From Candidatus Hadarchaeota archaeon (GTDB lineage: Archaea > Hadarchaeota > Hadarchaeia > Hadarchaeales > Hadarchaeaceae), in the NCBI GenBank assembly GCA_964514965.1, contig CAZETV010000001.1:603063-635062 (forward strand): 32,000 bases of DNA, read 5' to 3'. Shown piece after piece: positions 1 to 32,000 of the stretch; position 1 is the stretch's first letter; every line of letters begins with the position of its first letter. The position numbers and the translations under genes are program-made. The notes under the pieces are model-generated. The model ran no database searches. It saw nothing but the letters and a program-made list of their open reading frames with translations, and was not told where the DNA came from.

Positions 1-105
1 GGCTTCGTGGTCTTTGTACCCAGCACCAATCCTGGGGATGAGGTAAAAGTTCGCATCACCGCGGTGCGACAAAGATTTGCGACAGCTGAAGTCGTTACAG
101 AGTGA
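1..105 (+). CDS. TRAM-domain protein, C-terminal fragment (5' end lies outside the window)
   Basis: Frame 1 reads [34 protein letters not shown], then TGA at 103-105. The pattern resembles the C-terminal strands of small archaeal TRAM proteins. Confidence 0.5.
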
Positions 106-126
106 ATCCATTACTCTCGACTTTAG

Positions 127-1191
<1,065 letters not shown>

Positions 1192-1214
1192 CTATCAAGA
1201 ATAAAGAAGTGTCA

Positions 1215-1257
1215 TTTTTTCACGGCTTTTCTACGAATCCGATATCCCTGAAAAAAA
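1215..1257. terminator. Convergent intergenic spacer with oligo-T tracts on both strands (archaeal-type intrinsic termination signals)
   Basis: T6 at 1215-1220 and T4 at 1227-1230 lie downstream of the kae1 stop. A7 at 1251-1257 is T7 on the minus strand, immediately after the TAG of the 1258-1698 gene. Confidence 0.35.
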
Positions 1258-1698
1258 CTAAAGCGATTCTCGCAAAAATTTCGCGACCAAGTCAACCGCA
1301 ACTTCTCGTTTGGCGGGGTAAGCCGCAACTTTCAATCTAAGATGTATAATATCGCCACCCTCGGTCAGCACGAGTTCACCCACATATGCTAGCTGTTTAT
1401 CGAACCTCAGGTGCAGATGGCAGGCCTTATCGATTCTGTCCGGTACGACCATAGCAATTTTTTCGAACTCTCCTCCACATAGCTTGGCTAAGATTCTTCG
1501 CCAGATTTCTTGAGTCTCCTTGCGCCCAATCTGAGCCTCAAAGCTCACGATTGGGTTTCCATGATGACCTTTAAGCCTCGAACGACGAACCTCAACCTCT
1601 TCTGGTAGCATAATTTTTAGTGCATCTAAAACTCGTTTTTCGGCCTCGGTGGCATGCGCAAAGGTGCTAACAACCGCACCCCTGAACGGAAATTTCAT
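1258..1698 (-). CDS. Conserved archaeal putative RNA-binding protein (COG1931/DUF54-like, so-called exosome-associated protein)
   Basis: 146-aa ORF immediately downstream of rpl15e with an 11-nt spacer, which is the usual archaeal neighbourhood for this family. The family call is from memory of that synteny plus the general sequence character. Confidence 0.5.
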   Translation of the reverse strand: MKFPFRGAVVSTFAHATEAEKRVLDALKIMLPEEVEVRRSRLKGHHGNPIVSFEAQIGRKETQEIWRRILAKLCGGEFEKIAMVVPDRIDKACHLHLRFDKQLAYVGELVLTEGGDIIHLRLKVAAYPAKREVAVDLVAKFLRESL

Positions 1699-1709
1699 CC
1701 ATAATCACT

Positions 1710-2267
1710 TTAGCCATGCCGACGTGCCCGAACGCTCGGCCTGACTTTCTCTGCACCCTTGCCCTTTTTGAGCAGTCCCCGCGACTTTCGCCCTGTTCTC
1801 GTCAAACCTCGGTAAACTCGCCCACTATGCTCTTTCTCAGCTACCCACTTTAACTGGGGGTCGCTCAAGATTGCAGGGTGGTTCGGGTCAAGCATAATAA
1901 CCTCAAAATATTCATGGGTGCCGTCAGGGCCGAGCGGGTAGGAGTTCAGAACCTCTAAATTAGGGTACTTCCGGGCTGCTCGCTCCTCTGCAATCAGTTG
2001 GATGCTCTTCTTAGGAACGAGCTTACTAACTCCCATACGCTTTGGTCGACGTCCACGCCATGGTCGCACCTTGCGTCTACCGCCTTTCCGCACTCGAGCT
2101 CGGACGACGATGATACCTTGCTTTGCCTTGTACCCAAGCGCACGAGCGCGATCTAGCCTAGTTGGGTGCTCAACACGCACTATCGCAGGCCCACGTCGCC
2201 ACTCACGCATTCGATTGCGCATGAGTTTGTTTAACTCTGCCGATTCATTTCTCAAGTACTTGTACAT
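1710..2267 (-). CDS. rpl15e: 50S ribosomal protein L15e
   Basis: MYKYLRNE...[44 protein letters not shown] is a typical eL15 sequence. ATG 2267 was chosen because GAGGTG lies 7 nt upstream; the longer ORF to 2294 overlaps the upstream gene. Confidence 0.92.
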
Positions 2268-2277
2268 TGTAACACCT

Positions 2278-3189
2278 CTACTGAACAAGTACATCTTTTA
2301 TCTTTTGGGCTATAATCATCGCTGCATCTCGCTGCGCCTCGCGTGTTGAAGCTCCGAGGTGTGGCGTGAGCACGACATTCTGTAACTCAAGCAATGGGCT
2401 ATCCCGGGGCGGCTCCTGCCCGTAGACGTCCAAGCAGGCACCCGCGACTTTTTTGTTTTTCAAAGCTTCGACCAATGCCGCTTCATCAACGATTCCGCCA
2501 CGCGAGGTGTTTATCAACACTGCGGTCGGTTTCATGAGTTCGAGCTCACTTTTTCCAATCATGTGTTTGGTCTCCGATATAAGTGGTACGTGTAGAGTCA
2601 CGAAATCCGATTCTCGAAATAACGTTTTTAAATCGACGTATCTCGCTCCAGTCCGCTCGACAAACTCTTGATTCTTGATAATATCATATAAGAGCAACTC
2701 CATCAGAAATGCCTTTGCCCTGTAGCCAACCGCCCTACCTATCTTCCCCGTGCCCACTATGCCGAGCGTTTTACCCCTTAATTCAGTACCCATGAGTTGA
2801 GACTTCTCCCACCTTCCAGCTTTCGTGCTCAAGTCCGCGTGCGGGAAATGCCTTGCAAATGACAACATGTGCCCAAGCACGAGTTCCGCGACCGCGATGG
2901 TTGGGGCTTCTGGAGAGTTGAGTACCTTAATCCCCCGCTCTTCGGCGGCTTTGATATCTATATTATCAAGCCCTACCCCCGCTCGGGCGATTATCTTTAG
3001 CTCTTTACCCGCATCAATTACCTCTTTTGTTACCTTCGTCGCGCTTCGAACCACCAGCACATCATATCCCCCAACTTTCTCGAGTAGATCGGCCGGCTTC
3101 AGGCCAGTGGCCACCTCAACCTCTGCGAACTCGCATAGCGCCTCAAGGCCATCTTCGTGAATGCGGTCTGCAACCAATATTTTCGTCAT
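2278..3189 (-). CDS. D-isomer-specific 2-hydroxyacid dehydrogenase (D-3-phosphoglycerate dehydrogenase-like, no ACT domain)
   Basis: NAD-binding loop [13 protein letters not shown]. Catalytic region [10 protein letters not shown]...LTPHLGAST. The 303-aa length fits the short SerA/GyaR-type enzymes. Confidence 0.82.
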
Positions 3190-3251
3190 GCCACTTACCC
3201 CATATGCTCGAAGAAATTAAGTGAAACTGACTTATATCTGCGCGGGTTGCT

Positions 3252-4679
3252 TCATCCACCAGTGAGTTGTCGGACAGTCTCCCTGAGACTAGTTCTGGAT
3301 TTGAGGTTAGCCAAAAAAATCTTCATGCGATACTTGCTTTGCACAGTCTTCAGGATTTGTGGAACCCAAAAAGTCGGTCGTTTGATGAACTTTGCATAGA
3401 AGCGGTCAATCATCCTGCAGAGTTCCTCTTCTTTCAAATGTGATGGAAAAACGTTTATTGCGGTAACCGCATCCTCCCAATACTTCTCTTCCTCAAGGTA
3501 GCCCTCGCGCACTGCCATGTCCCATAGGTCCATTCCTGGCGAAAGCATGAGGACATTCATCTGCGGGAAATCCATACCTTTCAAGTTTAGGGCGAAATCT
3601 AAAGTCTGCTGGACATCTTCCCTAGTTTCGATAGGGGCTCCAACGATAAATGAGCCTATGATGTTTTCAATGCCAGCTTCCTTACAGTTACGCATGGCTT
3701 TTCGGCTGAGTTCCGGCGAGATATTTTTCCCATAATAGTCCAAGACTTTCTGGTTGCCGCTCTCGACTCCGAAATAAATCGTCTTGCAACCAACACGCGC
3801 GAACTTGTGCAGCACCTCGCGCGATGCATTATCAACCCTCCCTTCTGCCCAAAGAGTGAGCTTGATCCCATTCTCTTTTAACAGATCACAAATTTTTTCC
3901 ATTCTATTTCGGTCCAGGAGCAAATTGTCATCAACGAATCCAATTTCTTCGTAACCCTCCATCTGCAACTGCCCCATCTCAGCTACCACCGATTTTGGAG
4001 ATCTAAACCTAGCTTTCCGCAAAGAGAAGGACGAGCAAGCGCAATATCTGCAGTTGTAGGGGCAGCCTCTTGACGTCAACACGGTGGTGAACTTTCCGCT
4101 ACTACCCAGCATCCCAACCACCTCGGAGTGATACTCCTGCTCCAACAAAGTTCGGTCAGGAAGAGGCAGTTCGTCGAGATTTTGGATGAATGGTCTCGGT
4201 GGCGTTTTGACCACCCCACCATCTTGTCTGAAAGCGATTCCTTTAATTTTCTTTATCCCCTCTTCTCTCTCTAGAGCGTTAACAAGCTCCAAAAAGATTT
4301 GTTCGCCCTCGCCTAGCACGACGTAGTCAACGAAAGGGTACTTCGTTAGTAGTCTCTTATAGGTAAAAGTGGCGTGATAGTTCCCAAAAATTATTTTTAA
4401 ATCTGGGAGTTCAGCCTTTACGGCGTTCGCTATTTTTATGCCTTGCTTGAAGGTCGGAGTGAGAGTACTCACTCCAAGCACTCCCGGATTCTCCCGTTTG
4501 ACCCGTTCGACGATTTTCTCGATCGGCAGCTGGATTCGTGCGTTATCGATGACTTTGATTTCATGCCCAAATTTTTCTAGTACAGCCCCCAAGTAAAGCA
4601 GACCCAGCGGGGGCCAAGCCGCCTCGTTCTCTATACGTTCAGCTCGTCCGGTGTTTGGATTAATGAGGACGATTTTCAA
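3252..4679 (-). CDS. B12-binding-domain radical SAM protein (class B rSAM), substrate unknown
   Basis: The N-terminal Rossmann-like region (MKIVLINPN...LGLLYLGAVLEKFGHEIKVID) is typical of the cobalamin-binding domain. The radical SAM cluster motif is SRGCPYNCRYCAC. A GVESG motif lies downstream. Confidence 0.8.
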   Translation of the reverse strand: MKIVLINPNTGRAERIENEAAWPPLGLLYLGAVLEKFGHEIKVIDNARIQLPIEKIVERVKRENPGVLGVSTLTPTFKQGIKIANAVKAELPDLKIIFGNYHATFTYKRLLTKYPFVDYVVLGEGEQIFLELVNALEREEGIKKIKGIAFRQDGGVVKTPPRPFIQNLDELPLPDRTLLEQEYHSEVVGMLGSSGKFTTVLTSRGCPYNCRYCACSSFSLRKARFRSPKSVVAEMGQLQMEGYEEIGFVDDNLLLDRNRMEKICDLLKENGIKLTLWAEGRVDNASREVLHKFARVGCKTIYFGVESGNQKVLDYYGKNISPELSRKAMRNCKEAGIENIIGSFIVGAPIETREDVQQTLDFALNLKGMDFPQMNVLMLSPGMDLWDMAVREGYLEEEKYWEDAVTAINVFPSHLKEEELCRMIDRFYAKFIKRPTFWVPQILKTVQSKYRMKIFLANLKSRTSLRETVRQLTGG

Positions 4680-4683
4680 CGAT

Positions 4684-5886
4684 TCACCTTCCCTTAGCCG
4701 CGACTATCCTAATCACATCTCTATCCTTGAGCTCATAATCCTCACCCAGTCTTCGCTTCGTTCGAGCATCTATCGCGTGAATGAAAGATTCCCCGAGGTC
4801 GGTGTGAATTACATAAGCAAACTCTCGGGCCTTAGTACCTTTCGGGACAAGGTATGTGTCAGGTAACACGTTACCCTTTTTGTCCGTGAGCTTGTGCTCA
4901 TCGTCAACAGGGTAAACCACGATTAGATTTAGCAGTTCATAGATTGCCCTGTCTACCACCTGTTGGACGCCCGTCGAGCCCCACTTTTTCAACAAAGCAT
5001 GAGTAATCTCGATTGCCTTTTTCTGCTTTTCGTTTAGTTCCTCTGGCTTGAGAACCTCGAAATCGTCGCCGCCCGGTTCGTAGCGCATAATCCCCTTCTC
5101 GCTTCCGCGCCTCAGAATGAGCTCGGCCTCAGAGCAAGTTGGAACTACGATACATCCCCGCTGACGCAAACGCTCGATATTCAGCTCGGCCGTCGGTACA
5201 TCGGCTTTGTTCGCGGCGATCAAAATTGGCTTACTCACTTTCCGAACTTCTGCCACAAATCGGAGCAAGTCCTCATCCGTCCATTTTTCTGGGTTCGATT
5301 GGTCAATGCCTGTCTGCTGAAACGCTTGTGCAATATGATTTTCTTTTATCCCCAGCCCGCTCAGGCGCCCGGCTATCTCCTTAACTAAGTCGAGTTCCTC
5401 GTACTTCGCCCTGCGCGCAAACTTCGACCAATCTTTCACGAGCAGGCTCCGCAGCCATGCCGCGATTTCAACTTCGAGGAAATCTATATCTTGAACAGGA
5501 TCGTGGGTACTTGGCGGGCAGGATTTACCTTCAGCGTCAGTTGCTCCGGCTGCGTCGATAATATGAATTAATGCAGCTGCCATTCGAAGGTTGTCGAGAA
5601 AGCGATTGCCCAATCCCCGCCCCATGTAGGCCCCTTCTACCAAACCAGCGACATCGATTATCCGGATAGGCACGTACCGAACCCCGCCAACACACTTCGA
5701 ATTTTGGGGGGCACAATTCACCTTGAACTCGCGGCAGGGGCACGGGCTTCGCACGTAGGTGACGCCAACATTAGCATTGATTGTTGTAAATGGGTAACCT
5801 GCCACTGGAGCATCCGCAAGCGTTACAGCGTTAAAAAAGGTGGTCTTGCCTGTATTTGGTTTACCTACGAGTCCCAATTCAAGCAT
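4684..5886 (-). CDS. Obg-family P-loop GTPase/ATPase, YchF/OLA1-like, with C-terminal TGS-like domain
   Basis: G1 GLVGKPNTGKTTFFNA, G3 DVAGLV, G4 AANKAD, C-terminal ...DRDVIRIV. ATG 5886 is preferred because it leaves 8 nt after the upstream stop; the ORF extends to 5907. Confidence 0.8.
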   Translation of the reverse strand: MLELGLVGKPNTGKTTFFNAVTLADAPVAGYPFTTINANVGVTYVRSPCPCREFKVNCAPQNSKCVGGVRYVPIRIIDVAGLVEGAYMGRGLGNRFLDNLRMAAALIHIIDAAGATDAEGKSCPPSTHDPVQDIDFLEVEIAAWLRSLLVKDWSKFARRAKYEELDLVKEIAGRLSGLGIKENHIAQAFQQTGIDQSNPEKWTDEDLLRFVAEVRKVSKPILIAANKADVPTAELNIERLRQRGCIVVPTCSEAELILRRGSEKGIMRYEPGGDDFEVLKPEELNEKQKKAIEITHALLKKWGSTGVQQVVDRAIYELLNLIVVYPVDDEHKLTDKKGNVLPDTYLVPKGTKAREFAYVIHTDLGESFIHAIDARTKRRLGEDYELKDRDVIRIVAAKGR

Positions 5887-5894
5887 GCTCAACC

Positions 5895-6230
5895 CTACTC
5901 GTCGCACCAGTAGCAGCCAGACTTCCTTCGCTTGCCGAAGCTCTGTAGCCCACGCTCGGCCAGCTGGGCGCGCAAATGCCGTGCATAACTCGACTCGATT
6001 TTTCTGTTCTTTTCAAGAAAGTTTATTATCTCGAGCGCTTGGTCATTATTTTCGCAGCGCCTGATGAAATCTACGGCGGTGGGCTCATAACCATTCAAGC
6101 TGTGCGATATCTTCTCAGCCTCTTTCACATTCGTTCGAACAGCTTGGATTTTGACTGTTCCGGCCCCGCCTAACTCTCCAGCTAAATTCGGATATTTCCT
6201 TCGGAACCCTTTGCGGTTGTACTCACTCAT
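5895..6230 (-). CDS. Small conserved archaeal protein, DUF2095-like (function unknown)
   Basis: MSEYNRKGFRRKYPNLAGEL...ALEIINFLEKNRKIESSYARHLRAQLAERGLQSFGKRRKSGCYW resembles my recollection of DUF2095. The gene is tightly packed between the GlmU-like and YchF-like genes. Confidence 0.4.
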   Translation of the reverse strand: MSEYNRKGFRRKYPNLAGELGGAGTVKIQAVRTNVKEAEKISHSLNGYEPTAVDFIRRCENNDQALEIINFLEKNRKIESSYARHLRAQLAERGLQSFGKRRKSGCYWCDE

Positions 6231-6238
6231 ATTTAAAC

Positions 6239-7522
6239 CTACTCTGGTTTCCATTCCTTCTTCTTAACAATAGGTTTCGCGTATACCATCATATTCGGCG
6301 GAACATCCTTGTAAACGACCACTCCGGGTCCAACAGCAGAATCCGGACCGATTTTCACGCCGACGTTTATCGTACAGTTGATGCCAGTTTTTACATTGTC
6401 GGCAATTATCGTTCCCAGCTTCCGCCTACCGCTGCTAACCACCTTACCGCCGACTTCCATCTTAATAGGCTTCTCGTCCAAACGCAGATTCGCAATTGTT
6501 GTTCCCGCTCCTAGGTTGCAGTGACTCCCGATAACGCTGTCACCCGCGTACGAGAGATGCCCGATGTGTGTGTAATCCATGACGATACTGTTCTTTACCT
6601 CGACCGCGTTGCCAATCCTTACTTTGTCGCCTATACTCGTGCACGGCCTTATGAAACAATTTGGCCCGATGTCACAATTCTTGCCGATATAGGTTGGCCC
6701 CAAGATGTAGGAGCCCGAACGAATTCGCGAACCCTCTCCGATGTAAACGTTACCGCCTATATAAGCGCCCTCTTCAACCTCGCCGTGTATTTCACCGCGC
6801 TGTCCTCGCAAGAAATAATCGTTCGCCACCAACAAATCCCAAGGCCTGCCGATGTCAGCCCATAAATTTAGTGGTGAAGTATAGATTGATTTACCACTGT
6901 TAATCAAAATTTGCATCGAGGTTGTTAGCTCGTACTCTTCTCGCTTGGATTTCTTCGTTTTCTCAATTGCATCAAAAAGTGTGTAATTGAAGATGTATAT
7001 ACCTGCGTTAGCCAACCTGCTCTTGACCCGCTTCGGCTTCTCAACTATTTCACTAACTTTTTCCCCTTTCAGAAAAACTATCCCGAATTGTTCGGGTTTA
7101 TCAACCTCGATTATCGCCATGATTCCACCAAAATTTTTGCTTGCCTTCTTTTTTTCGTAGCTTTTCATGAAAGCATTGAGCGACTCTTGGTCAATCAAGG
7201 TGTCGCCATTCATCACGATAAAACTCTCTCCACTCACGAAATCCTTAGCAAGCGAAACGGCGTTCGCGGTGCCGAGCAACTTCTTTTGATGTAAGTACTT
7301 GAGTTTCACTCCAAGCTCTGAACCATCGCCGTAGCGCTCGACTATTTGTTCTCGCCCGTAACCTACAATCATGGCGATTTCGTCGATACCGGCGTTTTTC
7401 AGGAGCAACAGCACATGATCGAGAGCCGGTTTACCCGCCACTGGGAGCAAGAATTTTGGCTTCGTGAACGTGAGCGGGCGCATTCTAGTTCCAAGCCCCG
7501 CTGCAAGAACGACCGCTTTCAC
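6239..7522 (-). CDS. Bifunctional sugar-1-phosphate nucleotidylyltransferase/acetyltransferase (archaeal GlmU-like)
   Basis: N-terminal MKAVVLAAGLGTRMRPLT...KPKFLLPV is the nucleotidyltransferase signature. The C-terminal half is a run of hexapeptide (left-handed beta-helix) repeats, for example IGKNCDIGPNCFIRPCTSIGDKVRIGNAVEVKNS. Confidence 0.82.
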   Translation of the reverse strand: MKAVVLAAGLGTRMRPLTFTKPKFLLPVAGKPALDHVLLLLKNAGIDEIAMIVGYGREQIVERYGDGSELGVKLKYLHQKKLLGTANAVSLAKDFVSGESFIVMNGDTLIDQESLNAFMKSYEKKKASKNFGGIMAIIEVDKPEQFGIVFLKGEKVSEIVEKPKRVKSRLANAGIYIFNYTLFDAIEKTKKSKREEYELTTSMQILINSGKSIYTSPLNLWADIGRPWDLLVANDYFLRGQRGEIHGEVEEGAYIGGNVYIGEGSRIRSGSYILGPTYIGKNCDIGPNCFIRPCTSIGDKVRIGNAVEVKNSIVMDYTHIGHLSYAGDSVIGSHCNLGAGTTIANLRLDEKPIKMEVGGKVVSSGRRKLGTIIADNVKTGINCTINVGVKIGPDSAVGPGVVVYKDVPPNMMVYAKPIVKKKEWKPE

Positions 7523-7697
7523 CGCTCATCCCAAATGTTAGTTGATGTTAGGCTAATAAAAACATGGTAAAGCTACTCATCAACAATAATTCACGGCCGT
7601 ACACTTTCCATCGTGGCTTTGAGAAACTTTTTCAGGACAGTGTATAGTAACAAAATGGTCTTTTTCAAGTAAACTTAACGATAAAGATAATTAAAAA

Positions 7698-9053
7698 TTA
7701 GTCTCGCATGGCATCGCTCAATATTTTTACCGCTTTTTTAGCGATTTCCTCCGCTCGCGACGAGGTCTTTCCTTCCACGGTCACGCGAATGTACGGCTCG
7801 GTACCTGAAGGCCTGACGAGTACCCAACCGCTCTCAAACTCAAGTCTGATACCATCTATAGTGAGAATTTTCTTGACATCAAGAAACTCTCGCTTTGCGT
7901 GAATCTTGAATTTTTTCATTGCGTACGCTTTTTTCTCGTTCGGGCATTCCACCTTTTTCCTCACGGTCGGATACTCCGGCAACATGTCAAGCAATTCTGA
8001 AAGTTTCCTACCAGTTGAATCGAGTAGTTCCAAAATTTTAATCGTCGCGAGAGGCCCGTCTGGCGCAAGGTGAACGCGGGGGAAAATCCATGCACTGCTG
8101 GGCTCCCCGCCGAAGACTGCTTCGTGTTTTTTAATTGCTGCGGCCACGCTGACATCGCCAACACGCGTGCGCAGTACCTTACCGCCCCGATCAGCAACGC
8201 AATCATCAACGACACTTGAAGCATCAACTGTTGTTACCACTACTTCCTTCTCTCGCCTGATTTGATGGGCCGAGATTAACCCTAAGAGCTTGTCGGACTG
8301 GGCAACCCTGCCAAGCTCGTCAACAGCAACGGCTCGGTCCGCATCACCATCATGTGCGATGCCGAGGTCTGCGTCGATTGATTTCACCACGTTGCAGAGC
8401 TCCCCCAAATTCTCGGGTGAGGGCTCGAGCCCGCGACCGGGGAAGAAGCCGTCTAGTTGCGAATTCAACGTCACCACTTTGCAACCCAACTTTCTAAGCA
8501 AGTAAGGAGTCACCACGGAGCCCGCTCCATTGCCGCAGTCAACCACGACTTTGTAGCTCCGCTTTAGCTTGACGGTGCCTAAAATCTCGTCGATGTAGCC
8601 CGGCAGAACATCAATCTTCTCAACTTTGCCTATTCGATCCCAAGCGGAAGGCTTCATCTGCTTGCCGAAGTAAATTCGTTCGATCGCTTCTTCCTGTTCG
8701 GGGGTGTAAGCCATCCCATCACCGCCCCAGAACTTGATCCCGTTGTACTCGGGCGGGTTGTGCGAAGCGGTGACCATAACACCGGCTTTAGCTCTAAACT
8801 GCCGCACCGCGAAGCTCACGGCAGGAGTTGGGACTACACCCAATTTTATAACATCACAACCCCCAGAAAGTAGCCCCGATGTTAAGCAGCTCTCAATCAT
8901 GTCACTGGAAGTGCGGGGGTCTTTGCCAAGGGCGACTCTGCCCTCGCCCCTGAGGTATGTTACAAGCGCTAGACCGAGATCGAGCGCAAGCTCAGGAGTA
9001 ATTTGGTTTCCCACCATGCCTCGAACGCCAGAGGTACCGAAAAGCTTGCGCAT
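7698..9053 (-). CDS. glmM: Phosphoglucosamine mutase / phosphohexomutase
   Basis: MRKLFGTSGVRG. Active-site Ser loop TASHNPPEYNGIKF. Metal loop AHDGDADRAV. Sugar loop GGEPSS. Phosphate-binding RPSGTEP. Confidence 0.87.
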   Translation of the reverse strand: MRKLFGTSGVRGMVGNQITPELALDLGLALVTYLRGEGRVALGKDPRTSSDMIESCLTSGLLSGGCDVIKLGVVPTPAVSFAVRQFRAKAGVMVTASHNPPEYNGIKFWGGDGMAYTPEQEEAIERIYFGKQMKPSAWDRIGKVEKIDVLPGYIDEILGTVKLKRSYKVVVDCGNGAGSVVTPYLLRKLGCKVVTLNSQLDGFFPGRGLEPSPENLGELCNVVKSIDADLGIAHDGDADRAVAVDELGRVAQSDKLLGLISAHQIRREKEVVVTTVDASSVVDDCVADRGGKVLRTRVGDVSVAAAIKKHEAVFGGEPSSAWIFPRVHLAPDGPLATIKILELLDSTGRKLSELLDMLPEYPTVRKKVECPNEKKAYAMKKFKIHAKREFLDVKKILTIDGIRLEFESGWVLVRPSGTEPYIRVTVEGKTSSRAEEIAKKAVKILSDAMRD

Positions 9054-9065
9054 GAAAACCGACTA

Positions 9066-9650
9066 CTACGATGGCTCGGACAAAACCTTCGTTTTCCAAA
9101 CCTCGACTCGCTTAACAGGACAGTATTTCTTTGCTTCTTTATAGATGTCGGCAGAGAGCTTCCCAAGCACGACTTCCTGCACGAATTGGTCGAACGTCCG
9201 CTCCCCAGCTCGGTCTTGAACAACCTTCCGCATATCCCTACGTATTGCTTCGAGCTGCGAACTCTGGACACGACGAAGTGTTGTTATAATCGAGCTAACT
9301 CTAAGCCTGTAACCGTCTTGGGTCGCCACAGTTGAAATATCACTGATGCGCGTCGCCCGCCTGCGAATCTGGCTCCGGATGTAATCGCGAGCCATATCGT
9401 GGCTTATGAAACTGGTGAGCGCGCGGCCCTCCTCAACACCCTTCACTTGGAAGTATAGTTTGATGTGAGACTTCGAGAAGTCCTCGATGAGGTCGCCCAG
9501 CGTAGTCTCAAATATCCGCCCGATAAGCTGACTCGAGTCGGAGGCGAGAGTTTCACCTATCTTTGCGTTGCCGAACATAGGGGGGGCGATGATGTCGTAC
9601 CACCCTTTCTCCCGCCAAGACTTCTTTACGACCCGTTTCTTTTCTTCCAT
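9066..9650 (-). CDS. rps3ae: 30S ribosomal protein S3Ae (eS1)
   Basis: KKSWREKGWYDIIAPPMFG...IGRIFETTLGDL... is a typical eS1 N-terminus. 194 aa. Confidence 0.9.
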   Translation of the reverse strand: MEEKKRVVKKSWREKGWYDIIAPPMFGNAKIGETLASDSSQLIGRIFETTLGDLIEDFSKSHIKLYFQVKGVEEGRALTSFISHDMARDYIRSQIRRRATRISDISTVATQDGYRLRVSSIITTLRRVQSSQLEAIRRDMRKVVQDRAGERTFDQFVQEVVLGKLSADIYKEAKKYCPVKRVEVWKTKVLSEPS

Positions 9651-9795
9651 AATCCCACCTATTGTTTATGAACTGTTTTCAGTGCCTTTCTCTCTTAATG
9701 AACTTAAATAGTTAGTTTTCAAAAAATTTTTGCTAAAATGGATGTTTACAAAGATTTTTAGATGAGGAACAAAATTTATTCGGTGAGGTTTGGCG

Positions 9796-11103
9796 ATGCT
9801 TGATTTAAAATTTGTGCGCAAAAATCCTGACCTTGTAAAAGCAGATTTGACCAAGCGAGGAGACCTAGCAAAAGTAAAGTTGGTCGACAATTTACTGAAA
9901 CACGATGAAAATTGGAGAAAGTTGGCAATAGAAACAAACAAATTGAGGGAAAAGCGCAACAGAATCACTGCGGAAATAGCGAGGCTTAAAAAAGAGAACA
10001 AGGATGTAACGGAGAAAACTAAAGAAGCAAAAAAAATCCCACAAAAAATAAAAAGTCTAGAACAGAAAGTGCAAGACTACAGAAAAAAAATTGATCATAT
10101 ACTCCTTAACCTTCCAAATTTAATGCACGAGTCTGTACCGCTAGGCAAGGACGAAAACGACAACGTCGAAATAAGAAAGTGGGGCGAGATACCCAAATTT
10201 GACTTCACACCAAAAGATCACATCGACCTAGCATTGAATCTCGACCTAGTTGACCTTGAGCGAGCTGCTAGGGTGGCTGGAGCGAGGTTCTATTACCTAA
10301 AGGGAGAACTTGTTCAGTTAAACTATGCCATAATAAAATTTGCACTCGATTTTATCACAAGAAAGGGGTTTGCTCTATTTCAGCCGCCTTACATGCTAAA
10401 GAAGAAACCACTCGAGGGGGCGGTCGCTTTGTCTGATTTTGAGGATACCATCTACAAAATTGAGGGAGAAGACCTCTACATGCTGGCTACTTCTGAGCAC
10501 GCGCTGCTGGCGTTACACATGAATGAGACATTGGATGGAAAAAGCTTGCCGATTAGGTATAGCGGAGTGAGTCCCTGTTTTAGGAAAGAGGCTGGAACCC
10601 ACGGCAGAGATACAAAAGGCATATTTCGGGTTCATCAGTTCGAAAAAGTCGAGCAATTCATCTTCTGTAAACCTGAGGACTCATGGAGACGACACGAGGA
10701 ATTGATTACCAACGCTGAAGAGATATTCCAAAAACTCGGGCTGCCTTACAGAGTAGTGAGCGTTTGCAGCGGCGACATGGGAACGGTAGCAGCGAAAAAA
10801 TACGACCTTGAAACTTGGCTGCCAGGTCAAGGAAAATATCGAGAGGCGGCTTCATGTAGCAATTGCACGTCATACCAAGCCGTCAGATCAAACATAAGAT
10901 ATAGAGACAAAACTGGTGAACCTTCAAAATTCGTTCACACCATAAATAGCACACTGGTGGCCACTGAACGGGTTTTAATATCTATTCTAGAAAACTATCA
11001 GCAGAGGGACGGCTCAATCCTAGTTCCGCCCGCATTGGTGCCATACCTCGGGGCCGAAAAAATAGGTCAGAAATTGGCGACTACAGGATGCTCTCAGCAG
11101 TAG
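9796..11103 (+). CDS. serS: Seryl-tRNA synthetase
   Basis: MLDLKFVRKNPD followed by a long coiled-coil arm. Class II core motifs present: GVSPCFRKEAG, FRVHQFEKVEQF, INSTLVATERVLISILENYQ. ATG 9796 has GGTGAGG 8 nt upstream; the ORF track begins at TTG 9790. Confidence 0.93.
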   Translation: MLDLKFVRKNPDLVKADLTKRGDLAKVKLVDNLLKHDENWRKLAIETNKLREKRNRITAEIARLKKENKDVTEKTKEAKKIPQKIKSLEQKVQDYRKKIDHILLNLPNLMHESVPLGKDENDNVEIRKWGEIPKFDFTPKDHIDLALNLDLVDLERAARVAGARFYYLKGELVQLNYAIIKFALDFITRKGFALFQPPYMLKKKPLEGAVALSDFEDTIYKIEGEDLYMLATSEHALLALHMNETLDGKSLPIRYSGVSPCFRKEAGTHGRDTKGIFRVHQFEKVEQFIFCKPEDSWRRHEELITNAEEIFQKLGLPYRVVSVCSGDMGTVAAKKYDLETWLPGQGKYREAASCSNCTSYQAVRSNIRYRDKTGEPSKFVHTINSTLVATERVLISILENYQQRDGSILVPPALVPYLGAEKIGQKLATTGCSQQ

Positions 11104-11320
11104 AAGTGCACGCCAGCAAGTCGTCGAGCGTTGCCAAGAGAGTTTCAATTTTGCCGTCAAGCTCTATCGTGCTGACCACTTGCGTACCCCGTGCATCTGT
11201 CACCACCAGAATACCTTTTGGAGCTTGATGGCTGTCTGGTCTTAGCGCAACGGCTATCGCCTTTGAAATACCCCTGCTTCCATAGGTGCAGCTCACTTCC
11301 GCGCGCATTCTCATAAGCAT
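11081..11320 (-). CDS. pcc1: Pcc1-like KEOPS subunit (about 79 aa)
   Basis: MLMRMRAEVSCTYGSRGISKAIAVALRPD...VVSTIELDGKIETLLATLDDLLACTSTAESIL follows the Pcc1/CTAG pattern of a beta strand, an A..I..AL.P(D/E) helix, and a C-terminal L.ATL(D/N).LL helix. I chose the first Met downstream of the recJ-like stop. The 3' end overlaps serS by 23 nt. Confidence 0.6.
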   Translation of the reverse strand: MLMRMRAEVSCTYGSRGISKAIAVALRPDSHQAPKGILVVTDARGTQVVSTIELDGKIETLLATLDDLLACTSTAESIL

Positions 11321-11330
11321 CCCCCGCAGC

Positions 11331-12788
11331 TCATTCACTGCCTCCCGAGAGCATTTGGTCGACCTTAGCGATAAATTCGTCCATCCTCTCCCGTGGTATT
11401 CGCGCCGCGGCCGAGACATCGTGACCTCCGCCATTCCCCCCTACCGCTTTCGCAGCTTCAGCCAGAGCCCGCCCAACATCTACACCTTGCATCGCTAGTC
11501 TGGAGGTACTTCGGGCCGAGACCTTGAGCTCCTTCGCGCTAACGTCTGTGATCCCTAGAATCGGGCGGTCTGCGGCGACGAGCCCGGACTCTATCGCGAG
11601 CGCGAGCGCTTCGCCCACCATGCTCGAACCGACCTTACTGCCGAAGTTTATGTACTTCAATCTTGGCGTGAGTTTGAAGGAGTCGAGGTGGGAGACGAAC
11701 CATTCTAGCACTTTCAGCATTTGCTCTTGGTGGCTTTTCAATAGGGCGAGCGCCTCAGCCTGCGCTGATTGATCACCCACCGCCACGGCGAAGCCGAACT
11801 CGGGTTTGCGGAGATTGGTGCAGGCGTCAAGCATCGCTGCGTATTCCCTGATGTCACGTGGGCCAACCAAGTCATCCGTAACTAATGTGTAAGTTGCTCC
11901 CCAAAGCATACGGTAGAACTCTTCATTAGTTGGAGTGCCGACTCGAGCCGGGATTGCATCCCGCAGTTTTCGCTCCGCCTCCAATCCGAGTTCGGCCAAA
12001 GTACTGGAGGGCGAGAGACCAAGTGCGTCAACGATGGAGCGACAAGCAGATGGGTCTCCAGAAAGGGAAGAAATGTAAGGCCGCGTCATTAATCTTAAAC
12101 ATTCTACGACAGGATTCAAGGTGCGCCCAACCAGTCTAAGTCCCTTGCCCACTCGCAGGAATCCTAAGTCGATCGCCCGCTTCACTAAAATCTCATTGAT
12201 GCCGGTGAAACCCGAGGAGAGCTCTTGACGGTCACCGATTGCTCCCGCGATCGCGAGCCCAACAAGGGGTCTGAAGATCCGGTCTAGCTGCTCAACGACT
12301 GAGTAAACTGCACCGCTAGCGCTCACGTCTTTCGCGCCGTTTAGCCCGCACACATGAGGGTTCAAATAAGCTAAGTTGGGGTGGTCCAGAAATTTCCCGG
12401 GGTGGTGATCTATTACTAGGACATCGCGCTTCTTACCGAGGATGAACTTGTGAATCGCTTCAATCTGACTGCTCCCTTGGTCGAAGAATATGAAGAAATC
12501 GTGTTTTCCCTTCCCGAGTTCGGCTATTTCGTCCGGCTTTAACGGACGTGTGAACTCGACGTTAAGGGGAACGTTGTATATGTAAAGACATCTCGCCATA
12601 ATCGCTGCTGCGGCTACACCGTCGGCATCTGCATGGGAGATGACCTTGACGCGGGTGTCGCCGCCTAGCCTCGGCTTAAGGAATGAAATTACCCCATCAA
12701 CAGCCCACTGAAACTTTCTAACCTCAGCACGACTAGGCGGAACTTTAACCACCTTTTGGTGATTTCCTCTTTTATTTATTCGCTTCAA
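11331..12788 (-). CDS. Archaeal RecJ-like DHH/DHHA1 phosphoesterase (RecJ/Cdc45/GAN family nuclease)
   Basis: DHH motifs VISHADADGV, FFDQGS, VIDHHPG. DHHA1 motif GGNGGGHDVSAAARI. The start is uncertain: TTG 12788 in the track, with an alternative GTG near 12752. Confidence 0.8.
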   Translation of the reverse strand: MKRINKRGNHQKVVKVPPSRAEVRKFQWAVDGVISFLKPRLGGDTRVKVISHADADGVAAAAIMARCLYIYNVPLNVEFTRPLKPDEIAELGKGKHDFFIFFDQGSSQIEAIHKFILGKKRDVLVIDHHPGKFLDHPNLAYLNPHVCGLNGAKDVSASGAVYSVVEQLDRIFRPLVGLAIAGAIGDRQELSSGFTGINEILVKRAIDLGFLRVGKGLRLVGRTLNPVVECLRLMTRPYISSLSGDPSACRSIVDALGLSPSSTLAELGLEAERKLRDAIPARVGTPTNEEFYRMLWGATYTLVTDDLVGPRDIREYAAMLDACTNLRKPEFGFAVAVGDQSAQAEALALLKSHQEQMLKVLEWFVSHLDSFKLTPRLKYINFGSKVGSSMVGEALALAIESGLVAADRPILGITDVSAKELKVSARSTSRLAMQGVDVGRALAEAAKAVGGNGGGHDVSAAARIPRERMDEFIAKVDQMLSGGSE

Positions 12789-12896
12789 CTATTAACGCTT
12801 ACCAGAGAATTCATCGGCGCTGTTAACTTAAGTTTTGATGAAAAGTGAGGTATATATTGTTTTTACTACAGCATGAAAAGGGATGGGAGACGGCCA

Positions 12897-14135
12897 ATGA
12901 TTATCCTACTCGTCTATATTATAGGCATTCTCCTTTGCCTCCTGATGGCGTGGAACCTAGGGGCAAATGACGCTGCTAACCCTACTGACTGTGCAGTGGG
13001 CTCAGGCGCCATCTCGATGAAAAAAGCGATTATCCTCTTTGCGATATTTGCTTCGCTCGGCGGAATACTCCTTGGCCCATTCGTGATGAAAACAATCGAT
13101 CAGGGCATCATCCCCAAGGAGGCACTGCCTGAAGGAGTGATGATTCTAGGAAGTTTCGCCGCGATACTTGCAGCGGGCCTCTTCGTTGCCTTTTGCACAT
13201 GGAAAGGCTTGCCAACTTCCACTACCCACTCCATCGTTGGCGGAGTTCTGGGTTTTGGACTCATCGCATCTCCTCAATTGGTGAACTGGGATAAGGTTTT
13301 CATAATTTTTGGCAGCTTGTTGATTTCACCTATCTTATCCGTTTTTGTAGCGTTTGGCCTCTTCTATGCCTTCCGCGCATACTTTAGAAAACCTAGGAAG
13401 AGACAAACGAACCTAATCTTGAGCTATCTACTCCTCTTCGCCCTAGGTTTCTCCACCACGCTTGCCATTTGCCAGAAAGTTCTTCAATTCCCCCCGCTTG
13501 AATCTCTCGTTGTAACTTTACTGAGTGCGATAATGCTAGGAACCATTGGTACAACTTGGATCCACAAAAGGTATCAAACCACAAAAAGCGGTAATCGCGC
13601 AGATAAGACTGGGACTATAAAACTTATGTCCAACCTCCTCATCATAGCTCTATGTTTTTCTGCTTTCGCGTTTGGTGCGAACGACATGGCAAATGCTACC
13701 GGAGCCTTCGTAACCCCCACCATGGCAATATCGGGGGCACCGACAATGGAAGTTATGATATTACTCGCCTTGCTCGGAAGCTTTGGCATGACAGTAGGCG
13801 GTCTTACTTGGGGTTACCGTGTGATTAGAACTGCAAGCTTCAGGGTTACGCGTCTTGATCCACTGACCGGGCTCGCAGGCGAGTACTCTAACGCGTTGGT
13901 AATCATCCTTTTCACGATTGTCCCGTACTATCTCATCGGGTTTGGAATACCCATTTCCACTACCCATTCAAGCATAGGTTCAATCATAGGCGTTGGTATA
14001 GCTTCAATGGGTTTTGGAGGCGTGAACAAACGTACGGTTGGAAGAATCATTTTGGCATGGGGGCTAACTATTCCCGTCGTAGTTATTTTGAGCGCGGTAT
14101 TATTCGGACTGTTCAACATTTTCATACCAACGTGA
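12897..14135 (+). CDS. pit: Inorganic phosphate transporter, PiT family
   Basis: The duplicated PiT signature is present (NLGANDAANPT and FGANDMANATG), along with about 10 hydrophobic segments. ATG 12897 is preferred over 12873 because the TATA-like TATATATT at 12851-12858 is too close to 12873, and GGGAGA lies 7 nt upstream of 12897. Confidence 0.86.
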   Translation: MIILLVYIIGILLCLLMAWNLGANDAANPTDCAVGSGAISMKKAIILFAIFASLGGILLGPFVMKTIDQGIIPKEALPEGVMILGSFAAILAAGLFVAFCTWKGLPTSTTHSIVGGVLGFGLIASPQLVNWDKVFIIFGSLLISPILSVFVAFGLFYAFRAYFRKPRKRQTNLILSYLLLFALGFSTTLAICQKVLQFPPLESLVVTLLSAIMLGTIGTTWIHKRYQTTKSGNRADKTGTIKLMSNLLIIALCFSAFAFGANDMANATGAFVTPTMAISGAPTMEVMILLALLGSFGMTVGGLTWGYRVIRTASFRVTRLDPLTGLAGEYSNALVIILFTIVPYYLIGFGIPISTTHSSIGSIIGVGIASMGFGGVNKRTVGRIILAWGLTIPVVVILSAVLFGLFNIFIPT

Positions 14136-14188
14136 TAAGATGACGTATTTTAAATAGAACAATTTCAATATCTCTTGGAGGTATAAGA

Positions 14189-14866
14189 TTGAAATCAAGA
14201 AGTTCGCTGATTTGGCTAGGAAAAGAAAAGGAAAAGGACATCATCAAGCTTTGCGAGGAGCACATGACCAAACTCATTGCGACCATCATCGGGTTAAAAA
14301 AGACAGTCTACGCTTTTTGCGAATCGGACGCGACAAAGATGAAGAGTGCCTTCAAGGAAGTCGCCGATAGAGAAAGAGAAGCGGACGAAATTAAGAGAAA
14401 AGTCATCGAAAAACTCTCCAAGGGAATTTTTCATCCGATAAATCGAGAAGAGATTATAAGGCTCATTCTAACAGCTGACGATATCGCGACGAATGCTGAA
14501 GCGGCGACGAGAAGGTTGAAAATAATCCCCATAGGAAAAATCGATAAGGAGCTGAAGACGGGACTAAAGGCTATGTCCGATAACCTCGTAGACATAGTAG
14601 AGTCGGTGAGCAACGCGCTGAGGATGTTAACCCAAAACCCAAGCGAAGCGATTAATCTAGCAAACGAAGCGGAGATGATAGAGGAGAGAATCGATGAGTT
14701 CCGGATGAATCAACTTGTGCCGAAACTCGTCACTTGGATCAATCGATCGAAGACGGCCGGATTTTGTGTGATGTTAAAGGAAACAATCGATAGAATGGAG
14801 AATGTTGCGGATCGTTGCGAAGATGTCGCGGACGTGATAAGGAGCATCGTGATAAGTTACGCTTGA
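14189..14866 (+). CDS. DUF47/PhoU-like phosphate transport regulator (PiT-associated)
   Basis: All-helical 225-aa protein directly after pit, which is the classical PiT-DUF47 pair. The TTG start has GGAGGT (14177-14182) upstream. Confidence 0.72.
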   Translation: MKSRSSLIWLGKEKEKDIIKLCEEHMTKLIATIIGLKKTVYAFCESDATKMKSAFKEVADREREADEIKRKVIEKLSKGIFHPINREEIIRLILTADDIATNAEAATRRLKIIPIGKIDKELKTGLKAMSDNLVDIVESVSNALRMLTQNPSEAINLANEAEMIEERIDEFRMNQLVPKLVTWINRSKTAGFCVMLKETIDRMENVADRCEDVADVIRSIVISYA

Positions 14867-14988
14867 GGCAGATGATAAGCAAAAAGTTGAACTGATTAAT
14901 TAGTCCAGACGCGGATTTTGAAATCGACGAAAAAATAAATTTATAAAACGGGCCAGCTTTTTAGGTATTCAAAGAACTTTTTTACCAA

Positions 14989-15543
14989 TCACTTTACTTT
15001 AGGTAAAGTTATTTCCTTTTGTTTTTGATAAATGCCTTTTTTGTCTTTGTAGCTAAACAAACATTCTTCATCGCTCTCCAGAAAAATTACCTGCACTATC
15101 CCCTCGTCCGCGTAAACCTTTGCGGGCCCCGGACCCAAGTTAGCGATTTCTATCGTGACAAATCCCTCCCATTCACTCTCTAAAGGAGTGATATTGACCA
15201 CCACTCCGCACCGGGCATAAGTGGATTTCCCAAAGCACAGAGCCAGAACTTTCCTAGGGATTCTGAAATATTCGACTGACCTCCCGAGCACAAAAGAGTT
15301 CGGGGGAATCTCACATGTTTTTCCTTTAAAATCTCTGAACAGATTTGAGTCGAAATTTTTTGGATCGAGTCCGCTTTCTGCTTTGGGTTCATAAATTTTG
15401 AAATCGTCCGCTAGGCGCATATCGTAACCATAACTTGAAAGACCGTAGGAAATGACGCCCTCTCGAACTTGGTGGTCGACGAAAGGTTCTATCATCCTGT
15501 GCTTGAGGGCCATCTCGCTTATCCATCGGTCGGATTTTAACAT
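14989..15543 (-). CDS. dcd: dCTP deaminase (possibly dUMP-forming; not distinguishable by eye)
   Basis: MLKSDRWI...MIEPF...[14 protein letters not shown]...GFVTIEIAN... is typical of the Dcd/dUTPase-fold trimer family. Confidence 0.87.
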
Positions 15544-15656
15544 GTTTGCTCAGTCCACTAGTAAAAAGATTATCGCAATTAAGTTTAACTCTTAAAGATA
15601 GATGGTTGAAGATGTTTAGTTGACGCTTTTCAAATAAAATTAAAAACCGTTGTTAG

Positions 15657-16136
15657 TTAAGTGGCTGTTTTCAAAACAAGTTTGGCTATTCTGTGACCGT
15701 ACTCTCTACACGAATTTTTACTTCTGTCATCCGGTTTCTCGATGGCCACGGGTCCATAGTGGTCACCATCTGGCGTTCCCTGAACCACCATGCCATGAAT
15801 CAATAAGGCCTGCAATATGCTCACTATCGTTGTCTCGTTGCCACCGGCGATGCCGCCCGAAGAAGAAAAAGCCCCGCCAACTTTCCCTGCTAAGTCTCCG
15901 TGAAATTCAACGCTATCGTCTATGAGCTTCTTAATCTCTGCGGCCATAGACCCGTAGTAGGTCGGGGATCCGATGACTATGCCGTCAAAATCAAGCAACT
16001 CTTCAACTTTAGTATCCTGCACAGCCTTCACCTCAACCCCAACATCCTTTTCTCTTCGTACACCCTCGGCTATCAACTCGGCCATCTCCTTTGTGTGCCC
16101 AGTTTTCGAATGATAAAGGACCAAAACTTTCGGCAT
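15657..16136 (-). CDS. Flavodoxin-like FMN protein (WrbA/NAD(P)H:quinone oxidoreductase-like)
   Basis: MPKVLVLYHSKTGHTKEMAELIAEG...DGIVIGSPTYYGSMAAEIKKLID... are flavodoxin-fold FMN-binding loops. Confidence 0.8.
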   Translation of the reverse strand: MPKVLVLYHSKTGHTKEMAELIAEGVRREKDVGVEVKAVQDTKVEELLDFDGIVIGSPTYYGSMAAEIKKLIDDSVEFHGDLAGKVGGAFSSSGGIAGGNETTIVSILQALLIHGMVVQGTPDGDHYGPVAIEKPDDRSKNSCREYGHRIAKLVLKTAT

Positions 16137-16270
16137 TCAACATCCCTCCAACTTTTTTTCCATCCTTGCTTTTTTTATTTGTACGATTAAAAAGTTGTTG
16201 TCTTTAATCTATTTTGAAAATCAGAGTAGTGGATTGATGCCATACATGAGCAGACAACAAAAACGCAACC

Positions 16271-16318
16271 TTTATATAGATTAGTTGCATAGACAACTAA
16301 ATAGTTGCGTTTGCAACT
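16271..16318 (+). promoter_or_regulatory. MarR-MATE promoter: TATA box plus two inverted repeats sharing a TAGTTGC half-site (candidate MarR operators)
   Basis: TTTATATA at 16271-16278. IR1 is TAGTTG-cataga-CAACTA at 16282-16299. IR2 is AGTTGC-gttt-GCAACT at 16303-16318. TAGTTGC recurs with 20-bp spacing (16282 and 16302). Confidence 0.55.
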
Positions 16319-16320
16319 GT

Positions 16321-16776
16321 GTGATATCAACGCCATCAACGAAAAGTGCAAGTAAAATTAGTCATGAATCAGTTGGGAGACTGGCATCCTGCATTTACAG
16401 ATATGGTTTAATCCACATAGGCAATGAATTGAAACCTTACAATATCGGGGGCGGGCAATTTAATTTCTTAATGGTTTTATATCAAAATGATGGAATTAAT
16501 CAAGAAACTCTTGCTCAATCCCTTAAATTAGATAAAGCGACGACTGCACGAGCAATAACAAAGTTGGTTAAAGAGGGCTATGTGGCCCGGCAGAGGGACG
16601 ATTTGGATCTAAGAGCGTACAAACTTTTTCTTACCAAAAAAGCAAAAAAAATAGAGCCCATAATAAAAAAAATATTATCGGGATGGACCGAAACTCTTTT
16701 ATCCGGTTTTACTGAGGACGAAAGAAAATTGTTTTTAGATTTTTTAAAACGAACAGTCCAGAACGCGACATTTTAA
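16321..16776 (+). CDS. MarR-family winged-helix transcriptional regulator
   Basis: QFNFLMVLYQNDGINQETLAQSLKLDKATTARAITKLVKEGYVARQRDDLDLRAYKLFLTKKA is a canonical MarR wHTH. GTG 16321 was chosen because the track start (TTG 16285) lies only 7 nt from the TATA box. The start remains uncertain. Confidence 0.8.
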   Translation: MISTPSTKSASKISHESVGRLASCIYRYGLIHIGNELKPYNIGGGQFNFLMVLYQNDGINQETLAQSLKLDKATTARAITKLVKEGYVARQRDDLDLRAYKLFLTKKAKKIEPIIKKILSGWTETLLSGFTEDERKLFLDFLKRTVQNATF

Positions 16777-16784
16777 AATAGAAA

Positions 16785-18215
16785 ATGGAGACTGCTTTCA
16801 TGAGAGACAGAGAATTTAAAAATAACATTCTCGATTTGCCATCTAAGGAAATAGAGACAGAAGGCGTCAAAACGCTTCTCGGGGAACCTAAAAAAGCCAT
16901 TGTCAAACTTGCAATACCGCTTATAATCGCGATGTCAGTACAAACATTATATAATCTCGTTGATGCAATTTGGGTTTCTGGTCTTGGCGCTGACGCACTC
17001 GCCGCCATCGGCTTTGTATTCCCATTTTACTTTATGGCCATCGCACTTTCTACCGGGATAGGTGTAGGTGTTGGGTCTGCCATATCGCGCAAAATCGGTG
17101 CTAGGGATAAAGAGGGCGCGGACAATGTAGCTGTTCATTCAATAATTATAATGCTGTTACTTACAGTTGTTTTTACCATACCCCTTTTTGTTTTTGCTGG
17201 AGATATTTTTGTCCTAATCGGCGCCGGTAAAACAGCGGGCATGGCCGCGGCCTATGGCAGCGTTATCTTTGCTGGTGGTATCTTTATTTTTTTCAGCAAT
17301 ACAGCTAATTCCATACTCCGGAGTGAAGGGGATGTCAAGAGAGCCATGTATGCCACGATGCTGGGTGCTGGCCTAAATATGGTATTGGACCCGATTTTTA
17401 TCTACACTTTTAACATGGGTGTTGCGGGCGCTGCCTGGGCCACAATCATGTCTTTGAGTGTTACATCTATCCTAATGGCAAACTGGTTATTCCTCAAAAA
17501 GAACACATATGTTTCGTTCAAATTCAGTAATTTCAAATTCAATAAAAACATCGTTAAAGATATTTTTGGAGTTGGGCTTCCGGCTTCAATATCACAGTTG
17601 TCCATGGCGCTCATTATGATAATAATAAACGTCATAATAGTGATGTTGGGGACAGGCAGTACCGATGGAGTAGCGGTATACACAACAGGATGGAGAGTTG
17701 TAACGATAGCAACCCTGCCATTGCTTGGCATCGCCACCGCTGTTGTCCCGGTAAGTGGCGCTGCTTTTGGTGCACGCTCCTTCGAGAAGTTAAAAGTTTC
17801 TCACTTCTATGCCGTGAAGATCGGTGCCATGATAGAGGTAGTTATAGCAGCGGTGACATTCATTTTTGCCCCCCAGATAGCTGCGGTATTCACACAATCT
17901 GAAGGAGCGGCACATATCGCACCCGATTTAATATTTTTCCTTAGAATAATTTGCATTTTTTACCCAGCAGCGGCATTCGGAATGCTTTCTGCTTCGGTTT
18001 TCCAAGGAACTGGAAAGGGGATAAATGCTCTAATCGCCACAATTTTGCGGACGCTTATCCTAACTCCATTATTTGTGGTCGTATTAGCTTTCAGCTTTAA
18101 CATAGGACTGATTGGAATCTGGTTGGGCATAGTCGCGGCAAATATCATTGGTTCAGTAGTAGCATTCTCATGGGCTAGGCTGTACATAGTCAAACTACTA
18201 AGGCCCGCTCCATAA
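16785..18215 (+). CDS. MATE-family multidrug/oligosaccharide efflux transporter
   Basis: 476 aa with about 12 hydrophobic helices. The N-terminal LAIPLIIAMSVQTLYNLVDAIWVSGLG is typical of MATE/NorM-DinF proteins. It starts 8 nt after marR. Confidence 0.87.
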   Translation: METAFMRDREFKNNILDLPSKEIETEGVKTLLGEPKKAIVKLAIPLIIAMSVQTLYNLVDAIWVSGLGADALAAIGFVFPFYFMAIALSTGIGVGVGSAISRKIGARDKEGADNVAVHSIIIMLLLTVVFTIPLFVFAGDIFVLIGAGKTAGMAAAYGSVIFAGGIFIFFSNTANSILRSEGDVKRAMYATMLGAGLNMVLDPIFIYTFNMGVAGAAWATIMSLSVTSILMANWLFLKKNTYVSFKFSNFKFNKNIVKDIFGVGLPASISQLSMALIMIIINVIIVMLGTGSTDGVAVYTTGWRVVTIATLPLLGIATAVVPVSGAAFGARSFEKLKVSHFYAVKIGAMIEVVIAAVTFIFAPQIAAVFTQSEGAAHIAPDLIFFLRIICIFYPAAAFGMLSASVFQGTGKGINALIATILRTLILTPLFVVVLAFSFNIGLIGIWLGIVAANIIGSVVAFSWARLYIVKLLRPAP

Positions 18216-18224
18216 TCGAGGGAT

Positions 18225-19019
18225 TTAGACTGCCGGAGAGAGCCAAATAAGTGCTAATAAGATAATTATAATTGCGATTATTAGCACCGCAGAAATCAAA
18301 AAACGATGCGGTCTAGATTCTTTAACTGGAGTTTCAACAGGTTCTATCCGGCTGCCAGTTTCAACAGGCCCTATACGGCGCCCACTTAAAATGTCCAATA
18401 TCTTCCATCTTTTATCAAGCTCTTCTTTTTCTTTTAGTTTCAAATAGGGTGGATACTCTGGGCAAGGATGACCATCTTTTCTCCATTCATCCATTTCTTT
18501 TGGTTTGCCTTTAAATGGTGGAAGCATGGGAATTTTTGGGTTTAGGTGTTTTTCACAAAAATTTTTCCCGCAATATCTGCATACATGAAGTTTTATTTTT
18601 GTTCTACACGGATGATAGGAACAAACGTTTTTTCGTGGGCGATGTGTTTTAGATTTAACACGATGTCCAGAGCTTTTTTTACTTCCATCAACTACAACCA
18701 CTCCGGAAGGGGGACGCCAAATCCCGATTTCGATTTCAGCTTGTGCTTGCGCATGTTTTCCATCATGTTCTATCGAGATTAGGTGGGCCACTTCATGGGC
18801 GGCCACTTTGTCAATTTGATCGAGAGTAAGTTCTTCGAGCCTCTTTTTCCATATGCAAATAATTCTCTCCTCTATGTGGATGTGTGCTATATCACCTGAA
18901 GAGAAGGGACACGGGTTTTCAGTTATAGAAACACGAGGTGGCGGGTCGAGACCTTTCTCCTCAGAACACCTTCGAACTGCGTTTTCGAAGGCTGTCTTTT
19001 TCATCTCAAATAAACCCAT
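18225..19019 (-). CDS. Tail-anchored protein with a minimal HExxH-x5-H zincin-like domain, an AN1-type zinc finger, a 9-aa tandem repeat and a C-terminal TM helix
   Basis: AAHEVAHLISIEH (residues 73-85, nt about 18765-18797). CSYHPC-x8-CRYC-x4-CEKH...HPC (residues 133-186). RIGPVETGS/RIEPVETPV repeat. C-terminal FLISAVLIIAIIIILLALIWL. GGAGAG lies 6 nt upstream of ATG 19019. Confidence 0.6.
   Translation of the reverse strand: MGLFEMKKTAFENAVRRCSEEKGLDPPPRVSITENPCPFSSGDIAHIHIEERIICIWKKRLEELTLDQIDKVAAHEVAHLISIEHDGKHAQAQAEIEIGIWRPPSGVVVVDGSKKSSGHRVKSKTHRPRKNVCSYHPCRTKIKLHVCRYCGKNFCEKHLNPKIPMLPPFKGKPKEMDEWRKDGHPCPEYPPYLKLKEKEELDKRWKILDILSGRRIGPVETGSRIEPVETPVKESRPHRFLISAVLIIAIIIILLALIWLSPAV
18331..18379. 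repeat. Two copies of a 22-nt direct repeat at 27-nt offset inside the zincin-AN1 gene
   Basis: gtttcaacaggttctatccggc (18331-18352) versus gtttcaacaggccctatacggc (18358-18379) match at 19/22 positions. They encode the 9-aa repeat just before the TM anchor. Confidence 0.8.
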
Positions 19020-19213
19020 TTAACGCTCTCCACAAATTTGGCCATCCTCCACCATCTTTTCTAGTTTGGGGATATTAAATCGGCTCTCATTCTGATATTT
19101 TAACTAATAGCTCGACTTAAATTCTTCAAATCGCATATTTTTTGGGCTTGGAAATGGGCACTTTAAAAGGGTCAAAAAGTCTATCTAAATCCTCGATTTT
19201 ATGCACGGTCAAA

Positions 19214-19702
19214 CTAAAAAATAGAGGTTGGCTGTTTTTGCGGTGATGAAGTTTTTACAATCAGTTCCACCCTTTTTTGTCTAAACAATGCAAATTGTGC
19301 TGAGGACCGACCGAGATTTTCCCTTAGTGAATCTCTCAAATAATGCACCTTGTCTGCATCAGTCTTTCCACACAATACAACAATTACTCCCTCATGGTAA
19401 TCTTTTAAGAAACCGTTGACTTGTCCGACTAGACGATCCGCTTGTGCTTTTCCCTTGAGGTTGAATTTGAGTTCTACACCAACTTTTCTATCAATACCTA
19501 TATCTGCCAAATGTCTACCGGACTCTTTTTGGATGGAATGTTGGCGAGACATTCCCATCCAATCAGGCTTATCAAACTCATTTCTCAAGAATTGGATGAG
19601 TTCGCCCCTGTAACCGTTCTCATTGGTGTACTCTTTTTGTAGTTTCCACCCTTTTATAATTGAATAAACCTTATCGAAAATATTTCCAAATACATCCGCC
19701 AT
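19214..19702 (-). CDS. Small hypothetical protein with PD-(D/E)xK (Hjc/Mrr-like) nuclease-type motif arrangement
   Basis: From ATG 19702 the product is 162 aa. It has a helix with Glu (GELIQFL), then HLADIGIDRKVGVELKF (D67/D71...E77-x-K79), then the helix QADRLVGQVNGF and the strand GVIVVLCG. TTTATATT lies about 35 nt upstream. The track start at 19759 is TTG. Confidence 0.45.
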   Translation of the reverse strand: MADVFGNIFDKVYSIIKGWKLQKEYTNENGYRGELIQFLRNEFDKPDWMGMSRQHSIQKESGRHLADIGIDRKVGVELKFNLKGKAQADRLVGQVNGFLKDYHEGVIVVLCGKTDADKVHYLRDSLRENLGRSSAQFALFRQKRVELIVKTSSPQKQPTSIF

Positions 19703-19829
19703 GACCACCGCCTTGGTTTGATTTTTATTTGATATTTGAAAATATAAAGGTTGTTTCAACTCCCCGGAAAATGTGTACTTTAATTGGGTAATGAGCAGAT
19801 TAGAAAAATTCAGTCTTTTTTAATTTAAA

Positions 19830-20402
19830 CTACTTCTTTAATCGATGATAACCACGGTCTAATTCGCTCAAAAGAATTTTGCCCATATTCATCAATTTTA
19901 CGAATTCATGTTCTGATAATTCTCTTACACCATGGATTGCTTCACTCCGCGCACGCCAAAATGTTTGAGTAAGTATAGCTGAATTACTGTCAATGATGTT
20001 TTTTGAACTCAATGCTGAAACAAGTTCTGACATCGGTTTATATCTTATCCCCGTCAGCCCCAGTTTAGCAGCGATTAAACGCATTCTTTTTTCGATTTCT
20101 ATAGATAACTCTACAAATTTGGCTGTAGGTGTTGTAGCATTTTCCAACATTCTTCTTGTTTCTTTTTCAATTTTAGTTGGAGGCTTTTTCCTTTTCGTAT
20201 ATTCATTGTAAAACTCGGCGCTAAAGAGGGGGGACTTAAACTGTTTAACCCTCGGATGTTGCACGACAATACATACAATAACAATTATGCTTAACGGGAG
20301 TATTGCTTCCCAGTATGTAGTTTGGTGAAAGAGCGGTGGGAAGATTAGGTGTCCAATAAGCAGAGCAAAACAGACAAAAAGTATGCTGTTGATTACGTTC
20401 AT
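19830..20402 (-). CDS. Membrane-anchored (2 N-terminal TM) protein with C-terminal DUF4145/HEPN-like helical domain
   Basis: TM1 is SILFVCFALLIGHLIFPPLF and TM2 is AILPLSIIVIVCIVV. The C-terminal ...SELVSALSSKNIIDSNSAILTQTFWRARSEAIHG... contains R-x4-H. GGTG lies 6 nt upstream of the ATG, which is 21 nt after the upstream stop. Confidence 0.5.
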   Translation of the reverse strand: MNVINSILFVCFALLIGHLIFPPLFHQTTYWEAILPLSIIVIVCIVVQHPRVKQFKSPLFSAEFYNEYTKRKKPPTKIEKETRRMLENATTPTAKFVELSIEIEKRMRLIAAKLGLTGIRYKPMSELVSALSSKNIIDSNSAILTQTFWRARSEAIHGVRELSEHEFVKLMNMGKILLSELDRGYHRLKK

Positions 20403-20423
20403 ATTTGCACCATTAAAATTTAC

Positions 20424-21113
20424 TCATAGAGTTAAAACCTTGTCTCTAATAAAATTCAGATATTCTCTTATTTCGCTATTCGAATAATCTTTAAATTTTT
20501 CATCTCCATGAGCCGCCATAGAACCTAACTGGTAATTGGCCCTTAAGCTGCTTTCAAGAGGTTTTTGGATAATCCCTTTCTGCCTCAATTTGATTATAAC
20601 TTGGTCAAATTTCTTCTCCTCGACTCCTTCCTTTCTGGCGAATTCTCTAACGGTGGTTTCTAAGACAATTCTACCGTAAATCGCTGCCGCTATCCTATGA
20701 CCACTCTCAAGGAACTCAAAAGCTTGTTCAAGCAAATCGCTGAATACCAGAATTTCTCGCTTATAGAATAAATCTTCTGTTAACTCGTTCACCACAGCAT
20801 CTAAAACGTGTTCAAGAATAGCAGTCGCGTTTGCAACATTCTCTTTATAGAATCGGCCACCCCTATATCCAACTTTTTTGCTTATTTCATTCACAAAATC
20901 TTTCAGAAATACAGAGTCTGCGCCAAATCTTAACTTTAGCAAATTGATGGAATCTTGTGACCGTTTTATCGCTCTTGGATATAATTTTACATTTTCAGAT
21001 TGGTTATGAGTAAAATAACTATCTAACTTATCTTCACTGTTTAGTGCCATTGCCAGATTCCTGCCTTCTTTAATAAGATTTGATAGTTTCTCAATTATTT
21101 TTTCATCTCTCAT
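20424..21113 (-). CDS. Soluble all-helical protein with C-terminal DUF4145/HEPN-like domain (paralogous to the C-terminus of the 19830-20402 product)
   Basis: ...GHRIAAAIYGRIVLETTVREFARKEG...FDQVIIKLRQKGIIQKPLESSLRANYQLGSMAAHG... This aligns without gaps over 35 residues to the downstream gene (L-x2-K-x-II-x15-S-x-A-x-HG). Confidence 0.5.
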   Translation of the reverse strand: MRDEKIIEKLSNLIKEGRNLAMALNSEDKLDSYFTHNQSENVKLYPRAIKRSQDSINLLKLRFGADSVFLKDFVNEISKKVGYRGGRFYKENVANATAILEHVLDAVVNELTEDLFYKREILVFSDLLEQAFEFLESGHRIAAAIYGRIVLETTVREFARKEGVEEKKFDQVIIKLRQKGIIQKPLESSLRANYQLGSMAAHGDEKFKDYSNSEIREYLNFIRDKVLTL

Positions 21114-21259
21114 AGATGGACTCCCTCATTTCTCTAATCCCAATGACCAAAATCGCAATAGGTATGTAGTTATCCTCTTTGCCCATCAAATACTGCACCA
21201 ACTTCATCGGCCCCTTATCGCCATCCTAATCTCGGAGTACCCCTTACCTTCCACTCAAC

Positions 21260-23323
21260 CTAATGGTACTCGATTCGCTGGCGAAATTCTTCCTGCTTCC
21301 CAACGTTCCAGTTCTTCACGGGGCGGAAATACCCCACCACGCGAGAGTAAACCTCCGTGACCTTGCCGCAAGAAGGACATTTCGGGTACTCCCCCGGGAT
21401 GAAACCGTGGTCGTCGCAGATGGTGTAGGTTGGCGTCACGGTGAAGTAGGGCAACCGGGTGTTGTGGGAGACCTTGCGGACGAGGTTCATGCAGCTCTCC
21501 CCGTCCTCGAGGCTCTCGCCGAGGAAAATGTGGTGGACCGTCCCTCCCGTGTAGAGCGTCTGCAGCTCCTCCTGGTGCTTCAGGGCCGAAATCAGGTCTA
21601 GGCCGCTGTTGACGGGCAGTAGGGTGGAATTAGTGTAGTAAGGTGCGCGCTCACCGGCAGTTATTATGTCCGAATACTTTCTCTTGTCGATCTTCGCGAG
21701 CCTGTAGCTCACGCCCTCGGCCGGAGTCGCCTCCAGGTTGTAGATGTTGCCGGTCTCCTCCTGGAAGGTCTGGATGCGCCCGAGCATGAACTTGAGAGTC
21801 TTGACGGCGAACTTTTTGCCCTCGTCGGCGGCTATGCTGCAATCGAGCAAGTTCAGGCAGGCCTCGTTCATGCCCACCAGCCCGATGGTCGAAAAGTGGT
21901 TGTTCAAAGTTCCGAGGTAGCGCTTGGTGAAAGGCAGCAGGCCGTTGTCCATGTTTTTCTTCACCCTGTCGCGCTTTGCTTCCAGTGAAATCCGCGACAG
22001 TTCCATTATGTACCCAAGCTTCTCGAAAAACTCGTCCTCGCTCTTGGAAAGGTAACCCAGGCGGGGCATGTTTATCGTCACGACTCCCACCGAACCGGTC
22101 GAGTCTCCCGAGCCGAATAGCCCGCCCGTCACGTTTCTCCTCAGCTCCGCCAACTCGAGACGGAGGTGGCAACACATCGAGCGAACGTCACTCGGCCTCA
22201 GGTCGCTGTTGATGAAGTTCTGGAAGTAGGGCAGCCCGTACTTCGCGGTCATCTCGAACAGCGCCGACGAAATGCCGTTGTCCCACTCGAAGTCCTTGGT
22301 CAAATTGTAGGTGGGTATTGGGAAGGTGAAAGGTCGCCCGTTCATGTCGCCTTCCATCATGACTTCCATGAGCGCGCGGTTTATCATCCCCATTTCTTCC
22401 GTGTATTCCTCGTAGGTGTTCTCGCCCAGCTTGCCGCCGATTGTCACGTGCTGGCCCGCGAGGTCCTCCGGGACGGTCAGGTCGAGCGTGATATTAGTGA
22501 ACGGCGTCTGCCCGCCCCAGCGCGAGGCGATATTGAGGTTGAACACGAAAGTCTGCATCGCCTGCTTTATCTTTCTGTAGTCGAGCCCATCCTTGCGAAC
22601 GAAAGGTGCGAGAAGTGTATCGATGGAATTGAAGGCCTGCGCTCCGGCCCACTCGTTCTGCAGGCTGCCTATGAAGTTCGCCATTTGGAGCAGAGCCGTG
22701 TCGAGGTGGGCTGGGGGCCTTGACGCGACCTTACTGGAGACGCCGTTGAACCCCTCCGCTAAAAGCTGGTTGAGAGACCAGCCGGCGCAATAGCCTGTTA
22801 TCCCCATGCCCAAGTCGTGGACATGGAAATCTCCGTGAACGTGCGCATCCGCAACCTCCATGGGGTAGACCCTGTCGAGCGTGTAGTTCGCAATTACCGA
22901 GCCAGCGATGTGAAGCAGCAAGCCCGAAAGAGAGTAACCCACATTGCTGTTCTCTTTGACCCTCCAGTCCTGCATGCCCAGATAATCATCAACTATATTT
23001 TCGACTTCGAGGAACGTGGACTTGAGTTTCCTCATCTCTTCGTGCTGCTTTCGATAGAGGATGTACGCCTTGGCGGTCCTCGCATGACCTCGCTCGATCA
23101 AGACTTTTTCCACCACGTCTTGAATATCCTCAACGTTCGGGATTTCGCTGGCGTATTTTTCTTCCAAAACTTTTACAACTTCATTAGACAACCTTTCTGC
23201 TATTCTTCTGTCTCGCCCACCGACCTCGACCGCAGCCGCAAAAATCGCATTGATGACGCGCTCTTGGTCGAAATCCACTATCCTACCATCGCGCTTGCGC
23301 ACTTTTTTGATGATCGCGCTCAT
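21260..23323 (-). CDS. nrdD: Anaerobic ribonucleoside-triphosphate reductase (class III RNR), with N-terminal ATP-cone
   Basis: ATP-cone KVRKRDGRIVDFDQERVINAI. Catalytic core motifs around SMCCHLRL. C-terminal Zn ribbon CDDHG...CPSCG. Glycyl-radical motif YSRVVGYFRPV. Confidence 0.94.
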   Translation of the reverse strand: MSAIIKKVRKRDGRIVDFDQERVINAIFAAAVEVGGRDRRIAERLSNEVVKVLEEKYASEIPNVEDIQDVVEKVLIERGHARTAKAYILYRKQHEEMRKLKSTFLEVENIVDDYLGMQDWRVKENSNVGYSLSGLLLHIAGSVIANYTLDRVYPMEVADAHVHGDFHVHDLGMGITGYCAGWSLNQLLAEGFNGVSSKVASRPPAHLDTALLQMANFIGSLQNEWAGAQAFNSIDTLLAPFVRKDGLDYRKIKQAMQTFVFNLNIASRWGGQTPFTNITLDLTVPEDLAGQHVTIGGKLGENTYEEYTEEMGMINRALMEVMMEGDMNGRPFTFPIPTYNLTKDFEWDNGISSALFEMTAKYGLPYFQNFINSDLRPSDVRSMCCHLRLELAELRRNVTGGLFGSGDSTGSVGVVTINMPRLGYLSKSEDEFFEKLGYIMELSRISLEAKRDRVKKNMDNGLLPFTKRYLGTLNNHFSTIGLVGMNEACLNLLDCSIAADEGKKFAVKTLKFMLGRIQTFQEETGNIYNLEATPAEGVSYRLAKIDKRKYSDIITAGERAPYYTNSTLLPVNSGLDLISALKHQEELQTLYTGGTVHHIFLGESLEDGESCMNLVRKVSHNTRLPYFTVTPTYTICDDHGFIPGEYPKCPSCGKVTEVYSRVVGYFRPVKNWNVGKQEEFRQRIEYH

Positions 23324-23341
23324 AATGAACTCACCTTACGC

Positions 23342-23590
23342 TCACGATACTCTGCAAACAAAACTCAATTTGTCAAAGTTCCCGCACTGCAAGCAAACAT
23401 TGATATTACCTCTTTGCTCGGAGTCGACCTTCGCACAACCTGTTCTATTCAATAAATTGTGTTGTTTCCCATCAACAAATTCGACCGCTCCCTCCACATC
23501 ATCTTGCCTCAGCAGCTTAGCCATTTTTCTAACTCTTTCGGCCACTATTCTTCTGTTCCTCAAGCTGACTTTTTTGATGGCCTCGCTCAT
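23342..23590 (-). CDS. Hypothetical 82-aa protein embedded in the nrd operon (four Cys, including CLQC)
   Basis: Its ATG overlaps the nrdG stop (ATGA at 23590-23587). Its stop lies 18 nt before the nrdD ATG, which has its own GGTGA site. I recognise no family. Confidence 0.45.
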   Translation of the reverse strand: MSEAIKKVSLRNRRIVAERVRKMAKLLRQDDVEGAVEFVDGKQHNLLNRTGCAKVDSEQRGNINVCLQCGNFDKLSFVCRVS

Positions 23591-24309
23591 GCTGATCTCA
23601 CACCTCTCACCTTACATGCCTGGAAATTGGGGGCGATTTGCTTCTGAAGTTCCTGAAGAAATCCGAGCGGGCAAGGTGCAATGTTAGAATATTTCTCATC
23701 AACGTGGGGGCCATTGGACTTGAACTGTTGAAGGAAATATTTTTTCGCGTTTTTTATCTGCTGTGTGATGAGCGCGATGTCGTCTTTGCTTGTTAGCCCG
23801 GGCACCACCGTGGTCCTAAACTCGTAATCTAATCCGTTCGAACCTCGGAGCAACTCGATGCTCTTCTCAACATCTCCCAGTGCCCCGTTTACATGAATAC
23901 CGACCACCGCTTGGTACTTATCCTCAACGAGGGGCGCTTTCACATCCATCGCGACGTAATCAACGAGGTGTTTTTCGAGCAGCTCCACCAGCATTTTCGG
24001 GTTAGACCCGTTCGTGTCGAGCTTGACGCTGTACCCCAATTTTTTCACTTTTTCCAGAAAACTCGGTAAGTCTGGATGAATGGTCGGCTCGCCGCCGGTT
24101 ATTTCCAATCCATCCAACCAATCCTTATTTTTCTCCAAATATTCCAAAACTTCTTCCTCAGATATGGACGGCAAAGTTTGGTGATTCAAAACTAGGTCTC
24201 GGTTGTAACAAAAACCGCACCTAAAGTTGCATCCTCCTACAAACACAATGGCAACAATTTTCCCTGGGTAATCGAGTAGAGAAACTTTTTGAAATCCTTT
24301 AAATTCCAT
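23587..24309 (-). CDS. nrdG: Anaerobic ribonucleotide reductase activating protein (radical SAM activase)
   Basis: SLLDYPGKIVAIVFVGGCNFRCGFCYN (CxxxCxxC cluster) and ...LEITGGEPTIH... are typical of NrdG/PflA-type activases. Confidence 0.9.
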   Translation of the reverse strand: MEFKGFQKVSLLDYPGKIVAIVFVGGCNFRCGFCYNRDLVLNHQTLPSISEEEVLEYLEKNKDWLDGLEITGGEPTIHPDLPSFLEKVKKLGYSVKLDTNGSNPKMLVELLEKHLVDYVAMDVKAPLVEDKYQAVVGIHVNGALGDVEKSIELLRGSNGLDYEFRTTVVPGLTSKDDIALITQQIKNAKKYFLQQFKSNGPHVDEKYSNIAPCPLGFLQELQKQIAPNFQACKVRGVRSA

Positions 24310-24334
24310 TAATAACCCTCTTAATCGATAGTTC

Positions 24335-24383
24335 GTTACTCTGTGTGTAACACCAATTATTTATATGTTACGCTATATGTAAC
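24335..24383. promoter_or_regulatory. Divergent nrdG / wHTH-Panacea promoter: one AT-rich TATA element flanked by two GTTAC-N7-GTAAC palindromes
   Basis: tGTTACtctgtgtGTAACac at 24335-24351 and tGTTACgctatatGTAACac at 24367-24383, 32 bp centre to centre. TTATTTATAT at 24357-24366 lies between them and reads as a TATA box in both directions. Confidence 0.6.
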
Positions 24384-24404
24384 ACACACAACAGGGGGAC
24401 CGTA

Positions 24405-25115
24405 ATGAGAGTTCTGAGAAGGAGCAAAGCCACTGAAATCCTGCTCGAGTTGCTAAAGGGCCCCAAGCACGTGAGGGAGTTGCAATCCCAAGTCGGCGGT
24501 AGTGCCTCAACTTTGGAAATGCGCATCCACGAACTTTTAAAAGAGGGGTGGATTCGCTATGAGGAGTCGGATATCTGGCCCTTTAGAAAGGTCCTGAAAT
24601 TGACAGACCGCGGGGCGGAAGTGGTGAAGCTCTTAAAGCTCGAAGGCGGCTTCTTCGGAGCCGCTGAAAGGGCGGTTAAGAAATTCGCATTATCAGAAGA
24701 CCGGGCAAAATACCTGCTAACGTTATTGCACGCCATGGGGGGAAAGATCGAGGGAGGAATAAAACTCCAAAAGCTGCTCTTCCTGTCAAAACATGAATTT
24801 GGACTCGAATTTTCCTACCAGTTCGCTCCGTACGCGCATGGACCGTTCTCGGAAGAAGTTTCAGACGACGTGACCGGGCTTATCAGCATGAAATTAATGG
24901 AAGTCGAAGGGAAAGTCATTGACGCAGGCGACGGGGTTGTTGAGAGGCGCTATAGGTTGACGCCCAACGGGGAGAAAGCGGCGAAGAAAATTTATACCAA
25001 ATTGCCAGGGGCGACAAAACGGTCCCTGCAGTCATTGAAGCGGTTCAACGAGATGAAGTTAGTCGAGCTACTCCGCTATGTCTATTCTAAGTATCCAAAG
25101 GAGAGCACCGGTTAA
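24405..25115 (+). CDS. Fusion of an N-terminal winged-helix DNA-binding domain with a C-terminal Panacea/DUF4065 (SocA/GepA-like antitoxin-type) domain
   Basis: The N-terminal ATEILLELLKGPKHVRELQSQVGGSASTLEMRIHELLKEGWIRYEE is ArsR/HxlR-like wHTH. The C-terminal GGIKLQKLLFLSKHEFGLEFSYQFAPYAHGPFSEEVSDDV matches the KLqKLlY...yGPv core of DUF4065. Confidence 0.68.
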   Translation: MRVLRRSKATEILLELLKGPKHVRELQSQVGGSASTLEMRIHELLKEGWIRYEESDIWPFRKVLKLTDRGAEVVKLLKLEGGFFGAAERAVKKFALSEDRAKYLLTLLHAMGGKIEGGIKLQKLLFLSKHEFGLEFSYQFAPYAHGPFSEEVSDDVTGLISMKLMEVEGKVIDAGDGVVERRYRLTPNGEKAAKKIYTKLPGATKRSLQSLKRFNEMKLVELLRYVYSKYPKESTG

Positions 25116-25152
25116 CTCTCGCCAGAAGTTACAAAGTAAAAATGTAGTTAAT

Positions 25153-25575
25153 TCAAGCGCGCACCAAGATGGCCGCCCGTTCACGATCGTATCGCCAGTC
25201 AGGAGCTAAAATCCCTTTTCTCTTGTAGTACTTGGCCAACTTGTTAATCTCGGACTCAACTACTTCTAGAGCGCGCTTGGCCCCGAAATCCTTCGGATTG
25301 CGTTCGAGATGGTCATGCAGAGGTACTGCTTTTCTAATTTTATTCATGAGGTCTTCAGGTAGCTCGGGCTTCAGACCGTGGGCATCCATTATCTGCTTTA
25401 TGCTCTTTCCTGTAGTCTCCTCGACGCTCGGTACGGCATGTTGGTCACGCATAATCATACCTATCCTGCTCGGAGGAATGCCCTCCTTCGCCAGCTTCAC
25501 CACGAGTTCTTCAACCTCGCTGGCCGATAGCTCACTCAGTCTTGCGCCCGTATGTCTCATTTGTTCGCTTTCCAT
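25153..25575 (-). CDS. rps15: 30S ribosomal protein S15 (uS15, S13e-type)
   Basis: ...SEVEELVVKLAKEGIPPSRIGMIMRDQHAVPSV...LPEDLMNKIRKAVPLHDHLERNPKDFGAKRALEVVESEINKLAKYYKRKG. ATG 25575 lies 4 nt after the ITPase stop; the longer track ORF overlaps the ITPase gene. Confidence 0.85.
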   Translation of the reverse strand: MESEQMRHTGARLSELSASEVEELVVKLAKEGIPPSRIGMIMRDQHAVPSVEETTGKSIKQIMDAHGLKPELPEDLMNKIRKAVPLHDHLERNPKDFGAKRALEVVESEINKLAKYYKRKGILAPDWRYDRERAAILVRA

Positions 25576-25579
25576 TCGT

Positions 25580-26152
25580 TCACCCACGAACTTTTTCTCT
25601 TTGTTTGTACCACTTGAAAAATGCTTCGATTGCACGAGCTCGATGAGAAAATTGATTCTTTTCGTCCATTGGTATTTCAGCAAAAGTCCTGCCGTCACCC
25701 TCGCTGGCCACGAAAATCGGGTCGAATCCAAAACCACTCGTGCCACGAGCTTCGAGCGTGATTGTGCCCTCAACCTTCCCTGTGAAGACCTCGGGTTTCT
25801 TACCAGGCTCGCAGTACCCAATGGCAGACCTGAACTCGGCTCTTCTATCCTTTTCCTCGCTCATGAGCTTCAACAAGCCCTCGTTACCCAATGTCCGAAA
25901 AACAAAGTTGGAGTATGGCCCCGGGAAACCCTGAAGAGCCCGAACGAATAACCCCGCATCCTCGGCGAAGCAGGGTTGTCTGATCAGGGCACATGCCTGC
26001 TGGACGCTCGGGCACACAACTTGTTCGAGCTCGTCCGCTTGAATCTCTATGTAGGGTGTGTCGCTGTGCTCAAGCTTAACGCCGTGCCTAACCGCGAGTT
26101 CGCTCACCTCCTCGAACTTGTGGCGGTTACTCGTGACGAAGATTAGTGCCAT
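25580..26152 (-). CDS. Non-canonical purine NTP pyrophosphatase (XTP/dITP diphosphatase, HAM1/RdgB family)
   Basis: MALIFVTSNRHKFEEV...AEDAGLFVRAL.GFPGPYS...GFGFDPIF...KNQFSHRARA are canonical ITPase motifs. Confidence 0.88.
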   Translation of the reverse strand: MALIFVTSNRHKFEEVSELAVRHGVKLEHSDTPYIEIQADELEQVVCPSVQQACALIRQPCFAEDAGLFVRALQGFPGPYSNFVFRTLGNEGLLKLMSEEKDRRAEFRSAIGYCEPGKKPEVFTGKVEGTITLEARGTSGFGFDPIFVASEGDGRTFAEIPMDEKNQFSHRARAIEAFFKWYKQREKVRG

Positions 26153-26811
26153 GCCCGCTCCTCCTTGGATACGTAACGCCCCCGACGCTCAACTTCTTCA
26201 ACTCTTTTGACCACTTCATTCGCACCCTCACCTAACTCTTGCTTATATCCAGCTAAAACCGCGCGGTAAGCCTCGTCGGTGATACGAAAATGGATACTTT
26301 GAAGTGCGCGTCTGAGCAAGTGTAGGTCCACCCCGCGGGCTTCGAGCGATGGGTTGTATTCACCAAGCCCAAAATCGACGAAGTAAATCTTGCCCCCGCG
26401 GGTCAAAATCATGTTCGATGTCGTCAGATCCCCATGCACGATGCCGGCGCGGTGCAATCTAGCGACTTGTTTGCCTATTAACTTACATAACCTCTGCCTC
26501 TCGGAAGATTTCAGCTTGTCGAGCACCAGCTTGACCTGCTTGCCTTCTATGAACTCCATCACAACCCGCATGTTCACGAGATCGACCTCAAATATCGTGG
26601 GAGTGGGTGTCCCGGCTTTTTTTGCATCTGCGAGCAACTTTGCTTCGAGCGCGGTTCTAGACTCGCGCAACTGTTTATCCAATTCAGAAACGCGGTAACG
26701 CTTCGAGATACGGTGCTTGACGATTACTCTGTTTTTATCTACGCGGTAGAGCACGCGCGAAAAGTCCTCGAGGTAGAGATTTGCCTCAGCTCCTTTTTTA
26801 AATAACACCAT
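26143..26811 (-). CDS. bud32: Bud32/PRPK atypical kinase (KEOPS subunit), standalone
   Basis: KKGAEANLY, VVKHRISKRYR, catalytic HGDLTTSNMIL, FVDFGL. The Shine-Dalgarno (SD) sequence GGTGGGAG lies directly upstream of the ATG. The 3' end overlaps the ITPase start by 10 nt. Confidence 0.85.
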   Translation of the reverse strand: MVLFKKGAEANLYLEDFSRVLYRVDKNRVIVKHRISKRYRVSELDKQLRESRTALEAKLLADAKKAGTPTPTIFEVDLVNMRVVMEFIEGKQVKLVLDKLKSSERQRLCKLIGKQVARLHRAGIVHGDLTTSNMILTRGGKIYFVDFGLGEYNPSLEARGVDLHLLRRALQSIHFRITDEAYRAVLAGYKQELGEGANEVVKRVEEVERRGRYVSKEERAWH

Positions 26812-26986
26812 CTCCCACCACCTACCACCGCTATTGATTCACATGTATAACTTAATGAAATCACCCTTGCGATTTATCTAGGCTACCCAGTCTGACTTAC
26901 TACACTCTAGGTTTTCGGTGGGAGTGGTTTAAGGGTAAAATACAGTTCGTTATTAACATGGGTCATCAACTGATAATGGGGGAAAA

Positions 26987-27295
26987 GTGAGGCAACGTCA
27001 CAGATACATCGCGTTCGAACTCATAGGCGACTCAAGCAAGAAAGACATCTCTTGGACAATTAACCAAGTTTTGCATGCCCGTGAACTGGAAGTCGACAAA
27101 ATGATGCTGAAACTCGTACATTACGACATTGACTCGCGACGAGGTCTGCTGCGCTGCGGCCATAAGCAGACCAACGAGGTCAAGGCAGCGATTTTGAGCA
27201 TTAAGAAGGTCAGTGGCAAAGAAGCATCGCTCGTGATTTTGGGCGTTTCCGGCACGATAAAGGCAGCAAAGAAGAAGTTCTTAGATCCCACTTGA
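26987..27295 (+). CDS. rnp2: RNase P protein component 2 (Pop5/Rpp14 family)
   Basis: GTG start. RQRHRYIAFELIG...GLLRCGHKQTNEVKAAI...VLGVSGTIKAAKKKF. It sits at the head of the exosome superoperon, as in other archaea. Confidence 0.75.
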   Translation: MRQRHRYIAFELIGDSSKKDISWTINQVLHARELEVDKMMLKLVHYDIDSRRGLLRCGHKQTNEVKAAILSIKKVSGKEASLVILGVSGTIKAAKKKFLDPT

Positions 27296-27364
27296 ACAAA
27301 GTATTAATAAATGCTCTTGCCTAGATGATATAGTCACGATCATCAATTAACAAGGTGTAAATGT

Positions 27365-28117
27365 ATGGCTTTTGTGCCACCTGGAGCAGGCTACGATAGG
27401 GCGATTACCATCTTCAGTCCAGATGGTAAACTATTCCAGGTTCAGTACGCCCAAGAGGCTGTGAAACGGGGCCTGACAGCCTTGGGCATCAAAGTAAATG
27501 AAGGAGTGGTTTTGGCTGCGGAAAAACGAGTTCGAAACAAACTAGTGGAGGAAGTGTCGATTGAGAAGATATTCCAAGTGGACGAGCATATCGGGGCTGC
27601 AGCTTCTGGGTTAATCGCTGACGCTCGCGTGCTGATAGATCACGCGCGTGTCGAGGCGCAGATTAACCGGTTGCGCTACGATGAGCCGATTAGCGTGCAG
27701 GCATTGGCGAAGCGTATCGGCGATATCAAGCAACTCTATACCCAACATGGCGGCGTTAGACCCTTTGGAGCTAGGCTGCTAATTGCTGGTGTCGACGTGA
27801 AGAGCGCTCATCTCTTCGAAACCGACCCAAGTGGTGTGGTTGCAGCGTACAAGTGCCAAGCAATAGGGGGCGGGGCCTCGACGGTTACAGAGTTCCTAGA
27901 GCATCACTATGATGATAAGATGTCGCTCAATGACGCGATTATCCTCGCTCTAGAGGCTCTACGAACTGTGACCGAAGGGGAAATTACCCCCGAGAAAGTA
28001 GAGATGGCAATCATCCCAAGCAAAAGTAAGCTTTTTAAGAAGTTGGGGTCCGAAGATTTGAATAAATACATAAAGAAAATGAGTCCCAAGCCGTCAGCCA
28101 AGCCCGCCAAGGAGTAG
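27365..28117 (+). CDS. psmA: Proteasome subunit alpha
   Basis: GYDRAITIFSPDGKLFQVQYAQEAVKRG is the hallmark alpha-subunit N-terminus. 250 aa. Confidence 0.94.
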   Translation: MAFVPPGAGYDRAITIFSPDGKLFQVQYAQEAVKRGLTALGIKVNEGVVLAAEKRVRNKLVEEVSIEKIFQVDEHIGAAASGLIADARVLIDHARVEAQINRLRYDEPISVQALAKRIGDIKQLYTQHGGVRPFGARLLIAGVDVKSAHLFETDPSGVVAAYKCQAIGGGASTVTEFLEHHYDDKMSLNDAIILALEALRTVTEGEITPEKVEMAIIPSKSKLFKKLGSEDLNKYIKKMSPKPSAKPAKE

Positions 28118-28123
28118 CGGGTT

Positions 28124-28816
28124 ATGGTACGGGTTGAGGATGCAGTTATCGCTAAGATGTCAAGTCATGGCACGGCTTTTGAAGTACTTGTCGACTCCGA
28201 GTTAGCCCTTGCTTTAAGAACAGGAGAAGAGGTGGACATGCATAACATGCTTGCAATCGACAAAATTTTTAAGGACTCCAAGAAGGGCGAGGCAGCCTCC
28301 GAGGAAATGATGCAGAAGGTATTCGGCACGCTCGATGTGTTTAAAATTGCTGAACAAATAATCCGAAAGGGCGAGGTTCAAGTGACCACCGAGCAGCGTC
28401 GAAAGATGCGCGAGCAACGGTGGCGACAGGTCGTGACTCTCATCTCGAAGCGGGCGATAAACCCCCAGACGGGTCTGCCCCATCCACCCGCGCGAATTGA
28501 GGGCGCACTAACTGAGGCCAAGGTACACGTCGACGAATCCAAGAGCGCTGAGGAACAACTCCCCGATATTGTAAAGGTGCTACTGCCAATTATCCCCTTA
28601 AAGTTCGAGACGCGAAGAATTGCAGTCAAAATTCCCGCAAGCTACACTGGCAAGGCCAACAGAGTGGTAAGGAACTTCGCTACTGTCAAGCAGGAACAGT
28701 GGTTAAATGATGGTTCTTGGGCCGTGGTCGTGGAAATCCCTGCTGGCATCCAAGGGGAGTTCTTCGAAACGCTTAACAATTTGACCCGAGGCGAAGTAGA
28801 AACGAAGGTGTTGTGA
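28124..28816 (+). CDS. SBDS/Sdo1-family ribosome maturation protein
   Basis: ...FEVLVDSELALALRTGEEVDMHNMLAIDKIFKDSKKGEAASEEMMQKVFGT.D is the FYSH-domain pattern. The position between psmA and rrp4 also fits. Confidence 0.87.
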   Translation: MVRVEDAVIAKMSSHGTAFEVLVDSELALALRTGEEVDMHNMLAIDKIFKDSKKGEAASEEMMQKVFGTLDVFKIAEQIIRKGEVQVTTEQRRKMREQRWRQVVTLISKRAINPQTGLPHPPARIEGALTEAKVHVDESKSAEEQLPDIVKVLLPIIPLKFETRRIAVKIPASYTGKANRVVRNFATVKQEQWLNDGSWAVVVEIPAGIQGEFFETLNNLTRGEVETKVL

Positions 28817-29509
28817 ATGCTTCACGTTCAAAATCGCGAACTGGTAGTGCCCGGGCAGCTAATCGCCGAGGGAAGCTACCAAGTTTACGAAGGCGCGTTT
28901 CTAGAGGACAAACATGTCTATGCATCGGTTGTGGGTCTCGCGGATGTGCGCGGGCAAAATATCCGAATCATCCCACTACAGGGGCGCTACATCCCGAAGG
29001 TAGGCGATGTGGTGATAGGGGTAGTTGTGGATTCCCACTACTCGGGCTGGATTCTCGACATAAACTCACCTTACACTGGAAATCTTTTTGTTTCAGATTT
29101 ACTGCGGCGAAAGGTTGACCTAGTTCGTGAGGATATCAGTCAATACTTAAGAATGGGGGATGTGGTGGTCGCAGGAATCAAAGATGTAAACGAGCGCATG
29201 CGGGTCCAGCTTGAGGCAGGCGAACCTGGGATGGGCCGGGTTGAAGAAGGCAAATTGGTTGAGATTTCGCCTATGAAAATCCCCCGTGTTATCGGACGAA
29301 AGGGCTCGATGCTCAAAACCCTTGAGAATGTCGGCGAGTGCAGGATCAAAGTCGGACAGAACGGACGGATAATGATTTTGGGAAAGAATCCGCGTATGGC
29401 CAACATCGTCATCGAGGCCCTACTCATGATCGAGCGCGAGGCGCACACTTCCGGCTTGACCGATAGGGTGCACCTTATGCTTGAAAAAATAAAATCAGGA
29501 GGGGAATGA
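28817..29509 (+). CDS. rrp4: Exosome complex RNA-binding subunit Rrp4 (S1 + KH)
   Basis: VVPGQLIAEG...YIPKVGDVVIGVV (S1) and ...KIPRVIGRKGSMLKTLE (KH GxxG). The ATG abuts the upstream TGA. Confidence 0.9.
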   Translation: MLHVQNRELVVPGQLIAEGSYQVYEGAFLEDKHVYASVVGLADVRGQNIRIIPLQGRYIPKVGDVVIGVVVDSHYSGWILDINSPYTGNLFVSDLLRRKVDLVREDISQYLRMGDVVVAGIKDVNERMRVQLEAGEPGMGRVEEGKLVEISPMKIPRVIGRKGSMLKTLENVGECRIKVGQNGRIMILGKNPRMANIVIEALLMIEREAHTSGLTDRVHLMLEKIKSGGE

Positions 29510-30232
29510 ATGGAAGAACATAAAAAACTCATTGTGGACGGCAAACGGCTTGATGGTCGCGCGCCGGATGAGTTAAGACCTTTGAAGATAGAGGCGGGCA
29601 TTTTGGAAAGAGCTGACGGTTCGGCTTATGTTGAGCTCGGAGCTAACAAGGTGCTCGCGGCAGTTTACGGGCCGCGGGAAATGCACCCACGCCACCACCA
29701 GCAGCCTGACACGGCGGTACTACGATGCCGCTACAACATGGCCCCGTTCTCAGTAGATGAGCGAAAGCGTCCCGGGCCCGATAGACGCTCGATAGAGATA
29801 TCGAAGGTGACACGAGAGGCTCTTGAGCCAGTAGTTTTCTTGAAACTCTACCCGAGATCGGTCATCGATATTTTTATCGAGATTCTGCAGGCTGGTGCTG
29901 GGACGCGCACCGCAGGCATAACCGCTGCAGCTGTTGCACTGGCTGATGCCGGCGTTCCGATGCGAGACATGGTTTCATCGATCGCGGTCGGAAAGGTGGA
30001 CGATACAATAGTACTTGACCTGACTAAGACAGAGGACCAAGAGGGAACTACTGACATGCCGATAGCAATGATCCCCAGGAAAAAGATGATTACACTACTG
30101 CAGATGGACGGCAACTTTACCGGAGAAGAGTTCAAACAAGCCCTGAACCTCGCATTTAAGGGATGTGAGCAGATATACGAAGCACAGCGGCAAGCGCTAA
30201 GAGACAAGTATGCAATAAAAAAGGAGGAATAA
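29510..30232 (+). CDS. rrp41: Exosome complex exonuclease Rrp41 (RNase PH-like, catalytic)
   Basis: [45 protein letters not shown] and ...[14 protein letters not shown]... are RNase PH signatures. Confidence 0.92.
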
Positions 30233-30235
30233 AGC

Positions 30236-31006
30236 ATGGAAATGTACGGTATAGTTTCGAGCGTAAAGCGTGATTACATCGCCGACCTCGCACGCCAAGA
30301 CAAGCGTGTCGGCGCCCGGATGTTGGATCAGTTCCGGGAAGTATCGGTTGACTTTGGCCCAATCAAGAGTGCTCAAGGCTCAGCTCTCGTGAAGATTGGG
30401 AAGACACAGGTACTTGCTGGCGTCAAGTTGGAGCACGCTGAGCCATTTACCGACCGGCCGGATAGCGGGGTACTAATCGTCAACGCTGAGCTTTTGCCTT
30501 TAGCATCGCCCACCTTCGAGCCGGGGCGACCCGACGAAAATGCGATCGAGCTAGCTCGCGTGGTCGACCGAGGCGTACGTGAGTCGGAGGCAATCGATTT
30601 AGAAAAGCTGGCAATAAAATCTGGCGAGGACGTGTGGGCAGTATTCATCGATATTTACGCCCTCGACCACGACGGAAACTTGATAGATGCCTCGGCGCTT
30701 GCGGCAATCGCAGCGCTCCTGAATGTAAAGCTGCCTGAAGACGAGGCGTGGACGCTACCTGAGTTCCCGCTACAGGAAAAGCCCGTAGCGGTGACCATAG
30801 CGAAAATAAACGGCAAGTTGATGGTTGACCCGTGTCTGGACGAGGAAAGTGTGATGGACGCGCGAATAACCATAGCGACGATCGAGGATGGCAGCATATG
30901 CGCGATGCAGAAGGGTGGCATCGGGTATTTCTCGCGGGAGGAGCTAGAGCAGGCCTACGAGCTGGCCCTGGCGAAGGCAACAGAACTTCGAGCAAAATTG
31001 GGGTGA
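30236..31006 (+). CDS. rrp42: Exosome complex subunit Rrp42 (RNase PH-like, non-catalytic)
   Basis: RVGARMLDQFREVSVDFGPIKSAQGSALVKIGKTQVLAGVK... is a second RNase PH-fold gene directly after rrp41. Confidence 0.9.
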   Translation: MEMYGIVSSVKRDYIADLARQDKRVGARMLDQFREVSVDFGPIKSAQGSALVKIGKTQVLAGVKLEHAEPFTDRPDSGVLIVNAELLPLASPTFEPGRPDENAIELARVVDRGVRESEAIDLEKLAIKSGEDVWAVFIDIYALDHDGNLIDASALAAIAALLNVKLPEDEAWTLPEFPLQEKPVAVTIAKINGKLMVDPCLDEESVMDARITIATIEDGSICAMQKGGIGYFSREELEQAYELALAKATELRAKLG

Positions 31007-31010
31007 ACTT

Positions 31011-31277
31011 GTGCCTCATAAGAAGAAAATAGGCTCCATGGGCAAGTTCGGTCCGCGCTATGGAACAAAGATTCGAAAGCTCGCCCTAACGATAGATCAA
31101 AAGCTACAGCAGCGCTACAAATGTCCGAGCTGTGGAGGGCTAAAAGTCAAACGCATTAGCACTTCGATTTGGCAGTGCGGACGTTGCGGGGTGAAGTTTG
31201 CTGGCGCGGCCTACTCATTCTCAGCTCTGGCGCCCCCTACCGAAATGAAAAATTCTAGTGGGGTGGAGGAGAGTTAA
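31011..31277 (+). CDS. rpl37ae: 50S ribosomal protein L37Ae (eL43)
   Basis: GTG start. GSMGKFGPRYGTKIRK, then the zinc ribbon CPSCG...WQCGRCGVKFAGAAY. Confidence 0.88.
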   Translation: MPHKKKIGSMGKFGPRYGTKIRKLALTIDQKLQQRYKCPSCGGLKVKRISTSIWQCGRCGVKFAGAAYSFSALAPPTEMKNSSGVEES

Positions 31278-31409
31278 GTGTTAAAGTGCGGTAATTGTGG
31301 AATACTAATTGAGAAACTTCCCGAGGGGCGCGTACGCTGTCCTCAGTGTGGATCCCGCATACTGCATAAACCTCGCCAGGAGATTGTCCGTAAAATCAAG
31401 GCGAGGTAA
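31278..31409 (+). CDS. rpoP: DNA-directed RNA polymerase subunit P (Rpo12/RpoP); absent from the supplied ORF track because it is under 60 aa
   Basis: Hand translation from the GTG directly after the rpl37ae stop gives VLKCGNCGILIEKLPEGRVRCPQCGSRILHKPRQEIVRKIKAR, then a stop at 31407-31409. It has the CxxC...CxxC zinc ribbon and the expected superoperon position. Confidence 0.75.
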   Translation: MLKCGNCGILIEKLPEGRVRCPQCGSRILHKPRQEIVRKIKAR

Positions 31410-31940
31410 ATGCTGATTTCCACTTCTAGGAAATCAACACAATGTACGAGAATTTTATGCCGGGAACTCGCGCGGGTTCTCCCTGACGCGAAATATGTGC
31501 CGCGTGGGACGAAAACAATAAACAAAATAGCCTCACTTGCAGCCTCACTCGGCTATAATCGTGTGATGGTTGTAAGCAATCTCGGCGGGGGACCGATAGA
31601 ATTAAGATTTTTGGATGTGGGCAATGGCTGGCGATGGCTTGACGCATGGGTCGAGCTGGGCGAGGTCAAGCTCCAGCGAGATCTCGGGCAGAAAATCAAA
31701 CTAGAGAAGGTGAAGGTCTATGCCGAAGAACAAAAGGCGCGAAATCTTGCAAATTTTCTTGGTGAGTTATTGGGCCTAACTGTTTCAAGTGAACTGCCAA
31801 ATACCGGTGCTGTTGTCTTGATAACTTCCAACAACCAGCTTAGGCTCCAGTTACAGTTAAGGCCGAGTCCCGAGGTAATAGGACCGGTGCTGCAAATTAT
31901 GAGTTTTGGGAGATCACGTGGTAAAGACGAAACAAGCTAG
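31410..31940 (+). CDS. Brix-domain (Imp4/Rpf-like) ribosome biogenesis protein
   Basis: MLISTSRKSTQCTRILCRELARVLPDAKYVPRGTKTINKI is a typical archaeal Brix N-terminus. The position after rpoP fits. Confidence 0.75.
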   Translation: MLISTSRKSTQCTRILCRELARVLPDAKYVPRGTKTINKIASLAASLGYNRVMVVSNLGGGPIELRFLDVGNGWRWLDAWVELGEVKLQRDLGQKIKLEKVKVYAEEQKARNLANFLGELLGLTVSSELPNTGAVVLITSNNQLRLQLQLRPSPEVIGPVLQIMSFGRSRGKDETS

Positions 31941-32000
31941 CGCAACGGTCGAGTTCACCTTCCGAACCTCGCGCGAAGCAGGAGCAGTACAAAAGGCGCT
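31917..32000 (+). CDS. Second Pcc1-like (KEOPS Pcc1/Pcc2 family) gene, N-terminal fragment running off the window
   Basis: GTG 31917 overlaps the Brix gene end. Translation is VVKTKQASATVEFTFRTSREAGAVQKA..., showing the Pcc1 pattern of a strand followed by an s.reA..v.kAL helix. A COG2892/Pcc1 gene is expected at this superoperon position. Confidence 0.35.

Follow-up and report, generated by a model that had tools for sequence, protein, structure and literature searches.

A hypervariable segment beside nrdD in a Hadesarchaea genome contains separately inherited accessory units and a candidate HEPN-type gene pair

The AT-rich islet at 18225-21259 of the Hadesarchaea sequence analysed here (a stretch of 32,000 nucleotides, hereafter the window) was described in an earlier note as four consecutive minus-strand ORFs spanning 18225-21113. 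All four, designated p1 to p4, were recovered there (Table 1). For p2, homologues favoured the ATG at 19702 over the TTG start. The G+C content of the islet was 0.384 compared to 0.479 for the window, in agreement with the claim of AT-richness, and ranked fifth lowest among 580 equal-length sliding windows; the four G+C counts that had been made by hand were all exact. Two spacers, of 194 nt and 146 nt, had been called unusually long. They do exceed the median gap of 57.5 nt but are not exceptional, ranking fourth and eighth longest, respectively, among 34 gaps. No tRNA was detected, in agreement with the earlier note, and no Rfam RNA either, and the flanking window proteins likewise included no integrase, with recombinase domains absent from the 16 that were scanned.

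Table 1. Coordinates of the genes, segment, spacer and repeats at the nrdD-proximal locus of the window.
Feature	Position	Strand	Description
Hypervariable segment between flavodoxin and nrdD	16203..21234	.	~5 kb; G+C 0.395; edges from blastn breakpoints
MarR-family regulator	16285..16776	+	Pfam MarR 8.1e-14; outside the coordinates of the earlier note
MATE efflux transporter	16785..18215	+	Pfam MatE 5.9e-55; variable cargo
p1	18225..19019	-	264 aa; predicted minigluzincin/WLM-like zinc peptidase with AN1-like zinc finger and C-terminal TM anchor (residues 235-264)
Junction motif copy A, TTTTGGGCTTGG-AAATGGGCACTTTAAAAGGGTCAAAA	19139..19178	+	p2-p1 spacer; blastn to L001 and L002
p2, longer ORF	19214..19759	-	181 aa if TTG start
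p2, favoured ORF	19214..19702	-	162 aa; stand-alone PD-(D/E)xK-type nuclease candidate (motif and AlphaFold model)
Junction motif copy B, GGAAAATGTGTACTTTAATTGGGTAA	19765..19791 (approximate)	+	p3-p2 spacer; degenerate
p3	19830..20402	-	190 aa; two N-terminal TM helices and C-terminal domain with R152-x4-H157; recurrent downstream partner of p4
p4	20424..21113	-	229 aa; N-terminal all-helical domain and C-terminal DUF4145 (divergent HEPN)
Spacer from nrdD stop to p4 start	21114..21259	.	common to L003 within the 20426-23335 alignment

The gene content between MATE and nrdD, which the earlier note had proposed comparing across relatives, proved variable. In four close Hadesarchaea relatives (loci L003, L004, L083 and L084), different cargo was found between the same nrdD and flavodoxin genes. 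The nrdD genes of L003, L004 and L083 are 94-95% identical, yet the gene content between nrdD and flavodoxin differs in each. On the left, blastn homology with all four relatives ended at 16202; on the right it restarted at 21235-21249, except in L003, which shares p4 and aligns again from 20426. The block is therefore accessory, as had been claimed, but wider than was described, reaching leftward through the MATE and MarR genes to 16203. The AT-rich zone extends in the same direction (G+C 0.439 for MATE and 0.364 for MarR). Since neither the AT-rich zone nor the variable segment ends before 16203, the MATE gene is part of the cargo and not the boundary for which it had been taken. Tblastn and blastn revealed no match to MATE in L003, L004 or L083, and the MarR gene had no counterpart at the same locus in the relatives. 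The locus also carries defence-type cargo in relatives: L004 encodes at the same place a TIR_2 protein with a TM segment (Pfam 3.9e-16; ThsB-like in PADLOC). The interval 18225-21259 makes up the right-hand portion of a hypervariable segment of 5 kb in a gene-swapping hotspot.

Family profiles and hydropathy bore out the description of p1 as a zincin with a zinc finger and a TM anchor. The residues of its HExxHx5H motif (H75, E76, H79 and H85) were invariant in 40 diverse family members, as were the finger ligands C133, C138, C147, C150, C155, H158 and H184, with C186 present in at least 90% of sequences. Pfam WLM matched 23 of the 40 members at E<=0.01 and zf-AN1 matched 24 (best 3.6e-8). On its own, p1 scored 14.2 bits against WLM, below the threshold of 26, and 20.6 bits against zf-AN1, for which the cutoff is 27.9; H158 and H184 are separated by 25 residues. 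The family profile matched selecase MJ1213 (4.9e-6), HtpX (8.5e-6) and Wss1 (1e-4). The HExxHx5H motif and the profile matches are thus shared with minigluzincins (Wss1/SPRTN WLM/SprT, selecase MJ1213 and the catalytic domain of HtpX). Two elements of p1 go beyond these proteins: a membrane anchor at the C terminus, and an AN1-like finger in which 25 residues are inserted between ligands. In p1 no module for binding DNA or SUMO/ubiquitin was detected. The p1 family is large, with 486 representatives at E<=1e-3. Judged from its sequence, p1 is an independent accessory gene whose predicted product is a minigluzincin peptidase that is anchored in the membrane and bears the AN1-like finger.

The PD-(D/E)xK call for p2 gained support from invariant residues and weak fold matches. 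Among 22 homologues, E28, E60, D67, E77-L-K79 and Q94 were invariant, and the core motif residues D67 and E77/K79 map to predicted strands at 68-70 and 74-80. The AlphaFold model (pLDDT 81) has an alpha-beta-beta-beta-alpha-beta core, and the best PDB folds were NucS/EndoMS, Can2, AF1548, PspGI, XPF and MUS81, all weak matches (best E 0.01, probability 0.89, query TM 0.36-0.40). At the sequence level, p2 had no match in Pfam, NCBIfam, PADLOC or the PDB. p2 carries the E...D...ExK signature, and its nearest neighbours in predicted fold are AF1548, the C-terminal domain of NucS/EndoMS and the nuclease domain of Can2. In contrast to those proteins, p2 lacks an N-terminal DNA-binding or CARF domain. 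These features of motif and model suggest that p2 is an independent accessory gene encoding a candidate solo PD-(D/E)xK nuclease.

DUF4145, a divergent HEPN domain (PMC3710099), had been proposed for both p3 and p4. For p4 the call held: residues 130-221 matched PF13643 at 24.6 bits, compared to a gathering cutoff of 23.1, many family members carry a precomputed PF13643 match, and the sole PHROGs family found was phrog_1305 (DUF4145; 7e-10). The top PDB folds for the p4 model (pLDDT 91) were the HEPN proteins 6m6w, 2q00, 1wol, 1o3u and 2hsb, with probabilities of 0.96-0.99 and target TM of 0.53-0.67 but Foldseek E-values of merely 0.3-0.9. Invariant residues of the family are R191, Y194, G197 and H202. 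Y194 lies eight residues before H202, and R191 lies eleven before it, three upstream of Y194. The Arg...His motif is kept in only ~80% of DUF4145 proteins (PMC3710099). Because the canonical arginine position is occupied by the invariant Y194, catalysis by p4 is uncertain.

The closest parallel to p4 is RAZR (PD-T7-4), a stand-alone bacterial DUF4145 protein that is an active abortive-infection RNase with R146/H154 (PMC13017515). Both proteins are encoded by stand-alone accessory genes and have a C-terminal DUF4145 domain, preceded by a putative sensor domain, and a conserved histidine (H202 in p4). The sensor domain of RAZR is a Cys4 zinc ribbon, whereas the N-terminal half of p4 is a helical region of ~110 residues without a cysteine cluster, and the position of the RAZR catalytic arginine is the invariant tyrosine in p4. 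Unlike RAZR, p4 is archaeal and often accompanied by the membrane partner p3. PADLOC gave no family for p4 at E<=1, PD-T7-4 included, and IMG/VR contained no p4 relatives.

The claim that p3 and p4 hold paralogous DUF4145/HEPN-like domains did not hold up: comparison of the two gave E 0.44 by BLASTP and E 0.11 by profile-profile alignment (hhalign). No match to p3 was found in Pfam, PADLOC or NCBIfam, local HMM searches were not significant, and a PDB profile search returned nothing relevant. Hydropathy supported the two N-terminal TM helices of p3, as it did the C-terminal TM of p1. R152 and H157, in the stretch AR[SN]EAIHG, are invariant in all five cluster representatives that make up the p3 family, but these are 65-86% identical, so the invariance is weak evidence. 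The protein therefore shows the Rx4-6H motif but not the profile similarity expected of a HEPN homologue, and homology is unproven. HEPN domains, DUF4145 among them, are known in fusion with TM segments, and for this combination of TM segment and cytoplasmic HEPN domain a role in cleaving RNA at the membrane in response to a stimulus was proposed (Anantharaman et al. 2013, PMC3710099). The predicted p3 protein is similar in having N-terminal TM helices and a cytoplasmic helical domain with an invariant Rx4H. The DUF4145-TM group described in that study is bacterial, with a single TM helix and a WP signature, whereas p3 is archaeal, has two TM helices and gives no significant match to a DUF4145/HEPN model.

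The earlier note interpreted the four genes as one candidate defence or stress module, in which a protease, a nuclease and two HEPN-like proteins would cooperate. The genes are indeed adjacent, on one strand and all AT-rich, and domains of these types are frequent in immunity systems. However, all four were found together in no other locus examined, and p1, p2 and p4 each occur elsewhere without the others. L003 has p4 at this very locus but none of p3, p2 and p1, and p4 likewise stands without them in L001, L114 and L116; in L083/L084, p1 (92.8% nucleotide identity) occupies the same locus beside different genes; and p2 has other neighbours in L088, L089-L093 and L094/L095. The units differ in divergence history, and the spacers of 127-194 nt hold the junction repeats described below. 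A PADLOC-DB 2.0 run for named defence systems gave no convincing match for p1, p2, p3 or p4, the sole match being of p1 to DrmA (E 0.0034, 13 bits) on the zincin/zinc-finger stretch. A single coherent four-gene system is therefore extremely improbable, and the co-occurrence data already largely refute it. What does recur is the pair at 19830-21113, whose co-occurrence the note had suggested examining: p4-p3 is the only combination found together again. In every case a p4-type gene lies upstream of p3: this is a p4 homologue in L086, L087/L100 and L096, whereas the one in L085 encodes a protein weakly resembling the p4 N-terminal domain only. The p4-p3 combination is the only real gene pair of the islet. 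Overall, the observations in the earlier note were partly confirmed and their interpretation was partly supported.

Divergence of the cargo was compared to that of the flanking core genes. The dS values of p4 (0.16 relative to L003), p1 (0.13 relative to L083) and p2 (0.10 relative to L088) were all below the 0.41-0.47 of the core genes, and dN/dS was 0.43-0.48 in the cargo compared to 0.08-0.13 in the core genes, indicating purifying selection. All four are functional genes, because dN/dS was 0.08-0.48. The units have probably been swapped among related lineages after the core genes had diverged. The earlier view that nothing at the locus marks mobility is contradicted both by this low cargo dS and by conserved repeats at the junctions.

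Two same-strand copies of a conserved motif bracket p2, where flanking direct repeats had been reported absent. The repeat is 30-45 nt long with the core GGAAAATGGGCACTTTAAYTGGGTCAAAAG, and copies within a locus are all on the same strand. The 32-kb window has two copies, both within the islet; for the 24-nt core, 0.00 copies would be expected by chance. Breakpoints coincide with both: homology between the window and L088 ends at 19173, inside copy A, and at copy B homology with L087 begins at 19765 and that with L088 ends at 19789. The spacer between nrdD and p4 has no copy of the motif; there, homology with p4 loci other than L003 stops at 21131. Cargo boundaries in L001, L003, L004, L083, L087 and L088 also carry copies, and the motif occurs in 18 metagenome contigs, where copies were chosen by an exact 26-mer, which inflates the apparent conservation. 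In the window, L001, L003 and the seven multi-copy metagenome contigs, copies are spaced 0.2-4 kb apart on one strand. In 16 of 28 cases, a stop codon converging on the motif was no more than 119 nt away, at 20-55 nt in 14 of these 16.

The arrangement resembles integron cassette arrays, described for archaea by Ghaly et al. 2022 (PMC9668308), and pdif-type modules, in that diverse units of one to three genes lie between same-orientation repeats, toxin and defence-type genes are among the cargo, and the repeat often follows shortly after a stop codon (the 16 of 28 cases above). Integron attC sites are imperfect hairpins conserved in structure and not in sequence. The junction repeat, in contrast, is conserved in sequence, has no attC-like hairpin and folds no better than shuffled sequences (z -0.85 to +1.33). 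Also unlike integrons, no integron integrase was found, the repeat has no inverted recombinase-binding arms, and gene orientation relative to the motif is mixed. The repeat may be the site of unit swapping or a hitch-hiking landmark.

Another reading is that the segment is a decayed integrated mobile element (a provirus or integrative plasmid) and the repeats are att remnants, left by repeated integration events whose tyrosine recombinase has since been lost or is encoded elsewhere. This would fit the low G+C, the same-strand repeats bounding the units, the cargo dS below that of the core, and the homologues of p2, which elsewhere adjoin a solo Cas1 or sit in ORFan islands. A recombinase was found near the motif in only one of ~27 motif-bearing loci, the L110 contig, where a Phage_integrase protein is encoded 1.1 kb away; it could be counted in favour, but it has no homologue in the other loci examined. 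The window holds no integrase, tRNA or viral hallmark gene, the motif, like the p4 relatives, had no match in IMG/VR, and units of one to three genes are far below the size of a virus or plasmid. We consider a decayed element distinctly unlikely.

Neighbours of the motif or locus include TIR-TM, ApeA-HEPN, AbiV-HEPN, DUF4145, PLD nuclease and HNH nuclease genes. The cargo consists mostly of singletons. Much of that beside the motif is non-defence (beta-propeller, PrsW, transglutaminase, PAP2 and transporters), and the hotspot is therefore a general accessory site. The genes could accordingly be ordinary lineage-specific accessory genes that pile up in a permissive intergenic site and have no immunity role, with p1 as a membrane proteostasis or stress protease, p4/p3 in RNA turnover or regulation, and p2 as a repair-type nuclease. 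In keeping with this, the p1 family is large and related to Wss1, HtpX and selecase, peptidases with housekeeping or stress functions (PMC4559962), one p4 homologue (L114) sits among housekeeping genes, MarR-MATE shares the segment, and PADLOC gave no convincing match. Against it, HEPN-type, TIR and nuclease genes recur at the locus and beside the motif, turnover is fast, dN/dS is elevated relative to the core, and RAZR provides a characterised case of a stand-alone DUF4145 protein that serves as an effector of abortive infection (PMC13017515). We regard the absence of any immunity role as rather doubtful, though better placed than the mobile-element reading.

Collectively, these results suggest that the segment is probably best explained as a mosaic in which at least four units, MarR+MATE, p1, p2 and p4+p3, were inherited separately, and not as one system. 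Within this mosaic, p4-p3 is a plausible candidate for an RNA-cutting defence or toxin module. Its most likely mechanism would be that of a HEPN RNase toxin of the abortive-infection kind, which would stay silent until a viral or envelope cue reached the N-terminal domain of p4 or the membrane-bound p3. Once triggered, the toxin would cleave cellular RNA, and growth of the archaeal cell would stop.

The four minus-strand ORFs p1-p4, reported in an earlier note as an AT-rich islet near nrdD, are all present exactly as described there, and the four hand counts of G+C in that note were exact on recount. The G+C content of the islet is 0.384 compared to 0.479 across the window, the fifth lowest among 580 sliding windows of equal length. 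p1-p4 are real genes under purifying selection, with dN/dS of 0.08-0.48; the closest comparisons gave 0.43-0.48, more relaxed than the core genes (0.08-0.13). Two intergenic spacers had been called unusually long; both exceed the median gap of 57.5 nt but rank only fourth and eighth longest of 34. A tRNA search of the window was empty and none of the 16 flanking proteins scanned was a recombinase, in agreement with the original reading, and an Rfam search of the window found no RNA family. The 16 proteins are all ordinary (Kae1, 2-hydroxyacid dehydrogenase, B12-radical SAM protein, Obg-like GTPase, sugar nucleotidyltransferase, phosphoglucomutase, SerRS, DHH phosphoesterase, PiT, PhoU-like protein, dCTP deaminase, flavodoxin, NrdG, HxlR-type regulator, MarR and MatE). 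It is possible that the genes are the remains of a decayed integrated element, although the window holds no integrase, tRNA or viral gene. The islet is a real accessory, AT-rich block; corrections are needed to its boundaries, to the idea of a single module and to the supposed absence of repeats.

The boundaries were redrawn by comparison with Hadesarchaea/Hadarchaeota MAGs, in which NrdD is 94-95% (L003, L004) or 94% (a third MAG, L083) identical. DNA homology to these relatives ends at 16202, just upstream of flavodoxin, and restarts at 21235-21249, just past the nrdD stop. The variable segment is thus 16203-21234 and includes the MarR and MATE genes, neither of which has a counterpart at the nrdD-flavodoxin locus in any compared relative. 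The MATE-nrdD interval, which the earlier note had proposed to compare, is variable, with different cargo in each relative. In L003 the gap contains p4 (at 87% aa identity) together with a convergent 318-aa protein bearing an Arg-x4-His (Rx4H) motif, fragments of DUF2284, a 227-aa protein and a matrixin-like peptidase. L004 has a 128-aa protein, an EamA transporter and a 159-aa TIR protein (1916-2395; Pfam TIR_2 3.9e-16; PADLOC ThsB-like 8.8e-6) with a C-terminal TM helix. The L083/L084 gap holds two small TM proteins, p1, a 161-aa protein with an Rx4H motif, a 379-aa multi-TM protein and DUF2284. The nrdD-flavodoxin locus is a gene-turnover hotspot.

A second variable spot, flavodoxin-dcd, adjoins the first: this interval is 113 nt in the window (15544-15656) and 5.7 kb in L083 (10486-16212), where it encodes an OB-fold/SSB-like protein, TBP, an MFS transporter, an ABC transporter and a polysaccharide deacetylase. 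On the other side, ~232 nt (23336-23567) of the 263-nt nrdG-nrdD gap have no counterpart in L003 and L083, in which nrdG directly adjoins nrdD. These are flanked by a 60-nt imperfect direct repeat of 72% identity (23275-23334, 23542-23601) and encode an 82-aa minus-strand ORF (23342-23590) whose N-terminus duplicates that of NrdD, which looks like a small insertion or duplication.

Synonymous divergence of the closest cargo comparisons was far below that of the core genes, which is evidence that the cargo was exchanged recently. Between p4 and L003, p1 and L083, and p2 and L088, dS was 0.16, 0.13 and 0.10, respectively, compared to 0.41 and 0.43 for nrdD (against L003 and L083) and 0.47 for flavodoxin (against L083). 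Against a single contig, L087, dS was 0.36 for p3 and 1.11 for p4. This threefold difference shows that alleles have recombined even within the pair.

That the four genes form a single system, as first suggested, is contradicted by their co-occurrence across other loci, where p1, p2 and p4 each turn up apart. The p4 family comprises 71 cluster representatives, and the MAGs of some are labelled Thermodesulfobacteriota and Nanoarchaeota. p4 occurs without the other three at the same locus in L003, in another archaeon (L001/L002) beside three ORFans, in L114 amid ribosomal, tRNA-synthetase and FEN1 genes, and in L116 beside ParE/MazE, RadC and a DEAD helicase. p1 in L083/L084 has 92.8% nt identity and unrelated neighbours. 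p2, with 22 cluster representatives, recurs in three settings: preceded in L088 by a 410-aa multi-TM protein and an Rx4H protein of another kind, adjoining a solo Cas1 (L089-L093), and within an ORFan island (L094/L095). p3 is rare, with five cluster representatives; it lies downstream of a p4 homologue in L086, L087 (= L100) and L096, and in L085 follows a 154-aa protein that weakly resembles the p4 N-terminal domain only (hhalign E 0.018). p4-p3 is the only recurrent pair among the four genes, and its 21-nt gap fits an operon. Collectively, the best-supported explanation is that the islet is made up of accessory units exchanged independently of one another, a mosaic within a hotspot.

The earlier note had also seen no flanking direct repeats. 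Generic repeat finding in the window likewise gave no long flanking repeats, and a junction motif surfaced only when the window was compared to other p4 loci by blastn. Two direct copies of this motif flank p2, and at other loci copies sit at boundaries of the cargo, as listed in the table.

Coordinates of the islet genes and of the junction motif (window positions for the window, contig positions for the other loci)
Feature	Sequence	Position	Strand	Context
p1	window	18225-19019	-	
p2	window	19214-19759	-	ATG at 19702 favoured by 22 homologues, giving 162 aa
p3	window	19830-20402	-	
p4	window	20424-21113	-	
motif copy A	window	19139-19178	+	p2-p1 spacer; 40-nt blastn match to other p4 loci
motif copy B (degenerate)	window	~19765-19791	+	p3-p2 spacer; from alignment
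motif	L001	10906, 14006		both sides of three-ORFan block
motif	L003	12940, 13987		after p4, and either side of 318-aa gene
motif	L004	2418		directly after TIR gene
motif	L083	7410		after p1
motif	L087	1711		after p3
motif	L088	2162		between TM gene and p2
motif	L096-L113			also present; after p3 in L096

The motif, a conserved sequence of 30-45 nt in Hadesarchaea-like contigs, has the core GGAAAATGGGCACTTTAAYTGGGTCAAAAG; conservation extends from about -11 to +33 around it, with background level beyond. Copy A carries a 1-nt deletion, so an ungapped pattern search misses the window copies. Only two copies occur in the 32-kb window, where 0.00 occurrences of the 24-nt core would be expected by chance. 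Homology breakpoints detected by blastn match the motif copies: the window-L088 match spans 19173-19789 and the window-L087 match begins at 19765. A metagenome scan for the exact 26-mer returned 18 contigs with the motif, seven of which carry it two or three times, with the copies 0.2-4 kb apart and all on one strand; copies likewise share one strand within each locus. Of 28 cases, 16 have a converging gene whose stop codon lies on the 3' side of the motif (20-55 nt away in 14 of these); in the remaining 12 this side faces a gene start at variable distance. Cargo on the motif contigs is almost all singletons, including DUF4145, ApeA-HEPN, HNH-HhH, transglutaminase-like, PrsW, LAGLIDADG, beta-propeller and DUF3795 proteins. 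One contig, L110, is clearly a compact defence island, with the order (586-6765) tyrosine recombinase (PF00589, 36.3 bits), VRR-NUC-like, motif, ApeA_NTD1+HEPN_Apea (9e-60), PLD/NgoFVII-like nuclease and HEPN_AbiV (3e-20). We conclude that the motif marks unit junctions.

Pairs of small genes (~85-94 aa and 84-87 aa) lie near the motif in L096 (2473-3000), L106 (12766-13332) and L108 (2595-3123). They resemble a toxin-antitoxin module by size and pairing; a Pfam scan of the L106 pair was empty.

p4 matched DUF4145 at 24.6 bits, over the Pfam threshold of 23.1, and phrog_1305 at 7e-10. Its model (pLDDT 91) is all-helical with two domains, and the closest folds to the C-terminal half are the HEPN proteins HepT, SSO, ST0689, TM0613 and AF0298 (probability 0.96-0.99, E only 0.3-0.9). 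DUF4145 has been assigned to the HEPN superfamily (Anantharaman et al., PMC3710099). In RAZR (PD-T7-4), a bacterial abortive-infection protein, the DUF4145 domain is an active RNase in which R146 and H154 are needed for defence (PMC13017515). p4 has an invariant H202. Eight residues ahead of this histidine the family has an invariant Tyr, preceded at a distance of three residues by the likewise invariant R191; since Tyr occupies the expected Arg position, these residues constitute a candidate catalytic site only. Compared to RAZR, p4 is found in archaea, its sensor domain is of another type and its active-site arginine is altered; some lineages add a membrane partner. An IMG/VR scan found no p4 relatives, and a Foldseek search of viral models yielded a single probable DUF4145 match and otherwise nothing useful. 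Two TM helices lie at the N-terminus of p3, which also carries an invariant AR[SN]EAIHG motif of the Rx4H type; no statistical link between p3 and any HEPN model was found. TM-linked HEPN proteins have bacterial precedent (PMC3710099). Neither family profile had a relevant match among PDB sequences. p3 and p4 had been called paralogous, a label that we have dropped, as pairwise BLASTP, hhalign and local HMM searches gave no link between them. Small Rx4H proteins paired with a large multi-TM protein recur as cargo (L083 7521-9169, L088 118-2121, L103 5913-6401), with motifs such as QIRCNLFHG and VRNNYAHN. This suggests that pairs of a HEPN-like and a membrane protein are a broader hotspot theme, of which p4-p3 is one version.

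The invariant residues of p2 are E28, E60, D67, E77-x-K79 and Q94. Its model (pLDDT 81) has an alpha-beta-beta-beta-alpha-beta core, for which the nearest PDB folds are PD-(D/E)xK nucleases, as weak matches (best E 0.01). Profile matches of p2 in the PDB were to designed repeat proteins only and are spurious. In L089-L093, the p2 homologue (8001-8504, 63% identity) is convergent to the solo 437-aa Cas1 (8517-9830), possibly casposase-like; these homologues lie near a PDDEXK_19-HTH protein and have a 1-base overlap with a 53-aa upstream ORF. The p1 family is large (486 representatives at E<=1e-3), with an invariant HExxHx5H, an AN1-like Cys/His ligand set and, among 40 members, 23 matches to WLM and 24 to zf-AN1. 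Its profile matches selecase MJ1213, HtpX and Wss1, which are minigluzincins (PMC4559962), and p1 has a C-terminal TM anchor. A tandem 27-nt duplication (18330-18383, 81% identity) repeats a G-x-x-I-x-P-V-E-T peptide in the linker ahead of this anchor. No literature on WLM+AN1 in archaea was found.

We infer that p4-p3 may act as a HEPN RNase toxin or abortive-infection module, that p2 is probably a solo nuclease and p1 a putative membrane protease. A purely non-immune accessory role is a serious rival: much of what the hotspot carries is not defence-like, a p4 homologue sits in one case among core genes, and a PADLOC search gave no convincing match for any of the four proteins to a known system. 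The islet is of a known sort, a defence/accessory island, and its HEPN and nuclease cargo is divergent.

Of all features of the locus, the junction repeat is the most interesting. It may serve as a recombination site, as a regulatory site bound by a factor or as a 3' element shared between units. An attC-like or structured RNA was rejected, as folding was no better than that of shuffled sequence and Rfam gave no match. A tRNA-derived att is unlikely, with no tRNA gene detected in the window and no T-arm-like segment on reading the motif, as is a MITE, given a conserved part of only ~45 nt and no visible terminal inverted repeats. A general promoter or terminator is also unlikely because the motif is absent from all other intergenic regions of the window and is not oriented consistently with respect to genes. 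The motif was absent from IMG/VR. The L110 recombinase has no homologue among the other compared loci, so its linkage to the motif cannot be generalised. A more speculative reading, which we consider rather unlikely, is that the motif is the recombination site of an undescribed Hadesarchaea cassette-exchange system, with p4-p3 aboard as a new two-component membrane-coupled HEPN immune module. The site would be defined by sequence, without a hairpin, and a recombinase encoded elsewhere would shuffle units of one to three genes between several hotspots on the chromosome; many of these units would be immunity genes of the HEPN, TIR or nuclease type. The outcome would be similar to that of an integron but the mechanism different: the two defining features of integrons, an adjacent integrase and an attC hairpin, were tested here and do not hold.

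Hadesarchaea are uncultured deep-subsurface archaea, and to our knowledge almost nothing is known of their mobile genes and immunity. The locus indicates that their small genomes hold defined hotspots, where single genes or pairs, including HEPN, TIR and nuclease genes, pass from lineage to lineage at a rate that outstrips divergence of the core genome. The p4 family broadens the DUF4145 class of HEPN proteins, here present in archaea. Should the junction repeat prove to be just a terminator or regulatory element, the islet would be an accessory island of the ordinary kind; if it is a recombination site, it would represent a new cassette-exchange mechanism. The repeat provides a concrete, testable handle on how such hotspots are maintained.

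Follow-up and report, generated by a model that had tools for sequence, protein, structure and literature searches.

In this analysis we place two adjacent hypothetical proteins from a poorly known archaeal phylum, the Hadarchaeota, in the HEPN RNase superfamily, and delimit around them two groups that are absent from current domain libraries: a DUF4145 subfamily in which Gly-Ser appears in place of Arg-Asn, and a rare HEPN family with two transmembrane (TM) helices. The two genes, here called A and B, are probably separate accessory HEPN conflict genes that share a variable islet. Both lie on the minus strand of the window, the 32,000-nt stretch of contig CAZETV010000001.1 that was analysed, where gene A (20424-21113) encodes a soluble protein of 229 aa and gene B (19830-20402) a membrane-anchored HEPN protein of 190 aa. 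An initial annotation had described them as neighbouring DUF4145/HEPN-like paralogues, one soluble and one anchored by two TM helices. Its statements about the sequence itself all check out (the coordinates, the 21-nt gap, the GGTG motif, a 35-residue alignment between the proteins and the reading of RSEAIH as R152-H157), and a hydropathy scan and AlphaFold modelling concur with the two TM helices that it proposed for B. For both groups an antiviral or toxin role, of a kind that has seldom been tested in archaea, is a reasonable conjecture.

Gene A is a DUF4145/HEPN-clan protein. Residues 130-221 (20451-20726) match Pfam PF13643 (DUF4145, clan CL0291) over profile positions 2-86 of 88 with 24.6 bits, above the gathering threshold of 23.1 bits, and a precomputed PF13643 match is present in 23 of its 71 homologues (43-100% identity). 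The AlphaFold model (pLDDT 90.7) is entirely helical, and its best structural matches, taken together, are mostly HEPN proteins. Those with a Foldseek probability of at least 0.9 are exclusively so (6m6w, 5yep, 1wol, 1o3u, 2q00 and 2hsb), with TM-scores by target of up to 0.67, probabilities of 0.97-1.0 and E-values of 0.14-0.8; the top TM-score (0.67) belongs to 2hsb and the lowest E-value to HepT 6m6w. Model and matches agree on the all-alpha HEPN fold, with E-values that are weak. Residues about 1-112 (20778-21113) form an N-terminal helical domain, delimited from family conservation and the model helices (H3-23, H35-63, H68-77 and H90-108), which has no Pfam match and was assigned to no known family, and which is kept throughout the A family.

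The distinctive feature of the A subfamily is its active-site helix (R191-A-N-Y194-Q-L-G197-S-M-A-A-H202, 20508-20543), which appears degenerate from the HMM alignment and the invariant columns of the family. R191, Y194, G197 and H202 are invariant among 57 A-family sequences, and the alignment sets 'iRNkivHg' opposite 'LGSMAAHG', so that G197 occupies the position of the canonical catalytic Arg (R152 of gene B), in agreement with the earlier remark that the Arg is displaced in A. Some 80% of DUF4145 proteins retain the catalytic motif (PMC3710099); gene A keeps the His as H202, with Y194 in the Arg position eight residues before it (H minus 8) and G197 in the Arg position of Rx4H. In this subfamily Gly-Ser has replaced the canonical Arg-Asn, with His202, Arg191 and Tyr194 invariant. 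Gene A resembles RAZR / PD-T7-4 (PMC13017515) in joining, within one polypeptide, a non-catalytic domain at the N-terminus to a DUF4145 HEPN domain at the C-terminus, as well as in its sporadic, mobile distribution. It differs in that the N-terminal domain of RAZR is a zinc finger whereas that of A is helical and of no known family, and in that RAZR uses R146 and H154, whereas A has Tyr194 at the R146-equivalent spacing, Gly197 at Rx4H and, higher on the helix, the invariant Arg191. Gene A has a full-length homologue (E 1.4e-21 over HMM positions 4-214) in the 'HEPN domain-containing protein' WP_005065062 of small Acinetobacter plasmids (NZ_CP133710 and 11 others), which has the same two-domain layout, N-terminal domain included. 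It is bacterial, plasmid-borne and 29% identical to A, and unlike the A subfamily, with its LGSMAAHG, it keeps DIRNNAAHGD.

Gene A is a stand-alone two-domain protein of a horizontally mobile family. Named records occur in both archaea and bacteria, in addition to the small Acinetobacter plasmids, and gene A matches the PHROGs phage protein family phrog_1305 (E 7e-10); its dN/dS relative to its relatives is ~0.1. Mrr, PLD-nuclease and NOV_C genes surround one A locus, and no family was common to several A-locus neighbours among 15 flanking proteins. Two neighbours considered as further HEPN/DUF4145 proteins, a 298-aa Cys-rich protein (L017) and a 318-aa protein ending in KARHFLAHD (L011), found no support in Pfam or hhalign. 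NCBIfam returned nothing for either gene A or gene B, and neither matched a PADLOC-DB 2.0 model at E up to 1, an observation that speaks against reading the two as conflict genes.

The C-terminal domain of gene B (residues 87-189, 19836-20144, as bounded by the family HMM) is a HEPN domain with an Rx4H motif, set behind a membrane anchor. The hydropathy scan and the AlphaFold model agree on two N-terminal helices, TM helix 1 at residues about 4-24 (20331-20393; model helix H2-20), a region in which GHLIFPPLFHQ is conserved, and TM helix 2 at residues about 29-48 (20259-20318; model helix H28-48). Because basic residues (HPRVKQFK) follow TM helix 2, the C-terminal domain is placed in the cytoplasm, and gene B encodes a two-TM hairpin with its N- and C-termini both inside. 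The HEPN domain has a pLDDT of about 87-94 in a model built on a 7-sequence alignment, 7 proteins being what a search of 5.8 billion proteins with the B family alignment returned. Among its Foldseek matches the HEPN protein 2hsb ranks first (TM-score by target 0.69, probability 1.00, E 0.036), ahead of 2q00, 1wwp and HepT; as for gene A, model and matches indicate the HEPN fold, with weak E-values and high probabilities. The assignment of both proteins to DUF4145 in the initial annotation is only partly sustained: A passes the threshold, and B matches no Pfam family, PF13643 being absent at E up to 10. The four close homologues of gene B include one that reaches E 0.16 against DUF4145. Membership of the wider HEPN clan, by profile and by Foldseek, holds for both proteins.

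Profile searching places gene B in an unannotated family of 138 remote cluster representatives, with the consensus EIEk..R...FWxIRNxxVHG. H157 is invariant across the family, R152, N153 and E104 are each present at 90% or more, and 118 of 142 proteins have RN, as in the family consensus RNxxxH; the domain is preceded by one or more TM helices in 121 of these 142, and by two in 57. In gene B the nearly invariant E104 (20091-20093) belongs to the EIE motif of helix 1 and aligns with E152 of gene A, and the motif R152-S-E-A-I-H157 (19932-19949) aligns with the catalytic RNRLVH of HepT, which bears out the earlier reading of this R-x4-H as the HEPN RNase motif. The residue after the Arg is polar, as expected of HEPN sites with Rx4-6H spacing; it is Ser instead of the consensus Asn, a change that is specific to the window among 5 close B homologues and is shared, as RS or RD, by a few other family members. 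Judging from this substitution of a near-invariant Asn beside the Arg, gene B of the window may be weakened. The B-family profile matches the HEPN toxin 7ae9 (E 8e-4) with the two catalytic motifs in register, and Pfam searches of 59 B relatives gave 10 DUF4145 (counted at E < 0.01), 9 HepT-like, 9 HEPN_RiboL-PSP, 5 HEPN_Apea and 2 HEPN_Swt1 matches. The B family is a rare set of unannotated membrane-anchored HEPN proteins characterized by Glu104 and R-[N/S]-x3-H: ten representatives that were looked up are each a singleton or a two-member metagenome cluster. No member turned up among 301 genomes from the class to which one A-bearing genome belongs, or in the viral contigs scanned. A BFVD fold search gave no meaningful match and tblastn of gene B against plasmids gave nothing.

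Membrane-associated HEPN proteins have been anticipated, and the earlier statement that no system with this architecture has been described is too strong. Anantharaman et al. predicted bacterial ones in 2013, DUF4145-like proteins included (PMC3710099), and distinguished three groups: two with one TM helix, accompanied in the first by a WP signature and in the second by a helical domain in front of it, and one with a HEPN-2TM-Zn-ribbon arrangement; RNA cleavage at the inner membrane face was proposed for such proteins (PMC3710099). Gene B is like these in combining TM segments with a cytoplasmic HEPN domain and an intact Rx4H, and unlike them in its N-terminal two-TM hairpin followed by HEPN, in lacking the WP signature and in its archaeal host. 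The best PDB profile match of the B family is to the HepT (DUF86) toxins of the HepT/MntA type VII toxin-antitoxin system (7ae9, 6m6w and 5yep), with RNxxVH aligned to the catalytic RNRLVH of HepT and a similar minimal four-helix HEPN fold; however, B is membrane-anchored, identity is about 10-15%, and no nucleotidyltransferase domain of the MntA kind was found in A, in B or in the pair of genes downstream, so that the locus does not classify as type VII. The minimal archaeal HEPN proteins AF_0298 (2hsb, the top structural match of B) and SSO P95883 (2q00) are small and soluble, without TM helices or an additional N-terminal domain, and are 10-17% identical. The PICI-encoded 'HEPN-TM' immune system (named in PMC12948488) is a defence system that resembles gene B in its name, which joins HEPN with a transmembrane component.

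The HEPN domains of A and B are homologous, a relationship that reaches significance only when family profiles are compared. The alignment on which the proposed paralogy was founded, A169-203 against B124-158, is gapless over 35 residues with 8 identities, but its BLOSUM62 score of 26 was equalled or beaten in 20% of 1000 shuffles of B, and taken alone it is not above chance. BLASTP of A against B gave an E-value of 0.40, and that in another register, and a shallow profile comparison with 5 B sequences gave 0.074. When 59 B-family sequences were compared with 57 sequences of the DUF4145-positive A family, hhalign returned an E-value of 1.2e-4 over 72 columns in the same register as the 35-residue alignment. 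In addition, an HMM of the C-terminal domain of B matches gene A among 7638 six-frame ORFs of the genome (E = 0.0019), and the Acinetobacter plasmid protein, which matches both HMMs (64.9 bits for A and 23.9 bits for B), links the two families. Homology in the proposed register is therefore upheld and close paralogy is not, the profiles pointing to distant members of one superfamily. The family anchored by two TM helices has the canonical E...RNxxxH site, and the DUF4145 subfamily a different invariant set of Arg, Tyr and His.

That two related genes lie close together in a single genome is insufficient ground for calling them a two-component system, and the distribution of A and B shows a linkage that is local, recent and dispensable. 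Within 66 genomes of the phylum, gene A is present in 3 and gene B in 1. The two are adjacent only in four related contigs with 69-79% identity (the window, L009/L022, L024 and L010), and B is missing beside A in L011/L028 (87% identity), L002-4 (77%), L032, L031, L005, L006 and L012-L020. Beyond the contigs that carry both, A is solitary in all 16 further distinct A loci examined, the genome closest to the window (87% identity) among them, and five A-bearing genomes searched for a B-family gene have none anywhere in the genome. Conversely, B is intact in L033, a short Logan contig that could be chimeric, where only the last 17 codons of A lie upstream, and in L008/L023 the gene upstream of B is an unrelated one of 154 aa, whose product in L008 matches the N-terminal domain of A weakly (hhalign E 0.017). 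One distant relative of B stands alone. The synonymous divergence of the two genes is discordant as well: between the window and L009 and L010, A has a dS of 1.1-1.4 and B one of 0.32-0.36, a 3- to 4-fold difference that speaks against a shared evolutionary history. The sensor and membrane-effector design suggested earlier accordingly fails in the co-occurrence survey; A and B are accessory genes whose linkage is loose, and a two-part system is not proven. On the other side, every close B homologue with upstream sequence directly follows A, a remnant of A or a small helical protein, and pairing is therefore non-random within the clade, which counts against independence.

The genomic setting is that of accessory or horizontally acquired DNA, combining sporadic presence, atypical composition and a variable region. 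The GC content of the A-B pair is 36.4% against 48.3% for the genome (1.3rd percentile), and the AT-rich, variable islet adjoins nrdD in a small Hadesarchaea-like genome; in a Hadesarchaea MAG with 90% nucleotide identity over nrdG-nrdD-A, synteny breaks exactly at the end of A. No tRNA gene lies within the window, and no convincing flanking repeats were found around the islet.

The close spacing itself appears to be particular to the window. Here the TGA of A and the ATG of B are separated by 21 nt (20403-20423), with a Shine-Dalgarno-like GGTG (20408-20411) 5 nt before the ATG, and the GGTG lies within the motif TAAATGGTG[C/T]AAATATG, which is conserved in all four homologous loci with a full upstream region. 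When the spacer of the window was compared with those of L009, L010, L024 and L033, that of the relatives was found to measure about 120-140 nt and to contain T-tracts, with a TTTAAAT box in two (L010 and L033). A deletion in the spacer has probably fused A and B into one transcription unit in the window; a gap of 21 nt implies that they are co-transcribed, and a shared transcript weighs against the independence of the two genes. Stop-codon readthrough from A into B was considered and rejected: the two genes share a reading frame in the window (the TGA and 7 codons lie between) and are out of frame in L009 and L010.

Taking these observations together, we propose that A and B act separately. 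B would dimerise through its HEPN domains and, once triggered, would cut RNA at the inner membrane face as an abortive-infection or toxin-type effector, while A would work alone, in the manner of RAZR and other defence proteins that unite sensor and HEPN in one chain, or would be a HEPN protein without catalytic activity, and the adjacency of the two would be a local and recent arrangement without obligate partnership. We consider it unlikely that they instead constitute an obligate two-gene system, in which A would combine a sensing N-terminal domain with a HEPN domain that has lost catalysis, bind the HEPN domain of B and provide either antitoxin-like restraint or infection-triggered activation of a membrane-tethered RNase. 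Such a system would account for the shared strand, the 21-nt gap and the conserved Shine-Dalgarno-like motif, for the adjacency in four contigs, for the absence of the catalytic Arg from A where the B family keeps RNxxxH, and for the weak similarity of the L008 upstream gene to the N-terminal domain of A; the HEPN domains, being homologous, could heterodimerise. HEPN enzymes act as dimers, and this habit, together with the degenerate site of A, would suit a regulatory partner, a point against independence. However, an obligate system fits poorly with A alone outside a small clade and even in the closest genome, with the five A-bearing genomes that lack a B-family gene, with an intact B beside a 17-codon stump of A, with the dS difference, and with the relatives' spacers, which hold terminator-like T-tracts and in two cases a TATA-like TTTAAAT box. 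Moreover, the motif residues of A are invariant in lineages without B, which argues that A has a function of its own. More specifically, A and B could represent a new archaeal abortive-infection module, in which a dead-site sensor A heterodimerises with and gates the membrane-tethered HEPN RNase B, and loci without A or without B are decay products or variants with other partners; we regard this as quite improbable.

Two further explanations concern the activity of the proteins more than their pairing. It seems rather unlikely that neither A nor B is an active RNase and that they serve as ligand-binding or scaffold modules, or persist as decaying cargo. The Gly that replaces the Arg across the A subfamily (G197) and the window-specific S153 of B (RS for RN) would fit such roles, and catalysis is absent from several HEPN families (PMC3710099, Table 1), but purifying selection acts on both ORFs, which are intact, R152 and H157 of B are intact, RS or RD recurs in other members of its family, and the invariance of R191, Y194 and H202 across the 57 A sequences argues for a functional site. 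Very improbable, in our estimate, is a housekeeping role, with B as a membrane-associated RNA-processing or quality-control factor and A as an unrelated neighbour. RNA processing at the membrane has been proposed for membrane HEPN proteins (PMC3710099), and B is under purifying selection (dN/dS 0.23-0.46); against this stand its presence in a single genome of the 66, its position at the 1.3rd GC percentile of the genome and within a region that differs from the nearest relative, and the singleton or two-member clusters to which all ten representatives looked up belong. Further along the minus strand, a T5 tract 22 nt past the stop codon of B (19804-19808) is a candidate archaeal terminator for an A-B transcript, and a TATA-like box, TTTATATT (19741-19748), lies some 40 nt ahead of the start codon of the next gene (ATG at 19702), so that this gene probably has a promoter of its own.

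Here we describe two neighbouring minus-strand genes of the window, gene A (20424-21113, 229 aa), encoding a soluble protein, and gene B (19830-20402, 190 aa), encoding a membrane-anchored one, which on balance we regard as HEPN genes that act independently and share a variable islet, with B a membrane effector and A self-contained. What the initial annotation had read from the sequence of both genes, their 21-nt spacer (20403-20423, containing GGTG at 20408-20411, 5 nt before the ATG of B), the TM helices and the RSEAIH motif (R152-H157 of B) was all correct on re-reading.

Gene B itself has no match in Pfam, NCBIfam or PADLOC and has only four close homologues; 138 relatives at E <= 1e-3 came from a profile search across 1.84 billion cluster representatives. 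The family consensus is EIEk..R...FWxIRNxxVHG, with an invariant H157 and at least 90% conservation of R152, N153 and E104; Pfam matches among 59 members were to DUF4145 (10), HepT-like (9), HEPN_RiboL-PSP (9), HEPN_Apea (5) and HEPN_Swt1 (2). In the PDB the family profile matches the HEPN toxin 7ae9 best (E 8e-4), and RNkiVH falls on the catalytic RNRLVH. In a structure model built from only 7 sequences, the HEPN part reaches pLDDT about 87-94, and Foldseek ranks the HEPN protein 2hsb first among its matches (probability 1.00, TM-score by target 0.69, E 0.036). A hydropathy scan places hydrophobic helices at about residues 4-24 and 29-48, in agreement with the model (H2-20, H28-48), and HPRVKQFK follows the second, so that the positive-inside rule predicts a cytoplasmic location for both termini and for the C-terminal domain. 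At least one TM helix is predicted before the domain in 121 of 142 family proteins, and two in 57; the anchor is a trait of the family. On the basis of this motif, the Pfam and PDB matches, the model and the TM helices, B is a member of an unannotated membrane-anchored HEPN family and falls, in sequence space, between DUF4145 and HepT, which bears out the domain originally assigned. B keeps R152 and H157 but has Ser after R152, where Asn is found in 4 of the 5 closest homologues and 118 of the 142 family proteins. B is probably a membrane-tethered, dimer-dependent RNase-type effector at the cytoplasmic membrane face, an activity and defence role that we infer. A 2013 study predicted membrane-associated HEPN proteins in bacteria, DUF4145-like ones among them, with TM architectures that differ from that of B (PMC3710099); a review mentions a PICI-encoded immune system, HEPN-TM, whose name likewise pairs HEPN with a transmembrane part (PMC12948488). 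Outside the window, the same genome holds an ORF of about 180 aa (G000 C1:551681-552265, minus strand; IELIIGIEEDINK...LITERNKWAHG) whose product is soluble and HEPN-like, with the E...RNxxxH signature of the B family (B-domain HMM E 0.003).

Gene A, with 71 homologues at 43-100% identity, matches Pfam DUF4145 over residues 130-221 (24.6 bits vs a gathering threshold of 23.1), again as initially proposed; DUF4145 is placed in the HEPN assemblage, Pfam clan CL0291 (PMC3710099). Its AlphaFold model is all helical (pLDDT 90.7), and the confident Foldseek matches are HEPN proteins (HepT 6m6w and 5yep, 1wol, 1o3u, 2q00 and 2hsb; probabilities 0.97-1.0, TM-score by target up to 0.67, E-values 0.14-0.8). 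The first ~112 residues make up a helical domain that matches no family. Profile alignment sets L-G197-S-M-A-A-H202-G of A under i-R-N-k-i-v-H-g of B, and therefore G197 in place of the Rx4H arginine and S198 in place of Asn; the displaced Arg noted by the initial annotation was thus real. The catalytic pair of RAZR, an experimentally studied single-polypeptide DUF4145 RNase, is R146/H154 (PMC13017515), whereas A carries Y194 at that spacing. Because R191, Y194, G197 and H202 are invariant in 57 A sequences while an Acinetobacter homologue retains DIRNNAAHGD, the subfamily of A has lost the canonical Arg-Asn and kept a strictly conserved alternative residue set. A is either non-catalytic or a user of a shifted Arg, and probably combines a sensor domain with a HEPN domain of atypical site.

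The homology of A and B, claimed from a 35-residue gapless match, did not hold from the two sequences alone: the match has 8 identities and a BLOSUM62 score of 26, in 20% of 1000 shuffles the best 35-mer scored at least as high, and BLASTP gave E 0.40 in another register. With family profiles it did, since aligning 59 B-family with 57 A-family sequences by hhalign gave E 1.2e-4 over 72 columns in exactly the proposed register (B100-174 on A148-222), and an HMM of the B C-terminal domain picked out gene A (E 0.0019) from the full set of 7638 six-frame ORFs in the genome; the similarity is therefore real. A 224-aa HEPN domain-containing protein of small Acinetobacter plasmids, matching both HMMs (A 64.9 bits, B 23.9 bits), bridges the families.

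The initial annotation had further proposed a two-component toxin-like or abortive-infection system, a sensor with a membrane-tethered effector. A survey of co-occurrence found A and B as neighbours only in a narrow clade (the window and contigs L009/L022, L024 and L010, with A 76-79% identical to that of the window). A occurs without B in L011/L028 (87%), L002-4 (77%), L032 (75%), L031 (68%), L005, L006/L012 and L013-L020, and five A-carrying genomes have no B-family gene anywhere in them. B occurs without an intact A in the short Logan contig L033, where it is 86% identical and preceded by the last 17 codons of A, and in L008/L023, where an unrelated 154-aa helical protein lies upstream and overlaps its start; one distant relative stands alone, with the gene upstream on the opposite strand. 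In L033, the contig that holds the closest B homologue, GC-rich unrelated sequence precedes those 17 codons (512-562); the stump reflects either a genuine rearrangement or a chimeric assembly. When the window is compared with L009 and L010, A shows a dS of 1.1-1.4 with a dN/dS of about 0.1, and B a dS of 0.32-0.36 with a dN/dS of about 0.45, 4-fold higher than that of A; the histories of the two genes therefore differ. The adjacency is real within its clade but facultative, and the two-component proposal is not supported. An obligate system in which A regulates B, with which adjacency in that clade would agree, is rather unlikely. That both are non-enzymatic HEPN modules is quite unlikely, the atypical residues of A and the Ser of B standing on one side, and the intact R152 and H157 of B with the invariant R191, Y194 and H202 of A on the other. 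Among 66 genomes of the phylum, B is present in this genome only, and A occurs in three genomes of a single genus; B is plainly no core gene of its phylum, and a housekeeping membrane RNA-processing factor, though compatible with the anchored HEPN domain, is very improbable.

The window belongs to a 1.28-Mb archaeal genome whose closest named record, a Hadesarchaea MAG, shares 90% nucleotide identity through nrdG-nrdD-A; similarity stops exactly at the stop codon of A (window 20426), with different genes downstream in the MAG. GC content of the pair is 36.4% vs 48.3% for the genome (1.3rd percentile of 1.3-kb windows). The A family occurs in records named Methanosarcinales, Methanolobus, Nanoarchaeota, Pacearchaeota and Aenigmatarchaeota, in Sedimentisphaerales and Thermodesulfobacteriota records, and on Acinetobacter plasmids; A matches phrog_1305 (E 7e-10), and Mrr, PLD-nuclease and NOV_C genes surround one A locus. 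The synteny break, low GC, sporadic spread, phrog_1305 match and this last locus together indicate mobile accessory, conflict-type genes. The region between A and a flavodoxin-like gene is a variable hot-spot. At this place the nearest relative, L011 (5683-9005), has four different genes, two of which encode an M10-like peptidase and a 318-aa protein with KARHFLAHD at its C-terminal end; in the window their place is taken by MarR, a MATE exporter and three small genes.

Immediately 5' of the ATG of B, the motif TAAATGGTG[C/T]AAATATG is kept in all loci compared (window, L009, L010, L024 and L033). The spacer is ~120-140 nt in the latter four, with T-tracts following A and, upstream of B in L010 and L033 only, a TTTAAAT box; that of the window is shortened by about 100-120 nt. 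This deletion probably makes A and B one transcript here, judging from sequence features, with a candidate end at a T5 tract (19804-19808, minus strand). The genes share a reading frame in the window (20400-20426), with TGA and 7 sense codons between them; readthrough from A into B is unlikely, as they are out of frame in L009 and L010.

The next gene downstream of B (19214-19759, probable start ATG at 19702, 162-181 aa) matches nothing in Pfam, NCBIfam, PADLOC, PHROG or the PDB sequences; a TATA-like box (19741-19748, minus strand) probably serves as its own promoter, with an SD-like GGCGGTGG. A 264-aa protein (18225-19019), encoded in the same AT-rich stretch as A and B, gives weak matches to zf-AN1 (E 4.8e-4), WLM and SprT-like domains and ends in a hydrophobic tail; it is a candidate zinc-finger-bearing, tail-anchored zincin. 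nrdD (21260-23323) is mostly 56-59% GC vs 48% for the genome, lower at its 5' end, and looks compositionally foreign or strongly codon-biased. In L005 (3599-3994), the gene 6 nt upstream of an A homologue (60% identity) encodes a protein of 132 aa that carries a TM helix at its N-terminus and shows no relation to B by HMM. On the Acinetobacter plasmid NZ_CP133710 (2889-4016), a hypothetical protein of 133 aa whose C-terminus is hydrophobic is encoded 52 nt upstream of an A-like HEPN gene, in a region that adjoins a RelE/ParE-HTH pair on these small plasmids.
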